From positions 32,732 through 96,731 of the IMG/VR virus record IMGVR_UViG_3300035698_007355: a stretch of DNA of 64,000 nt; one strand, given 5' to 3'. Shown one piece after another: positions 1-64,000 of the stretch. The notes beneath the pieces are model-generated. The model saw only the letters and a program-made list of their open reading frames with translations. It made no database searches and was not told where the DNA came from. The number at the start of each line of letters is the position of its first letter. Position 1 is the first letter of the stretch. The position numbers were made by a program, and so were the translations under genes. This DNA is from a virus.

Positions 1-946
1 CTTCTAAAGCTTTTAAATATTTTTCTATACTTTGTTCATATGAAACATATTCAACTGCGTTCTTAGCATAATCAATAACTTCTTGTCTAAACTTATCATC
101 AGTTAATACTTTCTTAACCATTTCTCTAGTTGCCTTCATATCTAATGGTGGAACTGCTGTCATAGGATAACATTTCTGTATTGAGTAGTTTCTGTCCGAA
201 CCAACTACTGGTACTCCTAGTGCTGCACAATCCCAACCAGTTCTACCCTGGCTTGTAAGTGTGAATGGTTCTACAACTAATTTACTTTCCATTAGCTGTT
301 CACAAAAATCCATATAATTTGTGCCTGGTATAATTTCATTATAACAAGTGTCTGTTGTGAATTTCTTTTTATCTGATGATTGGTCATAACCAATAAGTCT
401 TGTCTTATAACCCAAATTATTTACTGCTAAACTTGGTATTATATTAAATTGGTCATATCTGTGTGATATTACTGATATTATATCTTTTGTATTTCTTGTA
501 TTTAATGTTTTCAACCTTTTGGTAAAACAAGGATGAACTATTAAATGAACTTTCCTACCAGTTAAAACTTCTAGTGTTCCAACCTGATTAGGTTCTGTAC
601 CGAATAACATATCAGCATATTGTAATTCTCTTCTTAATGTTGGTAAATAATCAAATGATGCTTGCCACAATTCTATTGTGTAATCATTGTTAACTACTAT
701 CTTTGTTTTTGAGTCATTACCGATTATGTCTCTAACTTCTCCAATCAAATGAATGTCTTGTGCAGACATATTGATATGAATAATGTCATAATCTTTCAAC
801 TCTTCTGGGTTAACATCTTTAAATCTTTTTACTTCGCCTTCAAGTGCTGGTATCCAGCTATATAAACCAGTCCTCAAACAATCTTCTTCAAGTAATTGTT
901 TGTGAATATGATTAGTCACCATTAAATACTTTAACTTTTTCCCCAT
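1..946 (-). CDS. Glycosyltransferase, GT-B/GT4-like (3' end outside window)
   Basis: Manually translated from ATG 946 after AGGTGAG RBS: MGKKLKYLMVTNH...; C-terminal GRTGWDCAALGVPVVGSD resembles the GT4 nucleotide-sugar binding segment. Confidence 0.7.
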   Translation of the reverse strand, partial: MGKKLKYLMVTNHIHKQLLEEDCLRTGLYSWIPALEGEVKRFKDVNPEELKDYDIIHINMSAQDIHLIGEVRDIIGNDSKTKIVVNNDYTIELWQASFDYLPTLRRELQYADMLFGTEPNQVGTLEVLTGRKVHLIVHPCFTKRLKTLNTRNTKDIISVISHRYDQFNIIPSLAVNNLGYKTRLIGYDQSSDKKKFTTDTCYNEIIPGTNYMDFCEQLMESKLVVEPFTLTSQGRTGWDCAALGVPVVGSDRNYSIQKCYPMTAVPPLDMKATREMVKKVLTDDKFRQEVIDYAKNAVEYVSYEQSIEKYLKALE

Positions 947-958
947 TTATCTCACCTT

Positions 959-1288
959 TTAATTTTCTTTTAAATCTCTAACTTTAGTCATAAACTTTTT
1001 TGCAAAATTTTCATCTATAACATTGCCTTCTTTATCTAATTTTTCTACACTTAATTTACTTTTAATTAATTTCTTTGCCTTTTTTTTAATCTCTTTATGT
1101 TTTTTATCAACTAATGTAGAAACTTTTTCTACTTCATTATTTTCTACAATAACAGGACTTCTTTCTGATTTCCATCCTGTTGCAGTAAATGGTAAACTAG
1201 TTTTAGTCATATCACCTAATTTAGTTTTTAAAAAGGCTCTGGCATTAAAACCACCAGTAAATTTTATTGGTCCTTTTATTATTGGCAT
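959..1288 (-). CDS. Hypothetical protein of head module
   Basis: 109-aa ORF co-oriented with structural genes. Confidence 0.6.
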   Translation of the reverse strand: MPIIKGPIKFTGGFNARAFLKTKLGDMTKTSLPFTATGWKSERSPVIVENNEVEKVSTLVDKKHKEIKKKAKKLIKSKLSVEKLDKEGNVIDENFAKKFMTKVRDLKEN

Positions 1289-1294
1289 TTGATT

Positions 1295-1603
1295 TCACTC
1301 TCCTATGAATTTTTTATAAACACTTATATGAAATTCTGTTAACTTATTTTCTTCATCTAATTTTTTAAGTGCTTCTTTTATAATATCTGTTGCTTTTTCC
1401 CCTAGTTCAATTTCTTTGTATATTCGTCCTTTTTCATTCCATGAAATATTTCCAGCATTTTCAACAATTTCAAATTCTTTAAATTCTTCTTCTGTTGGCG
1501 CTAAGGATTCTTTAAGTTTTTGAACAATATTTAATGTAATAAAATTTCCTTCTGTTGGTAATATTTGCAATACTTTTAATCTTTCTATCAAATTTAATTT
1601 CAT
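1295..1603 (-). CDS. Hypothetical protein of head module
   Basis: 102-aa ORF with AGGTGAG RBS. Confidence 0.65.
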   Translation of the reverse strand: MKLNLIERLKVLQILPTEGNFITLNIVQKLKESLAPTEEEFKEFEIVENAGNISWNEKGRIYKEIELGEKATDIIKEALKKLDEENKLTEFHISVYKKFIGE

Positions 1604-1613
1604 CTTTATCTCA

Positions 1614-1650
1614 CCTTTTGTTTTTTAAAAAATAAAGGGGTTTACCCCTT
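1614..1650 (-). terminator. Hairpin (AAGGGG-TTTA-CCCCTT) plus T-rich tract
   Basis: Perfect 6-bp GC-rich stem at 1635-1650 downstream of ORF 1686-2309. Confidence 0.45.
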
Positions 1651-1685
1651 AAAATTATTCATTTTACTCATTTTATTTCATCTCC

Positions 1686-2309
1686 TTATTGTGATTTTGT
1701 TTTAACTCTTGATAAATACCTTATATCAATTGTTTTTCCATCAGCCATTGTAGGTAATGTAAATGTATCATATGTAGTATTTACTGTAAGTGCTGCTGTA
1801 CCTGCATCTGCTGTAGAATAAGCTCCATCATATCCAATAGATATAATATCTGATTGATTTTCTAAATCATATCTAAGACCAAATTCTTGTCCCCAACCTA
1901 CATTAACATCAGTTGACTTATGAGATGTATCATCAGCTTTCATACCTGTAATTTTTGCAAATGCATGATTACTATAATAACTACCTGCTGCTGTTCCTGC
2001 TACTGAAACTGCTTCTGTAACTAAATCTCCTTTAGCAGTATAACCAGTAATATTAATTTTATCTCCTGCTCCTGCGGTTCCTGCTGCTACTGCAAAAACT
2101 TGAATACATAAAGGATAAGGTGGTTGTGCTGAGAAGTCTGTATTATCTATTCCAACTGCTGCGGTTCCTGTTGTTAAATCCCAAGCTGTAATTATTCCTG
2201 TTGAGGATATATTTGCTGCATTTGGTATGATATCTTGTACCATTATTTTATCAGGGAATTCTATTTCCTGAACATTTACTTTATTATTTCTCCATCCGTA
2301 TTTTGACAT
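1686..2309 (-). CDS. Putative virion structural or head decoration protein
   Basis: Directly after MCP; rich in Gly/Ala/Thr/Asp, beta-strand-like. Confidence 0.5.
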   Translation of the reverse strand: MSKYGWRNNKVNVQEIEFPDKIMVQDIIPNAANISSTGIITAWDLTTGTAAVGIDNTDFSAQPPYPLCIQVFAVAAGTAGAGDKINITGYTAKGDLVTEAVSVAGTAAGSYYSNHAFAKITGMKADDTSHKSTDVNVGWGQEFGLRYDLENQSDIISIGYDGAYSTADAGTAALTVNTTYDTFTLPTMADGKTIDIRYLSRVKTKSQ

Positions 2310-2370
2310 TTTTGAAAACCTCCATTTTCATTACGTTTAAATCTCGAAAGCTTCACTCAAAGATTTAAAC

Positions 2371-2401
2371 AAAAAAAATTAAAAAAAAAGGGCAAAGCCC
2401 T
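2371..2401 (-). terminator. Hairpin plus U-tract terminator after MCP
   Basis: AGGGC-AAA-GCCCT (2389-2401) followed on the minus strand by T9/T8 runs. Confidence 0.55.
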
Positions 2402-2410
2402 AAATTATTT

Positions 2411-3409
2411 CTATGCGTCTGAGAAGTAACCTAAGCAAATTGCTTGTTGGTTAACTCTAGTCATTTTGTACCAAGCATCTAAAAGAACCTTGTGGACTCT
2501 TTCGTCATCTTCAGTAACTACTTTTACTTTTGCTTTTTCTTTCCATACAATAGCTGCTGCTGCTGATGGGTCGATTAAGTAAGCATAGTGTCCTGCTAAT
2601 GAGCCTGAACCCCAAGCTGATGCTGAAGTAACTAATGTTGATACTTCAATTATCAAACCTACATATTCTTCAATTGTACCTTTTGTAACAACTGAGCTTC
2701 CGCCGAATTCTGCTGCGTTAGTAAATTGACTTGATTTCAAAAGTTGCTTAAATTGCTCAGGATGTAAGAATAATACTCCGTCTCTAGGCTTTTTAGCGAA
2801 ATTTTTCTTTTGAACTTCAATTTTCATATCGATGATTTTATCAACTGTGATAACATCTCCTGTTGCAAGAGTTCCTGAAGTTGTTGCATCTCCACCAAAT
2901 ACTGCGCTTGCAAGTGATGAGCTAACTGTTGCTCCTTCCAAGATTGCGTTTGCATCTGTTTCGATAGTTTCTAGATATTGTCTTACAAGTTGTTTGTGAG
3001 CCATTTCTACGATTGAAACTCTAGTTGCACTTGCAGTTTCGAATGAAATTGCGCATCCACCTAATTTTACATCGTATGATGATAAACTTAGTGTGATGTT
3101 ATCTGCACCGTCGAATTCAGTCATAACCCTTGCAATTCCTTCTTGGTAAGCTGAACGGCTACCCATTAGGTCTACATCTCCAACTTTTGGAATAACTAAT
3201 GTTACATCGTTGTTGCCCATTAAGTCTGTAAATTCTAAAAAATACTTAGAAAGTACTCTATCTGGTTGTGAATCAAAGATTATTTTTTGACTCCAAGTAC
3301 TACCCATTACTGAGCCAATACCTGCTGTTTGACCGCCCCAACTTGAACTACCAATTACGGTTGTACCAGTTGTAAGCTGTTCTACTGTCTTAATTATATT
3401 ATCTGACAT
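2411..3409 (-). CDS. Major capsid protein (probable HK97 fold)
   Basis: ~332 aa from ATG 3409 (AGGAGG RBS); follows portal-protease-scaffold; capsid-like motifs LFLHPEQFKQLL and GTIEEYVGLIIEVS. Confidence 0.8.
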   Translation of the reverse strand: MSDNIIKTVEQLTTGTTVIGSSSWGGQTAGIGSVMGSTWSQKIIFDSQPDRVLSKYFLEFTDLMGNNDVTLVIPKVGDVDLMGSRSAYQEGIARVMTEFDGADNITLSLSSYDVKLGGCAISFETASATRVSIVEMAHKQLVRQYLETIETDANAILEGATVSSSLASAVFGGDATTSGTLATGDVITVDKIIDMKIEVQKKNFAKKPRDGVLFLHPEQFKQLLKSSQFTNAAEFGGSSVVTKGTIEEYVGLIIEVSTLVTSASAWGSGSLAGHYAYLIDPSAAAAIVWKEKAKVKVVTEDDERVHKVLLDAWYKMTRVNQQAICLGYFSDA

Positions 3410-3428
3410 TTTTTGTATCCTCCTAACC

Positions 3429-4205
3429 TTACATCTGTAAGATTCTTTTTCCTTCATTACCTTTTTTGTCTTGTTGACTTGCTAAGGTATTTAGAACTCC
3501 TTTCATAAAGTCCTTGTCACTCAATTTTTCAGGCACTTTTTGTACCACTTTTGGCTGTACTCTTATAGCCTGTGTTGGCATCGTTACTGTATCTAACTTC
3601 TCTTCAGACTTGTGGTTTAGCGCCATCTCTGTGACTGACTCAAACTCTGTAATCACGTCTTCTGACAAAGCACTTAACTGTTCTATAGTTTTGTCCTGTC
3701 CAAGCTCACTAAAGTTACTTGACAATTGTTCTAGTCTCTTATTATAAGCAATGTTACCTGCTTCTTCCTCTCTTGCCTTGTAGCCGTCTAGTTCTTTTGA
3801 AAGCTTTTCTATTGTTTTAGTTGAATCTCCGAAGTTTCCTTCCAAAGATTTAACTTGTGACTGTAATTGCTCTATTGTTTTATTATTTTCTTTTTGAGTT
3901 GCATATGAATTAGCAAGTTCATTTCTAACCTCGGAAATTACTGATAATTGTTCTTCTATTTTCTTAACATTATCATCTACTGGAACTTCTGGTTCTTCTG
4001 CTACAGGTTCTTCAATAACCTCTTCTACAACTGGCTCCTCTACAATAGGTTCTTCTACGTCCGGTTCTACTTCCGGGGTTTCTTCAGCTTCCTCAGCTGG
4101 TTTTTCTGTAACTTCTTCTTCTTCTTCTACAACCTCTTCTGTTACAGGTTCTTCTACAATTTCTTCAGTAACATTAGGTTCTGGTTTAATTTCATTTTCA
4201 GTCAT
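3429..4205 (-). CDS. Capsid scaffolding protein
   Basis: Very acidic E/V/P N-terminus plus coiled coil, between protease and MCP. Confidence 0.7.
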   Translation of the reverse strand: MTENEIKPEPNVTEEIVEEPVTEEVVEEEEEVTEKPAEEAEETPEVEPDVEEPIVEEPVVEEVIEEPVAEEPEVPVDDNVKKIEEQLSVISEVRNELANSYATQKENNKTIEQLQSQVKSLEGNFGDSTKTIEKLSKELDGYKAREEEAGNIAYNKRLEQLSSNFSELGQDKTIEQLSALSEDVITEFESVTEMALNHKSEEKLDTVTMPTQAIRVQPKVVQKVPEKLSDKDFMKGVLNTLASQQDKKGNEGKRILQM

Positions 4206-4228
4206 TTTATATTTTCCTCCTTTAGATT

Positions 4229-4474
4229 CTATCCAGGTAATCTTCCTAGATATTTATCCACGAGATGATTAAAAAAATCATTTCTTGTATTTTTCTCTAA
4301 AGATTTGTTTCCTGTAAATCTTTTTTTTAATATTGAGTTTGCTCCTTTAAATGCTCTTGTTTCACTTTTTGTTTTCTGATAAACAGTATTCCAAACATAC
4401 ATCCATTGTCTTTGCACTACTTTACTGTATTTCTTAATATTTGGGGGTACTTCTGAAATATTATTATAAGGCAT
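4229..4474 (-). CDS. ChaB-family protein
   Basis: From ATG 4474: MPYNNISEVPPNIK...QRQWMYVWNTVY matches the ChaB pattern seen in viral head modules. Confidence 0.65.
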   Translation of the reverse strand: MPYNNISEVPPNIKKYSKVVQRQWMYVWNTVYQKTKSETRAFKGANSILKKRFTGNKSLEKNTRNDFFNHLVDKYLGRLPG

Positions 4475-4475
4475 T

Positions 4476-5051
4476 TTATACCACTTGTATATTATTTTCT
4501 TTAAAAGCTCCACTTTCTACAAGTGACAACTCTTTATATTCTGGTTCAGTACCTCTGAGACCATATTGCTCGTCATATATATCAAATGAACTTATTGTAG
4601 CACTTACATCTGTTACAACACCATCTAATATGTTTAATGATTGAGTGATATCGTTGATATGCGCTCTATACATTACTGCTTGTAATTCGTCGTCCCAATA
4701 AATTTCATCAACTCTACCAATAGTAGCGCCAACTTCTTTATCTTTATGGTCAAACTTAACTGGGAATGTTTTTCCTTTATGAAATTTTACAGACCATATT
4801 AAATCTTCTTTAGTATAATATTTTTTCTTATGCCTTCCTATACCTAACATTTTACCAACAATTTTAAGTTGTTCGCCAACCTTAATCTTTGCTGATAATT
4901 GTTCTTCTGATTTAAGAGTGATTGAAAGCGTTTCTGAAGTTTTATTGTGTGTTAAAAATGAATCTGCTTTTTTTATAATTTCAACAGTTTTCATATCTCT
5001 AAGTACTCCTTCTGCTCTATTTAATTTTTCCATATTTTTATTGATTTCCAT
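4476..5051 (-). CDS. Prohead maturation protease (putative)
   Basis: Position after portal; PVKFDH..IGRV, DVSATI and ELSLVE segments fit HK97-type prohead proteases. Confidence 0.65.
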   Translation of the reverse strand: MEINKNMEKLNRAEGVLRDMKTVEIIKKADSFLTHNKTSETLSITLKSEEQLSAKIKVGEQLKIVGKMLGIGRHKKKYYTKEDLIWSVKFHKGKTFPVKFDHKDKEVGATIGRVDEIYWDDELQAVMYRAHINDITQSLNILDGVVTDVSATISSFDIYDEQYGLRGTEPEYKELSLVESGAFKENNIQVV

Positions 5052-5364
5052 TTTTATCTAGCCTATCGAATTTTGAATGAGTCTTTAATAAAGGAACTAT
5101 GTCTTTGTGTAGTTTCTTTATTGTGGATTTTGACAATCCTCTTCCGCTATTGTTCGCATTGAACAAATGAAGCATTGTATGAGCCAACTCAAGTTGGTTT
5201 TTAGGGATTTCGTCAACTATTGTATCTTTAGTGATTATAAGCCCAACAGAACGGGGATTATCTGCTGGGCTAGGAACTGGGTGAGAAACTTGAATTTTAT
5301 ATGAAGTCTCGTCTAGCTTATCCATTAATCGTTCGTAAGTCTTTTTATCTAACACTTTTAACAT
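5038..5364 (-). CDS. Hypothetical protein
   Basis: 108-aa ORF overlapping the portal stop. Confidence 0.55.
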   Translation of the reverse strand: MLKVLDKKTYERLMDKLDETSYKIQVSHPVPSPADNPRSVGLIITKDTIVDEIPKNQLELAHTMLHLFNANNSGRGLSKSTIKKLHKDIVPLLKTHSKFDRLDKNGNQ

Positions 5365-6766
5365 CTGGGTCTATCTTTTTTTGCTTTTTCTCATTTTTCT
5401 GAGAACCAGCAGGACTACCAGGTTCTGCGCCGTGCCAAACTTTTGCATCGTCTTTCTTGTTTTCTGCATCTGGGTCAATACCAGATTTTATATTTTGCAC
5501 TTCTTTTTCTTTTAATTCGTTTATAGCATCTTGATTAAACTCTAGTCCAATCATTTCTCTAGCTTCTTTTAACGTAACAATACCTGCTACATAAAGTTCT
5601 TGAGCACGTTGTCCGTTTCTGTCCGCATCTTCTGCAATATCGTTGAATTTAAGCATTGGGGCCTTAAATCCTGCCATCATAGCATATTTTTGAAATATTT
5701 TATTAAATACGTCCTCTATGTATCGCTGATTTGCTCTGATAACACTATAAAAGTGTTTTGATAAATTTTGGGAAGTAGCTCGATTACTCCCACTACTTCC
5801 TCCTGACCCTGTAAGAATAGCTTTTGGTACTCCCAAAGCTGATATTACTGAATCTAGGAAATAATCTGAATAATCGCTGAAATTCTGCGTTCCTGGTGAT
5901 TCCATCTTTGTTTTCACACCATCTGGCAGGAAAACTACTTCTTTTGCTGAAACTCGCCCAAGACTATTAGCCCATCGAGCTAAGTCTGTTGGTGATTTTG
6001 ATTTTGTTTCTACAACCCAAGTTGGGTTTGCAGTTTTAACAGCGGCTTCTGCTGCTGCTTGTTCCATATTCATTAATCTTATTGCTGTGTTATAAACTGG
6101 TTGTAAACTTGATACTCCATTAAACTCATCAGCGAATGTATTAAATTTTAAATGTGATATTTTATCTTTAGGAACTTCTATGTATTCTTCTTTTCCATCT
6201 TCTGCATATACAGTTTGCATATAAGCTTTAGGAAGTCTTTCATCATTAAGAACTATTGTCTGAAAATCATCTCGTGCTGTAAGAAATCCAAAGTTAATTG
6301 GGTTAACATGTCTTAGGTATGCTATTTTAGTTTTTGATTCATTAGTAACTTGCTCTAAATATCCATCTCCAGATACATCAGTATTAACTGAATATTGCCA
6401 AAATAAATTATCTCCACCGCTAACATCTATTAAATCTTGACAAGCTTTAGTTCCAACTTCATCACCATCGACTAATTTATAACCTCTAGTAACAGTCTCA
6501 TCTGCTCTGATATTAACTCCCCTGAATATGAATTGGTTATTTAAATATAATAATTGTAATTCTTTGACAGAAACTCTCTTCTTCAACAAATTAGTTGCAT
6601 CTTCGACCTTTTTAGCCTCTCTTGCTACAGAACTTGCTTTAGTTGTTGAGTTAGTTGCACTTTTTTCTAGTAAAACTTTCTGAGTTTCCAAATCATCCTG
6701 TAATTGTTCTATAGTTTTAGAATTAGCTATACCTAGAAAATTTTTTGTTTTATCCATAAACCCCAT
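5345..6766 (-). CDS. Portal protein
   Basis: 473 aa; GDGYL, ISHLKF...GVSSL, ISALGVPKAILTG, GIVTLKEAREMIGL are portal signatures. Confidence 0.85.
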   Translation of the reverse strand: MGFMDKTKNFLGIANSKTIEQLQDDLETQKVLLEKSATNSTTKASSVAREAKKVEDATNLLKKRVSVKELQLLYLNNQFIFRGVNIRADETVTRGYKLVDGDEVGTKACQDLIDVSGGDNLFWQYSVNTDVSGDGYLEQVTNESKTKIAYLRHVNPINFGFLTARDDFQTIVLNDERLPKAYMQTVYAEDGKEEYIEVPKDKISHLKFNTFADEFNGVSSLQPVYNTAIRLMNMEQAAAEAAVKTANPTWVVETKSKSPTDLARWANSLGRVSAKEVVFLPDGVKTKMESPGTQNFSDYSDYFLDSVISALGVPKAILTGSGGSSGSNRATSQNLSKHFYSVIRANQRYIEDVFNKIFQKYAMMAGFKAPMLKFNDIAEDADRNGQRAQELYVAGIVTLKEAREMIGLEFNQDAINELKEKEVQNIKSGIDPDAENKKDDAKVWHGAEPGSPAGSQKNEKKQKKIDPDVKSVR

Positions 6767-6820
6767 TGTATGTTCCGAAAATTTTATAAATCTTTCACTA
6801 TAATATGTCTTATGTAAGTT

Positions 6821-6840
6821 TAACTATATAAATGTTTCGG
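6821..6840 (-). promoter_or_regulatory. Archaeal BRE-TATA promoter of head operon
   Basis: Minus strand reads CCGAAACATTTATATAGTTA. Confidence 0.75.
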
Positions 6841-7018
6841 TTTTTTGCTCTTTTTTCAGGGGGTGGACCACCTAAAACACCTTTTTGATACCTTTACAAC
6901 AGTTTAAGATATATCAGGATATATCTGATACATTTGTTAACATTGTTATAATAGTATACTACTAATATACCGCGTACGACAAATATCAACATATCCTTTA
7001 AATAATTAGTGGAAGAAT

Positions 7019-7036
7019 CGAAACATTTATATAGTT
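7019..7036 (+). promoter_or_regulatory. Archaeal BRE-TATA promoter (divergent)
   Basis: CGAAACATTTATATAGTT; ATG at 7056 about 23 nt after TATA, probably leaderless. Confidence 0.75.
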
Positions 7037-7055
7037 GAAGTTACTTTATATAATT

Positions 7056-7169
7056 ATGAAAGAAAAATACGTATTTCACGGACACTGTTGGGATAAAGAT
7101 GGCGACTATGGAGTATATGTTGATAAAAACGGAAAGAGAGTTATAGTAAGAGTAGGTGATGAAAAATGA
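7056..7169 (+). CDS. Small leaderless ORF (37 aa)
   Basis: MKEKYVFHGHCWDKDGDYGVYVDKNGKRVIVRVGDEK; ATGA overlap with next gene. Confidence 0.5.
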   Translation: MKEKYVFHGHCWDKDGDYGVYVDKNGKRVIVRVGDEK

Positions 7170-7519
7170 ACGGTATACAAGTCGATTATGAACTAAATCC
7201 AGGAATGAGTAGCAGATTCAATCAAAAGATGTTTGGACGTATTTCAACTGGTAAAAAAGGTATACACGGCAAATCATATTATATTCCAGGAGTATTAGAT
7301 GATATTCCACATTATAGAATTTTTGAAGGCCGTGTATTTGTGAGTACAGCAAAAAAATTAGATTTTGACCATGTTATTACATATTGTAAGAAATTTAATG
7401 TTTCAAGTGTTTCAAAAACAAATGAAGATATTTTTATGAAAACAGGAAAAGAGCGATGGGCATTCCACGCAGTAGAGAAGGGGTTTAAAATTGACTGGAA
7501 AAAAAGCTGGGATAGGTAG
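7166..7519 (+). CDS. Hypothetical protein
   Basis: 117 aa with AGGTGA RBS. Confidence 0.6.
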   Translation: MNGIQVDYELNPGMSSRFNQKMFGRISTGKKGIHGKSYYIPGVLDDIPHYRIFEGRVFVSTAKKLDFDHVITYCKKFNVSSVSKTNEDIFMKTGKERWAFHAVEKGFKIDWKKSWDR

Positions 7520-8066
7520 AGGAAAAACACAACAGTTCGCTGTTGATAAGTTTGGAGTAGCTGATTTTGTATTAGAAAAATATAAAGATAATATCCCTGC
7601 TACAAAAATTAGTATAATGTTATTAGCAGAGAAAGAAGTTAAAATTTCTCCTGTTGGAATTAATAGATGGTTAACTAAATATAAAACAAAATCATTAGAA
7701 AAATCAAATATTATTAATAAAGAAAAATTTGATATTATGGTTATTAATTATAAAACTGAAATAACAAATATACTTGATGAAGTTAAAGAAATGAAAGATT
7801 TAGCTAAAGATAAAGGTGAATTAGAAACATACGTAAAACTTATTGGTAAGCTATATCAAGGTTTAGAATTGTTAGCAAAACTTATGGGAGATATTAAACC
7901 ATCAGGGTCTGTTGATATAAATGTAATTATCAAAGAAATAAACCAAAATGTATTTGATAATAATAAAGGAGGTAGACATAATCTGTTTAATACAGAAATT
8001 GTAGACGCTGAATTTGAAATAATTAAAGAAGATAAAGAAGAAATTGATAAACTTAACGAGGTTTAA
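7491..8066 (+). CDS. Candidate terminase small subunit
   Basis: N-terminal HTH-like segment (ATKISIML..ISPVGINRWL), helical middle, short C-terminal strand (SVDINVI); same strand as and upstream of TerL. Confidence 0.4.
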   Translation: MTGKKAGIGRGKTQQFAVDKFGVADFVLEKYKDNIPATKISIMLLAEKEVKISPVGINRWLTKYKTKSLEKSNIINKEKFDIMVINYKTEITNILDEVKEMKDLAKDKGELETYVKLIGKLYQGLELLAKLMGDIKPSGSVDINVIIKEINQNVFDNNKGGRHNLFNTEIVDAEFEIIKEDKEEIDKLNEV

Positions 8067-8067
8067 A

Positions 8068-8829
8068 ATGAAAAATATTATTATAGTTGGGTATGGGGAA
8101 GTAGGAAAAGCAATTTATAAAACAGAGAATAATATTGAGAGTAATATTAAAGTTTTTGATACTGATGGAATAATACCAAGTTCAACATTAGATGAAAAGA
8201 GAGGAATAGATATAATGCATATATGTATACCATATTCTAATAAATTCACATCTATTGTAACAACATATGCTAAAGAATATAGCCCAACACTTATAATTAT
8301 TAATTCAACTGTTAAAGTTGGAACAACACGAAAAATAAGAGAAGCTATTGATAAAGACCATGTGAAATTTATTGTGCATAGTCCAATTAGAGGAGTACAT
8401 CCTAATTTACATGCTGGAGTAATGGTATTTATAAAATATGTTGGTGGGGATGAAGAATCTACAAAAATGGCATTAGGACATTTTAAAACATTAAACGTAG
8501 AAGCTAAGATGTTAGGAAATTATGAAACAACAGAGTTAGCAAAGATTATGTCAACTTCATATTATGGTTGGAATATATTATTTGCGAAAGAATGTAAAAT
8601 AATGTGTAATCATTATGGTGTAGATTATGATAAAGTATATATAGAACCTAATAATACATATAACGACGGGTATAAGAAGCTGGGAATGAAAAATGTGGTG
8701 AGACCTGTACTAACTCCCCCAGAAGGAAAGATTGGGGGACATTGTATAGGACCTAATTATGAAATGTTACCAAATGCTAACAACACATCAAGTTTGAGAA
8801 AAATATATAGAGAGTTAGATGAAAAATGA
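8068..8829 (+). CDS. UDP-glucose/GDP-mannose dehydrogenase-like protein
   Basis: IVGYGEVG Rossmann motif, INSTV..GTT, ELAK, catalytic GGHCI. Confidence 0.8.
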   Translation: MKNIIIVGYGEVGKAIYKTENNIESNIKVFDTDGIIPSSTLDEKRGIDIMHICIPYSNKFTSIVTTYAKEYSPTLIIINSTVKVGTTRKIREAIDKDHVKFIVHSPIRGVHPNLHAGVMVFIKYVGGDEESTKMALGHFKTLNVEAKMLGNYETTELAKIMSTSYYGWNILFAKECKIMCNHYGVDYDKVYIEPNNTYNDGYKKLGMKNVVRPVLTPPEGKIGGHCIGPNYEMLPNANNTSSLRKIYRELDEK

Positions 8830-9065
8830 GTAATATGATACCAAAGTGGATTACAGAAGATTTAATAAGATATACTTTTGTAAAAGATGCTAGAATTAAA
8901 GGAACATATTTATACATAGATTATATTGTTGATGGGGATATTAAAACAAAGAAAATTGCTAGAAGAACAACACTTGGGTTGTTACAAAAGATTTTAGCAG
9001 ATATGAAAGAAAAAGTAGGTGAGAAGAATGAAGAAGTATACAGAGGAAATTACTACGTCATCTAA
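8826..9065 (+). CDS. Hypothetical protein
   Basis: ATGA-coupled ORF. Confidence 0.5.
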   Translation: MSNMIPKWITEDLIRYTFVKDARIKGTYLYIDYIVDGDIKTKKIARRTTLGLLQKILADMKEKVGEKNEEVYRGNYYVI

Positions 9066-9285
9066 GGACGTTAAACTAATACATTGTAAGGTTATTGGCG
9101 GGACACAGGCAGACATTTATGAAATAGGAAATGCAATGAGTAAATTTAAAAATAGTTTACCATTTAGACTAGAAGCAATCGTGACTAACGACACAGTAAC
9201 ATTACAAGATGTTGATACGCTTATAAAAGAACTATACAAGCTTAAAAAATCAATAGATATCGATAAAAGGCTAGGAAAGGAGTGA
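9028..9285 (+). CDS. Hypothetical protein
   Basis: ORF with AGGTGAG RBS. Confidence 0.5.
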   Translation: MKKYTEEITTSSKDVKLIHCKVIGGTQADIYEIGNAMSKFKNSLPFRLEAIVTNDTVTLQDVDTLIKELYKLKKSIDIDKRLGKE

Positions 9286-9701
9286 GAAAAATGAATAAAG
9301 AAAGTTGTCCAATTTGTGAACATACAATTTGTGAAGAATTTGTAGTAGATTTAATGATTTGTTCTAATTGTAGTCACGTATTTAAGAAAAAAACAGAATT
9401 AGAAAAGGATAAAAAAGAAGTAGGTCTTCACTTATATAATAATCCTATTGATACTGTTAGGGAAATTACAGATAAAATGGAAGATTCACAAGTTATAGAA
9501 TTTAATTTTCCTAGTATGAACTTTTATGCTTTGGACTTACATCCAACAGATTTTTATAAGTCAAGTATTAATCATTACTTTAATCAAATGAGTCTTATGA
9601 TATTACTACGAAGATGTAGATTAAAACCAATTAAACAAGAAAATAAATGGAATAAAGACGAGACAATGTGTATAACAAATATTATTTGTCGGAGGATATA
9701 G
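9282..9701 (+). CDS. Zn-ribbon protein resembling a truncated sugar C-methyltransferase
   Basis: CPIC...CSNCSHVF and INHYFNQMSL; no clear SAM-binding motif. Confidence 0.4.
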   Translation: MRKMNKESCPICEHTICEEFVVDLMICSNCSHVFKKKTELEKDKKEVGLHLYNNPIDTVREITDKMEDSQVIEFNFPSMNFYALDLHPTDFYKSSINHYFNQMSLMILLRRCRLKPIKQENKWNKDETMCITNIICRRI

Positions 9702-9702
9702 A

Positions 9703-11766
9703 ATGGAGAATGTTATAATTACTGGTGTGGGTCAAGATGGTTATTATTTAAGTATTAAATTACTTGAGAAAGGTTATAAAGTTATTGGTATTGACCAATG
9801 GCAACATAAAGGTTATAATGATAACTACAAAGAATTAATGGAACATAAGAATTTCAAATTAATAGAAGGAAGTATTACTGATAGATATTTAATGAAACGA
9901 ATTATAAAAGAATATCAACCTAAATATTTTTTTAATACAGCAGCTATTAGTCATGTAGCAGTATCATTTGATATTCCAGAATTAACTTTCGATACAAATA
10001 CTATAGCACCTTTAAACATATTAGAAGAATTGAGACATAATAGTCCTCATACTAGTTTTCTTCAATGTTCTACAAGTGAACAATATGGAGATTTTGAAGA
10101 AACTCCTCAATCAGAAGAAACTAAAATGATGCCTAATAGTCCTTATGCGATTGCTAAAGCAGCTACTTTCTTTATGGTTAAACTTTATAGAAAATATGGA
10201 TTAAAAACATATAATACAATATGCTTTAATCACGAATCAATACCAAAAGAATCATCTATAACATTAAAACATAATAATAGATTACAAATAATACCAATTT
10301 GTGATTTATTTTATAAGCGCGGAGATAGATTTAGAGGATTTAATAAAAAATATATTGGGTCACAAGTATGGGACGGTGATAAATGGACTAAAATAATTGA
10401 TGGTACTTGTTATCAAAAGAAAAATAAACCTATGAAACTTATTCAAACCAGAGATGCTTGTTATGAGTCTACACTTGAACATAAAACATTTTTAAATGAT
10501 AATTCAGAAATAAATACTGAAGATGTTAAAAAAGGCGATGTGGTATATGAAACATTTGACCCAATTATAAAAGAATATGAAACTATAGATAAAGATTTAG
10601 CATACGCTATTGGATTTATAGTAGGCGATGGATATGTTTCTAAATCTGGTTATATAAGATTAACTGGATGTGATAAAAAAGAAATAACAAAAATTGCGAA
10701 TATTATCAAAAATAAATTTGGATGGTCTTATAGAACTTATAATTCCGGACCAGGAAATTGGGAAAATTGTGTAAATGATGTATATCAAATCGATTTTAAT
10801 AATGATGTAAATTTTGGATTATGGTTACGAAATTCAATATATTCAAAAAATACAAATAAAAAAATTGTTCCAGAATACATATTAAATGGAAATACCGATA
10901 TTAAGTTAGGATTTTTTAAAGGGTATTATTTAGCAGATGGAAGAAAAACTGGTAATGAAACATATGAATTTAAAGGATTTACTACAAATTCTCAAGCCCT
11001 ATGTATGGGGTTAAATCACATTTGTAAATTAGTATTAAATCAAATACCAAAAACTAAATGTGTTATAAAAGGAGATAAAAGATATTATTATACACAATTA
11101 AGAAATACTAATACAAACCTAGGGAAAGGCGCTATTAAAAAACTAAATGAAGTAATATCTATAAAAAATACTAAAAATCCAGATAATTGGTTTTTTGATA
11201 TTCAAACAGAATCAAAAGCATTTGTAACTGGACCAAATACTTTTAAAGTTCATAACAGTGAAATTAGACCTGATAATTTTGTTACAAGAAAAATTACAAA
11301 GACTCTAGCTGAAATGATGGTTGGTAAAGCAGATAAACTAACTTTAGGAAATATGGATGCAAAAAGAGATTGGGGATATGCTCCAGACTTTATCGATGGT
11401 ATGATTACTATTATGGAGTCAGACGAGCCAGATGATTACGTTTTAGCTACAGGCGAGACACATACTGTTAGAGAATTTGTAGAAGCAGCTATTAAAGCAC
11501 TTGGTCTAGATATTGTTTGGGAAGGAACTGGCGTTAATGAGAAGGGCTCGATTTTAGCAAGAGACCAAAACGGAAATCCTATAATAATCAAGAAAGATGC
11601 AGTAGTTGTAAACAAAGATTTTTATAGACCAGCAGAAGTAAATGTCTTATTAGGAGACCCTACTAAGATAAAAGAAAAATTAGGTTGGGAACCAACAACT
11701 AAATTTACAGAACTAGTTGCTAAAATGGTTAAGAATGACTTATTATTATGTGAGGAACAAAAATGA
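9703..11766 (+). CDS. gmd: GDP-mannose 4,6-dehydratase, intein-containing
   Basis: ITGVGQDG, AAISHV..SF, STSE, PNSPYAIAK, FNHE|S, FVTRKIT, RDWGYA, YRPAEV. Confidence 0.92.
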   Translation: MENVIITGVGQDGYYLSIKLLEKGYKVIGIDQWQHKGYNDNYKELMEHKNFKLIEGSITDRYLMKRIIKEYQPKYFFNTAAISHVAVSFDIPELTFDTNTIAPLNILEELRHNSPHTSFLQCSTSEQYGDFEETPQSEETKMMPNSPYAIAKAATFFMVKLYRKYGLKTYNTICFNHESIPKESSITLKHNNRLQIIPICDLFYKRGDRFRGFNKKYIGSQVWDGDKWTKIIDGTCYQKKNKPMKLIQTRDACYESTLEHKTFLNDNSEINTEDVKKGDVVYETFDPIIKEYETIDKDLAYAIGFIVGDGYVSKSGYIRLTGCDKKEITKIANIIKNKFGWSYRTYNSGPGNWENCVNDVYQIDFNNDVNFGLWLRNSIYSKNTNKKIVPEYILNGNTDIKLGFFKGYYLADGRKTGNETYEFKGFTTNSQALCMGLNHICKLVLNQIPKTKCVIKGDKRYYYTQLRNTNTNLGKGAIKKLNEVISIKNTKNPDNWFFDIQTESKAFVTGPNTFKVHNSEIRPDNFVTRKITKTLAEMMVGKADKLTLGNMDAKRDWGYAPDFIDGMITIMESDEPDDYVLATGETHTVREFVEAAIKALGLDIVWEGTGVNEKGSILARDQNGNPIIIKKDAVVVNKDFYRPAEVNVLLGDPTKIKEKLGWEPTTKFTELVAKMVKNDLLLCEEQK
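10237..11256 (+). mobile_element. Intein with LAGLIDADG endonuclease in Gmd (340 aa)
   Basis: Interrupts FNHE|SEIR; starts SIPKES, ends KVHN before Ser; motifs IGFIVGDG and KGYYLADG. Confidence 0.88.
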
Positions 11767-12791
11767 ATAAATTAAAAATTGGATTTGCAGACAACCTCTA
11801 TGGAACCCCAAAAGGCCATAGTTATGTTGTCAGAGATATGGTTAAAATATTTAAAGATGAAGGACATGAAACTCATATGTACAGAATAGGAGACAATCCT
11901 ATAGATGTAGAATTTGATATCCCAGACACTATAAAATCTTTTACAGGTAGAAATTTACCAAAAGATGAATTTATAGCTTGGATTAAAGAAAAAAAACTTG
12001 ATTATTGTGTATTTATGGAATATCAACAATGGTGGAATGAAGATTATGATAAACTTCAAGTATGTAAAGACCTTGGAGTTAAAACAGCAGGATTTTTAGT
12101 ATGGGAAAAACTAGATTGGGATAAATTAGAGCATTATAAATTATATACTAAAATATTATGTCCTACAGGATTTCAAACTAGATTATTAAGAGGAAAAGGG
12201 CTTATGAACGCAGTACATACTCCTTGGGGAGTATTTAAAGATGAAATAGATAAAGTATTTATGCCTGAACGAGAAGATGATAACGTAGTATTTTATCATT
12301 GTGCAGGTAGTGGTGGAGTAGAAAATAGAAAAAATACAGATGCTGTAGTAGAAGCATATAATAAAATAAAAGATGGAAATACAAGATTACAAATGACACA
12401 CTTAGGTAAAAAAGTATTTAATAGAAAAGAAATAATATCTTTTATGAAATACTCAGATGTATTAATAAATACTGCTAAATGGGACACTATAGGATTAAAT
12501 TCATTAGAAGCTAATATGTGTGGTAGTCCAGCAATAGTAGTTGATATGGACCCCATGAATGAATTGGTTAAGAATAATACTAATGGATTTACAGTCCCTG
12601 GAAAACTAGGAGAAAGTAGAATAGTTACTTGCCCTATTTATAATGTTGACGTTGATGAACTAGCTAAAAAAATGGAAATATGTAAAAATAAGATAGTTTT
12701 AGATACTCTTAAAAGTAGTTCAAGAAAATTTGCAGAAATTAACTTTGATTGGGATATTAATAAAGAATTTCTTTTAAAACATTTTAAATGA
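11763..12791 (+). CDS. Glycosyltransferase family 4
   Basis: SDVLINTAKWDTIGLNSLEANMCGSP, RKN motif. Confidence 0.8.
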   Translation: MNKLKIGFADNLYGTPKGHSYVVRDMVKIFKDEGHETHMYRIGDNPIDVEFDIPDTIKSFTGRNLPKDEFIAWIKEKKLDYCVFMEYQQWWNEDYDKLQVCKDLGVKTAGFLVWEKLDWDKLEHYKLYTKILCPTGFQTRLLRGKGLMNAVHTPWGVFKDEIDKVFMPEREDDNVVFYHCAGSGGVENRKNTDAVVEAYNKIKDGNTRLQMTHLGKKVFNRKEIISFMKYSDVLINTAKWDTIGLNSLEANMCGSPAIVVDMDPMNELVKNNTNGFTVPGKLGESRIVTCPIYNVDVDELAKKMEICKNKIVLDTLKSSSRKFAEINFDWDINKEFLLKHFK

Positions 12792-12800
12792 GGTGTAATA

Positions 12801-13004
12801 ATGAAAAATAGTTGTCCTTTTAAGGACGAATTAATTGAGATAATACAAATGAAGACTGCTCCAATATGTTTTCATTGTGGTAATCCTTATATTAGGGATT
12901 TAATACATTGTGGGGCTTACCATAATACGTGGATGCCTAATTGTAAATGTCTCAGTAAAACAACAATAAGAATAGTAACTGGAAATGGATTTAGAATCGA
13001 ATAG
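12801..13004 (+). CDS. Small Cys-rich protein
   Basis: CFHC and CKC; GAGGTG RBS. Confidence 0.5.
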   Translation: MKNSCPFKDELIEIIQMKTAPICFHCGNPYIRDLIHCGAYHNTWMPNCKCLSKTTIRIVTGNGFRIE

Positions 13005-13012
13005 GTGAAAAA

Positions 13013-14092
13013 ATGATAAGAATAGGAGATTTCATTCCTGAGAAGAAACATATAGACGCAGTTCTAGAAGTTATTAAATCAGGACGTATAACAGAAGGCT
13101 CAAAAGTTAAAGAACTAGAGAAAGTTATGGCTAAATACCTAGATGTAAAACACGCAATACTTACAACAAATGGAACAGTAGCTTTACAATTAGTAGCAAC
13201 ATATCTAAGACATAGAGACAAAGATAATGTTAATACAGCTATTCCAGCTATGACATTTCCAGCAACTATAAATGCATTTGCTGTTGGTGGATTTCCAGTA
13301 GCTCTAGTAGATATTAAAGAAGATTTACAAATAGATATTGGTAAAATCACAGATGAAATGAAACCAAATATTGATATTATAGTACCTGTACATCTTATGG
13401 GGTATACAGCAGATATGGATAAAATTATGGCTGACGCTGAGAAATATGGTTGGACAGTTGTTGAAGACGCTTGTGAAGCGTTTGGGTCAGAATATAAAGG
13501 TAAAAAAGTAGGAACTATAGGACACTTTGGTTGTTTTAGTTTTTATGTATCACATAACATAACAGCAGGAGAACTTGGTATGGTTGTAACAAACGATGAC
13601 GAAGCTGCTAAAATTATGAGAAGTATGAAGAATCACGGAAGAACAGGAGATTCAATGAAATTCCTACACGGATATATTGGGTCTAATTATAAAACAACAG
13701 AATTCACAGCAGCTATAGGATTAGCTAATATGGAGAATGTTAATGATATTATATCTGAGAGAAAAGCAAATTGTCAATACTTTTTAGATAATATCAAGAA
13801 TGATAATTTAATATTATTTCCAGTACCAGAAGGGTTTAGTCCATTAGGATATCCTATAAAATGCTTAACCCCTAAATATAGAACAAAGATTTGTAAAAAA
13901 TTAAATGATAATAATATTGAAACAAGAGACATCTTTCCTTGTCTAGCTAACCAGGACGCGTATAGAGTGCATTTTAGAGACTCTAATCTCCCAGTAGCAG
14001 ATACACTAGAAAAAACTGTTTTCTATATAGGATGTCACCAATTTTTGTCTGAGAGCGATAAGAAGAAAATAATAGAGGTATTATCAGAATGA
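13013..14092 (+). CDS. DegT/DnrJ-family PLP enzyme, His-type (ColD/RfbH-like sugar 3-dehydratase)
   Basis: NGTVAL, VPVHLMG, VEDACEAFG, SFYVSHNITAGELG (His at the usual Schiff-base Lys position). Confidence 0.8.
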   Translation: MIRIGDFIPEKKHIDAVLEVIKSGRITEGSKVKELEKVMAKYLDVKHAILTTNGTVALQLVATYLRHRDKDNVNTAIPAMTFPATINAFAVGGFPVALVDIKEDLQIDIGKITDEMKPNIDIIVPVHLMGYTADMDKIMADAEKYGWTVVEDACEAFGSEYKGKKVGTIGHFGCFSFYVSHNITAGELGMVVTNDDEAAKIMRSMKNHGRTGDSMKFLHGYIGSNYKTTEFTAAIGLANMENVNDIISERKANCQYFLDNIKNDNLILFPVPEGFSPLGYPIKCLTPKYRTKICKKLNDNNIETRDIFPCLANQDAYRVHFRDSNLPVADTLEKTVFYIGCHQFLSESDKKKIIEVLSE

Positions 14093-15165
14093 AATTATTA
14101 TATATAGCATTAGACTCATTAAATCATTCAATAAGGATTTGTAACGAACTAGTTAAGAAAGGATATGAAATAACCTTAGTTGCTATGGATGAAGATTATT
14201 ATGATAATGAAAATATTCCAATTCCAGATAAAAAAATTAAATTAATTCAAGATACTTTAAAAAACATTGAAAATCCTGAAACATTTCCATATGATAAAGT
14301 TAAAGAAAAATACGATATGATATTTGGGTCAACAATGAGATGTGCTCCAATATGTTCAGTATTAAAAGGTAAAATGAAAATTCCTTGGTATAATATGGTA
14401 TTAGATATACCAACTCATTTACTTATGAGATATAAAGCACGTAGAGAATTATGGGAGACAATATATTTACCATCATTAGACTATGCAGATAAAATATTAC
14501 TTAATACTAATATTGCTATGAGTGAATATAAACGAATAACTGGTAATAGAGCTAAACCTTGTGATGTAGTAACTTATCCAACACACTTACCAAGTAAGTT
14601 CTTTATGGAAGGACTTGGAAAAAGAGGTGACTATGTTATATCAGTTGGAAGATTAGTTGCTGAAAAAAACTTTATTATTATTCCAATAGCATTATCAATG
14701 ATTAAAGGAATTAATAAATATGTAGCGATAGGACCTGACAAAGGCCAATTACAAAAAATAAAAGATATGTGCAAGCAATATGGAGTAGAATTCGAACATT
14801 ATACAAATGTATCAGGAGAAAAAAAGATGGAACTCATAAGTAAAAGCGCAATGATGATTTATCCACAACATACTGAATATATTGGTGGATTACCACCTTA
14901 TGAAGGAATGTTTTGTGGAAAACCAGTAATTTGTTCAATGTATAAAATCTTAATAGATTTATATGGACCAAATGCATTATATTTTACACCAGGGGAAGTT
15001 TTAGAGCTTGCAAAGAATATTTCATTTGTTATGAGTTGTAAAGATGAACTTTATGAAAGGTTAGGACAAAATGCAGCAGAATTTGCTGAAATTGAAGCTG
15101 GATACGAGAAATTTGCAGATGGTCTGCATAATTTTTTAGAAAATAAAAAAGAGGAAGAAAAATGA
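14089..15165 (+). CDS. Glycosyltransferase family 4
   Basis: SVGRLVAEKN, GGLPPYEGMFCGKPVICS. Confidence 0.8.
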   Translation: MKLLYIALDSLNHSIRICNELVKKGYEITLVAMDEDYYDNENIPIPDKKIKLIQDTLKNIENPETFPYDKVKEKYDMIFGSTMRCAPICSVLKGKMKIPWYNMVLDIPTHLLMRYKARRELWETIYLPSLDYADKILLNTNIAMSEYKRITGNRAKPCDVVTYPTHLPSKFFMEGLGKRGDYVISVGRLVAEKNFIIIPIALSMIKGINKYVAIGPDKGQLQKIKDMCKQYGVEFEHYTNVSGEKKMELISKSAMMIYPQHTEYIGGLPPYEGMFCGKPVICSMYKILIDLYGPNALYFTPGEVLELAKNISFVMSCKDELYERLGQNAAEFAEIEAGYEKFADGLHNFLENKKEEEK

Positions 15166-15316
15166 ATAGTAATACAACAGATATTAAATATACATTTACA
15201 TATGTACCACCATTCCGTTATTATGAAGAATGTGATTGTGATATATGTCCGTGTTGTGGTAAACGAAGACGAAGAAGTCTAGATAAGCCTTGGATAGTAA
15301 CTTGCGGAGGACAACA

Positions 15317-16318
15317 ATGAGTGATATTTTATTAGCTTGTCCTATGGAGGATGGACAATCAGGAACATTTATACAAGAAGCTCTATTAGAGTTAGATTAT
15401 AGAGTAGCAGTATTTGATTGGAGAAAATTCGGAAATACATATGGGCAAGAAGGATTAAATAAAGAATTTATAGATGCTCACAAAAAACTTAAACCAGATT
15501 TAACAATTATAATTAAGGGTGGCGGGATAGAATCAACTACAATAGATAAAATTAAAAAATTCCATAAAGGAAAAATTGTTGGATGGATATTTGATGTTAC
15601 TTTAGGAGGAATTTACATAAAAGATATACCACGATATGTAGATTTTTGTAAATCATTAGATATTTTTTTCACAATAGACGCAGAAGCAGTTCCAGAGTTA
15701 AATAAACTCGGAATTAATTGTAAATGGCTTCCACAAGGGTTTTTTGAACCACTATATAGAGAACAAGTGTTTAATTATGTTCAAAAAAAGAGATTTGGGT
15801 CAGATATAGCATTTATTGGTTCAGTTGGGTCATTTCATCCAGAAAGAGAGAAATTTTTAAAAAGATTACACCAAGAAGGGTTTTATTTCAAAATTTATGG
15901 CGAAGTTTTATATCCAGAAGGTAAAGAACCTGATTGGGTAGTAGAACATCATACAGGATTTGCTGTAAAGAATGATATACACTCAGTTGTAGTTGGGTCA
16001 AGTAAAATTATGATAGGATTAGATGGTTGGCCTCATAGAGACAAGTCGTATTCACTTAGACTTTATAAAACATTAGGAGCAGGCGGATTTTATTTAATGA
16101 ATCATACAAAAAATGTTGAAGAAATATTTACACCAGGAGTTCACCTTGATACTTTCAAAGATGAAGATGAAATGGTTGAAAAAATCATAGAATATTTAAA
16201 TGATGATGATTTGAGAGAAAAAATAGCAAAGGATGGGCAAGAAGAGGTATTAAAAAATCACACACAGGAGGTTGTAATGAAAAAACTATTAAAGGGAGTG
16301 TTAGAATTAACGGAATAA
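15317..16318 (+). CDS. CgeB-like glycosyltransferase
   Basis: DIAFIGS, SLRLYKTLGAGGFYL, LREKIAKDGQEEVLKNHT. Confidence 0.75.
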   Translation: MSDILLACPMEDGQSGTFIQEALLELDYRVAVFDWRKFGNTYGQEGLNKEFIDAHKKLKPDLTIIIKGGGIESTTIDKIKKFHKGKIVGWIFDVTLGGIYIKDIPRYVDFCKSLDIFFTIDAEAVPELNKLGINCKWLPQGFFEPLYREQVFNYVQKKRFGSDIAFIGSVGSFHPEREKFLKRLHQEGFYFKIYGEVLYPEGKEPDWVVEHHTGFAVKNDIHSVVVGSSKIMIGLDGWPHRDKSYSLRLYKTLGAGGFYLMNHTKNVEEIFTPGVHLDTFKDEDEMVEKIIEYLNDDDLREKIAKDGQEEVLKNHTQEVVMKKLLKGVLELTE

Positions 16319-16337
16319 CCGAAACATTTATATAGTT
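16319..16337 (+). promoter_or_regulatory. BRE-TATA promoter of terminase (leaderless)
   Basis: CCGAAACATTTATATAGTT; ATG 16359 about 25 nt after TATA. Confidence 0.75.
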
Positions 16338-16358
16338 GATATTACATAACATAATAAT

Positions 16359-18014
16359 ATGCGAACATATAAGGAAATGATTAAGGATTACTTAATCTGG
16401 TTCAATCAACGACAAAAGGAACAGGGAACACCCGAAGAAAACTTAGATGATTATTTTAGAGAAGAATCACAAGAAGCTACAGTAAAAAAAGGTAAAGTTT
16501 GGGCAGAAATATTAAGATTGTCTTATTTACCAGAAGAAGGGATATTTTGGTTCACAAAATTCATTTTAGGAGACTTAATGTATGCAGGATATCCAAATCC
16601 AATACGATTTAACCATTTATGGTGGAAATGGACTAAAATAGCCAATTCCGGTGACCATATTTCAATAAAATGTTCAAGACAGCATGGAAAATCAACATAT
16701 TGGACTGTTTTACAATCGATTTATAGGACAAGTATGTTTGAACATTATAATGTACTAATAGAATCAGCTTCAGAAGACCAAGCAGTAATGCTTATGGGAT
16801 ATATTGTTAATATAATTAATAATAATGAATTCCTGCAAAATAAAAAAGCTAAAAGTGCTAAATGGAGTACAACAGAGATTAGTTTTAATGGTGGAAAAAT
16901 AGTTGGTAAGGGTGTAGGGTCAGAAGTTAGAGGTGGAACTTATGATTATATAGTTGCTGACGATATTTTACGTTCAGATAATAAATTAGGTGATGATGAC
17001 ATAGAAAAATTCGTTGGAGAAGAGCTAGAAGCTATGATTTTCGTCCGAAAAGGACAAATGGTGCTTGTAGGGACTCCAAAATCAGAATCAGACATATTTT
17101 CAACGATTGATGAACGAATTTACAATGGGTCATCAGGTTGGAAACAATATACTTATCCAGCAATATTAAATTGGGACACTAAAGAAATATTATGTCCTGA
17201 TAGGTTTACTTGGGACCAATTAATGCGAAAAAGACAAATTATGGGTAATATGAAATTCGATAAAGAATTTATGTGTCAAACTTATAGCAGTGGGTCACAA
17301 TTATTTCCTAATGAGTTGCGTAAACTAGCAATGGATAAAGGAAAACAATATAAATTATATTCAAAGGCGAAGCCTGAAGAAATTAGTAAAATAGCATATT
17401 ATATTGGGGTAGACGTTGCACGAGCTGGTACAGCTAGCGCAGATTATACAGTAGCAACTGTAATAGCTTATAACACAGAAGACCAAACCAAACGAGTTGT
17501 ATGGTTATGGAGAAAAAAAGGTTTAAAAATAAATGAACAAGTAAGTCAAATAGCTGAAATATCAAAACAATTTAATAATCCAGTAATTTTAGTAGAACAG
17601 AATAATATTGGACAAGACTTTATAGATGAGATGGTAGATAACTACAATTTAAATGTAGAAGCATTTCTCACAACTAAAGGTAGTAAATATGAAGATTTGA
17701 TTAGATATTTAGTAGCAGCGTTTGAAAATGAGAAAATCATATTACCAACAGGTAACGATTTTAGTAAAGAAGTCATTAAAGATTTAGATAGGGAATTGGA
17801 AAGATTTGTAGTTGAAATCACAAAAGCTGGCAACGAAGTATTTAAAGGGTCAGGACATTCACATGATGATATGGTGATAAGTCTTGCATTAGCTAATAGG
17901 TGTACTCAAAGTTATGGGTATTCACCATTTTCAAGTTCGTTGTCAACTAAAAAATCATCTGCTTTAGAGAATTTTGCAGCAACCGGGGATTTAAGAGAAG
18001 TACTTAGATTTTAG
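16359..18014 (+). CDS. terL: Terminase large subunit
   Basis: Walker A SRQHGKS, Walker B YIVADD, VGTP, nuclease IGVDVA and HDDMVISLALA. Confidence 0.92.
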   Translation: MRTYKEMIKDYLIWFNQRQKEQGTPEENLDDYFREESQEATVKKGKVWAEILRLSYLPEEGIFWFTKFILGDLMYAGYPNPIRFNHLWWKWTKIANSGDHISIKCSRQHGKSTYWTVLQSIYRTSMFEHYNVLIESASEDQAVMLMGYIVNIINNNEFLQNKKAKSAKWSTTEISFNGGKIVGKGVGSEVRGGTYDYIVADDILRSDNKLGDDDIEKFVGEELEAMIFVRKGQMVLVGTPKSESDIFSTIDERIYNGSSGWKQYTYPAILNWDTKEILCPDRFTWDQLMRKRQIMGNMKFDKEFMCQTYSSGSQLFPNELRKLAMDKGKQYKLYSKAKPEEISKIAYYIGVDVARAGTASADYTVATVIAYNTEDQTKRVVWLWRKKGLKINEQVSQIAEISKQFNNPVILVEQNNIGQDFIDEMVDNYNLNVEAFLTTKGSKYEDLIRYLVAAFENEKIILPTGNDFSKEVIKDLDRELERFVVEITKAGNEVFKGSGHSHDDMVISLALANRCTQSYGYSPFSSSLSTKKSSALENFAATGDLREVLRF

Positions 18015-18024
18015 GAGGCAATAA

Positions 18025-18843
18025 ATGGCTAAAAAACAAGAGAAGACATTAATAGAGTTATTAGGAGAAAATTTAGACAAACGACATGCACGAGAAGTAA
18101 ATTTAATAAAAGTAGAACTTAAAGATGAAAGACCTATAATAGTACCATTAAGCGATGTGCATTTAGGAAGTCCTGAATGTAATGAAGAACTATTTATGAA
18201 TAATATGCAATGGGTATATGAAAATAAAAATACACATTTAATATTGAATGGTGATTTATTAGAAGCAAGCACAAGAACAAGTGTAGGCGCAGGTGTTTAT
18301 GAACAAAAGCAACACGCTGGTAGCCAACTAGAAAGAATGTTAGACATCCTTAAACCATTTGCGGATGAAGGACGAATAATAGGTATAACAAACGGAAACC
18401 ATGAAGATAGGATATATCAGATGTCTGGTGTGGATATTACTCGTTTAATGGCTAATAACCTGAACGTTCCATACTTTAAGAATGGTGGATTTTTTAAAAT
18501 CAAAGTAGGACCACAAAATTATCATATGTATTTCACACATGGAAGTAGTGGCGCAAGTTTACCATACACAAAAATTAAGAAAACATTGGATTTAGCAAGA
18601 TTTATAAATGTAGATTTATATGGTAATGGACATGTACACGATAGTCAAGTACATACACAAGAATATTTCGGTATAGATAATAGAAGTGGAACAGTAATGA
18701 AACAAACAAGATATTTCGTAATAACAGGACATTACCTTAATTGGGAAGGATATGCACAAATGAAAAGTCTTGTACCAAGTAAACAAGGAACACCTAAAAT
18801 TAAGTTACACTCAGATGAAAAGATGATTCGTGTAAGTTTATAA
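18025..18843 (+). CDS. Calcineurin-like metallophosphoesterase
   Basis: SDVHLG, NGDL, GNHE, THG, GHVH. Confidence 0.85.
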   Translation: MAKKQEKTLIELLGENLDKRHAREVNLIKVELKDERPIIVPLSDVHLGSPECNEELFMNNMQWVYENKNTHLILNGDLLEASTRTSVGAGVYEQKQHAGSQLERMLDILKPFADEGRIIGITNGNHEDRIYQMSGVDITRLMANNLNVPYFKNGGFFKIKVGPQNYHMYFTHGSSGASLPYTKIKKTLDLARFINVDLYGNGHVHDSQVHTQEYFGIDNRSGTVMKQTRYFVITGHYLNWEGYAQMKSLVPSKQGTPKIKLHSDEKMIRVSL

Positions 18844-19104
18844 GATGGTTGAAATATGTGAACCTGAATGTCCATATTGTTATAGTGGAAAAATAGTAAT
18901 GGACACTAATGTTCCAAGTATATTATTTTGTAATAGATGTTTTAAAGAAGTTAAATTAAAGAAATTTGAGAGGTGAAAGACAATGAATTGTCCAGCATGT
19001 GGAATAGGAGAAAAATACCAAATACCAACTAAAACAGAGAACAAAGTTCAGTGTAGAGGGTGTGGTACAATATTTTTTGATAAAACAAAATTATAGAGGT
19101 TAAA

Positions 19105-19314
19105 ATGAGTGAGAAAAAAGAAAGAGTAGGAATAGTTCAAGCAATCACAAATATTGAAGAGTATTTTGTTAAAGAAAAGTTAACAGCTCACGAAATACTT
19201 ATAATATTAAGAGATTTAGAGAATACAGCGATAGTGGCATTAGTTTTAGGTGCACACGAAGAAAGACAAAAAACAAAAGCTAAAGAATTGAAAGATGAAG
19301 CGCCAACTAAATAA
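19105..19314 (+). CDS. Hypothetical protein
   Basis: ORF with GAGGT RBS. Confidence 0.5.
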   Translation: MSEKKERVGIVQAITNIEEYFVKEKLTAHEILIILRDLENTAIVALVLGAHEERQKTKAKELKDEAPTK

Positions 19315-20032
19315 ATTTGATGTCCAAGCTATAAGTGATGGAGTTTTAAATACATTTTTAGTAACTTTTACTAAAGATTCTAAAACACTACAAGCTCACG
19401 ACTATATGATTATAGAAGATGAGGACTTTAAAGGAAAAATACTTGATGTAGGGTGTGGTCCAGGGAAGTTAGCTATAATGGCTAAATTACTCAATGAGGA
19501 CTTAGATATTACTATATTTGATGGCAGTGTTGTTAATTTACAAATAGCTATGTCACTAATATATAATGCAGGGCTTAATGAATATTTTAATAAAAGTATA
19601 AAAGCTGAATTAGGTCTAATTGGAAAGAAATTAGAGCATAGATATGATACTATAGTACTAAATCACATTTTAGAACATTTAGATAGCTTAGATGAAGCGT
19701 TTGACTGGTTAAATGAAATATTAGAGCCTGGTGGAACAATTTTTATAGCAGTTCCTTATAAAGACTTTCATTACAGTCAAAATCACACAAGATTTTTTAA
19801 AGTATCAAGTGATACTAATAATAATGGAATATTAGACCCAGACCATAAGTGTTTTGATATAGATACTTATTTAGATGGTTTAGGAATAGATGCAGAAATA
19901 ACAATATTTGATGAAAGTCAAGTAGACATAAGACAGCCATATAATAGTCGTGGACAATTAGATATGTTAATCAAAATCAAAAAACCTGGTAACGAAGTAG
20001 TATCATCAGACACAATATTAAGCAAACACTGA
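19295..20032 (+). CDS. Class I SAM-dependent methyltransferase
   Basis: ILDVGCGPG, HILEHL, LEPGG..IAVP. Confidence 0.85.
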   Translation: MKRQLNKFDVQAISDGVLNTFLVTFTKDSKTLQAHDYMIIEDEDFKGKILDVGCGPGKLAIMAKLLNEDLDITIFDGSVVNLQIAMSLIYNAGLNEYFNKSIKAELGLIGKKLEHRYDTIVLNHILEHLDSLDEAFDWLNEILEPGGTIFIAVPYKDFHYSQNHTRFFKVSSDTNNNGILDPDHKCFDIDTYLDGLGIDAEITIFDESQVDIRQPYNSRGQLDMLIKIKKPGNEVVSSDTILSKH

Positions 20033-20131
20033 TACCTTTACATACGTTACTCAACCTGACAGAACAAAGTTATACGTAACACACTTACGTACATTAAATC
20101 CTTACCATCATAATTATGCCCTGTAGCATAT

Positions 20132-20205
20132 GCCCTTGTAGCATAATTGGCTAGTGCAGTTGGTTTGTAACCAACAGGTTGTCGGTTCGACTCCGACCAA
20201 GGGCT
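20132..20205 (+). tRNA. tRNA-Thr(UGU)
   Basis: GCCCTTG/CAAGGGC acceptor; GTTGG-TTTGTAA-CCAAC anticodon arm; GTCGG-TTCGACT-CCGAC T arm. Confidence 0.9.
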
Positions 20206-20214
20206 TTTAGTATT

Positions 20215-20289
20215 GGGGCTGTAGCATAATCCGGTTAATGTGCCTGGCTGTTGACCAGAGGATTACAGGTTCAAATCCTGTCGGCTCCG
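20215..20289 (+). tRNA. tRNA-Asn(GUU)
   Basis: GGGGCTG/CGGCTCC acceptor; CTGG-CTGTTGA-CCAG; ACAGG-TTCAAAT-CCTGT. Confidence 0.85.
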
Positions 20290-20296
20290 CTTTTAT

Positions 20297-20368
20297 GCGT
20301 CATTGGTGTTAACGGTAGCATCTCTGGCTTCCAACCAGATGGAGTGAGTTCAAATCTTGCATGGCGCA
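20297..20368 (+). tRNA. tRNA-Gly(UCC)
   Basis: GCGTCAT/ATGGCGC acceptor; TCTGG-CTTCCAA-CCAGA; GTGAG-TTCAAAT-CTTGC. Confidence 0.85.
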
Positions 20369-20371
20369 TAT

Positions 20372-20443
20372 GCCTCTATAGTGTAGTAGTTATCATCCGA
20401 CGTTGTCTGCGTTGGGACGAGGGTGCAAGTCCCGTAAACTCCA
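20372..20443 (+). pseudogene. Pseudo or chimeric tRNA-Asp(GUC)
   Basis: Good anticodon arm CGACG-TTGTCTG-CGTTG, but acceptor strands GCCTCTA and AAACTCC do not pair. Confidence 0.65.
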
Positions 20444-20465
20444 TTTTTATTAAACAGGTGAGAAA

Positions 20466-20840
20466 ATGAAATTAACTAAAAGACAAATAGATAAATATCT
20501 GATTTTTTTAAACGAATACAAAGTCTATGTGGGATTACACGATTGGAAAATCATGTTAGACATTGAATTGCTGAAAGGCGACAGTTTAGCACATACACAG
20601 CCAGATAATATGGAAAAAGAGATGATAGTAACTTTATCAGAAGAATTTCTTGATAAGTCTGAAACGGTGCAGTGTAATATACTATTCCACGAATTAATGC
20701 ATGGTAAAGTATGTATTCATAACAATATGATTAGAGCACATGTAGCTATACTTGAAGAACACTTTGTTAATGATATAACAAGAGGGTTTGAAAAAGCTCT
20801 CGAAAAAGAATGGGTTAGCCTTAAAGAGGAGAAAAATTGA
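20466..20840 (+). CDS. Small zincin-like (HExxH) protein
   Basis: ILFHELMH...EEHFV. Confidence 0.55.
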   Translation: MKLTKRQIDKYLIFLNEYKVYVGLHDWKIMLDIELLKGDSLAHTQPDNMEKEMIVTLSEEFLDKSETVQCNILFHELMHGKVCIHNNMIRAHVAILEEHFVNDITRGFEKALEKEWVSLKEEKN

Positions 20841-21933
20841 AATGAAAACAATGAACGATATGTATGGAGATGGAAGCAAACACGAAGTTTGTGAAAAATG
20901 TGGTATGTGTATCACTTGCAAGGATTGTAAATGTCCAAAATATAAATACGAGATACGAAAATGAAGACAATAAAAGAATATAACAGTTGTAAAGAACGAT
21001 GGAAGAGAGCTAAAGCTAATTGGAAGAACTATGATAAAAACTTCCACACAGTAAGTAGAATAAGACTGTCAATCAATGGATTCTTAGATTATCAGAGGGA
21101 TATAAAATGAGAGGCAAAACATGTATGAAGTGTGGGTCAACACGAATCGAAATGCTACAATCAGATGAATATGCTTGTAAGGCATGCAGAACATATTATT
21201 CCTTGAGAGATATAACAGACGAAGAAATGATAGAGTGGTTTGTAAATTAATTCTAAAGAAAAAATGCAATGAAGACTATAGAAAATCGTTGTGAGCGTAA
21301 GCGAGGGGATATTCTATCTCGATGGGACGGTTACGGGATAACAAATAAGATTTGTTACGTGTAGTAATAGGTTTTCTAAAATTTTAAAAAATTTTTCCGG
21401 AGGTACAGTATACACGTCTTATTAAATAAGACAGTAACTATTCTTTTTTAAGCTTATTTTTCATTGTTACTACTCTTTAGTAACGTCATTTTGAAAATAA
21501 GTCAAATTCAAAAATCTAAAAGTAACTCGAACTTTTTCAAATCGAAACTTTTTTTCTCATAGTCGATTAACGATAGTTAAGTCACTACTCTTCAAGGGCA
21601 ACACTCGCACTAACGTCGCATCACATTGTCGCCCCTTCGCAGTAGTAACACTGTGTTGTTATTCTTTAGTAGTATATTGTTGTTGTTACTTAATAGTAAT
21701 AATAATATTGTTATTCAATAGTAGTAACAAAAATGTTGTTTTAATGATTTAAAGCTTGTTTTAAGCTTCTTTAGTCATTTAAAGCTTGTTTTAGTCGAAT
21801 GAACAAAAACAAAAACAATTTAAGCACTTTTTCTTTATTTAAAGACTAATTTAATCTATGATTATAGTAAAAAAGCTGTTTGCTTAAAACTTTTAATCAT
21901 ATCTTACAATCTTAATAAAAAAAGTCTTATAAA

Positions 21934-21948
21934 CAAAACCTTTATAAA
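21934..21948 (+). promoter_or_regulatory. BRE-TATA promoter (putative early)
   Basis: CAAAACCTTTATAAA. Confidence 0.5.
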
Positions 21949-22187
21949 GAGTACTTCACATAATAATAATATAAACAATCAAAAAAAAGTGTCTTAACAG
22001 AAGATACACGCATAACGAAAAAAGCATTTATAAGTAAAACTTTAAAATGCTAAATCTGAAACTTAGAAATGAATAAAAGCATTTCGATTTATACTTTTCT
22101 TTTATAGTTAATGACGAATATTTAAGAGCAAAAAAAGTTTATAATCTTTTCTTTACGAAAGTTAAAAAAGATTTGAGAGTGTGAAAA

Positions 22188-22535
22188 ATGTCTAAAACAA
22201 AAATCGTTTTAAGTGAAATTAGTTTAAGTGAACAATTAAAGACTGCAAAAGCTTTAGTTTTAGAGCAAAATGCAAAAATCGCAGAACAAACAAAAGCTAT
22301 TGAAGAGCAAAAAATTAAACTTGCGAATTCAAAAGTGATTAAAACAGAATCTGAATTTTTCAGAAATAAAGATGTCGAAACTGCGAAAGTCTTTAAAAAT
22401 ATGTCAGAAACAATAAAGTTTTTTGAAGTCAAATTTCCCGATTTTGTAAAACAGATTTGTGAAGATGAAAAAAAAGTTTTAATAACTGCAAACGAATTTC
22501 ATTATGTAATAGCAAGAAAGCTAAATCTTAAATAA
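22188..22535 (+). CDS. Hypothetical protein, paralog of 23572-23859
   Basis: N-terminal coiled coil, NMSETIKFFE..PDF..QIC..EFH; followed by a T-tract terminator. Confidence 0.7.
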   Translation: MSKTKIVLSEISLSEQLKTAKALVLEQNAKIAEQTKAIEEQKIKLANSKVIKTESEFFRNKDVETAKVFKNMSETIKFFEVKFPDFVKQICEDEKKVLITANEFHYVIARKLNLK

Positions 22536-22584
22536 TTTTTTTTATTTTTTTTCTTTTCAAATAAAAAAATAAGAGTGTGATATT

Positions 22585-22847
22585 ATGACTAAAAAATTAC
22601 AAATAGATTATATAAAATATGTTGATAACGTAATTATATTTAAAGACGTAAGAAAAAAAGACGAGTTGATGAAAAAAAGAATATAAAACAACAAATCGAG
22701 AAAAACACAAAAGAAATCGAAAATAAACTATATGTTGAAATTTGCGAAATTATCACGAATGAAAATTTAAAAGATAGTGAAAAGACAAAACAAATAATAA
22801 ACGTCTTTAAAGATTTCGATTTTTTTAATAATTTAGAACAATATTAA
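22585..22847 (+). CDS. Hypothetical ORF split by a -1 frameshift at A7 tracts
   Basis: Frame 0 stops at 22686; -1 frame is open 22644-22847; RBS-like AAGAGTGTGA; T-tract after 22847. Confidence 0.4.
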
Positions 22848-22897
22848 TAATTTTTTCTTTTCTTTTTTAGTAAAATAAAATAATGTGAGATGAAAAA

Positions 22898-23080
22898 ATG
22901 ACAGATAAAATAAAAGAATTAATAGAAAATATTGAACAATTAAACGAAACAATACGAGAAACACAACAAAAACGAAAAGAACTAAAACAAGAATTAATTT
23001 ATAATTTAGTTTCGGAAAGTGATTTTTTTAGTATTAATGTAAATCTTAAATCATTAACAAACAGATATTTAAGAAATTAA
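22898..23080 (+). CDS. Small coiled-coil protein
   Basis: 60 aa, followed by a long T-tract. Confidence 0.6.
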   Translation: MTDKIKELIENIEQLNETIRETQQKRKELKQELIYNLVSESDFFSINVNLKSLTNRYLRN

Positions 23081-23535
23081 TTTTTTTCTTTTTTTTTGTC
23101 TTTCTAATTAACGATAGTGAATTATATAGTCGAGCTGACGTCGATGTGCGCCTGTCGCCCCTCGCCAATAGTAACACGACTTTATTCATACGGCGCTTAT
23201 GTGACCTAATTACAACTGCAAAAAGGTGGCCGACTGTGTTCTTCTGGCGTTAATGCGGCCTAATTCTAACTACAAAAAGTTGACGGGCTTTCTGAACAGG
23301 TGTTAGTGTGGATTTCGCCTCTGGCCAGTAGTAACAACGCCTCTCGCATTGTCGCCCCTTGGCAGTAGTAACACGGTGCCGCCCCTGAACAGTGATAACA
23401 GGTTGTTACTACTCTTGAGTGGTACCACATTGTCGCCCCTCTCCAGTAGTAACAAGGCGTTGCCACTGTCCAGTAACAAAAAAAGTGTTACTACTATATA
23501 GTGGATATTGTTGTTCATTTTTGGCCAGTGAAAAA

Positions 23536-23550
23536 CGAAACCTTTATATA
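23536..23550 (+). promoter_or_regulatory. BRE-TATA promoter (leaderless gene)
   Basis: CGAAACCTTTATATA; ATG at 23572. Confidence 0.7.
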
Positions 23551-23571
23551 CTAGTCTTCATTACTAATATT

Positions 23572-23859
23572 ATGGCAAAAGAAAAAAGTGTCGAGGCAAA
23601 CGACCAAAAAGAACTTGCGGCTCTTAGAGCAGAAAATGAGGCTTTGAAAATCGCCTTATCAAAAACAGGCAAAAAAGAAGTTTCGGACTTTTTCTTTGTT
23701 GAGAAAACAGGCCTACCAATGAAATGGACTAACGTTTCGGAAACAAAAAAGTTTTTCGAGATTAACAGGCCTGAAGTTTTGGTTGAACTTTGCAAAACTT
23801 TGAAAGTGGAAATGCTTTCGTCAGCACAATTTCACCAATATCTTTTCGGACTCAAATGA
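23572..23859 (+). CDS. Hypothetical protein, paralog of 22188-22535
   Basis: Start MAKEKS at 23572; NVSETKKFFE..PEV..ELC..QFH; hairpin GGACTCA-AA-TGAGTCC plus T-run at the stop. Confidence 0.7.
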   Translation: MAKEKSVEANDQKELAALRAENEALKIALSKTGKKEVSDFFFVEKTGLPMKWTNVSETKKFFEINRPEVLVELCKTLKVEMLSSAQFHQYLFGLK

Positions 23860-24130
23860 GTCCATTTTTTTTTGATTTTCAACTTAACGATAGTGAAGTG
23901 ATGTTGATGTAGCCTTTTGCCTCTAGCCAGTAGTAACACACATAGTATGAAATGGCGCTAATGCGGCCTATTTGTCTCTCCTAAAAGGTGGCCGAACTTA
24001 TCAGGGCTATCACATTAGCCACAGACCGATTGCCTTATACCATACATATTGTTATTTAAGGATGTGTGTAACACTAATTGCTGCCTAAAAAAGTTGACCG
24101 AGTCACTATACACTAATGAATCGTGAAAAA

Positions 24131-24145
24131 CGATAAGTTTATAAA
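24131..24145 (+). promoter_or_regulatory. BRE-TATA promoter
   Basis: CGATAAGTTTATAAA ahead of several very short ORFs (24228-24727). Confidence 0.5.
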
Positions 24146-24717
24146 GATTAGAATTAATACTATATTAGGCGCAAGAAAACTTGCTGTCTCGCCTTAGCGT
24201 TGTGTCGTAAACAACTGCCACAAAAAATGAGTATATTAAACCTGTTTAAGAAGAAAGCCACAGTATATGTGGATTGGAATGCATTTCAAGACTTTATGGA
24301 CTTCCACTCTACACACCAATTTCAACAAGACGTGCGGAAATCTAACTTGGAGGCTAAAAAATGAAACAAAATACAAAGGATATAAAAAATACCATACTAG
24401 TGTTAATTCTCTATATGGTAATTATAGTAGGATTTTTCTTACTAGGAGGGCTTTAAAATGATAATTGAGATAGCCATAATAAGTCTGGCAAGAAGAAATG
24501 GTGGTTATAAAATTCCCACCGACCCATTTAATCCAATGTTTGATGCAAGATATCCATTAACTCTAGGATATAATATGGAGGTGGATTTAAATGTGTAAAC
24601 ACAAATGGTACCGAGAACTTAAAGCACCTTGCATTAGAGGAGGATGGCTAATGGTATATAGATGTCATTGGTGTAGAATTGTGGATTTCAAATACGACCA
24701 CGATAAAGAATATATTA

Positions 24718-24744
24718 AGCCCCTATAGGGGCTCCTTTTTTTTT
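24718..24744 (+). terminator. Hairpin plus T9 terminator
   Basis: AGCCCC-TATA-GGGGCT-CC-T9. Confidence 0.65.
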
Positions 24745-25104
24745 GTTGCTGAAACTTAACGATAGTTAATTGGTTCAATTGGCGTTGCTGTGGCCTAATT
24801 CCTTATGGAAAAAGGCACCCGAGTTATTTGAACAGGCGTGTGTGTGGCCTAATTCCCTCTCCTTAAAAAACCTGGGGAAAAACAACCTATAGTAAGGGGG
24901 TTTTGTGCTTGGAATGCAAAATCTCCCCTAGTAAGGGTATTTAGTTAGGCCTTCAACCAGACGGACAGTCTCCACATAGCCACCAGACCGAAGGCGTAGG
25001 CCACAGTCCATCAGGATTTGTGCTTAAAAACGAGCCACAACAATATATACCTATATAGAGAGTAGAAGTTTTTCAGGAATCTAATGAGAGGCGAGGGAGG
25101 AATA

Positions 25105-25186
25105 CTATACTTGAGCCTATACCTCCAGCTATACTTGAGCCTATACTTGAGCCTATACTTTCCTATACCTCCAGCTATACCTAAGC
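25105..25186 (+). repeat. Seven tandem ~12-bp CTATAC-N6 units
   Basis: CTATAC followed by TTGAGC, CTCCAG, TTGAGC, TTGAGC, TTTC, CTCCAG, CTAAGC. Confidence 0.85.
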
Positions 25187-25353
25187 CTTCTCAACAGCTT
25201 CCAAACCTTTCAGGATATTGTCTCTTACCAATGGTATTACTTACTAGGATATCTTGTAGCGGTTTTTGTTGCGGAGTGTTACTACTTGGATATAGTGAAA
25301 CGTATTCTCTACTGGACAGTAGTTACAAAAGTGTTACTACTGGCTCGTGAAAA

Positions 25354-25369
25354 TGACAACATTTATATA
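25354..25369 (+). promoter_or_regulatory. BRE-TATA promoter
   Basis: TGACAACATTTATATA, preceded by TGTTACTACT. Confidence 0.55.
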
Positions 25370-25495
25370 CTCACGAATCAATACTATACTAGGTTGAAAA
25401 TCTATGATGAACCACTTCCACTAGCTATTGGTAAACTTTTTTTATTATAGTGGTGGAAAGTCTCCAAGGAGAGTTCATAGAGAGGTAAACTAAAA

Positions 25496-25954
25496 ATGGC
25501 AAAAAAAGATAAACAAGTGGAAGTATTGGACAACGACGCGGAAGTATTTACTACCAAGGTCGGTTGGAACAGTGAAGATATGAAAGGCTTACCAGCACAG
25601 GCAGCAGGTTGGAAGGAAGGAGCAGCGCCCCATTTCTCAGTAGGACTTGGTATGTTAAAGGCAGTTGCTGAATCACCGAACACAAAGGAATTTGTAGTTG
25701 GAAACTATGTAGTTGGTGATGAAATAATTCCAATTATTGATGCTCCAGCTCTAACGCAGGACATTCTTAAAACCTACGCTGAATCTAAGGAACTTGAAAT
25801 TCAAACCTTCAGACTAGCTGGAAGTAGAACTGGTGCCAGAAAAGAACTGGATGAGATTAAATCCACATTTGCTGGAATTGATGATGCGGCTATGAAAATT
25901 TTGGAAGAAACAAATCCAGAAGTCTATGCCAAAATTATGGGTTTCCAAGCGTAA
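25496..25954 (+). CDS. Hypothetical protein
   Basis: 152 aa, GAGGT RBS, T-tract at 25980-26000. Confidence 0.7.
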   Translation: MAKKDKQVEVLDNDAEVFTTKVGWNSEDMKGLPAQAAGWKEGAAPHFSVGLGMLKAVAESPNTKEFVVGNYVVGDEIIPIIDAPALTQDILKTYAESKELEIQTFRLAGSRTGARKELDEIKSTFAGIDDAAMKILEETNPEVYAKIMGFQA

Positions 25955-26036
25955 TTCTGGAATCCAAAGCACCCCACTAATTTTTTTTCTTTTTATTTTT
26001 CCATATATCAAAGCATATCTATAACGGAGGAAAACA

Positions 26037-26522
26037 ATGCCTATACGAATAAATCCAGATACTGATAAGTCCACATTACAAAGACGGGCTACTCAAGCCA
26101 CAATAAAATTTCTAAGTAAATATCCAAAGTTCATTTACAGCACAAATAATCCTATTTCTATACTCCAACAAGACAATCCAAAGCTAGATTTATCCATATT
26201 TAATAATTCTCCAGAACTACTGGCATCATTTGTGTCCGATTTAGTTGAAGGAACTCATATTGAATGGACTGTATATAAAATCCAATACTCCGAACTTGTG
26301 ATGGAACAGAGTAAAGGAAGACCAGAACCGAACAGAAAAAGCGGTGGTGTTCCCGTCCATAAAACAGAACGCCAAGCACAAATGTATCAAAGATGGGGAC
26401 AAACTCATACACCAAATCTAAATCTAGGAAAGTATAAAACCGATAAAGAAAGGATAAAAGCTATCCTTAAAAGTGATTGTGCGCCACAAATAAAGGCAGA
26501 ACTACTAGGGGTTTACAAATGA
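26037..26522 (+). CDS. Hypothetical protein
   Basis: 161 aa, GGAGG RBS. Confidence 0.65.
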   Translation: MPIRINPDTDKSTLQRRATQATIKFLSKYPKFIYSTNNPISILQQDNPKLDLSIFNNSPELLASFVSDLVEGTHIEWTVYKIQYSELVMEQSKGRPEPNRKSGGVPVHKTERQAQMYQRWGQTHTPNLNLGKYKTDKERIKAILKSDCAPQIKAELLGVYK

Positions 26523-26770
26523 ACCAAAGTTTTTTTGGCAGAGCCACATTAACACCAATTGGCGCCCTAAAAAGAACACCGGACATTTTTGGCTAACCCA
26601 CATTCGCGCCAATTGGCACACCTAAAAGTAAACCGGGCTTTTTCACAATACCCATACCAAAAAACATCAAAAAGGCATCGAATCATATACCTAAACCTAT
26701 GGTTAGATACCATCACCTATATACTATTTACTAAATTGGACGGGTAAAAAGCATACCGGAGGTATCAAAA

Positions 26771-26971
26771 ATGAAATTATTGACCAAGAAAATTATAGAA
26801 CAATTACCAATAACTTCACTTATAAGGTATATTTCATTAATCCAAAATTATATGTATGAGGTATTTCCTACTATGTGTGATATGGATAAACAAAAAGAAT
26901 GGACACGATTAATGAAACATAGAGCATTTGTGGCTACAGCATTGGTTAAACAAACAGAGGTAGAAAAATGA
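26771..26971 (+). CDS. Hypothetical protein
   Basis: GGAGGT RBS; first gene of the small-ORF array. Confidence 0.55.
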   Translation: MKLLTKKIIEQLPITSLIRYISLIQNYMYEVFPTMCDMDKQKEWTRLMKHRAFVATALVKQTEVEK

Positions 26972-27183
26972 GCAAATTCAAGGTTGGTGATAGAGTAGAA
27001 AGGACTTTAAATCCAGTCAACGAAAATATACAAGTAGGCGATATATCAGAAATAACAGAAATACACGATAACAAAATATCTTTAAAAGATTTTACCCCCC
27101 TTCAGGACTGTTGTTATGTTAGAGATAATTTTGAACTGGTTAAATACACAACTTGGAAGGAACGATACGAGACCAAAGAATGA
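26968..27183 (+). CDS. SH3/KOW-like small protein with C-terminal WKERY motif
   Basis: KFKVGDRV ... TWKERYE. Confidence 0.7.
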   Translation: MSKFKVGDRVERTLNPVNENIQVGDISEITEIHDNKISLKDFTPLQDCCYVRDNFELVKYTTWKERYETKE

Positions 27184-27383
27184 CATTCAAAAAAGGAGAT
27201 AAGGTAGAAGTTATCGGAGAATATAATGGTTATAATGCAGGCACTATCTTAACTGTTGAAAATACTATCCAAAATGTTTGTTGGTTCGAAGAACCTAACA
27301 CAAAAGGTTCTACAGATTGGGGAATTCGTAACAGTAATTTAAAATTACCATTTAAAACCTGGAGAAAGAGGTATAATAAATGA
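27180..27383 (+). CDS. SH3/KOW-like small protein with C-terminal WRKRY motif
   Basis: FKKGDKV ... TWRKRYN; ATGA-coupled start at 27180. Confidence 0.7.
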   Translation: MTFKKGDKVEVIGEYNGYNAGTILTVENTIQNVCWFEEPNTKGSTDWGIRNSNLKLPFKTWRKRYNK

Positions 27384-27619
27384 AATTTAAAGTAGGAGAT
27401 AAGGTATTAATCATTTCTAATGCAGACGATGGAATATGGAACCAATATATAGGTACTATACACATTATAACAGCCGTTATAAATAACACCATTTCAGACC
27501 GTAAATATTATTTACCAATAAATCCATATTCAGAAGAAGAAGAAAGTGTATGGTCAGAAAAAGAACTGAAATTGGTAAAAAATCTTACTTGGAAAGAACG
27601 ATATGAGGCGACTATATAA
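27380..27619 (+). CDS. SH3/KOW-like small protein with C-terminal WKERY motif
   Basis: KFKVGDKV ... TWKERYE. Confidence 0.7.
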   Translation: MKFKVGDKVLIISNADDGIWNQYIGTIHIITAVINNTISDRKYYLPINPYSEEEESVWSEKELKLVKNLTWKERYEATI

Positions 27620-27876
27620 TGGAACAAAAAAACATTAAGATAGGTAAGGCTTACAAGATTGTTGGAAACAATGGTGGATGTTCTAGAACTAACCGTTGTA
27701 AAGATTGTATTCCTTTTATAAAAGGTATAGTTGTTACAAGCCTTTTGGATGAGGATGACGAACCTAATAGAACAGTTTCAGGAGATTCTTTAAATGGTTT
27801 AAGGCATTGTGGTTTTGACCCAAGAGATTTAATTCTGATACCAACTAATTGGAGGGAGAGATATGCTAACAAATGA
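27619..27876 (+). CDS. Small Cys-containing protein with C-terminal WRERY motif
   Basis: IKIGKAYKIVG ... NWRERYA. Confidence 0.65.
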   Translation: MEQKNIKIGKAYKIVGNNGGCSRTNRCKDCIPFIKGIVVTSLLDEDDEPNRTVSGDSLNGLRHCGFDPRDLILIPTNWRERYANK

Positions 27877-28252
27877 GGATAAATTACACAATATAATGAT
27901 GGGTAGTTTGAAATCCTTTGGAAAAGAATATTGGAGGAAAAAATGAAAAAAGAAAAAGAATGGATTGTGAAAAATGAGCTTGAGGAAAGCGATGATATAG
28001 CAAGTGTGGAGATAATAAAATGAACCTAAAATTTTTACTACCAAATAATCCTTCCGATTGGATATGTATTGGTTTTGTAATAGGAGTAATATTTTTCCTA
28101 TTTATGACTATGCTAACAATAGGTATGATGGAGATATTATAATGAAATGTTTCAAATGCTCGGCTACATTAACGCCTAATCAACAGGACGAATACAATAC
28201 CACAATATACACTTGTAATTGTGGCGCTATAAATTCAGTGAGGTAAATAAAA

Positions 28253-28513
28253 ATGGGACTATTTGATGATTATTTAAAAAAGGAAAAATCTTTACAATAT
28301 CATAAATACCAATTAAAATTATGGTTGGAAGAATGGTATGAATTTGTTGATGGTAATGGTGATAGTGGTTATACACTACTTAAACATATATCTTCCAAGT
28401 TAAATAAAATTGAGAAACAGGTTGATATTCATATCAAAGCGGTCAATCGTTTGGACAACAAATCTTTTCAGACCTTTGAAGACGGATATGTTCCTAGTGG
28501 AACTTTAATGTGA
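28253..28513 (+). CDS. Hypothetical protein
   Basis: GAGGT RBS, 86 aa. Confidence 0.55.
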   Translation: MGLFDDYLKKEKSLQYHKYQLKLWLEEWYEFVDGNGDSGYTLLKHISSKLNKIEKQVDIHIKAVNRLDNKSFQTFEDGYVPSGTLM

Positions 28514-28612
28514 AAATATGATGATACCAATACTATCCTACATTAGAAGAAACTTTTGGGGTATAGTTTTTGTAATATTTATGATAGGAATATCGATAAT
28601 AGGAGGATTACA

Positions 28613-28885
28613 ATGAAATTAAATAAAGGATGTTATAAAATAGATACAATTGACCAATCTACCAATGCAAAAATACAGGCGTCGCTACTTGAAAAAGGTT
28701 GTAGTTGGGGTAGGTCAGAAAATACGATACAATATACAGAAAAAAGGTATTTATTTTTAGATGATGGATGCTTTACATATGCCGAACATAAAGATTATTT
28801 TGATAACCATACTTATAAGGAAGTAAGTGTTAAAATTATTCTAGGTAAATTCAGTTGGAAAGAAAACTATGAGGCTAAAAAATGA
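28613..28885 (+). CDS. Small protein with C-terminal WKENY motif
   Basis: AGGAGG RBS; IQASLLEKGCSW ... SWKENYE. Confidence 0.65.
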   Translation: MKLNKGCYKIDTIDQSTNAKIQASLLEKGCSWGRSENTIQYTEKRYLFLDDGCFTYAEHKDYFDNHTYKEVSVKIILGKFSWKENYEAKK

Positions 28886-28942
28886 ATTTAGCGGATGAAT
28901 TACTAACGGAAGAGGAATTGTCCCGTATAGTAGAGGAAGACA

Positions 28943-29194
28943 ATGAAATTTAAAAAAGGACAAAAAGTTCTAATCAGAAAAGACCTGGAAGCAAGTAAAC
29001 AATATGATAATTGTACGGTTACAATTGCAATGAAACAATATAAAGGACAAATTGCTATAATAACAAGAACTAAAAAATATGGGATATTTGAAAGGTATGA
29101 ATTAAATATTGATGGAGGACGATGGTCCTGGGCAAGTGAAATGTTAATACCAACAAATATAAGTTGGAGAGAAAGATATAAGATTATGCCATAA
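28943..29194 (+). CDS. SH3/KOW-like small protein with C-terminal WRERY motif
   Basis: KFKKGQKVLIRKDL ... SWRERYK. Confidence 0.7.
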   Translation: MKFKKGQKVLIRKDLEASKQYDNCTVTIAMKQYKGQIAIITRTKKYGIFERYELNIDGGRWSWASEMLIPTNISWRERYKIMP

Positions 29195-29261
29195 AGCGAA
29201 CCACAACGCCAAAACGGTAGCCCTGGCGACAGGGCTGCCATTATAATTATGAGGTAAACAA

Positions 29262-29462
29262 ATGATTTGGAAAGTAGGAGATAGCGTAATATCTAATTTA
29301 GGAATAGATAAAGAAAAACATTTAACCATTACAGAAATATCATACCGTGAAGGTAATCCAACATTATGGTTCAGTGATGGTGGATGTACTAGAGTAGAAG
29401 AAATTATGGAAGGAGATTTAAGACATTCATCGTGGAAAGAACGATATGGAGGTAAAAAATGA
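29262..29462 (+). CDS. SH3/KOW-like small protein with C-terminal WKERY motif
   Basis: WKVGDSV ... SWKERYG. Confidence 0.7.
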   Translation: MIWKVGDSVISNLGIDKEKHLTITEISYREGNPTLWFSDGGCTRVEEIMEGDLRHSSWKERYGGKK

Positions 29463-29601
29463 AAAAATTAAGGACACATAATACAACTTGTTTACCACCA
29501 CATTTAAGAACAAAAAAGAAACCAATCAGTATTGCGGTAAGTAGAACTAAATCCAATAAAGATAAATTAGCATTTATGAAGAAATTTGGCGAGGTAATAA
29601 G

Positions 29602-30138
29602 ATGAGACAAACCACAATAACGGCGGCTCAACTCAAGAAGTTCGTAGGTAGAAAAAATACCTTTGCTATACAAACAAATAAAGGCTCCTATGTACCAGTA
29701 AGACGAGATATAACAACCAAAGACTTACAGGACCATTTAAAAGGTGATAAAACATTAGGCTCATATGTAATTCAAGAAGATGGACTAATTTCGTTTGCCT
29801 GTATAGATATTGATACAGAACCAGGAAATGATTTAGAACCTTACAAAAGATTAGCCTATATAGTGTATGACCTATTTGTGGACTTTCAAGCAGTCCTTGA
29901 ATTCTCAGGTAGAAGAGGATACCACATATGGTTATTTCCAGAAAAACCAGAACATCCAAGATTCCTTAGGGAATTAATAAAATCACGATTAAAAACATAC
30001 GGTATTAGAAACATAGAAATATATCCTAAACAAGATACCATCAATGAATTAGAGAAAAAGTTAGGCAACTTAATTAAATTACCTTGTGGAAAGCACAAAA
30101 AAGGTGGATGGTCCGAAATTATGAGGTGGAGAAAGTGA
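29602..30138 (+). CDS. Archaeo-eukaryotic primase catalytic domain (stand-alone)
   Basis: CIDID (motif I), FSGRRGYHIW (motif II), GNLIKLP (motif III). Confidence 0.8.
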   Translation: MRQTTITAAQLKKFVGRKNTFAIQTNKGSYVPVRRDITTKDLQDHLKGDKTLGSYVIQEDGLISFACIDIDTEPGNDLEPYKRLAYIVYDLFVDFQAVLEFSGRRGYHIWLFPEKPEHPRFLRELIKSRLKTYGIRNIEIYPKQDTINELEKKLGNLIKLPCGKHKKGGWSEIMRWRK

Positions 30139-30353
30139 ACCCCAAAGACTTTAAGATTGGACAAACAGTTAAACGTACCGGGGATGAATATAACGGTATG
30201 GTAATAGGAGATATTGATGTTATAACGGATGTTGGTAATAATATCGAATTAAAGAAATTTGGACCAGGACATTCAAAACGTAGCCTTAGTGTAATAAATT
30301 TCAGTTGGAAAGGTAGATATGAGGTAAAAAATGAAATTCAAAGTTGGGGATAA
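30135..30353 (+). CDS. SH3/KOW-like small protein with WKGRY motif
   Basis: GTG start; FKIGQTV ... SWKGRYE. Confidence 0.65.
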   Translation: MNPKDFKIGQTVKRTGDEYNGMVIGDIDVITDVGNNIELKKFGPGHSKRSLSVINFSWKGRYEVKNEIQSWG

Positions 30354-30552
30354 AGTAAAAGTGATAGATGGAGATTTCCATAAAAATAATTCTCCAGAAC
30401 TAAAGACTGGATATATAGGTATAATTACCGAAATTAAGGAAATATCAGCTATTTTTCCTGGAAATCATTGGATAGATATAGACGGATACGGTGGTATTAT
30501 AGAAAGCCAATTAATGCTAGTATATACAAGTTGGAGGGATAGATATGAGTAA
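30331..30552 (+). CDS. SH3/KOW-like small protein with C-terminal WRDRY motif
   Basis: KFKVGDKV ... SWRDRYE. Confidence 0.7.
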   Translation: MKFKVGDKVKVIDGDFHKNNSPELKTGYIGIITEIKEISAIFPGNHWIDIDGYGGIIESQLMLVYTSWRDRYE

Positions 30553-30784
30553 GTTCAAAAAAGGAGACAAAGTAAGGTTCAAATCACCTGATAGCCGTAA
30601 CGCTACCTATTTTTCATCAGGATTAAGAAACCTAGAAATAGTAGAAAGTCTTGGTATTAGTGAATATAGTGTTAGGGAAGCAGATAATTCCATATCTTGG
30701 TGTGTAGAGGAATATGAATTGGAGTTAGAAACCCCTAAATTTAAAAGTTGGAGGAAAAGATATGACCACTTACAGACACAGTAA
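30545..30784 (+). CDS. SH3/KOW-like small protein with C-terminal WRKRY motif
   Basis: KFKKGDKV ... SWRKRYD. Confidence 0.7.
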   Translation: MSKFKKGDKVRFKSPDSRNATYFSSGLRNLEIVESLGISEYSVREADNSISWCVEEYELELETPKFKSWRKRYDHLQTQ

Positions 30785-31103
30785 AGAACTAAAGGGTAAC
30801 ACTTTAGAACTAGGTGATACTTTAAAATTTACAAAAGGTGCAAATAAAGGGTCCTTTAAAGTTACAGCAACCTTTTTAGATAATACAATATCCATTGGTA
30901 ATAATCACGTACCTTTAGATATGATTGGTCTAACATCAGAAAGAGAAAGAAGGGACTTTTGCACTAAAAATTATGGGTATAGTGCTGGTAAAGGAAGTTG
31001 GCCTATTTATAGTAATAATGATATGGACGCAATTACTAGAACGGTAATAGTTATATTTTTAATATTGGAAAAAGGATTTAGTTGGAGGTATAGATATGAA
31101 TAA
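30762..31103 (+). CDS. Small protein with C-terminal WRYRY motif
   Basis: LELGDTLKF ... SWRYRYE. Confidence 0.65.
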   Translation: MTTYRHSKELKGNTLELGDTLKFTKGANKGSFKVTATFLDNTISIGNNHVPLDMIGLTSERERRDFCTKNYGYSAGKGSWPIYSNNDMDAITRTVIVIFLILEKGFSWRYRYE

Positions 31104-31725
31104 ATTTAAAGGCTTTGGCGAGAAAGATACAAAAATGGCGTTATCTAAGGTAAAAAAGTCTAAAAAGAAAATTCAGGATAATGTGGCTAAAAAAGAAATT
31201 AACAATACCTTAGCTGAAATGGGATTAAAGAGTAAACAAGCAATCATTTTAGACGGTTCTGCTATGAAAACAACCAAAGCATTTATAAAGGCTGGATGGT
31301 CTCCTACACAAATTCACAATGTTAATAATTCCTCAGATTATAATACTATTAAAAGGCATCACAAAAAATCATATAATATGACCTTATATGAATTTCTGGA
31401 CTTACATAAAGATAGGAAAGGAGAGATAGGTTGTATTTATATGGATTATATGAGTTCTTGGGACGGAAATGTTAATTTCAAACCTAAAGATGATTTACTC
31501 CTACTATTTTGTGAAGAAATGTTAGCTAAAGGTTCAATACTTGGTATAACTTTTTCAGCAAGAACCAAAAAGAAAGACAATACATTTATATATCCAGATA
31601 TTGGAAAGGTATTAGATTACATTTACCAATTAGCAAGAGATACAGGATATGAATTATCATTGGTTACAGGAGGCGCCTACAGTAACGGCGGACCAATGTT
31701 CTCATACATATTTAAGGTAAACTAA
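31096..31725 (+). CDS. Hypothetical protein, possibly a divergent Rossmann methyltransferase fold
   Basis: AIILDG, CIYMDY, LAKGSILGITF. Confidence 0.35.
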   Translation: MNKFKGFGEKDTKMALSKVKKSKKKIQDNVAKKEINNTLAEMGLKSKQAIILDGSAMKTTKAFIKAGWSPTQIHNVNNSSDYNTIKRHHKKSYNMTLYEFLDLHKDRKGEIGCIYMDYMSSWDGNVNFKPKDDLLLLFCEEMLAKGSILGITFSARTKKKDNTFIYPDIGKVLDYIYQLARDTGYELSLVTGGAYSNGGPMFSYIFKVN

Positions 31726-31726
31726 G

Positions 31727-31945
31727 ATGTGGAAAGAACACTATACCAACAAAACCAAAGTAGGGGATAAAGTTAAAATGATAAATAGGTTAAATGCCTT
31801 ACTGATTTGCGGGGACTTTGTTTCTTCAGGGTCATTATTTGTTGGTAAGGTATATACAATAACCAAAATCACTAAGAAAGGATATTTAATGTTTGGAGAC
31901 TCCTGTTCTTATAACCCTAAATGCTTTATAAAGGTGTCAAAATGA
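31727..31945 (+). CDS. SH3/KOW-like small protein with N-terminal WKEHY motif
   Basis: MWKEHY-TNKTKVGDKV. Confidence 0.65.
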   Translation: MWKEHYTNKTKVGDKVKMINRLNALLICGDFVSSGSLFVGKVYTITKITKKGYLMFGDSCSYNPKCFIKVSK

Positions 31946-32250
31946 ATTGGAAAGAACGATATAATACGGATGGATTCATTCCATTAGAACAAGATAAAGT
32001 AGTCCCTGGTATGGTAGCTAAACTAATTGTTGGTAACGAGACATCTTGGAGAAGAAATTGTTGGATAAATGATATGAAAGGAAAAGTATTCGAGGTTTAT
32101 GATAATAATAATGAAGGAAAAATATCTATAAAATTACCTATTAGTTTGTGGAAATATAATGATATTGGTTGTGAAGAGGAGGAACAAATAGCACAGGAAA
32201 GAGGCTGGTATGAAGTCTTAGGACCTGCTAATTGGTTCTTATTTAAATAA
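31942..32250 (+). CDS. Small protein with N-terminal WKERY motif
   Basis: ATGA-coupled start MNWKERYN at 31942. Confidence 0.65.
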   Translation: MNWKERYNTDGFIPLEQDKVVPGMVAKLIVGNETSWRRNCWINDMKGKVFEVYDNNNEGKISIKLPISLWKYNDIGCEEEEQIAQERGWYEVLGPANWFLFK

Positions 32251-32251
32251 A

Positions 32252-32599
32252 ATGGCATACATAAAAAAAGATGATGGAACTTTTGAAGTAAAAGGAACAA
32301 AGAACAACTGGATAGTGTCCGAAAGGATTACTTCTTGTAATTGTCCAAAATTCAAGTTTATCCTAAAGGGACAAGGTGAATGTCACCATATGTTAGAAGT
32401 CAAATTGGGCGAGGCAAAAGTATCCCAGGCTATTGAACAGGCTACTGGGGTAGACAAATATCCAACATTCGAAAGGTCTAAATATCTTGAACCAATAATG
32501 TTACATAAGTTTATTGAGGTATTTGGAGAAAGTCAATACCGTGTCCTATCAACCACATCCATTATATTCACACATAGAGGATTAGTCCGATTAATATAG
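32252..32599 (+). CDS. SWIM zinc-finger protein
   Basis: CNCPKF...CHH. Confidence 0.7.
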   Translation: MAYIKKDDGTFEVKGTKNNWIVSERITSCNCPKFKFILKGQGECHHMLEVKLGEAKVSQAIEQATGVDKYPTFERSKYLEPIMLHKFIEVFGESQYRVLSTTSIIFTHRGLVRLI

Positions 32600-32635
32600 T
32601 GTTACTACTCAATAGTTAAACGAAACATTTATAAA
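32600..32635 (+). promoter_or_regulatory. TGTTACTACT box plus BRE-TATA promoter of the Ubl operon
   Basis: TGTTACTACT at 32600, CGAAACATTTATAAA at 32621. Confidence 0.7.
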
Positions 32636-32747
32636 GAGCAATTACTTAATGCTATTAAGGAAGAAAGAAAAATAAAAATGGAAAACAATCATATTCTTGG
32701 AACCAATTCTTGTGTTCCGTTAGTAAAAAACTGCGAGGTGGTATATA

Positions 32748-33134
32748 ATGCCAACAAAAACAAAAGCACAAATATGTAGGAAAATGTACGGATGTTCACT
32801 TAGTGAATTATCTGGCGGAGAGAAAGCAGCCGTAACAAAAGCTTTTAACAAACAGGACAATGACGTAGCAACTCCTAGAGTTGTAGCAAAACCAACATCA
32901 GGAGCTGGATATGCGACTGTTAAGTTTGGAAGACCAGGAGTTAATGGTGTAAAAGAATGTATCGTAGAGGTAAATTCTACTATGGGACAAGCTTTAGACC
33001 AAGCTGGGGTAAACATCAACAAAACCAAAGAAGGAGTATTGAACAAATCTGATGGTGCTGTTGTTATGTATAATAACCCAGTAGTTGATGGTGCAGTTTA
33101 TATGATTGTTCCAGGTGTTGATAGTTCTTTATAA
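32748..33134 (+). CDS. Ubiquitin-like (beta-grasp) protein with N-terminal extension
   Basis: ATVKFG..GVKECIVEVNSTMGQALDQAGV...NPVVDGAVYMIVPGVDSSL fits the ThiS/MoaD/SAMP pattern; first gene before E2, JAB and E1. Confidence 0.7.
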   Translation: MPTKTKAQICRKMYGCSLSELSGGEKAAVTKAFNKQDNDVATPRVVAKPTSGAGYATVKFGRPGVNGVKECIVEVNSTMGQALDQAGVNINKTKEGVLNKSDGAVVMYNNPVVDGAVYMIVPGVDSSL

Positions 33135-33149
33135 CTTCCACCATAATAA

Positions 33150-33170
33150 TTTTTTTATTTTTTTATTTTA
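33150..33170 (+). terminator. Oligo-T terminator after Ubl
   Basis: Three T-runs separated by single A bases immediately after the stop. Confidence 0.55.
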
Positions 33171-33210
33171 ATTACATCCTATTCACATTAAACCAGTAAG
33201 GAGGAAAAAT

Positions 33211-34851
33211 ATGTCAATTAAAAGAATTAAAAAAGATGAAGGTAAACCTGTTAAGAAAACAGCTAAACCTAAAATAAAAGTAAAACTAAAATCTATAAAG
33301 GTAAAAAATAAAGAAGTGTCCTTAATAGACTTATTAGTTCCACAATTAGGAAAAACTAAAACTCATAAGTGGAGCAACAAAGGTGGAAAAGATATTTTAG
33401 AAGGTATGTTAGAAGGTAAAGGGTTAATAAAAATAAACTTTCCAAAAGACTTTGACGGAGATTTCGTAATAGAAGTGGATGACAAAGCAGAACCAATCTT
33501 TAAAAAATTACAAGATATAAATAATATGGATATTACTGATAAGGATGTCAGAGACTCCATATTTAAAATGACAAGTTCAAAAATAAAAAATGGTGCTCTT
33601 TCTAAATTAGGTAAAAACAAAATTGTTTTTGACGAAATAACTAAATGGTTTAAAGACCTTGGCTTTACAAAAGTTGGAATCAAAGACTCATTAGGATATG
33701 AGTTAGAAAAAAAAGCTTTTAAGGAACTAACACTTTGTATAAAACCCGAAATGAATAACTCACAACATACCGATATGCATAGTAACCTTTTCACCAAATA
33801 TAAAAAACTTAAAGGGTTTATAGAACCTAGATATGTTGGAAGTAATATTAAACCACTACCAACTGAAAAGATAAAAGATATTAAGAGTGGGATAAATATC
33901 ATAGGTAAATATTACATTGATAGAAACCTTGTCATATTATTTTTTTCACCATTTGAAAAAGTTGATTTAGAAAAAGTTATGTCATATAAGGAAATAGAAT
34001 ACATTACCACACTAACGGCAGACCTTGAGCAAACCTTTAAATCGCTTAAAATGGAAGTAGTTGATAATGAAAAATTCCTAATGTTAATGACAGTTAAGAA
34101 TTTTAATAGGGAAGGCGAAGAAAGGTTAAAGAAATTAAAAACCGATTTAGTTAAGAAAAGGAATGACCAACATTCTTATGAATCCAAATTATTAAGTTTA
34201 TACCAAGCGACTGAAAATATGGGAGCAGATATTAAGGCATTAGAAAGTGTTAATTCTGGAAATGTAGATGATTTTCTAGCCCAAATAGCAAAACTTAAAA
34301 AAGTTCCTATCATTACAGATGTTAAATTAAATGATGGAACAATAAGTATAACCTTTAAAGAAACAACAATAAAAAGTAAATTCGGTAGAAATGTTGAAGG
34401 TAATAACGAAGGTCCTATAAGAGAAATGTTTATTGGTGCTATTACAGCCCATCTACACGGTGGAACATCAATAACTGTATCTTGTAATTATCCTACTCTT
34501 GAAAATAGTAAGGCGCATCCACACGCTAATAGTGATGGTAGTCCTTGTTTAGGAAGTGGAGATGGTCCAAATATGATGTTTAAGTTAATTGGACAAAATA
34601 ACTTCGCAGATTTTGCCTATGTATTTTGGATGTGGATTAAACGATGGAGACCAAGTGATTGTTATATAAGTCCCGCCGTTTATTATGACGACCGATTAAA
34701 ACAAGGGCTACCTGTCTTTGACCAAGTGGGAAACAGAATCAATATTAATGATGAGGGTAAAATTAAAGACGGAGAACAATTGAAATTAACAACATCCAGT
34801 GAATATGATGTAAACATAAAAAAATACAAGGGCTTTAAATCAGTCCAGTAA
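33211..34851 (+). CDS. Coiled-coil protein with C-terminal E2-like (Ub-conjugating) domain
   Basis: HPHANSDGSPCLG matches the E2 HPN-x7-C active-site spacing; central coiled coil. Confidence 0.7.
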   Translation: MSIKRIKKDEGKPVKKTAKPKIKVKLKSIKVKNKEVSLIDLLVPQLGKTKTHKWSNKGGKDILEGMLEGKGLIKINFPKDFDGDFVIEVDDKAEPIFKKLQDINNMDITDKDVRDSIFKMTSSKIKNGALSKLGKNKIVFDEITKWFKDLGFTKVGIKDSLGYELEKKAFKELTLCIKPEMNNSQHTDMHSNLFTKYKKLKGFIEPRYVGSNIKPLPTEKIKDIKSGINIIGKYYIDRNLVILFFSPFEKVDLEKVMSYKEIEYITTLTADLEQTFKSLKMEVVDNEKFLMLMTVKNFNREGEERLKKLKTDLVKKRNDQHSYESKLLSLYQATENMGADIKALESVNSGNVDDFLAQIAKLKKVPIITDVKLNDGTISITFKETTIKSKFGRNVEGNNEGPIREMFIGAITAHLHGGTSITVSCNYPTLENSKAHPHANSDGSPCLGSGDGPNMMFKLIGQNNFADFAYVFWMWIKRWRPSDCYISPAVYYDDRLKQGLPVFDQVGNRININDEGKIKDGEQLKLTTSSEYDVNIKKYKGFKSVQ

Positions 34852-34860
34852 GGAGGAAAA

Positions 34861-35892
34861 ATGACGAAATATAAGGCGGTAATAAGATTTTTAGAAGAAC
34901 CAATGAGGATTATTAAATGGTTTACAAAGAATTTCGATAAAGAAATTGGTGCTTTAGGCATCGGTGAACTTAAAGACGGGATTATGGTAATCGAAAGATT
35001 AGTATTTCCACAACAAATAGTTAATGGAGTCCACGTTCATTTCAAACCAGAAGACTGGGGACCTATTGTCCGAGATTTATCAATAGAAGATTTTGGTAAA
35101 ATAATCTTTTACTGGCACAAACATCCAGGAAGTGCAGGAGCAAGTCAAGGAGATGAAGATGATACCTTTGATGTATTTATGCCTGAAGAAAATTGTGCAA
35201 GACCATTCTTTGGTTTTATGCAAACGGCTATAAAACATAATGGTGACTTTGAATATGAGGCACGAATTGAAATGAGAGACCCTATTTGGACTACCATAGA
35301 GGATGTAGAGATTATGTCCGATGACGATTATAGTGTCGAGGAAACTTGTAAAAAAATAATCGAGGACCATATTACTCTTGGTAATGCATCAACTTCTGAC
35401 CAACCAGGAACTAAAAAAACAACCACAGTAAAAAGTAAAGTATGGAACAAAGCTAAACAGAAATTCGAAATGGATATACCTGCGGAAAACTATGATTACG
35501 ATTTACCAACATTTGAAGTTGATAAAAAGAACGGTAATATAAAACTAACCGTTAGTGATTATTTTGAAGATTGGGTATTAGATGTCCTTAGCGATGAGGC
35601 TGTTGAAATATGGGTTAAAAAATTCAAAAAAATAATTGGAGATACAAAAATAACATTTGAAATACAACCTAACAAAAAATGTATCAACAACCTTTATGAC
35701 CATTTTTCATGTATAGAAAAAGAAATGGCATTATGTAATGAAGAAGACCCTATTACAGAAGATGTTTTAGAGGACACTTTAAATAAGGATAGTGTATATT
35801 CTGAGGAAAAAGATATTAAAAAATTCAATGAAAGACATGGCAATCCAATAAGAGATAGATTTGCCCCTTATGGAAATAATTATTTATATTAG
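34861..35892 (+). CDS. JAB/MPN+ metallo-isopeptidase
   Basis: KEIGALG (catalytic Glu), WHKHPG....SQGD (HxH-x7-S-x2-D). Confidence 0.8.
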   Translation: MTKYKAVIRFLEEPMRIIKWFTKNFDKEIGALGIGELKDGIMVIERLVFPQQIVNGVHVHFKPEDWGPIVRDLSIEDFGKIIFYWHKHPGSAGASQGDEDDTFDVFMPEENCARPFFGFMQTAIKHNGDFEYEARIEMRDPIWTTIEDVEIMSDDDYSVEETCKKIIEDHITLGNASTSDQPGTKKTTTVKSKVWNKAKQKFEMDIPAENYDYDLPTFEVDKKNGNIKLTVSDYFEDWVLDVLSDEAVEIWVKKFKKIIGDTKITFEIQPNKKCINNLYDHFSCIEKEMALCNEEDPITEDVLEDTLNKDSVYSEEKDIKKFNERHGNPIRDRFAPYGNNYLY

Positions 35893-35902
35893 GAGGGATA
35901 AA

Positions 35903-36613
35903 ATGAGCGGAATAACAAATGCAAAACAGGCAAACATAATAGACTCCAGTAAAATTTCCAAATGGAAAGTTAAAGTATTTGGAATTGGGTCAATAGGTAG
36001 TAATCTTATTAAACAATTAGCTTTAACAGGCTTTACAGATATTGTTGGATATGATTATGATACCGTAGATAGTGATAATATTGGTTCACAAGAATTTGAT
36101 ATTAGACACATTGGAATGAAGAAAACAGCGGCAATACAAAAGCTTATGAAGGAAAGCTATAACTATGATGTAGCCGTAGTTGATGGAAAGTTAGACGAGA
36201 AATCCGAAATCTATCCAGAAGAAAACACAATCTATTTCTGTGGCTTTGATAGTTTAAAGGCACGAAAATTATTATGGGATAAGTTAAAGAATTTTCCTGT
36301 TATTTGGGGAGAGAGTAGAATAGGCAGAACAGCTCAAAGGTTTTATTTTGTTGACCTAAAGAATAGAAACGAAGAATGGATAAAACAATATGAAGAAAGC
36401 CTAGACCCAAGTGGACCAATGACTACACTAAAATGTGGCGAGAAAGGGACTTTTTCATCTAATACAGAATTAGTCGGTAAAATAATGCGACAAATGGTTA
36501 ATATTGCAGAGGGTAAATCAATAGCAACAATGTATGTCGGCGACTGGGGTTATCCGCCATCTATTTTTATAGCACCTAAAGATGAATTCCCTTCAGAGAT
36601 AAAGTATGAATGA
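35903..36613 (+). CDS. E1/ThiF-family Ubl-activating enzyme
   Basis: VFGIGSIGS, YDYDTVDSDNIGSQ, GFDSLKAR, candidate catalytic Cys in TLKCGEKG. Confidence 0.85.
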   Translation: MSGITNAKQANIIDSSKISKWKVKVFGIGSIGSNLIKQLALTGFTDIVGYDYDTVDSDNIGSQEFDIRHIGMKKTAAIQKLMKESYNYDVAVVDGKLDEKSEIYPEENTIYFCGFDSLKARKLLWDKLKNFPVIWGESRIGRTAQRFYFVDLKNRNEEWIKQYEESLDPSGPMTTLKCGEKGTFSSNTELVGKIMRQMVNIAEGKSIATMYVGDWGYPPSIFIAPKDEFPSEIKYE

Positions 36614-36927
36614 GGAGGAAAAGAATGGAATTCAAAGATACCCTAGATATTGATTGTTATGGAAAAAGTATAAAACAAAAAAAAATACTTTGGAACATAT
36701 TCAAAAAATGGGGATATAGACACGTTTGTATAGAAGATGGAATGTTTGTAAAGGGAGATTATTGGTATGATGCTAGATATTTCCTAGTTTGTAACGATAA
36801 ATGCGTTCATCCTAGAGGCGAAAAAGAACCATTACCTGATGAAAATAATAATTTCACCTATGATAGTTTTATGTCAACCCACTGTTCAAATAGTTGGCGT
36901 GAAAGATATACAGGAAAATCAAATTGA
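36610..36927 (+). CDS. Small protein with C-terminal WRERY motif
   Basis: Overlaps the E1 stop; ... SWRERYT. Confidence 0.65.
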   Translation: MRRKRMEFKDTLDIDCYGKSIKQKKILWNIFKKWGYRHVCIEDGMFVKGDYWYDARYFLVCNDKCVHPRGEKEPLPDENNNFTYDSFMSTHCSNSWRERYTGKSN

Positions 36928-36952
36928 TACCACATCAACGGCAGATGATACT

Positions 36953-37198
36953 ATGATACCTAAAGTAGGAGACAGAATCATATACAGAGGTACAAAAGAA
37001 GGCAAAACTGATTATGTCTGGAAACATTATTTCGAGAAATATGGAGTTAAAAAAGGCGATATAGGGATAATAGACTCTATCAGTGGTATATATTTTTATA
37101 CCATAGATGCTAAAAGACCAAATTCAATAGGGTTTTTAATTGCTGATGACCTAATATTTGCTAAAAGTTGGAAAGAACATTACGAAGGTGTAAAATGA
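36953..37198 (+). CDS. SH3/KOW-like small protein with C-terminal WKEHY motif
   Basis: PKVGDRI ... SWKEHYE. Confidence 0.65.
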   Translation: MIPKVGDRIIYRGTKEGKTDYVWKHYFEKYGVKKGDIGIIDSISGIYFYTIDAKRPNSIGFLIADDLIFAKSWKEHYEGVK

Positions 37199-37527
37199 AA
37201 CTCACATTAAAAAAACATACCGATAATAAATATGATTGGAATATTCACTATGGTAATTGAATTATATACATATGTTGAAACGGTAAGTCCATCTACTATG
37301 GTTCATTTTTTATCGGCAGCTACAACTATGTATCCAGATAGTTACTATACGGATGATAATATAATAAGATTTCATAATACAGGAAAAGGATATATTAAAA
37401 TATCCAATGAAGAAGTGGCAGCTAAAATTGTTGGTATAGGTCTATTTCGATTACTAGAAAAAATACCAGAATTTTATAGTATGCTTAGAGGAACAACAAT
37501 AGCTAATGATTTAAAGGACGATTAACA

Positions 37528-37887
37528 ATGGTATATTTATGTAGAGATTGCGGACACGATGAAAGTTTTGATGCCATACAAAACGTTACGGAATATTGTA
37601 CGGAATCTGTTACATTAAATGGTGATGGAGAAGTTATAGATTGGGGAGATAGAGATACCAACGATAGCGAAGTTACTGATGGTCCTGATAATATAGAATG
37701 TGGAGAATGTAATTCTAGTAATGTTGAAGAATACGATACCCAAGAAGAAATGGAAATTGCACAAGAGGAAGACAGAATAGAAAGAGAGGATATAGAAACA
37801 GGAACAATATCCCCTACCGCTACTATATCTAATTCTGATGGTGTAGTTAATTGGAAAGAAACATATTTACGAAGGAGGAAAGAATAA
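37528..37887 (+). CDS. Acidic Zn-ribbon protein with C-terminal WKETY motif
   Basis: CRDC...CGEC; NWKETYL. Confidence 0.65.
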   Translation: MVYLCRDCGHDESFDAIQNVTEYCTESVTLNGDGEVIDWGDRDTNDSEVTDGPDNIECGECNSSNVEEYDTQEEMEIAQEEDRIEREDIETGTISPTATISNSDGVVNWKETYLRRRKE

Positions 37888-37892
37888 ATAAA

Positions 37893-38924
37893 ATGGAAGA
37901 AACGAAAGATTTAAATAGTCAAACTACTATACTAAAGGATGGACCGGAAAACAACGACGGTGGGGAACCAGGGGGAACCACCTTGAACAAAACTAAGCAA
38001 CCTGTAAAGGATATATCCTTAACAAGTAGTAAAAAGGGGAACCAGGGGGTACCACCCCGTGAACCGCTCAAATTGAGCCCTACTTCTATATTAACATATA
38101 AGTCGTGCCCAAGACAATTCTATTATAGTTATATCCTTAAAATACCAACTAAATTAAATATACATCTTGTAAAAGGTAATGTTGTGCATAAGGTATTTGA
38201 GGATTTCTTTAAGAAAAAAGCCTACTTCAAAAAAGATTTAGAAGGAGAAGCTTTAATGTTATTTGAAAGAGCTTGGCTAAAGAAAAAGGAAGAATTGGAT
38301 TCTCTCTCATTAACGCCGGAAGAACTGGCTGTTGAGAAAAAGGATTGTATGAATATGGTTAGTTCATATATCCACAAATTAAGAATCGATATGGACCTTC
38401 TAATTCACATTGGAAAAGCTAAAAATGAGGCTCACGCTTATATGTTAGTTAGACCACAAATGAAAGAGTTATATCTTGCCGACAAAGAATTAAGATTAAG
38501 AGGATATGTAGATAGAGTCCACATAGACTTTAATGGTGATACAACACTTGGCGATTATAAAACAAGTTCTAGGTACGGATTAGGTATAAAAGATGATTAT
38601 GAATTACAAACAGGGCTATACGCTCTCTTATACAATCGTGTGAAGGGTTTAAACGCTGATTGGACCAGTATTATCTATTTTAGATACGGATACGAGGTCG
38701 CAACAAGAGTGTCACCAGAACGCGTTAAACGAGCCCTGGACGCAACCCTTGAATTACGTGATAAAGTTGATGCTACCCTTGAAAAAGAGGATTATCCATT
38801 ACAACAATCCAAATTGTGTAAATGGTGTAATCATTTAGACCGATGTAGTGGGATTCGTGATGTAGAGGATAAATTGCGACAGGAAAAAGCAATTGCTGAA
38901 TTCAAGAAAAAAGGTGACAAATAA
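37893..38924 (+). CDS. Cas4/RecB-like PD-(D/E)XK exonuclease
   Basis: LSPTSI..YKSCPRQFY, GYVDRV, DYKT, Q..LY, CKWC....C. Confidence 0.85.
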   Translation: MEETKDLNSQTTILKDGPENNDGGEPGGTTLNKTKQPVKDISLTSSKKGNQGVPPREPLKLSPTSILTYKSCPRQFYYSYILKIPTKLNIHLVKGNVVHKVFEDFFKKKAYFKKDLEGEALMLFERAWLKKKEELDSLSLTPEELAVEKKDCMNMVSSYIHKLRIDMDLLIHIGKAKNEAHAYMLVRPQMKELYLADKELRLRGYVDRVHIDFNGDTTLGDYKTSSRYGLGIKDDYELQTGLYALLYNRVKGLNADWTSIIYFRYGYEVATRVSPERVKRALDATLELRDKVDATLEKEDYPLQQSKLCKWCNHLDRCSGIRDVEDKLRQEKAIAEFKKKGDK

Positions 38925-39307
38925 TGGGGCTACCAACAGATGAATTTAAATGTAGGTTATGTAGCTTACCATCAAGAACACCAAGTGATGAGGACATATC
39001 TATTTGTGAAACTTGTGCCTATTTCAAAAAGACAGATGAAAATTGGGCAAAGATAGAACAAAAGGATAAAAAATCTAAGGAAAAGAATATACTTGTTGGT
39101 AGATACATACAAGAAGGTATGGGTGACGGCTACGCTATATATAATATCACAAAAGAAAATAAAAATACGGTACAAATAGAAGTAGTTACAGGAATTGGCG
39201 ATGATTGGATAATACCATATTGGGGTGAAAAAACCACAATAGATAAAAAATATGCTACCGAACAATTAAGATGTAGAGATTTACCACCTTTATTCGGAGA
39301 AGAATAA
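38924..39307 (+). CDS. Hypothetical Zn-finger protein
   Basis: CRLC...CETC, GDGYAIY. Confidence 0.55.
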   Translation: MGLPTDEFKCRLCSLPSRTPSDEDISICETCAYFKKTDENWAKIEQKDKKSKEKNILVGRYIQEGMGDGYAIYNITKENKNTVQIEVVTGIGDDWIIPYWGEKTTIDKKYATEQLRCRDLPPLFGEE

Positions 39308-39793
39308 AATGGAAACAATACATATACGATTAAGTTTTAAAAGTAGATGGGAATTATACCTATTAAAGATTAAGATAGGAGACCCTCATAAATCAAAATT
39401 TAGGGTAGCTATTGATGAACTTCCAGAACTGTTTAAAAAGAAAAAAATAGGAGCGTTATTTGGATAAAATGGGAATATACGGATTTGCAAATATCGAAAT
39501 AGTATTTGAGGAAAACACTAGTGAAGACCAAATAAAAACATTCTTTGAAACTCTTGAAAGCCGAGAAGAATTATCTATCAGTAATATAAAGGATAATTAT
39601 TTTGAAGTTCATAGTATGAGGGTGCAAAATTTAGAATACCAATGTAGTATTGTAATAGAAATATGTAAAGTAACCCCTTATATCGCAGAAGCCTCATTTA
39701 GTGGTTTTACAGAATATGATTTAGGGGTATATTATAATAAAGGAGACGAGTAAGAGGATTGGAAAAATAAAGACAAAGAGGTTTTAAATTAAA

Positions 39794-40657
39794 ATGGGAT
39801 ATATGCACATAGAGAACCTGTATAAGAATACAGATATTATGGCGTTCAAAGAATGTTACGCTTTAGAGAAGATACACGGAACATCAGCACATATTAAATT
39901 CACCAGTGAAGATGGAGTATCATTCTTTTCTGGTGGAGAAAAACACGATAAATTTATTAAATTATTTAATTCGGTTAAACTAGAGGAACTTTATTGTAAA
40001 GTTTTTGAGGAACAAGACTGTCCAGATGTTACATTATTTGGTGAAGCTTATGGTGGAAAACAACAAGGTATGAGTGAAACTTATGGTAAAGAATTAAAGT
40101 TTATAGTATTTGATGTTAAAATTGGAGATACTTGGTTAGACGTACCAAATGCTTATGATGTAGCTTGTAAGTTAGACCAAGAATTTGTTGATTGGGTAAA
40201 ATGCGATACTAAATTAGAAACTTTAAATGGTTATAGAGATATACCTTCTAGACAAGCTAAAAGAAATGGTATTGTAGAAGATAAAATTGCTGAGGGTATT
40301 GTATTACGACCTTTAGTTGAGTGTACTAAAAGCAACGGTAACAGAATTATTGTAAAACATAAAAGAGAGGAATTCAACGAAACAAAGACTGTAAGAGAAG
40401 TAGACCCAGAGAAATTAAAAATCTTAGAGGAAGCTAGAGAGATAGCTATTGAATGGGTTACAGAAATGAGGATGAAACACGTTCTTGACAAACTTGGAAA
40501 TCCCGATGATATTAAAGAAACAGGAGCTGTAGTTAAGGCTATGATAGAAGATGTTTTAAGAGAGGCTAAAGGAGAAATAGTCGAGTCCCAAAATACAAAG
40601 AAAGCCATTGGAACTGCATCCGCTAGAATGTATAAGGAGATGACTAGCAAGATATAG
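39794..40657 (+). CDS. ATP-dependent RNA ligase (Rnl2-like)
   Basis: EKIHGT (motif I), LFGE, FDV, EGIVLRP, VKHK. Confidence 0.8.
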   Translation: MGYMHIENLYKNTDIMAFKECYALEKIHGTSAHIKFTSEDGVSFFSGGEKHDKFIKLFNSVKLEELYCKVFEEQDCPDVTLFGEAYGGKQQGMSETYGKELKFIVFDVKIGDTWLDVPNAYDVACKLDQEFVDWVKCDTKLETLNGYRDIPSRQAKRNGIVEDKIAEGIVLRPLVECTKSNGNRIIVKHKREEFNETKTVREVDPEKLKILEEAREIAIEWVTEMRMKHVLDKLGNPDDIKETGAVVKAMIEDVLREAKGEIVESQNTKKAIGTASARMYKEMTSKI

Positions 40658-40766
40658 TCCTGAATAACAAACAGGTAGAAATGTCACAGGACAATTCTGC
40701 GATAAAAATTAAGGGAGAGGTGTGGTATTCTAGACCTCTCCCACTAATTGTCAAAGGAGAAATAAA

Positions 40767-41138
40767 ATGGAACAATGTATTAATTGTAAACGGATGGTTA
40801 AAGACGACCAAATATATGGAGATAATGATGATAAATGTTTTTACTGCATAGGAGGAATAAAAATGGAAGAAACTGCAAAAATATATGTAAACACAACAAG
40901 AGGATTAGCAGAATATATGGGTGGGCCAAATTTTCTAGATGGAAAGCGTAAATGCCCAGACTGTAAAGGTGAAATGGAACGTAGCCCTCTTAGACAACAA
41001 TTTGTAAGAGTTGAGGGCGGAAAAGTATTAGTAGACATCAAACAAGATGGAACAATGATAGTTAGCAAAGCTGACCCAGATTGGAATTGGTTTTGTAAAA
41101 AATGTGTATTAGGTATAAACCCATCACTAATAATGTAA
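40767..41138 (+). CDS. Cys-rich hypothetical protein
   Basis: Four CxxC pairs. Confidence 0.5.
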   Translation: MEQCINCKRMVKDDQIYGDNDDKCFYCIGGIKMEETAKIYVNTTRGLAEYMGGPNFLDGKRKCPDCKGEMERSPLRQQFVRVEGGKVLVDIKQDGTMIVSKADPDWNWFCKKCVLGINPSLIM

Positions 41139-42514
41139 AGGCACATCAACGCCAATTCAACGAGGAAGACTAAAATGAAACCACTTTGTCCTAAATGTAG
41201 AAAAAAACTAATTAGTAGAGTATATTCTTTTAACGCCATACATTTAAACTTTTTTAATTATGAGTGCCTTAACAAAAATTGTAAATGGAGTAAAGCAAAA
41301 TGACGATTAAATATTTGGATGCGTCCAAACTGACCACCCGAGAGAAAGAGGAATTTGGTATTGAGGCGGATATAGGTATATTCGCTATCAATACCGATAA
41401 TAATAATAAGGCTAATAAAGTAAAAAAAGGTACAAAAGTATATGAAATATAATATTTAATAGTGCCTCCTTGTCCGGGAAGCGATTGCTTCCTGGACTCA
41501 TACTTAGAAAAACACTATATGAGGTGAAAAAAGATGGATAAAGAAAACAAATTACGAATGGAACATTTAGAAAACAAAGCAAAGAGGGAATTCATATATA
41601 ATTCTGACTGGTCAGCAATAATGGAAATGTTAGACCCAAAAGAACAAAAGGAACTTAATGACTTGTATGATGAACACCAAATAAGTTATGAAGGTCAATT
41701 TTGAATTGTGCCACATAAGCGCCAATTCGACTACCTAAAAGGTGACCAGAAAAAATGAAAGAATACGATATATTATATAAATTTGGAGATGTTTGTATAA
41801 CCGTTGAAGCTAAAAATGAACAGGAAGCTAGAGAAAAAGCACAAAGTTTGTTGGAAGGACAAGATTTAAAGGAAGATAGTAAATGTTATGATATTGAAGT
41901 AGAGGAAACAAGAAAATGATATGTAAACACGAATTAATAATTCCAACTGCTACAAACGAATGGTGTTGTGAAATATGCGGAGAAATGATAGACCCAATTG
42001 TAGTAGCTAAAAGATTGGACGAATTAGATAATTATAAACGAGGATTTATTATATGGATGGAATATTGGGAATCACTACCAGATGAAGAAAAACCTGAGAT
42101 AGACAAAGCATTAAAAAAATTGGACTTATAAAATGATGACAATATTAATAATAGGAATTGTTGTAGCAAGTATAATACTATATATAACAGGATATGCTTT
42201 AACTACAAGATGGATGAATAATATTACAATGAGCGATATGGATACTGAACTAGAGGGGTTATTATTTGCTTTTTGGAGCATAACAATAATAATAGTAGCA
42301 GTAAACCAATTCTATTTATGGATACGAGGTGACTAAATGAAATATAAAATAACCTGCACATTTGAACAAATAGTTGAATTACCTGATTTTGATAAGGAAA
42401 TAGAAAAAGATGTTTTAGAAACAGTAATATTTGATAAATTGGAAGATGATATTAATAGGAATAATTCTACACCAGAAGTAGTATTCTGGTCTAATTTAGA
42501 ATGGAGTGAGGAAA

Positions 42515-42826
42515 ATGGTAAGTCCTAATTTTGTGAAAAAGTTTAAAAGAACTCCACGAAACCTACAAGAAATTGAACGATTAAAACAATGGTATGCAGA
42601 TAAAAATTGCACCATTAAATTACGTGGTAGACATCACGATAGAATTGGATTATACGAAAGAATGGGGTGGAGAAAAACAGCACAAATGGATATACCAATA
42701 GAACACGCTGAGGAAATATCCTTTTACGCTTATAAAAAATATGGGTGGGACTCACCACCATTACCACCTAAATTCCAAGTTGATGATAAAATTGATTGGA
42801 AACAATACTATGGTGAACGACGATGA
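42515..42826 (+). CDS. Hypothetical protein with degenerate C-terminal WKQYY motif
   Basis: ...KIDWKQYYGERR. Confidence 0.55.
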   Translation: MVSPNFVKKFKRTPRNLQEIERLKQWYADKNCTIKLRGRHHDRIGLYERMGWRKTAQMDIPIEHAEEISFYAYKKYGWDSPPLPPKFQVDDKIDWKQYYGERR

Positions 42827-43255
42827 ACGAGGATTTAAAAGAAAAATTAAAAGAATTGATAGATTGGAATTTTGGACGAATGGATGAGGATTGTCATAAA
42901 ATATTAGATAAGATTCGTAAAGATGAACCACATTGGACAAGTGATTAAAAATGAACGCAGACCAAATTGAAGACTACCAAATGTTTTTGGCTAATAGAAG
43001 TAATTCCGAATTAAAGATAATTAGAGGACATTTACAAAAACAACTTGAATTGGTAGAACATGAACTAAAGCTATCAAACATAAGTATAAAGGAGGGATTC
43101 GAAAATGAAACAAGAACTAACGGATAAGATAATAGAAATATATGAGGAATGGTTATTAGACTATGCCTCAGACGAGATACATTGTAAAGACCAATTGATA
43201 GACGCAAGTGAAAACCAACTATATTGGGACGAGTTTATTGAACAAATAAAAGACG

Positions 43256-43687
43256 GTGAGTAAAATGAACAAAGACATATTTTTTATAATATTACTTATG
43301 GCTTTAATAACAGGCTTAGTTGTAGGGTTTTTTATAGCTAAAGAAAAATATGAAGGACAATATGAATGTGTTAATGCTAACCTAATTAATGCCTCATCGA
43401 TTATAGAAGATGGTGAATGGAATGTTATGTATGTAACTATGCCTCAAGAATACTTTAATATAGAAGAGCCTATTGATGGTAAGATAGTTTACCCGAAATA
43501 TATAGTTATAAATCTAAGAGGAAAAACTGTAATAGATGTTATAGAGACCTTTATGCATGAAATGGCTCATTTGTACGGATACCTAGACGCAAAACATTTT
43601 ATTATAAAGGATTCAGATTCTAATTGGGACGAATATACTGATAAAATTGGAGAAAATAATGCTCCTAAAATAACAGCGGTGATATAA
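43256..43687 (+). CDS. Membrane-anchored HExxH protein
   Basis: N-terminal TM helix; FMHEMAH. Confidence 0.55.
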   Translation: MSKMNKDIFFIILLMALITGLVVGFFIAKEKYEGQYECVNANLINASSIIEDGEWNVMYVTMPQEYFNIEEPIDGKIVYPKYIVINLRGKTVIDVIETFMHEMAHLYGYLDAKHFIIKDSDSNWDEYTDKIGENNAPKITAVI

Positions 43688-44356
43688 AATGAAAGCAATA
43701 GTTACGGTAAAGTTAGAAAGAAATCCAAAACACAACCCTCATAATAAAGTTATAGGAGATTGTCCTTTATACGAGAATACGAAATGTTCGGATGTAACAG
43801 GAGAACATCATAGTTATTTAGAGGAAGCTGAAGACGAAAATATGATTTGGGTTAAAGCTAGGCGAAGATATAAACATATAACGAGAGTGGAAGTAACATG
43901 GTAATAGAATATCAAATAGACCTTATGTTAGAAGATGCTAAGAAAACAAAGAAAGAATTGGCTGTTATTCTTAAAGATATTAAGAGGCGAAATGCTAAAT
44001 TAAAAAAGGAGAATGAAAATGAATGTAAATAAACTAAATAAATGGTGGGATAAAAGACTTGCTACAGTATATGGTTTTTATTATTTCCTAGCACTTATAA
44101 CACTATTACTGATAGTCCCTTATTATATGTGGGGTGCTATTGGACATGATATAGGATTAATGATATTGTGTGTATTGGCTATGTATAGAATACAAGCACA
44201 CATATTTAGGAGGAGAATATAACCACTAATATGATTACTTCGAGGTTTATAGGATAAATGTAGAACCTGTCATATTAAAAAGTAATGTTTCCGACTATTG
44301 AGTCGGCGTCAATGCGGATTAGAATGTTTCGGGTTAAAAATCTTTCTAAGGAACAA

Positions 44357-44432
44357 CCGAAACATTTATATATGCGAACTTACAATATAATAGGGTAGTT
44401 AAAACATATGGAAGAAGCGAAACATTTATAAA
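44357..44432 (+). promoter_or_regulatory. Two tandem BRE-TATA promoters
   Basis: CCGAAACATTTATATA at 44357 and CGAAACATTTATAAA at 44418. Confidence 0.7.
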
Positions 44433-44465
44433 GAGAAATGAATAACTACTATATAGTGACAAATA

Positions 44466-44699
44466 ATGAAAAAGAGCGACCAAAAGGCTTTGAAGTATTA
44501 CATAAACAAGAAGGTTTTCCCTTTACGGAGAACTACCAACGAAAGTATATATTGTGTTGAGGCAAACACAGGTGTTTGGAATGTTAAATATGAGATATTA
44601 AAAGATAGGTATTCTTGTGATTGTAAAAACATAAGATTAACGGAATGCGCTCATATTAAATGTGTCAAATTATGGAGAGAAAATGATGAAGAAGTTTAG
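44466..44699 (+). CDS. SWIM zinc-finger protein
   Basis: CDC....CAHI. Confidence 0.65.
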   Translation: MKKSDQKALKYYINKKVFPLRRTTNESIYCVEANTGVWNVKYEILKDRYSCDCKNIRLTECAHIKCVKLWRENDEEV

Positions 44700-44806
44700 A
44701 GTTTGCCCACACGGAGACCTATATTACAAGTGTCTATTTTGTAGAGATAACGCGGAAGATAGTAGGATAAGCAAATTATTACATATATTTAGAAACAGAG
44801 GATAAA

Positions 44807-45139
44807 TTGAACCAAACTGAATTAAATACATTCAAGAGGAAATATTTCGATTTGTCCAAACGTATAATCGAAGGTGCTATAATTCACGACCCTGGAACAA
44901 CACCAGGACATAGAGCATTAATAGAAAAAATATGTAACTGGGCACATAATAACAAATATTCATATTTTACAAGGTCTTATCTAAAAGAAGGTAAGATTGT
45001 AGATGTTGTAATTCCCGAATTACCACGTCCATTCATAGAAGTTCGGGACAGTGAAAAGAAAAAAACAAAGGAATATCTAAACAAGTATGAGGACTTAATA
45101 GTTTTTGTAGATGTTGATGACCCTTTTAATTTATTATAG
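44807..45139 (+). CDS. Possible PD-(D/E)XK-fold protein
   Basis: H...I, IVDVV, FIEV. Confidence 0.35.
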   Translation: MNQTELNTFKRKYFDLSKRIIEGAIIHDPGTTPGHRALIEKICNWAHNNKYSYFTRSYLKEGKIVDVVIPELPRPFIEVRDSEKKKTKEYLNKYEDLIVFVDVDDPFNLL

Positions 45140-45449
45140 AGGTGAAAAGTTGGAATTAGAAATTATATTGGGACACGATTTTACAAAAAATCAGTTGGTA
45201 CAGTTAAAAGTATCCAGTTCAGATGAATTAAATGGATGGTATAATTATGATAATCAAAAGACCAGTATTAATATTGGTTCTTTAGATTTCAAAAGAAAAA
45301 AGGTATTTAATTCTATAAAAAGATTTTTTACACAAATTACCGCACACGAAAGTATACACCATACAATATGGAATATTACAGGAAACGATATGGCTAATAG
45401 AACAGAAGAAAAATTTGTAGAACTTATGACAGGTGAAAGAAGATGGTAA
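45111..45449 (+). CDS. Small HExxH protein
   Basis: TAHESIHH...EEKFV. Confidence 0.5.
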   Translation: MLMTLLIYYRGEKLELEIILGHDFTKNQLVQLKVSSSDELNGWYNYDNQKTSINIGSLDFKRKKVFNSIKRFFTQITAHESIHHTIWNITGNDMANRTEEKFVELMTGERRW

Positions 45450-45742
45450 AAGTAGTGCTAGAGGAAAACGATATAATCGAATTGATTAAAGCAAAATATC
45501 CTTCTGCTGAAATAATTAGTGGGATATCAAAAGAAATTGAGGTTGTAATTCGGGTAACCGATATTACACCAGCAATTACAAAGAATTCAGTGGATGTTCA
45601 CGCAGTTATACCGCCAAAGGTAGTTAGAGATACTAATGGGGCTATAGACGCTGTAAAATCAGGATTAACATCAACACCAAGAAAAAAAACAAATCCTGGA
45701 AAGGACATGGGTCGAGAAAGAGGACGATTACCAGTTTTTTGA
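45443..45742 (+). CDS. Hypothetical protein
   Basis: AGGTGA RBS. Confidence 0.55.
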   Translation: MVKVVLEENDIIELIKAKYPSAEIISGISKEIEVVIRVTDITPAITKNSVDVHAVIPPKVVRDTNGAIDAVKSGLTSTPRKKTNPGKDMGRERGRLPVF

Positions 45743-45761
45743 TAATCAAGAGGTATTTTAA

Positions 45762-46100
45762 ATGGAAAAAACAAAAGAAGAATTAGGCAGGCCACAAAAA
45801 CCTTCAACAAGAAGAAAAATTGCGGCAGCTATGAAAGGTAAAAAGAATCCCGCCTGGAAAGACGGAAGAAGGGCTACAAGACGTATAGCTGGAGCAAAAC
45901 CAAATGATGGAAGTCTAGTTCACCATAAAAATGGAGATTCTAAGGACAACCGTAAAAGTAACTTAGAAAAAATACCGAAAAGTAAACGTGGTGAACATGA
46001 TAAAAAACATAAAAGAAATTTAAATTTTAAAAAGTCCGGTGGAACTAAAAAAGTGCCTAGAGGATATAAAGCTAAGGAACTTAAAGGTCGTAAAAAGTAA
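45762..46100 (+). CDS. Basic HNH-domain protein
   Basis: TRRKIA..MKGKKNPAWK (NUMOD3-like), VHHKNGDSKDNRKSNL. Confidence 0.75.
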   Translation: MEKTKEELGRPQKPSTRRKIAAAMKGKKNPAWKDGRRATRRIAGAKPNDGSLVHHKNGDSKDNRKSNLEKIPKSKRGEHDKKHKRNLNFKKSGGTKKVPRGYKAKELKGRKK

Positions 46101-46102
46101 TA

Positions 46103-46825
46103 ATGGTAGAAAGAATAGGGGAAGGATTTAATAGTAAATTAATTTTCTCTAAAGAGGAGATTGAAGATATTAAAAACAAATATAAAACACAATCCGCAAC
46201 AGAAATAGCTAATTTTTATAAATTAAATTCAAGTAATATAATATTTGTGTTAAATGAGAATAATATTAAAACACGAACAAGGGAAGAATCACAACAAAAT
46301 TATTTAATACAAAATAATGATAGGTCTTTAAAACAATCAGAATTTATGAAAAATAATAACCCTATGAATAATCCTGAAAGTAGGAAAAAATGTTCACAAC
46401 CTGGTAAAATAAACGCTAATTGGAAAGGTGGAAACATAAAAGTTATTTGTGATAAATGTAAAAGAATTAAATTATTAAAAAAATCAGAATTGAAGAAAAG
46501 GAAATTAAATGGTTTATGTTGGAATTGTTATAAACATTCAAGTCCAAAATCATCACTAGAAATAAAAACAGCAGAAGAATTAACAATACAAGGTATAAAA
46601 TATGAAGAGCAAGTTCCTTTTCACGGAATGTTTTTAGATTTTGTATTACCAAATAAAATTGTTATAGAAGTAGACGGTGAATATTGGCATAATTTACCAG
46701 ATAATAAAAACAGAGATTTAAGAAAAAATAAGTTATTAAAACAAGAAGGTTATAAATTATTCAGGTTTACAGACAAAGAAATTAATGAAGATGTTAAATT
46801 ATGTATAAATAAGGTGAAAAAATGA
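46103..46825 (+). CDS. DUF559/Vsr-like homing-type endonuclease
   Basis: LDF..IVIEVDGEYWH...RDLRKNKLL..GYKLFRF; NNPM and NANWKGG repeats. Confidence 0.75.
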   Translation: MVERIGEGFNSKLIFSKEEIEDIKNKYKTQSATEIANFYKLNSSNIIFVLNENNIKTRTREESQQNYLIQNNDRSLKQSEFMKNNNPMNNPESRKKCSQPGKINANWKGGNIKVICDKCKRIKLLKKSELKKRKLNGLCWNCYKHSSPKSSLEIKTAEELTIQGIKYEEQVPFHGMFLDFVLPNKIVIEVDGEYWHNLPDNKNRDLRKNKLLKQEGYKLFRFTDKEINEDVKLCINKVKK

Positions 46826-46935
46826 AAATAAGTGGATTAACAATATTATCATATAAAATAGATAAGTTAAAGAAATAAGGAAACTGGGTGGGACTTTAAT
46901 TCTAAAATTAAAATAATCGGTATTTTAATCATACA

Positions 46936-46958
46936 GGAACAACCGAAACATTTATAAA
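46936..46958 (+). promoter_or_regulatory. BRE-TATA promoter of replication genes
   Basis: GGAACAACCGAAACATTTATA identical to 44350-44370; AGTAGTAACA at 46979. Confidence 0.7.
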
Positions 46959-47018
46959 GAAACTAGTATTAACTATCTAGTAGTAACAAAAAATGATAGA
47001 TTTAAATATTGAAGGAAT

Positions 47019-47363
47019 TTGAAAATGGGAAAGATGAAAGATGAAGGAATAGAACAACAACAGGCAGAACAATATGCCGATGAATTGTTGCAGAAAGAAG
47101 AAAACCAATTAGAAAATGTAGAACCAGTAACAAAAGCATTATCTGATATGGGTGCTATTTGGAAACAAATAACTACAAAGTTGGATAGAGATTCTGTATG
47201 TTATGTTTGTAAACGGGAACTACTTAAATCTGAAAAGGAAAAAGAGAAATTTGATATTGTCTCTGTGCCTGATGATAAAGTAGATAAAGGATTAGCAGTA
47301 TTTGCGTCCGTTTGTAAAGAGTGTAATACAGAAAAAGAACTTCCAAAAGAGTTTATTGATTAA
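47019..47363 (+). CDS. Zn-finger hypothetical protein
   Basis: CYVC...CKEC. Confidence 0.55.
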   Translation: MKMGKMKDEGIEQQQAEQYADELLQKEENQLENVEPVTKALSDMGAIWKQITTKLDRDSVCYVCKRELLKSEKEKEKFDIVSVPDDKVDKGLAVFASVCKECNTEKELPKEFID

Positions 47364-47390
47364 GTAAAGTATGAGGTAAAAAAAAATAAA

Positions 47391-47948
47391 ATGACTGAAA
47401 ACGAACAAGAACAAAACCCGTCCTGGAATCCAGGAAAAATGGAAGCATTAGAGTCAGCAACTATAACATTAGATTCTGCTGAACCTATTGCTGATGGAAC
47501 AAATAAATGGGGAGAATGGTTTCTCTGGCCTATGGTAGTTGATAATGTAAAAGTATATGATAAAGGTAATTCAAAACCTAGACCTGAATTATATACTGGA
47601 AAAGCAGTATGTTTTCCATCAGAAGGATTACATAAACAATTCTTAGGACACACAGGTGGAACAAAAGAGAATGTTAAGATTAAAGTAACATTAGTCCCTA
47701 AAAAAGGAAAGAAAGGATTTTATACTACATTTCAGACTGAATTGGTCGAAGATGGAGTAACCCCAGAAAATTCCCCAAATGTGTTAGATAATCACGGTAG
47801 ATTCTTAAAAGACTTTAAGAACTTTGTAGATAATAACATTGTAGAAGGAACTAAAGAAGATTTTATAAATTTTGCAAAGAGTGATACTTATAAAATACCA
47901 GCAGACAGCCATGAGAAATTATGGGCAGTCTATAATGAGGGCAAATAA
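47391..47948 (+). CDS. Hypothetical protein, possible ssDNA-binding protein
   Basis: Aromatic-rich beta-type N-domain (GTNKWGEWFLW) in replication context. Confidence 0.35.
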   Translation: MTENEQEQNPSWNPGKMEALESATITLDSAEPIADGTNKWGEWFLWPMVVDNVKVYDKGNSKPRPELYTGKAVCFPSEGLHKQFLGHTGGTKENVKIKVTLVPKKGKKGFYTTFQTELVEDGVTPENSPNVLDNHGRFLKDFKNFVDNNIVEGTKEDFINFAKSDTYKIPADSHEKLWAVYNEGK

Positions 47949-48152
47949 GCCCATTTATAATCCTCAAGTCTAGACGAGGAAGGTTTTTCAGCACTCGCGC
48001 TTGGTTTTTCCCCAATAAAACCTAAATTGCAAGTCAATGGTGTTGTGACTTTAAAACCATACACCACTTATGCTATCTTTAGTAGTTGGCTGTGAAGCGA
48101 TGATAGTGAACCTTTATTTACCTTACGAGGCGGTCAACTACTCTTATACTAT

Positions 48153-48213
48153 GTGTGCTCGGTCGGAGTCCCTCAGTTCATTACTTGGTCCCGTTCGACT
48201 CGGGAAGCGCGCA
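48153..48213 (+). ncRNA. tRNA-like element (degenerate, CAU in loop)
   Basis: Acceptor GTGTGCT/AGCGCGC-A; perfect T arm TCCCG-TTCGACT-CGGGA; shortened D and anticodon region. Confidence 0.55.
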
Positions 48214-48224
48214 ATACTACTAAA

Positions 48225-49025
48225 ATGAAACATACAATATATACCGGGGATTCTCTAACGAGGGTCAAAGAATTGGATGGTAATTCTGTTCACTTAACTG
48301 TAACTTCTCCTCCATACTTTAATGCAAAATCTTACAATATGGAAAATGTGAATGTTGGTAATAATGAAAACTATAATGATTATCTTAATAAGATTAAAGG
48401 ACTTCTAATTGATTTGTTCGAAAAGACGGTAGCAGGCGGAATAGTTATTTGGAATACAAGTCCTGTAATTGATAATGGTAAACGATATGGTATACCATTT
48501 GATACAGATATATTATTTAGAGAAGTTGGATTTGAATTTCTTGAAGATATTATTTGGGTTAAACCAGATGGTGCTGCTAAATTAAGATGTGGTGGTTGGT
48601 ATCAGAACAAAGGACGACCAATGACATGGCACGCAAATATCAATACAGAATATATTATGGTTTATAAGAAACCAGGAGAAAGAGAACAAAAGGACTTTGT
48701 TAGTATTAGAAGTTATTACCCTGAAATCCCTAAAGATATGCTTACAGCAACATGGTATATCAATCCAGAAACAAACAAAACATTTCACGATGCGCCATTT
48801 CCAAATGAATTGGCTAAACGTTGTATAGTATTATATAGCTATCCAGGTGATACAGTATTAGACCCATTTGCAGGTACCTTTACTGTGTCCAGACAAGCTA
48901 GAGAATTAGGACGTAATTCTATTGGTATGGAATTATCACAAAAATATATAGATTATGGAAAAGAAGTAATGGGCTTTCATCAGAAGAGTCTATTTGGTAC
49001 ACAAGAAGAATATGAGGAAAAATGA
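48225..49025 (+). CDS. DNA methyltransferase (N4-C/N6-A, beta class)
   Basis: VTSPPY, HDAPFP, VLDPFAGT; start MKHTIY at 48225. Confidence 0.88.
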   Translation: MKHTIYTGDSLTRVKELDGNSVHLTVTSPPYFNAKSYNMENVNVGNNENYNDYLNKIKGLLIDLFEKTVAGGIVIWNTSPVIDNGKRYGIPFDTDILFREVGFEFLEDIIWVKPDGAAKLRCGGWYQNKGRPMTWHANINTEYIMVYKKPGEREQKDFVSIRSYYPEIPKDMLTATWYINPETNKTFHDAPFPNELAKRCIVLYSYPGDTVLDPFAGTFTVSRQARELGRNSIGMELSQKYIDYGKEVMGFHQKSLFGTQEEYEEK

Positions 49026-50349
49026 AAATAGACTTAGATGAATTGGTTGAATGTAGTAAATGTGGATGTGTCTTTAATTATTTAAAGGCATCTTATGAAA
49101 TTGAACATGAAACCGATAATGCAAGAACACCGATTTATAATGTCGAATGTCCTTGTTGTAAACATAAAGATAAAATTTGGAGTAATTAATTTGTTATACT
49201 ATTAAACGAGGAGTTGAAATTAAATGAAAATAGAAATGAAAAGTGAAGGATATGTTATTAAAGGAAATAATAAAGACGGAAAGTATACTCATCGTTATAA
49301 TTGGAGTTGGTTAAATCCATACTATCATATTAAGGGATATTTTAATAGAAGATTCCATAATAGAATATTTAAGAAATACCCACACATACAATGTCAAGGT
49401 TGTGGAGATGGAGTAATAGAATATATTATTAAAGACCCTAACAAAGATTATGATGTAACTAACTACAAATGGAGAGTTTGTAAAAATTGTGTTAATTTTT
49501 ATGACTTCCATATGAGTAAAAAAAAGGTGGAATTTAAATGATTAAGAAAGGAGATTTATTAGATGAACTACCTACAATCAATGGTAGAATAAAAGAATTG
49601 GAAGAAGAAATAAAAACTCTTATAAATTTAACATCAGCCCAAAATAAAACCATAATAAGTTATAGCCAGAAAATATATAACTTAGAAGTGGCTGTTAATA
49701 AATTAATAGATTTACAACCAAAAGAAGTGTCCACATCGACACCAATTCAAAAGAGGAAACGTAAATGAAAACGTGCAATGAAAGATTATTTCACGGAATA
49801 GATAAATACAATAATACTTTAACAAAAGTGTCTGGATATTGGAAAGATGGTGTTGCAGTAATTACTGAAATTACAAGAGAAAAAATTGTCAAACATTGGA
49901 ATTTAGCAGAAACTAAAACTTATGGTGATGAAGTTTGTGGGCACGGTTATGTTTTATACTCTGAACACCACGTTAAGAAAGTCCGAGATTTAATATTGAA
50001 AGATATTGATAAACGGTTTGACATTAATAATAAATGGATAAAAGAAATAGTTACAGATATTATACATTCAAGATTTGGAGATTTAAAATGAAAGGAATGA
50101 GATATAAAGATGACCCTTTAAATAGATGTTCAAATTGTGAACAATGTAATGAAGAATGTAATTGTGAGGTACACAAATGAAAGGAATGATTTTATGGGTT
50201 ATGACGAAAGTTGAATATGATGCTTATGGAAATGCTACGGTATTACAATCATTTGTAAAGCCAGCACACGATTCGCCTGTTAAAGGTAAAAAGAAATCAA
50301 TTAAAAGAACAACGAAAAAACCAGCCGTACAATCAGGGGAGACAAAACT

Positions 50350-51519
50350 ATGGTAAGAAATATTTTTCACAATGACTCACTCCAACTGTTTAACGACAAA
50401 ATGTTTAGTGGAATACTAACATTGGAGAATGTTATAAGTAAAAAGAAAACAATATCAGTTCCTAGAGATGATGGAACTAAAGATAAAGATAAATATTATG
50501 GATTCTTTCTTGAAAAAGGAAGAGATGTATTTTTCTTAGAAGATTTTCCAGATGATAAGTCAGTATTAGACTTATTACCTATTGTAGTAACTAAAAAGAC
50601 TGAAACCGACTACAATAAGAATGTATTTTACTTTATAAATGCCTATGATAGTGTTAAAATACCAGAAGTAAAAGCTATATCATTTACCGAATTGATAGAT
50701 ACTATGGCTGATTTCGAGCATACTAACGCTAAACATTGGTTATTATATAAGATAATGCTAACAACTGCTTGGGTAAATCGTATAAACTTTAGAGTTATAG
50801 CCGAGAGAGGATTTGGAAAAGATAGTGTAATTAATAATGTTAGAGATTTAGTTGGTGGAACAGCCAATATCTATGGAGCAACATTTGCTAAATTGGAATA
50901 TTCTTTGAAAAACCCACTATTAATATTTAATGAATTAGGTAACTTAAAGACCGACGATAAATTCAACCTACAACAATTCTTACTAGCTATCGGAGCTTAC
51001 TTTAACAAATACACTAAAAGAAGTAGAGCCACAGAAGATACTATGGAAGAATATGATATTAGCAAACAAAGTTTGGGTATTATTTACAACCCGCCTATGT
51101 ATTATGTAGAGAAAGGACAAGAGTTCTTTGATATGATGTTTACAAAGGCTGTTGCGAACAGATTTATACCATTCTATTTAGAAGGGGTATTAAGTGAAAA
51201 GTTCGATGCTGAATTTAATGTTGAGGAAGTAGTTATGACGAATATGGAAACATATAAGAAGTGTATAAGCACACTTAGGTATTATAAGAGCGTTCAAGTT
51301 ATGAACAAATTTCTAATACCAGATGATATTGAATTTGATGACAATACAAGACGATTTGAACGGTCATTCTTAAAGATTTGTGATTATATTAGTGAGTATG
51401 CCCTGGGAAAAGGAGATGATGCAGAAAAGATATATTACGAATTAGTATACGAGTTGTATAATTCCTATACTAAGTATGACTCCGTTTGTAGTGAAGCATT
51501 AGCAAAGGTGACAAAATGA
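50350..51519 (+). CDS. P-loop ATPase, candidate divergent replicative helicase
   Basis: AERGFGKDS (Walker A-like), LIFNE (Walker B-like), ANRF (Arg finger-like). Confidence 0.5.
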   Translation: MVRNIFHNDSLQLFNDKMFSGILTLENVISKKKTISVPRDDGTKDKDKYYGFFLEKGRDVFFLEDFPDDKSVLDLLPIVVTKKTETDYNKNVFYFINAYDSVKIPEVKAISFTELIDTMADFEHTNAKHWLLYKIMLTTAWVNRINFRVIAERGFGKDSVINNVRDLVGGTANIYGATFAKLEYSLKNPLLIFNELGNLKTDDKFNLQQFLLAIGAYFNKYTKRSRATEDTMEEYDISKQSLGIIYNPPMYYVEKGQEFFDMMFTKAVANRFIPFYLEGVLSEKFDAEFNVEEVVMTNMETYKKCISTLRYYKSVQVMNKFLIPDDIEFDDNTRRFERSFLKICDYISEYALGKGDDAEKIYYELVYELYNSYTKYDSVCSEALAKVTK

Positions 51520-52019
51520 TACAAATAAAAGCTATTGAAGATGTTAATGGATTTTGGAAAGAACGTTTTAGTTCTCCAACAAGGAATAAATTCTTTAAAG
51601 TAGAGATTAATGGAAAAGTATATGATAGAATGGAATTAACATATACTATCGATTATGAAAATGGGGAAACATTTGTATTTACACAAAGAGCTAAAGGAGA
51701 TAGTAAATGATGAAACAAGATATAATAATGAGTAAAGGAACTGTTAAATTAAATAATAAAATTTGTGGAAAAGTAGTAGATTTTTCCTTTATTATGAATA
51801 ACAATGTACAAACAATGAATATAGAAACTAAACGGGATTATAAATTTGAGATTACAATGAAACTACCATTAATTGATAGGATTAAACAATTCTTTGGTAT
51901 GAAAACAAGATTAGACAAAATGTTAGAGGAAATGAAATGAGTGATAATTACATTATAGAACAAAAACTTGATTGTATAAGAAGTTTATTAGAGAATATTT
52001 TAAAAGAGGTAAGTAAAGA

Positions 52020-52727
52020 ATGAAGATACACATAAAGAAAAATTTAAAACTATTCAAAGACGCTTTTACATTAATGGATAAAACAGGTAGGGAAATCAAT
52101 ATGATTTTTACTCCAGAAGGAGTATCAATGATTTGCACCGCTGCAAATATTACCGCTACTAAAGTAGAAATGGAAAAAGACTTCTTTGATGAATATGAAA
52201 TCAATGGAGATAAAGAAGAATACGGTATTATATTAGCAGAAATTACCGGAGCAATTAAAAAACTTGCTTATAATGAAATAACATTAGAAGGTAATGGAGA
52301 TACTTTAACTATTATTGGTGATGGAGCAAAATATGTAGCACCATTACTTACAAAAGCAGATACTTTAACATCTATGCCAGAAATTAAATTTGAACATTCC
52401 TTAGTTACAACACAAAATGCTTTAATAGGCGGTGTTAGTAAAATGGGATTGATAAAGAATGATTCTATAAAATTGTTTATAGAAAATAAAAAACTGATGA
52501 TGAAGGCAGCAGCGCAAGTTAGGAAAGTAGAAACAGAAATATGTGATGCTCCTGATATTAAAGCAGAGGTATTTATAGCAAAGAAAATACTAGGTGATTC
52601 ATTGGTTCAAAGCAATGACGATATTACATTATTTATTGGTAATGATTTACCATTAATGTTTAACATTGAAAAACCAGGGCTAAAGATTAGAACTGTTATA
52701 GCACCAAGAGTAGAAGAGAATTATTGA
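52020..52727 (+). CDS. pcn: PCNA sliding clamp
   Basis: 235 aa; F..EGVSM, FFDEYEI, DLPL, IAPRVEE. Confidence 0.85.
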   Translation: MKIHIKKNLKLFKDAFTLMDKTGREINMIFTPEGVSMICTAANITATKVEMEKDFFDEYEINGDKEEYGIILAEITGAIKKLAYNEITLEGNGDTLTIIGDGAKYVAPLLTKADTLTSMPEIKFEHSLVTTQNALIGGVSKMGLIKNDSIKLFIENKKLMMKAAAQVRKVETEICDAPDIKAEVFIAKKILGDSLVQSNDDITLFIGNDLPLMFNIEKPGLKIRTVIAPRVEENY

Positions 52728-53037
52728 GGTAAACAAAAATGATGAAGACATTTAAATATAAGGAAATAGAAATAGACGTAAAGACTAATTGGACAAAGAA
52801 TGGAGAATTATACTTTGGTGAAAAAGATATTAGAGCAACATTGGAAAATTCAGTTAAGAACACAAAATTTAATAAAACAGGCGATTCAACTAATGTATCA
52901 TTCCTGATAGACTTATATAATAGACTTAAAAAGGAAAACATTAAAGCTGAAGAAATAAGATATGTTAGTCTTAAATATAAAGGGTCTAAAATGACTGATA
53001 TGTCCGAACAACAAAAGGTAGAAGAATTCGAATAAAA

Positions 53038-53382
53038 ATGTGTTGGGTTGAAAGACTATTCGGAGAAGTTGAATGTGAAGAAACTGAAAACGAATACTGT
53101 GATGTATGTGAAACATTAGTTTTAGAAGAGTATAAGTTTTGTCCCGAATGTGGGCAATCCTTTTATGATGATTCTAATAATAGTTCATTAGGTTTTGATG
53201 AAGAAGATATATTTATAGAGGATGAAATAGAACCAGTAACAGAAGAAGAAACTGATACACTAAGGAGTACACACAATTATAAACGATATAGACCTAAAAC
53301 TTTCGGTAATCATAATGTAGCTAGAAAAATTGCTAGAAACAATAGAGGGTCTAGTCACGGTGAAGAGAAAACACTATGGTAA
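53038..53382 (+). CDS. Zn-ribbon protein
   Basis: CDVC...KFCPECG. Confidence 0.55.
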   Translation: MCWVERLFGEVECEETENEYCDVCETLVLEEYKFCPECGQSFYDDSNNSSLGFDEEDIFIEDEIEPVTEEETDTLRSTHNYKRYRPKTFGNHNVARKIARNNRGSSHGEEKTLW

Positions 53383-54059
53383 TACAAGAAACACTTAAAC
53401 AAATAGCAACCGAGTACCTCAATATTACAGCAGAAGAACTTGAGAAACGATTAACAAACGTAGAGAAACAAAAACGTATACAGAAAGATTGGAAAGATAA
53501 GAAATCTATTTTGGATTTTTATGAAACAACCGATACTTATATATATGATTTAATTGGATTTAATAATGATGAACGAGTAAATACATTACTATATCCTATT
53601 AGTGGATTAAAAGACTATAGAATACTAGATTATGGTGGTGGCATAGGTATTATACCTATGATTTTAGCGAAACGTAACACTACATATTATTATGATGTAG
53701 AAAGTAAAACAAAAGACTTCGCTAAATATTTGAATAGTAGGACAAAACATAAAACAACTATTATAGATGATGAAGACGAGGCATTTAAAAAAGATTTAAA
53801 TTGTGTAATATGTGTTGATGTTTTAGAACATTTAGAAGACCCTATGACTACAGTTAAAAAAATAACTAATTCTCTTAAAAAAGATGGTATATTTTTAACA
53901 ACTGGTTTAAATTTTAGTGTAGGTGAACATATACCAATGCACCTAGAAAAAAACAGAGAATTTGGTAAGGAATATGGTAAACATATAGATAAACATTATA
54001 AAATGGTATTTTATCATATAACAAAGAATGAGACAATTTATTTATTTGTAAAAATATAG
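53376..54059 (+). CDS. Class I SAM-dependent methyltransferase
   Basis: ILDYGGGIG, DVLEHL, LKKDG. Confidence 0.82.
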   Translation: MVIQETLKQIATEYLNITAEELEKRLTNVEKQKRIQKDWKDKKSILDFYETTDTYIYDLIGFNNDERVNTLLYPISGLKDYRILDYGGGIGIIPMILAKRNTTYYYDVESKTKDFAKYLNSRTKHKTTIIDDEDEAFKKDLNCVICVDVLEHLEDPMTTVKKITNSLKKDGIFLTTGLNFSVGEHIPMHLEKNREFGKEYGKHIDKHYKMVFYHITKNETIYLFVKI

Positions 54060-54069
54060 AGGAGATAGA

Positions 54070-54367
54070 ATGAATGAAAAATATTGGTATGAAAGAATAA
54101 TAGACACTATAACGCGAATGGAGAGATAATGTATTTAAAAAAAATAATTATACTTGCCAAATTACTAATATAATTGGCGGGAGATTGGTAGTACACCATT
54201 TAGAAGGTTTTAATATTAATAAAAAACTTAGATTAGATATTAATAATGGAATAACTTTAAGTGAAAAAATACACATTAAATTTCACAAACAATATGGTTA
54301 TAAAGATAATACATTAAAACAATTTATTGAATTTAAAGAGGGATATGAAAATGGATGTAATGAATGA
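54070..54367 (+). pseudogene. Frameshifted HNH endonuclease remnant
   Basis: Frame EWRDNVFKKNNYTCQ...VVHHL...NNGITL..H..FH has a stop at 54110 and no in-frame ATG. Confidence 0.6.
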
Positions 54368-55289
54368 TTTAGAAGTTTTGCCCGGCGTTGGAAAAAATAC
54401 AGCAGACAAACTTAGAGAAGGTGGAATACTTACGGTAATGGGAATTGCCACATCGACGCCTGGCCAAATGGCTGATGCCTGTGGAGTAACAGCCGCAGCA
54501 GCCAGAAAGATGATTAACGCTGCAAGAGACCTTTGTAAGCTAGGTTTTGAAAAAGGAACAGACTTAGACAAAAAACAAATGGAAGAGAAATATATTACCA
54601 CTAATTGTGAGACAATAGATAAATTATTAGGTGGTGGAGTAAGATTAGGAACAACTATGGAAGGATTTGGTATGTTTGCAAGTGGAAAAACTAATTTAAG
54701 TCACTTATTTGCAGTATCAACTATTAAACAATTCCCAGAAAGCTATGTAGTCTGGATAGATACAGAGAACACGTTTAGTTCTAAAAGGATTAGAGAGTTC
54801 TGTAAAGGTATGGAAGTTGACCCTGAACATATATTAGAACATATCAAGGTAGGTAAATGTATCAGTAGCGACCATCAAATATTATTAACAGAATCAATAG
54901 AGAAAGAAATAGTAGATGGTAGTGATGTTAAACTTTTAATTGTAGATTCCTTAATGAACCACTTCAGAGCAGAATTCTTAGGTAGAGGAACATTAGCTGG
55001 TAGACAACAAATGATTAACGGATATTTACATAAAATAGGTGCATTAGTTGCTAATTACAACCTCGCAGTGTATATGACAAACCAAATACAAAGCGACCCT
55101 GGCGCAATGTTTGGAGACCCAAACAAAGCAATAGGCGGAAACATAGTTGGCCATTTTGCAACTACACGTGTCTATATTAAAAAGGCAGCTAAAGGTACTC
55201 GTCGAATGGTATTGGTGGATAGCCCAGATATGCCAGAAGGAGATGCTTTATTTATGATTAAAGAAACTGAATTGGAGGCTGTAGAATGA
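54351..55289 (+). CDS. radA: RadA recombinase
   Basis: HhH LPGVG, GMFASGKT, IDTENTF, LLIVDS...FRAEFLGRGTLA.RQQ, IGGNIVGH. Confidence 0.92.
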   Translation: MDVMNDLEVLPGVGKNTADKLREGGILTVMGIATSTPGQMADACGVTAAAARKMINAARDLCKLGFEKGTDLDKKQMEEKYITTNCETIDKLLGGGVRLGTTMEGFGMFASGKTNLSHLFAVSTIKQFPESYVVWIDTENTFSSKRIREFCKGMEVDPEHILEHIKVGKCISSDHQILLTESIEKEIVDGSDVKLLIVDSLMNHFRAEFLGRGTLAGRQQMINGYLHKIGALVANYNLAVYMTNQIQSDPGAMFGDPNKAIGGNIVGHFATTRVYIKKAAKGTRRMVLVDSPDMPEGDALFMIKETELEAVE

Positions 55290-55701
55290 CTTTTGAAAAA
55301 GAATTCCCAAGTTTAAAAGATAAATGTTATATTAAATATTATGATGAGATTATTAATGAACGGTATATAGAAGAATGTTCTTGGATTCATTCGGCAGATG
55401 TTAAAGAATGTTGTCTTGATAAACAACGAGTGAAAGAATCTTTAAATAGAATAAGAGATGCTATACTTGACCCTGAAAGAAGTGGATTAACACAAATAGC
55501 TAATGAAAAAGAGGATTTTGGACTATGACATTTGAAGAAAAAATTAAAAAACGAATTGATTTCCAAAAAAAAAATGGTAGAAATTGGACATTATTAATGT
55601 TTAGATGTTATGATGAAAAACTAATTGAAGATGCCGGAAAACACTATTTAAAAAAAGAATTTAATTACAATGTTTAAAGAACCACAAAATAAAGAGGAAA
55701 A

Positions 55702-56220
55702 ATGAAAATATATACAAGAAATGGAGATTTAGGTAAAACTAAAACAATTAATAATGTAGAAGTAAATAAAGATGATTGTCTAATAGAAGTAAATGGAGAA
55801 ATTGACGCATTACAATCACAATTAGATAAAGTTCAATACGGACTGAATGTAATTCCAGGTTTTGCAAGACAATCTATATTGATTGGTGAAATACAAGAAA
55901 CGTTACGTTATTTAGGTGGAGAAATATCTGGCAACATTCCAAAAGACCCAATAAGTGATTATATTATAGATGATAGTTGGACAGAGGTATTAGAAACTGT
56001 AATTGATGAATTTGAATTAGAATTAAAAGAATTTCATAGATTTAGTAACCCTATAGCTATGGATATAGATGAAGCTAGAATAAGAACTAGAAAGCTTGAA
56101 AGAGTATTAACAGAATATTTAAGAACAAAAGGACTTAGAAAAGAAGTATACAAATTTATAAATAGACTAAGCGATTATCTTTTTGCTCTAGCAGTAACAG
56201 TGGATAACAAATATAAATAG
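55702..56220 (+). CDS. pduO: ATP:cob(I)alamin adenosyltransferase, PduO type
   Basis: KIYTRNGDLGKT, GEIDAL, RKLER, NRLSDYLF. Confidence 0.85.
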   Translation: MKIYTRNGDLGKTKTINNVEVNKDDCLIEVNGEIDALQSQLDKVQYGLNVIPGFARQSILIGEIQETLRYLGGEISGNIPKDPISDYIIDDSWTEVLETVIDEFELELKEFHRFSNPIAMDIDEARIRTRKLERVLTEYLRTKGLRKEVYKFINRLSDYLFALAVTVDNKYK

Positions 56221-56416
56221 GTGAAAAAAATGACAGGAAAACATGAAATATATATCGATAAAGATGGATTGCAATATGTAGATGCGTGTTTAAGATTTAC
56301 AGAATTTCATAAGATGTTATATGATAAATCTCATATAATGCTTAAATTAAGTAAAGCATTAGATAATTTAGATGTAGATAAAGCATTAGTATTGCAAAAA
56401 TTTTTAGGAGGCAAAA

Positions 56417-59400
56417 ATGTCAATGTACCTATGTGAAAACAAGCATACTGACACATCAACAGAAATATATGAATTTCATAGAAATAAAGATGGGACTGCT
56501 GAAACGCGTGTTATCAAGGCATTTAAGCCCTATTTTTTTGTAGATGAACAAACACCTATAGAAGGATTTGATGGTGTTATTAAGACTATAAAGGGCTTTA
56601 AATCGATTGAGGACACACAAGTCAAGAAAGTTATAGTTCAAAAGTCAAATGCTATTAAACCATTACGATTAAAAGTTGAAGAAATGGGGTATAAACATTG
56701 GGAAGCTGATATAATGTTTCCTAATCGTTACACAATAGACTTACCAGAAGATATTGAAGAAACTCCTTTAAAAGTATGCTGGATAGATATTGAAACAGCG
56801 CCGGAAGACACTTTTAAAAAAGGTGCTTATTTAGGTTGGGGAAAGTTCCCTGATGCTGAAGAGGCTGAACAAGCTATTTGTTGTTTAACTACTAAAATTG
56901 GTGATACAACTACTGTATGGCTATGTGGTCCTAATGATTATCCAGGAACTAGATATTTTAAATACGAGAAGAAGATGTTGGATGACTTCATCAAATTCTT
57001 TCACAAAGAATCTCCTGATATTATCAGTGCTTGGAACTTAGATGGTTTCGACTTACCATATATTATTAATCGTTGTAAAAGATTAGGTGTTGATTATAAA
57101 GGTCTTAGTAAGACTAGAGATATGTGGGAAAATGAATTCAAAGGTAAAAAAGAATACAAGACTTTTGGAACAATACAATTAGATTTATTAGATGGTTATA
57201 AGTTGTGGAGAAAATATGGTGGTTTACCATTACTCGCAAGTTATAAATTAGATTTCGTAGCAGAAACAGTATTAAATGATAGAAAATTAGACCACGGTAA
57301 GACAATAGCTTGGTTATGGAAGAACGATTTAAAGACGTTAATAGAGTATAACATACAAGACGTAGAACTATTAGATAAGATTAATAAGCGTTGTAAAGTC
57401 ATTAAATTCTTTGATAGCATTAGAAGAAAATGTAGAATACAATTTAATGATGTTTATAAAACAACAGCTATGTTAGATGGTTACTTTATTTCAAGATTAA
57501 AAGGAAGTATAATATTACCTACTTCAAAACATGTTAAAGGAGATAAATTTGGAGGAGCTTACGTATTTGACCCTGTACCAGGAGTGTATGACTATATCTT
57601 ATGTCAAGATATTGCCGCAATGTATCCAAGTATAATTAAACTATATAATATTTCATATGAGACTGTTGGTGGTGGTGATATAATTCTCCCACTTGAAAGT
57701 AAAATCTCATTTAAACGAGAACCAGGTATAATACCTAGATTCTTAGATGAATTAAAAGCTGAAAGGAATGAATTTAAGAAATTAAGAAAACAAGCTAAAA
57801 ACCAAATTGAATATGAATTATATGACCAAAGACAATTAGCAACAAAGATTATTATGAATTGTTTTAGTACAGATACTGATATTATGACCACTACAGGTAT
57901 ACAAAATATTAAAGATATTAAATTAGGAGATTCTGTATATTCTATAAACCCTAAAACTAAAGATATGGAAATTAAAAAAGTTATAAATACTTTTAAATAC
58001 AACTATACAGGAGATATGATACATATAAATAATCAAAATATTGATTTAATAGTTACCCCAGAACATAATATGTTAACAAATAACGGAGATTTTATACATG
58101 CTAATAAATTTAACCATAATCATGGAATACCATTACATAATAAACAATTACACACTACCTCCCCGGATTTTATAAATTTGTTTGCTTATGACGATGTAGA
58201 TAAATATAGATATTATTTAAATAAAACTAAAGATTTAAGAACTTTAAAATTAAAATTTCCAAATATTGAATTTAAAAAGATAAATAAAAAATGTTGTGAA
58301 GTATTACACGAATATGATTTAAAAACTTTATACCATAAAGGTTATGATGTTTTCGCAAAACCAAAAAGAAATAAAAATTGTAATAAATTTAGACCATATA
58401 TTAAACCAGAACTTTTTGCATCACTTGTAGGATTTTATGTAAGTGAAGGTAGTCTTGGAAAAACTGCAAAGAAAGGTAGAAGAGGAATAACATACAGTAT
58501 AGACATATCGCAAAACAAAGAAAAAAATCTTGAAACATATAAGAAAATTGAAAAAGTTGTAAATCAACTGGGTATAAAATCTAGAACTTATAAAGAAGTA
58601 ATATCGTTTTCAAGTGATATATGGTATAAAATTTTAAAAGAAACAGGTACAAATGCTAAAACTAAAACATTAGGACAATTTATAAATTTACCAACAAAAG
58701 AATTATTTGATGCTTTATATGAAGGTGATGATAATAAAAATATTAATAGATATAATACCTCATCAAAACTCTTAGCTGAAGAAGTTTTAGAATTAGTATT
58801 TAAACTTGGGTTTAGAGGTATGATAACACAAACAAAAGATAAATGTTATAGAATAAATTTCCAAAAACGTATGTGGAAACCACATGATTCAAGTATCAAC
58901 ACTATAAAAAATAATAGCAATGAAGTATATTGTATCGAAGTAGAAGATAATCATACTGTATTAGCAGGAAGAAATTATAAAATGTGTTGGACAGGGCAAA
59001 GTATGTTTGGATATCTTGGATTTCCAGGAGCAAGACTATATAAAAGAGCAGTTGCAGAAGCCATTACAGGAATGGGGCAATATATTATTAAGAAGATTGC
59101 TGAATGGTGTGAAGAAAGAGGTAATAAAGTTATTTATGGTGACACAGATTCGGTATATATAACGTCTACCTCATCAACGCCATATGAAGTAGTATTAGAC
59201 GGAGTAAACGTTGCTAAATATATTAATAAAAAATTAGAAGAATTCGCCTTACAATATGGTGATACAAACTACCTATTTATAGAATTTGAGAAAGGATTGA
59301 AAAGAGTATTGTTTACAGATGCTAAAAAAAGATATGCTTATACATTATTGTGGGACGCTGATGATAAATTCAAAGTGGATAAGAAAATTCACATACAAGG

Positions 59401-59917
59401 ATTTGACGCAAAAAGGTCAGACTCTAACTTACCATCAAAACAAGCACAATTAGAAGTAATAAAACTGATTATAGATAATAAACCTAAATCAGAAGTATTA
59501 GAATATTTGAGGAATTTAGAACATAAAATGAAAATTGGAGAATTTAGCGACGCTGAAATTGGTTTCCCTAAAGGAATAACAAAAGATTTAAAAGATTATA
59601 AACCACCGACACCTATAATTAAGGGTGCTGCATTTTCAAATAAATACTTTGACACTTCATTTGGAAGAGGTACTAAACCTAAATTCGTATACATTACAAC
59701 ATATAACGGACAAGACAAATATGTTTTTTTAAATAATAAAGACTATTTACTTGAAAGTATAACATACGATACAGAAATCCCCAAAGGATTTCAAATTGAT
59801 TGGGACAAAATGAGTGATAATACATTTAGAAAGAAATTGCAAAAAATATTTGACGCTGCTGGATGGGAATGGGAACAACTCTCAATGGTAGGTCTTAGTA
59901 GCTGGGGTGCAAAATGA
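56417..59917 (+). CDS. polB: Family B DNA polymerase, intein-containing
   Basis: DIET, WNLDGFDLPY, YNIQD, DIAAMYPS, KIIMN|SMFG, YGDTDS, KKRY. Confidence 0.95.
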   Translation: MSMYLCENKHTDTSTEIYEFHRNKDGTAETRVIKAFKPYFFVDEQTPIEGFDGVIKTIKGFKSIEDTQVKKVIVQKSNAIKPLRLKVEEMGYKHWEADIMFPNRYTIDLPEDIEETPLKVCWIDIETAPEDTFKKGAYLGWGKFPDAEEAEQAICCLTTKIGDTTTVWLCGPNDYPGTRYFKYEKKMLDDFIKFFHKESPDIISAWNLDGFDLPYIINRCKRLGVDYKGLSKTRDMWENEFKGKKEYKTFGTIQLDLLDGYKLWRKYGGLPLLASYKLDFVAETVLNDRKLDHGKTIAWLWKNDLKTLIEYNIQDVELLDKINKRCKVIKFFDSIRRKCRIQFNDVYKTTAMLDGYFISRLKGSIILPTSKHVKGDKFGGAYVFDPVPGVYDYILCQDIAAMYPSIIKLYNISYETVGGGDIILPLESKISFKREPGIIPRFLDELKAERNEFKKLRKQAKNQIEYELYDQRQLATKIIMNCFSTDTDIMTTTGIQNIKDIKLGDSVYSINPKTKDMEIKKVINTFKYNYTGDMIHINNQNIDLIVTPEHNMLTNNGDFIHANKFNHNHGIPLHNKQLHTTSPDFINLFAYDDVDKYRYYLNKTKDLRTLKLKFPNIEFKKINKKCCEVLHEYDLKTLYHKGYDVFAKPKRNKNCNKFRPYIKPELFASLVGFYVSEGSLGKTAKKGRRGITYSIDISQNKEKNLETYKKIEKVVNQLGIKSRTYKEVISFSSDIWYKILKETGTNAKTKTLGQFINLPTKELFDALYEGDDNKNINRYNTSSKLLAEEVLELVFKLGFRGMITQTKDKCYRINFQKRMWKPHDSSINTIKNNSNEVYCIEVEDNHTVLAGRNYKMCWTGQSMFGYLGFPGARLYKRAVAEAITGMGQYIIKKIAEWCEERGNKVIYGDTDSVYITSTSSTPYEVVLDGVNVAKYINKKLEEFALQYGDTNYLFIEFEKGLKRVLFTDAKKRYAYTLLWDADDKFKVDKKIHIQGFDAKRSDSNLPSKQAQLEVIKLIIDNKPKSEVLEYLRNLEHKMKIGEFSDAEIGFPKGITKDLKDYKPPTPIIKGAAFSNKYFDTSFGRGTKPKFVYITTYNGQDKYVFLNNKDYLLESITYDTEIPKGFQIDWDKMSDNTFRKKLQKIFDAAGWEWEQLSMVGLSSWGAK
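57860..58999 (+). mobile_element. Intein in PolB motif B (380 aa), C-terminal Gln
   Basis: CFSTDT...VTPEH...LVGFYVSEG...VYCIEVEDNH..WTGQ|S. Confidence 0.88.
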
Positions 59918-60900
59918 ATCATATTGCAGATTTCTGTGAAGGAGCAGAAAGAATATTTACGAGTACAACAACTCTTAAAAATGTTAAAAATAGTAATATC
60001 AATATTAGTAAAGACGAGATAAGACGTTCTCGATGGTCTAAAAATTATGATTGTATATTTAATTATACATTAGACATAACAAAGGATATTACTTTAAATG
60101 AACAAATAAGACATATGAAGACAATTGAATTATATTATCCTAATATGTTTTCATGGCGATTCGATGGTAAATACATTGAAGCTATTGCTATGATTCCTAT
60201 GCATAAAAAGAATTTAGGAATATTTACAAGATATAGAGGTCAGATGAACTTCATAAAATATCTTAGAAAACAATTAGTAAATATATTGAAGTTTAGAGGA
60301 GCATCTAATTATCATTATAATGGAACAATAGAAGATTTAGTATATGCTACAGGCTCTATTAATTCTACCTCTCAATTGTATGTGGTAGATATTTCACCAA
60401 AGAGTACAATATTTGAAATACTTAAAATGTCTAACGATAGAAAACTTGACTCTATTGGTATAAAAGAATTAGATATGAGATACTGGGTGCGAGAAATCAA
60501 TCCAGATTTCTATAAAGCTAATTCATTCACCGAAGTTAAAAACAAAAAAGTAAAAGCGACACAAGAGTCGTTTGGAACTTACCCTCCTTGTATCAAAAAA
60601 CTAGCAAGTTTACCAAAGAAAGGAAATTATAACAGATTTCTGTTAGCAACATTTTTATTAGGTATGCACGGTGAAAGAGATGCTAAACAACAATTTGATA
60701 TGATGTTAACTGATAGAGAACGTAATCACGTTAACAATGGTAATTGTAAAGACCAATGGAGAACAATAGTAACTAAGGGTTATAATCCTCCTAGTTGTAA
60801 AACAATGATAGAAGCTGGGCTTTGTCCTGGAGATTGTGGTAGACCTATGCCTACATATATAGAAGAAACAGAAAAAGAGGTAAAAGAAAATGAAAGTTAA
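59914..60900 (+). CDS. Primase large subunit-like protein (Fe-S C-terminal domain)
   Basis: YPPCIKKL, RFLLATFL, YNPPSCKTM..GLCPGDC. Confidence 0.7.
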   Translation: MNHIADFCEGAERIFTSTTTLKNVKNSNINISKDEIRRSRWSKNYDCIFNYTLDITKDITLNEQIRHMKTIELYYPNMFSWRFDGKYIEAIAMIPMHKKNLGIFTRYRGQMNFIKYLRKQLVNILKFRGASNYHYNGTIEDLVYATGSINSTSQLYVVDISPKSTIFEILKMSNDRKLDSIGIKELDMRYWVREINPDFYKANSFTEVKNKKVKATQESFGTYPPCIKKLASLPKKGNYNRFLLATFLLGMHGERDAKQQFDMMLTDRERNHVNNGNCKDQWRTIVTKGYNPPSCKTMIEAGLCPGDCGRPMPTYIEETEKEVKENES

Positions 60901-61334
60901 TTGGTGGAAAGATGGCGAGTGTTAGAAAATGTTTAGATTGTGAACAAAAACGGTATGTTAATTATACTGGATGTTGTAAAAGATGTAACACTGCACGTGG
61001 AAAAAAAGCGTGGTTAAAAAATAAAATGGAAGGAGTGATTTAAATGCCGTGTCAAGCGTGTGGGTGTAGAGCAGAAGTTTATAAGAAATTTGGTTCAAAA
61101 TATTTTTGTGAAAAACATTATAAGATTTTTGTAATGTTAGATAGAGGTGTAGAATGAGTAGATATGATGATAGAATAAAATGTTTCAAATGCCACAAGTA
61201 TATATATCCTGTAAGTTTAACTAATACAGATAGTAAAACTTGGTGTGGTTGTGATAAAGTAGGTGTCCCAGATGGTTGGAGTGGAAATAAATATGTGCAA
61301 CCAAAAAGAAAATGGAAATAAGAGGTAAAAAAGA

Positions 61335-62084
61335 ATGAGATTTTTACATATAAAAGAAAAAGAATTGAAAGAAGATAGTATAGAATTAATCCCTATTGGG
61401 GATGTTCATTATGGAGCAAAGGAATTTAATTTAAAGAAGTTCCAAGACAATGTAGCATATGTTAAGAAAACTAAAAATGCCAGAGTTATACTTATGGGAG
61501 ATTTAGTTGATATTGGATTGAAAGACAGTATTGGAGCCGGAACATTTGATAATGATTCAGACCCTGAAACACAAATAGATAATATAGTAGATTTACTAAT
61601 GCCTATTAAGAATAAAATATTGTGTTTAATTGGTGGTAATCACGAAGAACGTATCCGTATGAGAACAAGTATAGATATTAACAAACTAATCGCTAAAGCA
61701 TTAGATACTACTTATGTTGGTTCAATGTGCTTAATGAAAATTATGGTTGGTAAACAAAATTATGTTGTATTTGCAGCACACGGAGCAACCGGAGCATTAT
61801 CTCCTGCTGGAAAGATTAACGCTGTAATGAGATATGGAGCTTATATTGACGCTGATTTATATTTAATGGGTCACGTACACGAATTGTTACATCACACCAG
61901 TGAATATTTCAGAGTAGATATTGGTAATAAACAAATTGTCAAAGATAAAAGACACTATGTTGTAACTGGACATTATCTGAACTATGGTGGTTACGCAGAA
62001 GCTAAAGGTTATGCGCCTGGTAAATCTGGTTCGCCTAACGTAAAACTCCTGAAAGATACAAAGAGAATTAGAGTTAGCATTTAG
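61335..62084 (+). CDS. Calcineurin-like metallophosphoesterase, paralog of 18025-18843
   Basis: GDVHYG, MGDL, GNHE, AHG, GHVH. Confidence 0.85.
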   Translation: MRFLHIKEKELKEDSIELIPIGDVHYGAKEFNLKKFQDNVAYVKKTKNARVILMGDLVDIGLKDSIGAGTFDNDSDPETQIDNIVDLLMPIKNKILCLIGGNHEERIRMRTSIDINKLIAKALDTTYVGSMCLMKIMVGKQNYVVFAAHGATGALSPAGKINAVMRYGAYIDADLYLMGHVHELLHHTSEYFRVDIGNKQIVKDKRHYVVTGHYLNYGGYAEAKGYAPGKSGSPNVKLLKDTKRIRVSI

Positions 62085-62091
62085 GGCTAAT

Positions 62092-62106
62092 CGAAAGTTT
62101 TAAATA
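62092..62106 (+). promoter_or_regulatory. BRE-TATA promoter of RNR
   Basis: CGAAAGTTTTAAATA. Confidence 0.55.
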
Positions 62107-62160
62107 TCAGAACTTACATACTGATATTCTAAACAATTTTCTAATGGAGGATAAGTAAAA

Positions 62161-64000
62161 ATGAGCATGTTTAATGAGAATGGAGCCAGGTCTATCTATT
62201 TTAGCCTGAAAGAAGAATTCCTAAATAAATTTAAATGGAAACAACCGAATTGGGGACCTATTGGGTATATCACCTATAAGAGAACCTATGCTAGAGATAT
62301 GGGTAGTGGAAGGTCAGAAGAGTATTGGAACACTATACAAAGAGTAGTTGAAGGAGTATTCACTATTCAAAAAAGATATTGTTATATCTATAAACTACCT
62401 TGGAAAGAAGCTATGGCACAGAGAAGTGCTCAGAAGATGTTTCAGCTTATGTGGGATTTTAAATTCACACCTCCAGGTCGTGGTCTATGGATGATGGGAA
62501 CAGATTATATTTTAGAACATGGTAGTGCAGCATTAAATAATTGTTTCGGTGGTGATACGGAATTTTATACAAATAAAGGAACAGTAAAATTTTCAGATGT
62601 TATCGGTGAAACCCTTGATGTTCTTACTATGAATAATGAGTATAAACCAGCAAAAGTAAAATCTTATGGTAAACAGAAATTACAAAAAGTAATTTTTAAA
62701 CCCGTTAAAAGAAGTAATCATAGAATAGAATATGATGTTACCAAAAATCATAAATGGATATTAAATAATGGATTGGAAACAACTGATATTAGAGTCGGTG
62801 ATAAAATACTCAGAACTAATATTACACAAGATGTTAAAAATGATAAAAAATATGATGAAGGATTTGCACACGGAATAATATTTGGTGATGGAACACAAAA
62901 TACATATTATCCAAAAAGACATTTTATAAGATTATGTGATAAAAAAGATAGAGATAATATTATAAAATTATTAGAAAGTATTGAAGGATATAAAAGCACA
63001 ACATATCCGAAATCATTTAAAGGAGACCCTGTTGTAACTATAATAAGAGAAGAAAATTGGAAACAATTACCAATCAACAATTCAGATGATGATTACATAT
63101 TAGGGTTTCTAGAAGGATGGATTTATGCCGACGCTCATAATAAACCATTTGGGCAAATATGTATGAATACCCAAAACAATGAAGCATCCGATTGGTTAAT
63201 AAAAAACTCTGCTAAAGTGGGTTATTTTGTAACTGGACATTCTATAGATGTTAGGGACACGAATTATGGAAAAAGAAAGAATCCATTACATAAAATAAGT
63301 ATGGATAATGCTCCAATAATATATGTTGTAGAAAAAATAATTAATGAAGGACGAGAAGAAGAAGTTTTCTGTGTAGAAGAACCAGAAACACACACATTTA
63401 CACTGGCGGGTGGAATACCTACTGGGAATTGTGCCTTTACCAGTACCGAAAATATCGGGGTTGATTTCGCAGAACCTTTTACATTTTTAATGGACATGAG
63501 TATGTTGGGCGTAGGAGTTGGGGGAGATACAAAAGGTGCTGGTAAAGTTACCATCAGAAGTCCTACAGTAGAAAAAGACTCTAAATTAGTAGTAGCTGAT
63601 ACTAGAGAAGGTTGGATTGACTTACTAAGAATATTATTAAATTCTTATGTAAAAAATAGCCAATTACCAGAGAACATTGACTATAGCCAAGTACGAAAAT
63701 TGGGAGAACCAATTAAAGGATTTGGTGGAGTTGCAAGTGGGCCTGGACCTTTAATGGAAATGTATGACGACATTAAAAATCTATTAGACTCTAGAATTGG
63801 TAATAAAATAACATCATCAGATATTGTAGACATTTTTAATCTAATTGGTAGATGTGTAGTATCAGGTAACGTAAGACGATGTCTTCCAGAAAATACTATG
63901 ATTCATACTAATGAAGGTTTAATATCTATTAAAGATGTTAAAAAAGGATTAATGGTTAGAACATCTGATGGTTGGAAAGAAATTACTGAAAATATATATC
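62161..64000 (+). CDS. nrdJ: Class II (adenosylcobalamin) ribonucleotide reductase, partial, two inteins
   Basis: Manually translated: YKRTYAR, RVVEG, PPGRGLW, ALNN|CAF, MLGVGVG, ASGPGPL, VVSGNVRR|; runs off the window. Confidence 0.9.
   Translation, partial: MSMFNENGARSIYFSLKEEFLNKFKWKQPNWGPIGYITYKRTYARDMGSGRSEEYWNTIQRVVEGVFTIQKRYCYIYKLPWKEAMAQRSAQKMFQLMWDFKFTPPGRGLWMMGTDYILEHGSAALNNCFGGDTEFYTNKGTVKFSDVIGETLDVLTMNNEYKPAKVKSYGKQKLQKVIFKPVKRSNHRIEYDVTKNHKWILNNGLETTDIRVGDKILRTNITQDVKNDKKYDEGFAHGIIFGDGTQNTYYPKRHFIRLCDKKDRDNIIKLLESIEGYKSTTYPKSFKGDPVVTIIREENWKQLPINNSDDDYILGFLEGWIYADAHNKPFGQICMNTQNNEASDWLIKNSAKVGYFVTGHSIDVRDTNYGKRKNPLHKISMDNAPIIYVVEKIINEGREEEVFCVEEPETHTFTLAGGIPTGNCAFTSTENIGVDFAEPFTFLMDMSMLGVGVGGDTKGAGKVTIRSPTVEKDSKLVVADTREGWIDLLRILLNSYVKNSQLPENIDYSQVRKLGEPIKGFGGVASGPGPLMEMYDDIKNLLDSRIGNKITSSDIVDIFNLIGRCVVSGNVRRCLPENTMIHTNEGLISIKDVKKGLMVRTSDGWKEITENIY
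62542..63429 (+). mobile_element. Intein 1 in NrdJ (296 aa)
   Basis: CFGGDT...TKNH...GIIFGDG...FLEGWIYAD...PTGN|C. Confidence 0.88.
63880..64000 (+). mobile_element. Intein 2 in NrdJ (5' part only)
   Basis: GNVRR|CLPENTMIHTNEGLISIKDVKKG. Confidence 0.8.

Follow-up and report, generated by a model that had tools for sequence, protein, structure and literature searches.

A gene cassette almost free of GG and CC follows the packaging genes of an uncultured archaeal-type tailed virus

Layout of the locus

The window analysed here is a stretch of 64,000 nucleotides from a 96.7-kb viral record that is about 67% complete and has no end repeats. Its source is an uncultured tailed virus of archaeal type. 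A near-identity DNA search against phage records gave no match, and a protein search with the terminase found best relatives of at most 26% identity; the virus thus has no cultured relative. Scanning 185,579 species genomes for the terminase revealed neither a provirus nor a relative, which leaves no lead to the host. In IMG/VR, the terminase retrieved just 30% relatives, none of them usable, and scans with the downstream 152-aa protein, the GC-box pattern and the family-A alignment (described below) gave no usable relatives; a scan with the boundary-element pattern gave 19 matches, all due to chance, none with the second conserved motif or a purge.

The region of interest, within which an Rfam search of positions 20000-26500 found three tRNAs and nothing else, contains the following features.

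21340..21445, plus strand: conserved non-coding boundary element, at the left edge of the purge
21389-21405: core of the boundary element, AAATTTTTCCGGAGGTA, occurring once in the window
21437-21443: invariant ACTATTC of the boundary element
21404..23150, no strand assigned: GG/CC-purged zone (9 dinucleotides against about 49 expected)
21464..21485, plus strand: palindromic box TTGTTACTACTCTTTAGTAACG, in the AGTAGTAACA box family
21567..21582, plus strand: module-start motif TTAACGATAGTTAAGT, repeat family D10
21626..21650, plus strand: sole retained GC-rich box, TGTCGCCCCT-N5-AGTAGTAACA, carrying the surviving CCCC; repeat families D2 and D4
21935..21950, plus strand: BRE/TATA-like element AAAACCTTTATAAAG, carrying the surviving CC at 21939
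22131..22146, plus strand: BRE/TATA-like promoter, with TTTATAAT at 22138-22145, about 45 bases upstream of ORF1
22175..22184, plus strand: GG-less ribosome-binding site of ORF1, GAGAGTGTGA
22188..22535, plus strand: ORF1, 115 aa, purged member of the new family A
22571-22580: GG-less ribosome-binding site AAGAGTGTGA
22585..22847, plus strand: ORF2, split, no Gly, Pro or Trp
22885-22893: GG-less ribosome-binding site GTGAGATGA
22898..23080, plus strand: ORF3, 60 aa, no Gly, Pro or Trp
23082..23119, plus strand: T-run terminator followed by the next TTAACGATAGTG motif, at the right edge of the purge; repeat families D5 and D10
23108..23560, plus strand: untranslated repeat array of module 2, GG/CC-rich, with GTCGCCCCT boxes and GGCGYTAATGCGGCCTAATT units
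23527-23552, plus strand: BRE/TATA promoter within the module 2 array
23572..23859, plus strand: normal, unpurged paralogue of ORF1, with 19 GG/CC and 6 Gly, Pro or Trp

The boundary element adjoins the terminase gene, and its alignment across 7 lineages has 20 invariant columns. Several of the elements that follow it recur downstream: the AGTAGTAACA box family reappears in later modules, the TTAACGATAGTTAAGT motif also opens modules 2-4 (at 23108, 23884 and 24756), and the GC-rich box of 21626..21650 is found again 5 times in 23146-23938. The promoter ahead of ORF1 was assigned from the archaeal promoter consensus and repeat family D6, and the cassette is the first with BRE/TATA-like promoters after the late genes. 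The array that separates it from the ORF1 paralogue holds many direct and inverted repeats; tandem 54-nt GGCG...GGCC units were considered as CRISPR-like and rejected, since the units diverge as wholes.

One correction to the list of open reading frames concerns ORF2, in which the frame shifts by -1 at an A7 run (22672-22678). The first part of ORF2 encodes 33 aa and ends at 22686; the reading frame resumes in the -1 frame past the run and continues for 61 further codons, to 22847.

A local purge of GG and CC

The first-pass annotation had described the segment, by eye, as nearly devoid of GG and CC, with five surviving sites and an abrupt left boundary, and counting bears it out in each respect. 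The zone 21404-23150 (1747 bases) contains 9 GG/CC dinucleotides in 5 clusters, exactly at the sites first noted (GGG at 21596, CCCC at 21632, CC at 21939, CCC at 22437 and GG at 23014), and these survivors fall in conserved functional motifs. From the G and C content of the zone itself, 48.7 would be expected; 5000 shuffles of the zone gave a mean of 48.5 (sd 6.1) and a minimum of 29, so the depletion survives correction for base content at z = -6.4. The remaining window is rich in both dinucleotides (odds ratios of 1.16 for GG and 1.40 for CC), and scaling the expectation by its odds ratios raises it to about 62. The zone contains all four of the longest stretches without GG or CC in the entire 96.7-kb record (576, 498, 305 and 194 bases). 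On the left, 12 GG/CC in the 100 bases before 21404 give way to 0 in the next 192; on the right, 16 occur in the 150 bases after 23150. The purge is confined to one zone, where it is about 90% complete, and is not genome-wide.

The zone is AT-richer than its flanks (23.6% GC), with AA and TT raised. Within it, however, CG (1.73) and GC (1.32) are enriched, which means that the depletion is not plain AT-richness. Exclusion of histones or nucleosomes was rejected as a cause on the same ground, GC and CG being enriched while GG and CC are removed.

Outside the purged zone, the genome avoids restriction-type palindromes throughout: GATC is absent genome-wide (0 versus 231 expected) and CATG is strongly reduced (68 versus 303 expected), with GGCC and CCGG just mildly low (0.59 and 0.65). 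Because the rest of the genome avoids palindromes yet is GG/CC-rich, the pressure against GG and CC is local. A second region low in GG/CC, at 24.8-25.8 kb of the genome, consists of a repetitive ORF on the minus strand whose depletion is weak; it was considered as an instance of the same phenomenon and set aside as a different thing.

Genes and translation signals almost without GG or CC

At the protein level, a single Pro in ORF1 is all that is left of Gly, Pro and Trp in the three ORFs, as first noted; the viral proteome would predict about 30 such residues in them. The record contains 167 ORFs with a length of 55 aa or more, and of these ORF3 alone has zero Gly, Pro and Trp. The ribosome-binding sites listed above likewise depart from the usual GAGGTGA form, as had been claimed: all three lack GG, which occurs within 21 bases of the start in 26 of 28 other genes. 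Across 4 lineages, 7 genes have a site rewritten to GAG[C/T]GTGA. The cassette proteins are basic in composition, not acidic DNA mimics, and searches against Pfam, PHROGs and NCBIfam and with Foldseek found no family, fold, homology or known anti-defence match.

The purge extends beyond amino-acid choice. Codon resampling revealed additional avoidance through synonymous choice and at codon junctions, and non-coding DNA is purged too. With five lineages pooled, both dinucleotides are depleted on the sense strand, hence the step on both strands, and GG (5 versus 86.5 expected) is purged harder than CC (15 versus 82.2 expected).

ORF1 belongs to a new family of proteins of about 100 residues, family A, with 75 cluster representatives. 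In ORF1 itself, a coiled coil at the N-terminus is accompanied by the motif N-[LM]-S-E-T-K-[KR]-x-F-E ... F-H. Neither Pfam, PHROGs nor NCBIfam contains a match to the family. An AlphaFold2 model (pLDDT 79) predicts a long helix, a beta-hairpin and three helices; Foldseek of this model against PDB and BFVD returned nothing at E <= 0.001, VIA-align returned coiled-coil matches alone (Z <= 5), and the ESM Atlas held nothing above 0.81.

The paralogue at 23572..23859 is 33% identical to ORF1 (E = 7e-10), so that cassettes 1 and 2 of the same virus carry a purged and a normal copy, respectively, 1.4 kb apart. Because both coexist in one genome, the constraint is positional. The number of Gly, Pro and Trp per family-A protein is bimodal (38 with zero, 5 with one and 32 with 2-14), dividing the family into 43 of 75 that are essentially free of the three residues and 32 of 75 that are normal; for 70 database homologues, these states are protein-level counts. 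In five conserved columns, the purged forms replace W by Y or F, P by A, S or E, and G by N, R or S. Purged and normal states are interleaved on a poorly resolved tree that needs about 15 changes of state, and close pairs differ in state. The purged state is kept at about 30% protein identity, yet flips repeatedly.

The purge in related viruses

The same depletion occurs in related genomes, a check that the first-pass annotation had proposed. Four relatives from independent metagenomes, with terminases 56-77% identical, share the purge downstream of the boundary element: observed and expected GG/CC counts are 3 versus 25 in L012, 8 versus 55 in L017, 0 versus 30 in L021 and 0 versus 10 in L024. 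Across lineages, the purged zone is 0.4-1.7 kb long. Its right end lies at or near a T-run terminator in every lineage where that end is visible, and a repeat-rich untranslated region also follows the purged genes in L012 and L024. The left end varies. It coincides with the BRE/TATA promoter in L012, L021 and L024; in L017 and the virus studied here, it lies 190-530 bases ahead of the first TATA box that can be recognised. The CC-TTTATA junction of the element at 21935..21950 is present in the relatives' promoters as well. In the L016/L018 lineage, the boundary element is present and the genes after it are unpurged.

A second small gene common to L012 and L021 has a dN/dS of about 0.36 at a dS of about 0.73, and its copies carry 0-1 GG/CC each. 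Since both copies are still almost free of the step under this constraint, the cause is selection, not decay. The proposal that a short motif had been purged therefore stands in a sharper form: there is selected avoidance at the DNA level, which overrides protein and ribosome-binding-site preferences and is kept by relatives through saturating divergence. The purge is maintained by selection, has been gained and lost repeatedly, and depends on position.

A proposed cassette without a defence target

We infer that the purged segment is the first early (immediate-early) cassette, placed directly after the packaging genes and the boundary element, and that its proteins may have an anti-defence role. 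Selection keeps GG/CC, as a double-strand step, out of its regulatory DNA, its ribosome-binding sites and its three small genes. Such a cassette would be exposed, and needed, before the cell has been taken over, and so would have to offer no handle to any GG/CC-recognising host factor. It follows from the purge that some component of the infected cell reads this step on the cassette, and a CRISPR motif is the leading, as yet unproven, candidate: a system with a CCN/CC (= NGG) PAM could neither acquire spacers from the cassette nor target it. This reading, a leading or immediate-early cassette free of defence targets in the manner of T5 and T7, with a CCN/CC-type CRISPR PAM as the likeliest reader, is the one we favour, at a little less than an even chance.

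Some of what is known about such systems is consistent with it. T5 is vulnerable to restriction-modification and CRISPR solely when the target lies in first-step-transfer DNA (PMC10644984; 10.1101/866236). CCN or CC PAMs are known in types I-A, I-B, I-C and I-F (PMC8482600), and in P. furiosus, a euryarchaeon, the PAM is CCN/NGG and free DNA ends are sampled (PMC5737086).

A narrower version, which we regard as possible but rather doubtful, is that the cassette is written in a 'PAM-free alphabet' (no GG, no CC), such that CCN-dependent CRISPR adaptation and interference never sample or hit it. The cassette would then be the sole DNA that matters before takeover, and the evaded systems would include type III systems that borrow CCN-dependent spacers and prefer early transcripts; type III systems acquire spacers just downstream of early phage promoters (PMC13575424). 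Evasion of this kind would be an all-or-none trait, switched on and off many times, that drives Gly, Pro and Trp from whole proteins.

The order of entry calls for more care. The segment had been taken for the first-entering end of the genome, by analogy with T5. The part of that proposal that stands is a position-dependent first early cassette adjoining the packaging genes, which fits the logic of T5 and T7 and which may also enter the cell early. Three relatives speak against the strict form, in which all first-entering DNA is purged: in L012, L021 and L024, the regulatory boxes that lie after the boundary element and ahead of the first promoter retain 4-11 GG/CC, so the leading DNA of these viruses is not fully PAM-free.

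Comparison with known systems

In the circularised T7 map, the terminase is followed by small genes, a non-coding element, the early promoters and the first early gene, and the same order is found here. Like the leading regions of the T5 first-step-transfer and T7 type, the cassette is a short, putatively first-expressed stretch without a recognition element that is frequent elsewhere in the genome. The repeat-rich untranslated array after it (23108-23560) may be comparable to the injection stop signal region after the T5 pre-early genes. Unlike in T5 and T7, the avoided element is a dinucleotide and not a 4-8-bp site, so that proteins and ribosome-binding sites must be rewritten; further, the zone spans just 0.4-1.7 kb, and the virus is of archaeal type. 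In the Autographiviridae, restriction is decided by the motif content of the leading region (PMC12455610).

The avoided element itself, a motif of 2-3 nt that includes CC/GG and is depleted on both strands, resembles that of CRISPR PAM depletion in phages (PMC4246573), including that of the CC PAM of the P. aeruginosa type I-F system (PMC12174588). Published PAM depletion is weak and genome-wide rather than local (PMC4246573, PMC12174588), whereas here it is about 90% complete in one cassette of a genome that is GG/CC-enriched elsewhere.

A parallel may also be drawn with the leading regions of conjugative plasmids, in which the first-entering DNA carries the first-needed genes and is under defence pressure (PMC11541004; PMC13478746). 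Those of 1751 conjugative plasmids are codon-optimised instead of motif-depleted, with no consistent depletion of short palindromic motifs of the Type II restriction type (PMC13478746). The signal in the viral cassette is, by contrast, target depletion at a cost to translation signals.

Alternative explanations

First, the cassette might escape the virus's own DNA chemistry: modification or attack at a short motif containing GG/CC would spare an unmarked cassette, which unmodified host machinery could read. The virus encodes a beta-class DNA methyltransferase whose motif IV is TSPPY, a form typical of N4-cytosine enzymes, and a protein of the DUF559/Vsr-like nuclease fold adjoins its gene; such chemistry would account for the all-or-none, positional behaviour of the purge. 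The nearest solved relative of the methyltransferase, however, is an ordinary Thermus enzyme. In the 96.7-kb record, which at about 67% completeness could be missing other modification genes, no match to DpdA (TGT family, PF01702) was found, although 14 of 14 control genomes match, nor were the preQ0-pathway genes QueC, QueD/PTPS and FolE or a C5-methyltransferase gene. Total avoidance of GATC and strong avoidance of CATG argue against a global base modification. Moreover, packaged DNA would already be marked throughout, and depletion would be required only if the mark blocked early transcription, which is hypothetical for m4C. We consider this explanation unlikely.

Second, and to our minds similarly improbable, a host factor other than CRISPR might act on incoming DNA, such as a nuclease or nickase with a very short site or a CC-preferring double-strand DNA deaminase or glycosylase, and the purge would let the cassette survive until an inhibitor is made. 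Enzymes with 2-4-bp sites are known from chlorella viruses. The same positional, all-or-none and both-strand evidence fits such a reader as fits the CRISPR reading, and the avoidance of palindromes puts the virus clearly under heavy nuclease pressure. Against it, the palindromes that contain the step, GGCC and CCGG, are low only to the mild degree given above; we know of no defence that recognises GG/CC alone, and our literature search turned up none.

Third, the constraint could act on RNA, through an RNase that cleaves GG/CC motifs, as T4 RegB cleaves at GGAG, or through early messages kept unstructured and translated without Gly, Pro and Trp codons. Three observations point this way: in L012, L021 and L024, the purge spans from the promoter to near the terminator, GG is the harder-purged dinucleotide of the sense strand, and the ribosome-binding sites are split specifically at GG. 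But sense-strand CC is also purged more than fivefold, in L017 and this virus the 190-530 bases before any recognisable TATA box are already purged, and both non-coding DNA and codon junctions are affected; a double-strand reader covers GG and CC by one motif. An origin at the RNA level thus seems to us quite improbable.

Fourth, a mutational footprint without selection, left by a CC-specific cytosine deaminase or other hypermutation eroding a duplicated or highly transcribed module, would agree with the AT-richness and raised AA and TT of the zone and with G-to-N and G-to-D replacements, which match G-to-A changes. This is very unlikely and largely refuted: both strands are affected, with GG and CC both purged; ORFs are intact with dN/dS below 1 (about 0.36); many of the residue changes can arise only through transversions (W to F/Y, P to A/E/Q, G to V); the surviving sites sit in conserved functional motifs; the state is held at about 30% protein identity while flipping repeatedly; and the purge ends at the cassette borders.

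Finally, the pattern might be a by-product of composition, or come from foreign DNA or from an error of assembly or sequencing, as the low GC content (23.6%) and the natural scarcity of Gly and Pro in coiled-coil proteins might suggest. This is refuted by the high significance after base-content correction, the enrichment of GC and CG, the same architecture and conserved flanks in contigs of several independent metagenomes, and a normal paralogue plus 32 normal homologues, from which it is clear that Gly, Pro and Trp are compatible with the fold.

Implications

Avoidance of defence targets is established for restriction sites, whereas for PAMs it has been seen just as a weak, genome-wide effect. 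What is new here is the almost complete removal of a two-letter DNA step from a single cassette, at the price of banning three amino acids and splitting Shine-Dalgarno sites. The purge recurs across a diverse virus group, and purged and normal copies of a gene are adjacent in one genome; taken together, this makes an unusually clean case that infected archaeal cells contain a strong reader of GG/CC whose action is limited by position. The first early proteins form a new family with at least 75 sequence clusters and no known fold. Which viral DNA is exposed first, what reads that DNA and what the first early proteins do have now become testable. If the reader is a CRISPR PAM, the cassette would represent a new kind of CRISPR evasion, and the depletion of GG and CC would offer a simple sequence signature by which leading regions and anti-defence genes of uncultured viruses could be located.

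Genomic setting of the purged segment

The record is linear and 96.7 kb long, with a CheckV completeness of about 67%. Upstream (5′) of the purged segment, a stretch at 21404–23150 nearly free of GG/CC, lie head and packaging genes (capsid protein, portal and, at 16359–18014, the large terminase), together with a glycosylation cluster and three tRNAs. Archaeal-type replication genes lie 3′ of it; the downstream genes include RadA (PF08423, E = 4e-56), the primase large subunit, an archaeo-eukaryotic primase domain, an intein-bearing family-B polymerase and a Cas4-like nuclease. Promoter-like elements have the archaeal BRE/TATA form, such as GTGAAAAACGAAACCTTTATATA, 22 bases 5′ of the start codon of the gene at 23572. 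Because of these replication genes and promoters, we treat the source as an uncultured archaeal-type tailed virus. Near-identity DNA search and terminase protein search of the phage collection returned no cultured relative.

Two genes carry LAGLIDADG inteins, one encoding GDP-mannose 4,6-dehydratase and the other the family-B DNA polymerase (9703–11766 and 56417–59917). The tRNA cluster (Thr-TGT, Asn-GTT and Gly-TCC, 20132–20369) lies 1 kb 5′ of the purge; tRNA-Gly is therefore supplied by the virus, though the first early proteins are glycine-free. Two further genes lie downstream:

46103–46825, DUF559/Vsr-like nuclease-fold protein
48153–49025, beta-class DNA methyltransferase; motif IV is TSPPY, a form typical of N4-cytosine enzymes

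The second comes two genes after the first, with an unassigned 185-aa ORF between them (46103–49025 region), and together they may form a restriction-modification-like or repair module carried by the virus.

Depletion is specific to GG/CC

Only 9 GG/CC dinucleotides occur in the 1747 bases of the segment. The first-pass annotation had reported by eye five surviving sites (21596, 21632, 21939, 22437 and 23014), and all its numbers hold. The depletion withstands correction for base content, with 48.7 expected and 5,000 shuffles giving a mean of 48.5 and a minimum of 29 (z = −6.4), and, ranked by length, the record's top four GG/CC-free gaps are all inside the segment. The depletion is specific: inside the segment CG has odds of 1.73 (0.63 elsewhere) and GC of 1.32 (0.91 elsewhere), so both are enriched, and the remainder of the window is rich in GG (1.16) and CC (1.40).

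The purge extends to proteins and translation signals. As annotated, ORF1–ORF3 together contain one Pro, no Gly and no Trp, where about 30 such residues are expected. None of their ribosome-binding sites contains GG; among the 28 other genes, 26 carry GG no more than 21 bases from the start codon. In purged units the ribosome-binding site takes the form GAGCGTGA or GAGTGTGA: a single base has been inserted into the usual GAGGTGA, separating its two adjacent Gs. A −1 frameshift at an A7 run (22672–22678) interrupts ORF2 (22585–22847); a homopolymer sequencing error, a pseudogene and programmed slippage are the possible readings.

Outside the window, record bases 24800–25800 (L003 560–1560) hold a highly repetitive minus-strand ORF of 24% GC with mildly low GG/CC (observed/expected 0.34–0.48), a phenomenon distinct from the purge.

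The constraint is positional

The purged segment is the first of a tandem series of modules (21404–25500) built from a T-run terminator, the motif TTAACGATAGTKAA, GTCGCCCCT-N5-AGTAGTAACA boxes with a palindromic variant, 54-nt GGCG...GGCC units and a BRE/TATA promoter, followed by small genes. In module 1 the surviving CCCC lies in the single GC-rich box that is retained, and a CC persists at a TATA junction, so the survivors occupy conserved functional motifs. ORF1 (22188–22535) and the first gene of module 2 (23572–23859) are paralogues (33% identity, E = 7e-10), the latter with 19 GG/CC and six Gly/Pro/Trp residues. Because one virus, with the same host and the same enzymes, has both forms of the gene, purged in cassette 1 and normal in cassette 2, the constraint is positional.

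Three more tandem modules occupy 23108–25500. Their GG/CC-rich untranslated arrays contain pairs of 54-nt units, GGCGYTAATGCGGCCTAATT...AAAAAGGTGGCCGA, as well as GTCGCCCCT-N5-AGTAGTAACA boxes, and at the end of each array come a BRE/TATA promoter and small genes.

Pooled over five lineages, the sense strand has 5 GG against 86.5 expected and 15 CC against 82.2; since both are removed, the target of the constraint is the double-strand step GG/CC. It is strong, overriding conserved residues and translation signals. Across the whole record, GATC is absent (about 231 expected), CATG is depleted fourfold (68 against 303), and CTGCAG (0 against 11), CTTAAG (2 against 12) and CAGCTG (3 against 12) are scarce. 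This palindrome deficit is strong, classic restriction-site avoidance and may hint at the host. The genome is GG/CC-rich despite it, and a reader of GG/CC would therefore matter for cassette 1 only.

The purge recurs in related viruses

A terminase scan of metagenomes gave 18 contigs at 54–77% identity. An 80-nt non-coding boundary element directly after the packaging genes is common to seven lineages. Its consensus AAAATTTTTCCGGGGGTATAG is followed, some 30 bases further on, by an invariant ACTATTC; it contains a GGAAAATTTTCC-like dyad, a G-run and TATAG, and is duplicated in tandem in some lineages. It is a candidate packaging/terminus site or origin-recognition-box-like site.

Boundary elements and purged zones (GG/CC observed against expected; each locus in its own contig coordinates)
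Window: element 21340–21445
L012: element 12470–12640; purged zone 12828–13470, 3 against 25
L017: element 2880–3010; purged zone 2988 to contig end, 8 against 55
L021: element 1460–1590; purged zone 1776–2622, 0 against 30
L024: element 790–950; purged zone 1177–1585, 0 against 10
L016: element 3230–3370
L013: element 4150–4290

Given enough sequence 3′ of the element, the same depletion thus appears there, in four relatives, with z-scores (−3.5 to −7.3) that are somewhat flattering, as the zones were delimited post hoc; recurrence over independent contigs is unambiguous. The purge of L012, L021 and L024 starts at the BRE/TATA promoter and ends at or near a T-run terminator; in the window and L017 it also spans 190–530 bases of upstream regulatory DNA. 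The L016/L018 lineage has the element and boxes, then normal genes.

The purge reflects selection, not decay. First, the second small gene of L012 and L021 is GG/CC-free in both copies at dN/dS of about 0.36 and dS of about 0.73. Second, codon resampling at fixed protein sequence predicts 3–7 GG/CC per gene, and 0–2 are observed.

The protein encoded by this second conserved gene of the purged cassettes (L012 13265–13438; L021 2231–2413) is 67% identical between the two and carries a C-terminal motif ...ARDNALNFFERV...ANKCL; it is absent from the window, whose ORF2 and ORF3 are unrelated to it.

Family A switches between two states

ORF1 founds a new protein family, family A, whose members combine a coiled coil with a beta-hairpin and three helices and share the motif N-[LM]-S-E-T-K-[KR]-x-F-E ... 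F-H. Searched with a family profile, 1.84 billion representative proteins yielded 75 members, represented in the database by protein sequences only. Their Gly+Pro+Trp counts are bimodal (38 with zero, 5 with one and 32 with 2–14); the profile seed, four purged forms and one normal, inflates the purged share but cannot create bimodality. At the normal forms' rate (5.7%), zero is predicted in about 0.3% of 100-residue proteins. Five conserved columns read G, P, W, P and G in normal forms and R/N/S, A/D/Q, Y/F, S/E/L/F and N/V/K in purged forms. The purge is all-or-none, with many gains and losses: the states interleave on a weakly resolved tree that needs about 15 changes, at least two of them forced by well-supported branches, and close pairs differ in state, ORF1's nearest homologue being a normal form.

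A possible defence-target-free leading cassette

By analogy with known phages, the purged segment could plausibly, if tentatively, be a leading cassette free of defence targets; that the missing target is specifically a PAM, the CRISPR recognition motif, is a more doubtful proposition. We infer the order of entry (cassette first into the cell), a reader of GG/CC and the function of the cassette proteins. A first cassette without a PAM would be invisible to CCN/CC-PAM adaptation and interference. To our knowledge, leading regions are the situations in which a single virus stretch must lack defence targets, and the PAM is the only defence element as short as GG/CC. The circularised T7 map runs from terminase through a few small genes, a non-coding element and early promoters to the first early genes; the order here, with its conserved non-coding element, matches. 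As in T5, a repeat-rich untranslated array comes after the cassette.

T5 is resistant to restriction-modification and CRISPR as long as its first-step-transfer DNA contains no target (PMC10644984; 10.1101/866236), and T7-like phages evade a Type I system if the first-injected region lacks the motif (PMC12455610). CCN or CC PAMs serve types I-A, I-B, I-C and I-F (PMC8482600). In the euryarchaeon P. furiosus every array relies on CCN/NGG, and free DNA ends are sampled preferentially (PMC5737086). Type III systems acquire spacers just 3′ of early phage promoters (PMC13575424).

Other explanations fare less well. Escape of the cassette from the virus's own DNA modification is unlikely: the putative TSPPY-type N4-cytosine-like methyltransferase would fit, but DpdA, QueC, FolE, PTPS and C5 methyltransferases were not found in the 96.7-kb record (about 67% complete), and total GATC avoidance speaks against global base modification. 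A non-CRISPR factor reading GG/CC, for which there is no known example, is equally improbable. Slightly less probable still is a constraint at the RNA level, which fits the promoter-to-terminator limits but neither the CC purge nor the purged upstream DNA. Several purged-form replacements require transversions, which excludes a pure C-to-T deamination footprint and leaves hypermutation largely excluded and very improbable. An artefact or by-product is scarcely credible, given the same pattern in independent contigs and the base-content-corrected z = −6.4.

Genome-wide PAM depletion, leading-region motif effects and leading-region anti-defence genes are known; our literature searches found no near-complete dinucleotide purge of one cassette. 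Read as a defence-target-free leading cassette, the purge would be a case of the known phenomenon of defence-target avoidance in the leading region, with a sizeable chance of representing a new counter-CRISPR strategy.

What the first reader, a model, noticed from the sequence alone, without database searches (positions are those of the whole stretch)
32748..33134. Ubl ends in VPGVDSS-L instead of Gly-Gly and has an N-terminal extension
Seen: the positions equivalent to the ThiS/MoaD/SAMP terminal GG are Ser-Ser followed by one Leu, and a ~50-aa extra N-terminal segment is present. Established: E1 enzymes normally adenylate a C-terminal Gly. Inference: JAB may remove Leu to expose Ser (non-canonical chemistry) or cut after VPG; the N-terminal segment could oligomerise or recruit partners.
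Basis: partly seen in the sequence, partly recalled or inferred. Interest (0 to 1): 0.7.

Follow-up and report, generated by a model that had tools for sequence, protein, structure and literature searches.

The report
Viral ubiquitin-like protein ending in serine
A tailed virus carries a full ubiquitin-like tagging kit whose tag protein, like about 100 relatives, has an invariant serine where every characterised system has glycine, so the kit probably starts its chemistry from a non-glycine end.

Summary
ORF 32748-33134 (+) encodes a 128-aa protein ending VPGVDSS-L.

- **Fold.** Residues 55-121 are modelled as a beta-grasp (pLDDT 86). The best structural hits are ubiquitin, SUMO, SAMP1 and TtuB. 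The family profile hits SAMP2/PF1061 at E 3e-4.
- **Register.** Profile and structural alignments put S126-S127 on the Gly-Gly positions.
- **Family.** None of 98 homologues ends in GG. Ser126 is invariant and uses both the TCN and AGY codon families. The next residue is S/A/N/Q/G, followed by 0-4 hypervariable residues. 34 relatives stop exactly at the GG-equivalent position.
- **Context.** In all 17 distinct loci long enough to show it, the gene precedes a ~520-aa protein with an E2-like C-terminal domain (HPH..C), a JAMM-motif peptidase and a minimal ThiF-type E1 with a conserved loop cysteine. A controlled complex model puts the tail in the E1 adenylation site (0.84; best control 0.01).
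- **Reading.** The peptidase trims Leu128, or possibly Ser127-Leu128. A C-terminal Ser is then adenylated and conjugated. Cutting after VPG is rejected.
- **N-terminal part.** The ~53-aa extension is a portable two-helix module plus linker. Its role is untested.

This is a new variant of Bil-like systems. Earlier unchecked notes of this scan report serine-ended tags on other DNA (CPR bacteria, Bub-like operons). The archaeal host is not verified.

The parts
32748..33134 (+). Ubl gene, 128 aa plus TAA stop
32748..32858 (+). N-terminal two-helix module (residues 1-37; family motif TKAQIARKMYG..LS.L..GEKAAVT.AFN.Q)
   Evidence: Helices 6-14 and 23-36 at pLDDT 87-94. Conserved in 82 of 98 family members. 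Occurs as 3-4 tandem repeats in P0099, P0102 and P0103.
32859..32909 (+). Variable linker (residues 38-54)
   Evidence: pLDDT about 50. Length and composition vary across the family.
32910..33110 (+). Beta-grasp core (residues 55-121)
   Evidence: Strand-strand-helix-strand-strand order in the AF2 model. Foldseek top hits are all Ubl domains. VIA Z 8.7 to SAMP1 and 7.8 to ubiquitin. Profile hits PF1061/SAMP2 at E 3e-4 and 1e-3.
33111..33128 (+). C-terminal tail P122-G-V-D-S126-S127. S126 is invariant in the family; S127 is at the position of the terminal Gly.
   Evidence: In the complex model, residues 121-127 touch the E1 P-loop and Asp130 region.
33129..33131 (+). Leu128, the presumed pro-tail residue removed before activation
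   Evidence: This position holds 17 different residue types across the family, and the tail is 0-4 residues long. Removal is inferred.
33211..34851 (+). 546-aa protein with an E2-like C-terminal domain. Invariant H436, H438 and C446 (HPHANSDGSPC; Cys codon 34546-34548).
   Evidence: Alignment A4. Model pLDDT 90. Structural hits are mostly UBC E2s with some RWD-type domains, but weak: VIA Z<=4.8, Foldseek E>=0.17. No Pfam or PADLOC hit.
34861..35892 (+). 343-aa JAMM/JAB-motif peptidase (E28; H86-x-H88-x6-S95-x2-D98 at 35116-35154) with an uncharacterised C-terminal half
   Evidence: These five residues are invariant in 12 orthologues. Prok-JAB PF14464 is hit below threshold by 7 of 12 members, best E 2.6e-4; the window copy scores 0.23. 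No PDB sequence hit.
35903..36613 (+). Minimal ThiF-type E1, 236 aa from the ATG at 35903. The listed ORF starts at TTG 35861, and residue numbers here count from 35861. P-loop G41/G43/G46, D130, R135; conserved Cys192 in C-G-x-K (codon 36434-36436).
   Evidence: Pfam ThiF 1.7e-13. Alignment A3 invariants. Homologues are 236 aa long. PDB profile hits UBA3 2e-13, MccB 4.5e-12, PaaA 4.9e-12.

Best explanation
The 128-aa protein is the modifier of a virus-encoded, Bil-like four-gene conjugation cassette (Ubl, E2-like protein, JAMM peptidase, minimal E1). It is a diverged ThiS/MoaD/SAMP2-type beta-grasp protein. Its canonical Gly-Gly end is replaced by an invariant Ser followed by a small or amide residue (Ser here; Ala, Asn, Gln or rarely Gly in relatives). 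The proposed steps are all inferred. (1) The precursor carries a short throw-away tail (Leu128), which the cassette's JAMM peptidase removes. (2) The tail P122-S127 threads into the adenylation site of the homodimeric E1, which adenylates the carboxylate of C-terminal Ser127. (3) The acyl group passes to Cys192 in the E1 loop over the tail, then to Cys446 of the E2-like domain, and finally to an amine on unknown targets. (4) The JAMM enzyme may also reverse the conjugates. The non-Gly end most likely makes the viral pathway orthogonal to Gly-specific cellular E1s and isopeptidases. The N-terminal two-helix module on a flexible linker is cargo or an adaptor that each conjugate would display. 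Its partner is unknown.
For: Shown by tools: beta-grasp fold and Ubl-only top hits, and sequence-profile kinship to SAMP2/PF1061 and MoaD with the same P-x-V-x-x-x end register. 98/98 homologues have Ser at the penultimate-Gly position, S/A/N/Q/G at the terminal-Gly position, and then 0-4 hypervariable residues. 34 end exactly at the canonical terminus. The Ser is kept across both codon families. The order Ubl > E2-like > JAMM > E1 holds in all 17 distinct loci long enough to show it. E1 has an invariant P-loop, Mg-Asp, Arg135 and Cys192. The JAMM residues are invariant, with sub-threshold Prok-JAB hits in 7/12 members. The E2-like domain has invariant H-x-H...C, and its fold hits are mostly E2s. 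A controlled complex model of E1 dimer + ATP + Mg + Ubl(50-127) scored ipSAE 0.84 against a best control of 0.01. That mark was reached by 58 of 80 solved complexes and 2 of 110 mismatched pairs. The runs agreed on at least 92% of contacts, and partner pLDDT was at least 88. Ubl 121-127 touches E1 41, 43-46, 128-132, 135 and 152-158, which is the adenylation site. E1 residue 128 is G/A in the four SS-ended cassettes and F/Y in the nine SA/SN-ended ones. Precedents from papers: E. aridi BilC (JAB) removes a single Ala after Gly97 of BilA, in an operon with the same gene order (PMC10557695). Cap2 conjugates cGAS ending in Gly or Ala (PMC10097602).
Against: No biochemical data exist for any member. 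In the one system tested (Cap2), Gly-to-Ser at the C-terminus abolished thioester formation and conjugation, so activating a Ser end needs an adapted E1 pocket that has not been shown. The complex pass may reflect likeness to solved MoeB-MoaD-type complexes, and it cannot say which residue is adenylated. The E2 assignment is weak: Z<=4.8, no family hit, and His where E2s have the HPN Asn. The JAMM assignment rests on a motif plus sub-threshold Pfam hits. E1 lacks the canonical Arg of the NLxRQ motif (it reads NIGSQ). All 45 SS-ended members keep at least one extra residue, which this register does not explain. An invariant penultimate residue with a variable terminal residue is the reverse of what is usual for Ubls.
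Confidence: 0.55

Rival explanations
1. Same pathway, different register. The invariant Ser126 is itself the reactive C-terminus. The peptidase cuts between S126 and S127, so every precursor carries a 1-5 residue tail that begins with a small residue (S/A/N/Q/G, a P1' preference).
For: Ser126 is the only invariant residue, as the reactive Gly is in other Ubls. No family member ends at Ser126, so a cap is universal. In E. aridi Bil the invariant Gly97 is followed by one Ala, which BilC removes, and tails reach 9 residues. That mirrors the ...K-S|A ends here. The distant tandem poly-Ubl relatives P0100 and P0101 have Gly at this position (K-G-N).
Against: The tail would be one residue shorter than in SAMP2, MoaD and ubiquitin by both profile and structural register. 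34 members end exactly at the canonical terminal position, the usual mix of capped and uncapped forms. The Asn after Gly is conserved in all six units of P0100 and P0101, which is odd for a throw-away residue.
Confidence: 0.22
2. The protein is activated but not conjugated to proteins. It would be a carrier or precursor, as in ThiS/MoaD sulfur transfer or MccB/PaaA-type C-terminal tailoring, and the large 'E2-like' protein would be something else.
For: The E1 is a minimal ThiF/MoeB-type enzyme. Its profile scores MccB and PaaA, the E1-like enzymes known to act on Asn and Glu termini, as high as true E1s. Some family members end in Asn or Gln. The E2 fold evidence is weak. JAB peptidases also serve sulfur-carrier pathways (Iyer et al. 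2006).
Against: A Cys is invariant in the HxH...C motif of the large protein, and its fold hits are mostly E2s. The gene order is that of Bil. No sulfurtransferase, rhodanese or biosynthetic partner is in the conserved neighbourhood. A conserved N-terminal module on a linker makes little sense for a sulfur carrier.
Confidence: 0.12
3. The Ubl is a non-conjugatable decoy or purely non-covalent adaptor. Loss of Gly-Gly disabled conjugation, and the tail motif only mediates binding, for instance to block a host Ubl defence such as Bil.
For: Gly-to-Ser kills conjugation in Cap2. Bacterial Bil systems target phage proteins, so phages have a motive for a decoy.
Against: The virus keeps its own E1, E2-like and JAMM genes with all catalytic residues invariant across lineages only 25-40% identical. 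The tail is the most conserved part and is modelled inside the cognate E1 active site. Variable caps behind a fixed motif are the signature of a processed precursor.
Confidence: 0.08

Closest known systems
Type II BilABCD (bacterial ISG15-like) operons, e.g. Ensifer aridi (PMC10557695)
   Same: Gene order Ubl-E2-JAB-E1. The Ubl precursor has a short tail removed by the JAB (G97|A98). The Ubls often carry extra N-terminal domains. The E1 gives a weak BilD hit (PADLOC 1.5e-7).
   Different: BilA has an invariant C-terminal Gly; here there is an invariant Ser and no Gly-Gly. BilD is a ~450-aa E1 with inactive plus active adenylation domains and a CYS domain; here the E1 is a 236-aa single-domain type. 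Ubl, E2-like and JAB give no PADLOC hit. Bil sits in bacterial defence islands. This cassette sits in the replication module of tailed viruses and was found only once in 185,579 prokaryote genomes, on a virus-like contig.
SAMP2/PF1061, SAMP1, MoaD-MoeB and ThiS-ThiF
   Same: Best sequence-profile and structural relatives of the Ubl. The P-x-V-x-x-x tail register is the same, and the E1 is a minimal homodimer-type enzyme.
   Different: Those end in Gly-Gly, have no E2-like partner, and act in sulfur transfer and/or sampylation. They have no N-terminal module.
Type II CBASS Cap2/Cap3 acting on cGAS-like enzymes (PMC10097602)
   Same: E1-E2 chemistry plus a JAB peptidase acting on a non-Gly-Gly terminus. 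Ala is naturally accepted at the C-terminus.
   Different: The substrate is not a beta-grasp protein. E1 and E2 are fused. Ser at the terminus abolished conjugation there.
MccB (microcin C7) and PaaA (pantocin A)
   Same: ThiF-family enzymes that adenylate non-Gly C-termini (Asn, Glu; this rests on established knowledge). They are among the best PDB hits of the E1 profile (4.5e-12 and 4.9e-12).
   Different: They tailor short peptides and have no E2, JAB or beta-grasp substrate. The matches cover only the Rossmann part.
Bub operons (PMC11601596)
   Same: A diverged bacterial Ubl pathway with non-canonical chemistry, in which a JAB peptidase exposes the Ubl end.
   Different: Bub keeps the C-terminal Gly and replaces the catalytic Cys residues with Tyr and Ser. 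Here both Cys residues are kept and the Gly is replaced.
Lambda/T1 tail assembly protein I (TAPI) with TAPK JAB-NlpC/P60 (Iyer et al. 2006)
   Same: A phage-encoded beta-grasp protein next to a JAB peptidase.
   Different: TAPI has a conserved Gly, a C-terminal extra domain and no E1 or E2, and it lies in the tail module. This cassette lies between primase, methyltransferase-like and nuclease genes.

Membership tests
ThiS/MoaD/SAMP-type beta-grasp Ubl | Beta-grasp fold | tested here: met
   AF2 model pLDDT 86. Foldseek top 50 are mostly Ubl-type beta-grasp domains. VIA Z 8.7 SAMP1, 8.5 Mth1743, 7.9 MoaD, 7.8 TtuB.
ThiS/MoaD/SAMP-type beta-grasp Ubl | Detectable sequence kinship | tested here: inconclusive
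   The family profile hits PF1061 at 3.4e-4 and SAMP2 at 1.3e-3 in PDB. Pfam ThiS is matched only by 3 of 63 members, below threshold.
ThiS/MoaD/SAMP-type beta-grasp Ubl | C-terminal Gly-Gly (or at least a terminal Gly) | tested here: not met
   0 of 98 end in or contain GG at the tail. Ser is invariant, followed by S/A/N/Q/G.
ThiS/MoaD/SAMP-type beta-grasp Ubl | Cognate ThiF-family E1 that takes the tail into its adenylation site | tested here: met
   E1 is adjacent in all complete loci. The complex model scored 0.84 against 0.01 for the best control, with the tail on the P-loop and Asp130. This is a model only.
Type II BilABCD | Operon order Ubl-E2-JAB-E1 | tested here: met
   compared with PMC10557695
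Type II BilABCD | Highly conserved reactive Gly followed by 0-9 tail residues | tested here: not met
   A tail is present, but the conserved residue is Ser.
Type II BilABCD | E1 with tandem inactive/active adenylation domains and a CYS domain (~450 aa) | tested here: not met
   The E1 is 227-310 aa with one adenylation domain and a Cys in a short loop.
Type II BilABCD | Sequence match of Ubl, E2 and DUB to Bil models | tested here: not met
   PADLOC: no hit at E<=1 for Ubl, E2-like or JAB. Only E1 hits BilD, at 1.5e-7.
UBC/E2 superfamily (for the 546-aa neighbour) | UBC fold with a catalytic Cys ~10 residues after an HPN-like motif | tested here: inconclusive
   An H-P-H-x7-C motif is invariant. 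Fold hits are mostly E2s with some RWD-type domains, but at Z<=4.8 and E>=0.17. No PDB profile hit.
JAB/JAMM metallopeptidase (for the 343-aa neighbour) | E...HxH-x6/7-S-x2-D zinc motif and JAB fold | tested here: inconclusive
   The motif is invariant in 12 orthologues. Prok-JAB is hit below threshold in 7/12.
Bub operons | Cys-less E1 (Tyr) and E2 (Ser); BubE serine protease | tested here: not met
   Cys192 and Cys446 are invariant. No BubE-like gene is in the cassette.
PRTRC cassette (ParB-related, ThiF-related) | PRTRC ThiF, proteins A/B/C/E and ParB | tested here: not met
   Only a below-cutoff PRTRC_ThiF hit (33 bits against a cutoff of 144.75). The other three proteins give no hit.

The most novel reading that the evidence does not exclude
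This virus family runs an orthogonal ubiquitin-like code. Its E1 has evolved to activate a C-terminal Ser (Ala, Asn or Gln in sister lineages) instead of Gly. The viral modifier therefore cannot be charged by cellular E1s or stripped by Gly-specific isopeptidases, and the virus uses it early in infection to tag host or viral proteins with a two-helix adaptor module. A more remote version is that the beta-hydroxyl of the activated C-terminal Ser takes part in the chemistry, for example through an ester or lactone intermediate.
Probability: 0.3. Interest if true: 0.85.

Novelty: new variant of a known kind. Interest (0 to 1): 0.66.

Why it matters
Every ubiquitin-like conjugation pathway characterised so far activates a C-terminal glycine. 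This covers the eukaryotic pathways, archaeal SAMP, and bacterial Bil and Bub. CBASS also tolerates Ala. Here a whole virus-borne family of about 100 sequence clusters, with its own E1, E2-like protein and peptidase, has an invariant Ser and never Gly-Gly. If it conjugates, glycine is not a chemical requirement of E1-E2 cascades. It would also provide a naturally orthogonal tag, E1 and protease set for protein engineering. It would further show that viruses of prokaryotes carry ubiquitin-like systems of their own, not only their hosts' defences. The question can be tested directly with four small genes in E. coli.

Tried and rejected
- **Family libraries for the Ubl.** Pfam, PHROGs, PADLOC and NCBIfam gave nothing usable. 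The one PHROG 'tail protein' hit (E 0.016) was judged noise.
- **Cultured phages.** tblastn of the Ubl against 50,697 records gave no match.
- Context came from the search for related loci instead.
- **Broad alignment A2.** It was too diverse for locus scans, so A1 was used.
- **Prokaryote genome scans.** The Ubl scan found none. The E2-like domain scan found one contig, binned as a Planctomycetia MAG, that is plainly the same virus type.
- **'Cut after VPG'.** Rejected because G123 is not conserved.
- **E2-like domain.** No PDB sequence hit and only weak fold hits.
- **JAB N-domain.** The profile found no PDB hit.
- **Protein Atlas.** Nothing for the N-terminal 40 residues and only sub-0.9 leads for the whole protein.
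- **Papers.** Searches for the KAWxTRR-like motif, for virus-encoded Ubl cassettes and for serine-ended Ubls found nothing relevant.
- **Promoter and terminator scan.** Around the gene it was not above shuffled controls.
- **Host.** The sister note's 'archaeal virus' is not supported by what I could test. The nearest cultured relatives are Bacteroides phages for the terminase (26% identity) and T4-like phages for PolB (28% identity). The host stays unknown.
- **E1/Ubl co-variation.** The E1 position 128 pattern is confounded by phylogeny and is only suggestive.

Full report
**1. Observation**

The ORF at 32748-33134 (+) exists as described. It has an ATG start behind a GAGGTGG ribosome-binding-like site, encodes 128 aa, and ends ...YMIVPGVDSSL followed by TAA. 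It is a real, conserved gene. A word-indexed search found 29 homologues at 43-100% identity. An exhaustive profile search of 1.84 billion cluster representatives found 79 relatives, 68 of them at E<1e-10.

**2. What the protein is**

An AlphaFold2 model built on the 29-sequence alignment (mean pLDDT 86) shows three parts.

- Two N-terminal helices (residues 6-14 and 23-36) at high confidence.
- A low-confidence linker (37-54).
- A strand-strand-helix-strand-strand domain (55-121) followed by a free tail (122-128).

Foldseek's best PDB matches are almost all ubiquitin-like beta-grasp domains. They include ubiquilin, ubiquitin, SUMO, NEDD8, ISG15, TtuB and Caldiarchaeum ubiquitin. E-values are about 1e-3, probability 1.0, and TM-score reaches 0.71 on the target. 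Re-alignment with VIA gives Z 8.7 to H. volcanii SAMP1, 8.5 to Mth1743, 7.9 to MoaD and 7.8 to TtuB and ubiquitin.

A profile of 63 diverse family members also hits P. furiosus PF1061 (E 3.4e-4) and SAMP2 (1.3e-3), and weakly MoaD, at the sequence level. Single members give sub-threshold hits only to beta-grasp Pfam families. The protein is therefore a diverged ThiS/MoaD/SAMP2-type Ubl that carries an extra N-terminal part.

**3. The C-terminus**

Two independent registers place S126-S127 on the Gly-Gly positions.

- *Structural alignment.* Model residue 127 aligns with ubiquitin G76 (7lyc_K). Model residue 125 aligns with residue 85 of 87 in SAMP1, 63 of 65 in TtuB, and 74 of ubiquitin in several entries.
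- *Profile alignment.* The conserved P-x-[VI] aligns with P-V-V or P-P-V of PF1061, SAMP2 and MoaD. Exactly three residues are left in those chains.

Across 98 full-length relatives the pattern is as follows.

| Position (window numbering) | Residues observed |
|---|---|
| 122 | P in 78 |
| 123 | G 62, E 22, others 14 |
| 124 | V or I in 95 |
| 125 | D 55, K 26, others 17 |
| 126 | S in 98 of 98 |
| 127 | S 45, A 36, N 11, Q 4, G 2 |
| after 127 | 0 residues in 34, 1 in 49, 2 in 13, 3-4 in 2 |

- The residues after position 127 cover 17 amino-acid types.
- None of the 98 has Gly-Gly.
- In a 63-sequence alignment with 32% mean column identity, S126 is the only invariant column.
- In 36 loci the Ser codon is TCN 25 times and AGY 11 times. 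Selection is therefore on the amino acid, not on the DNA.
- The next gene starts 76 nt downstream, so no overlapping signal explains the conservation.

A fixed motif followed by a short tail of free length and identity is the signature of a precursor that is trimmed. The 34 relatives that stop exactly at the canonical terminal position (mostly ...P-E-I-K-S-A) show where the mature end is expected.

**4. Context**

In the window the Ubl is followed, on the same strand, by three genes.

- A 546-aa protein.
- A 343-aa protein with a JAMM motif.
- A ThiF-family E1 (Pfam 1.7e-13).

The same order is found in all 17 distinct loci with enough downstream sequence. This holds even where the proteins are only 25-40% identical. 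In L044 small genes are interleaved, but the order is kept.

*E1.* It is a minimal 236-aa enzyme. Its likely start is the ATG at 35903, by comparison with homologues. Invariant features are the P-loop G41/G43/G46, D65, D67, K88, the Mg-Asp D130, R135, and a Cys192-Gly-x-Lys motif in the loop that crosses the Ubl tail. The canonical Arg of the NLxRQ motif is replaced: the window reads NIGSQ.

*JAMM protein.* E28, H86, H88, S95 and D98 are invariant. Seven of 12 orthologues give sub-threshold Prok-JAB hits.

*The 546-aa protein.* Its C-terminal 180 residues fold confidently (pLDDT 90). They carry invariant H436, H438 and C446 in HPHANSDGSPC, spaced like the HPN...C of E2 enzymes. Structural hits are mostly UBC E2s, with some RWD-type domains, but they are weak (Z<=4.8; Foldseek E>=0.17). 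I call it E2-like, not E2.

*Complex prediction.* The job held an E1 dimer, ATP, Mg and Ubl residues 50-127.

- It scored ipSAE 0.84, against a best control of 0.01.
- That mark was reached by 58 of 80 solved complexes and 2 of 110 mismatched pairs.
- The three runs share at least 92% of contacts, and partner pLDDT is at least 88.
- Ubl residues 121-127 touch E1 41, 43-46, 128-132, 135 and 152-158, which is the nucleotide loop and the Mg-Asp region.
- Similar complexes are solved, so the pass shows likeness to MoeB-MoaD-type docking. It does not prove binding or identify the adenylated residue.

*Co-variation.* E1 residue 128 is G/A in the four SS-ended cassettes and F/Y in the nine SA/SN-ended ones. 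This is suggestive but confounded by phylogeny.

**5. Mechanism proposed**

All steps are inferred.

1. The JAMM peptidase removes Leu128.
2. E1 adenylates the carboxylate of Ser127.
3. The acyl group moves to Cys192, then to Cys446 of the E2-like domain, and then to targets.

A second register cannot be excluded. In it, the invariant Ser126 is the reactive end and Ser127-Leu128 is the tail.

- *For the second register.* The reactive residue is normally the invariant one. No member ends at Ser126. E. aridi BilA ends Gly97-Ala98, and its JAB cuts between them. The tandem poly-Ubl relatives P0100 and P0101 have Gly at this position.
- *Against it.* The canonical tail length is matched only by the first register, and 34 members end exactly there.

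Either way, the mature window protein would end in serine. 'Cut after VPG' is rejected because G123 is not conserved.

**6. N-terminal extension**

Residues 1-37 form a conserved two-helix module, present in 82 of 98 members by length criterion. It is joined to the beta-grasp by a linker of variable length and composition.

- Some relatives lack the module altogether (75-84-aa proteins such as P0071, P0086 and P0092).
- Others have a basic KAW.TRR-like segment instead (P0067, P0073, P0087; L044).
- The module also occurs as 3-4 tandem repeats at the C-terminus of acidic proteins, two of them with PKD domains (P0099, P0102, P0103).
- It appears weakly (E 7.5e-4) on the methyltransferase-like protein next to the cassette in L001.

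It is thus a portable unit. Extra N-terminal domains are common on Bil and Bub Ubls. Whether it oligomerises or recruits a partner was not tested.

**7. Comparison with known systems**

- *Type II Bil.* This is the closest in logic. It shares the gene order, JAB trimming of a tiny tail, and N-terminal add-ons. Membership fails on the reactive Gly, the E1 architecture and sequence matches.
- *SAMP2/MoaD.* These are the closest relatives of the Ubl itself, but they end in Gly-Gly.
- *CBASS Cap2.* It accepts Gly or Ala. Gly-to-Ser abolished its reaction, so an adapted pocket is required here.
- *MccB and PaaA.* These ThiF-family enzymes act on Asn and Glu termini, which is established knowledge. 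They are among the best PDB hits of the E1 profile. This shows that the fold can handle non-Gly ends.
- *Bub.* It changes the catalytic residues but keeps Gly.

**8. Where the cassette occurs**

The window is part of a 96.7-kb IMG/VR virus record. The virus has a portal, a terminase, an intein-bearing PolB, a class II RNR and an AEP primase. The cassette sits in the replication module. In the window it lies between the primase and methyltransferase-like genes upstream and a Cas4-like nuclease downstream, and L001, L002 and L040 show a similar arrangement.

The Ubl was not found in 185,579 prokaryote genomes. The E2-like domain was found once, on a virus-like contig binned as Planctomycetia. 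The nearest cultured relatives of the terminase and PolB are bacterial phages at 26-28% identity. The 'archaeal virus' label in the sister note is unverified, and the host is unknown.

**9. Novelty**

I found no paper in the searchable library that describes a virus-encoded Ubl-E2-JAB-E1 cassette or a serine-ended Ubl. Earlier notes of this scan are unchecked by me. They report serine-ended tags on other DNA: Gly-Ser-ended tags in peptidase-less CPR cassettes, and a Bub-like branch ending in Ser. If these hold, non-Gly ends are a wider phenomenon. They would also give precedent for register A, since the CPR cassettes have no trimming protease.

I rate this a new variant of a known kind. Interest is fairly high because it challenges the glycine rule and can be tested with four genes.

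**10. Limits**

There is no biochemistry. The E2 and JAB assignments are only partly supported.

Noticed in passing
window 26968-37887; L040:298-13394; L044:1672-12450: Many small genes around the cassette end in a lineage-specific C-terminal tag: SW[KR]ERY in the window, NWK..[LI] in L040 and L002, LMDL..K in L044. In L044 they are interleaved between the E2-like, JAB and E1 genes. Whether these tags relate to the Ubl system, for example as recognition or acceptor sites, is open.
   Followed up: partly
P0100 and P0101: Distant relatives are tandem triple beta-grasp 'poly-Ubl' proteins. Each unit ends K-[IVT]-K-G-N, with Gly at the position of the invariant Ser.
   Followed up: partly
P0099, P0102, P0103: The Ubl's N-terminal two-helix motif (TRDEIA..YG..F..LS.E....VE..Y..Q) occurs as 3-4 tandem repeats at the C-terminus of acidic proteins, two of them with PKD domains. 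It is an unnamed repeat with no Pfam model.
   Followed up: partly
L001:6900-7778: The methyltransferase-like protein just upstream of the cassette in this related virus carries a weak copy (E 7.5e-4) of the same N-terminal module.
   Followed up: no
window 35861-35903: The E1 ORF as listed starts at TTG 35861 and overlaps the JAB gene. Homologues are 236 aa, so the ATG at 35903 is the likely start.
   Followed up: yes
window 36077-36091 (E1 residues 73-77): The E1 family lacks the canonical Arg of the NLxRQ nucleotide-binding motif. The window reads NIGSQ, and relatives read NIAAQ or NIGPQ.
   Followed up: partly
window 32252-32599: The 115-aa protein directly upstream of the Ubl has a SWIM-like C-x-C...C-x-H zinc motif. 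A similar protein lies two genes upstream of the Ubl in L044 (3505-3822).
   Followed up: no
window 9703-11766 and 56417-59917: Two intein-type insertions (LAGLIDADG / Hint): one in a GDP-mannose 4,6-dehydratase and one in the family-B DNA polymerase.
   Followed up: no
L040 (CAYVYZ010000002.1, 65 kb): A contig binned into a Planctomycetia MAG has the same cassette and the same neighbouring genes as the viral records. It is either a mis-binned virus or a host hint.
   Followed up: partly
window 20132-20369: A cluster of three tRNA genes (Thr-TGT, Asn-GTT, Gly-TCC).
   Followed up: no
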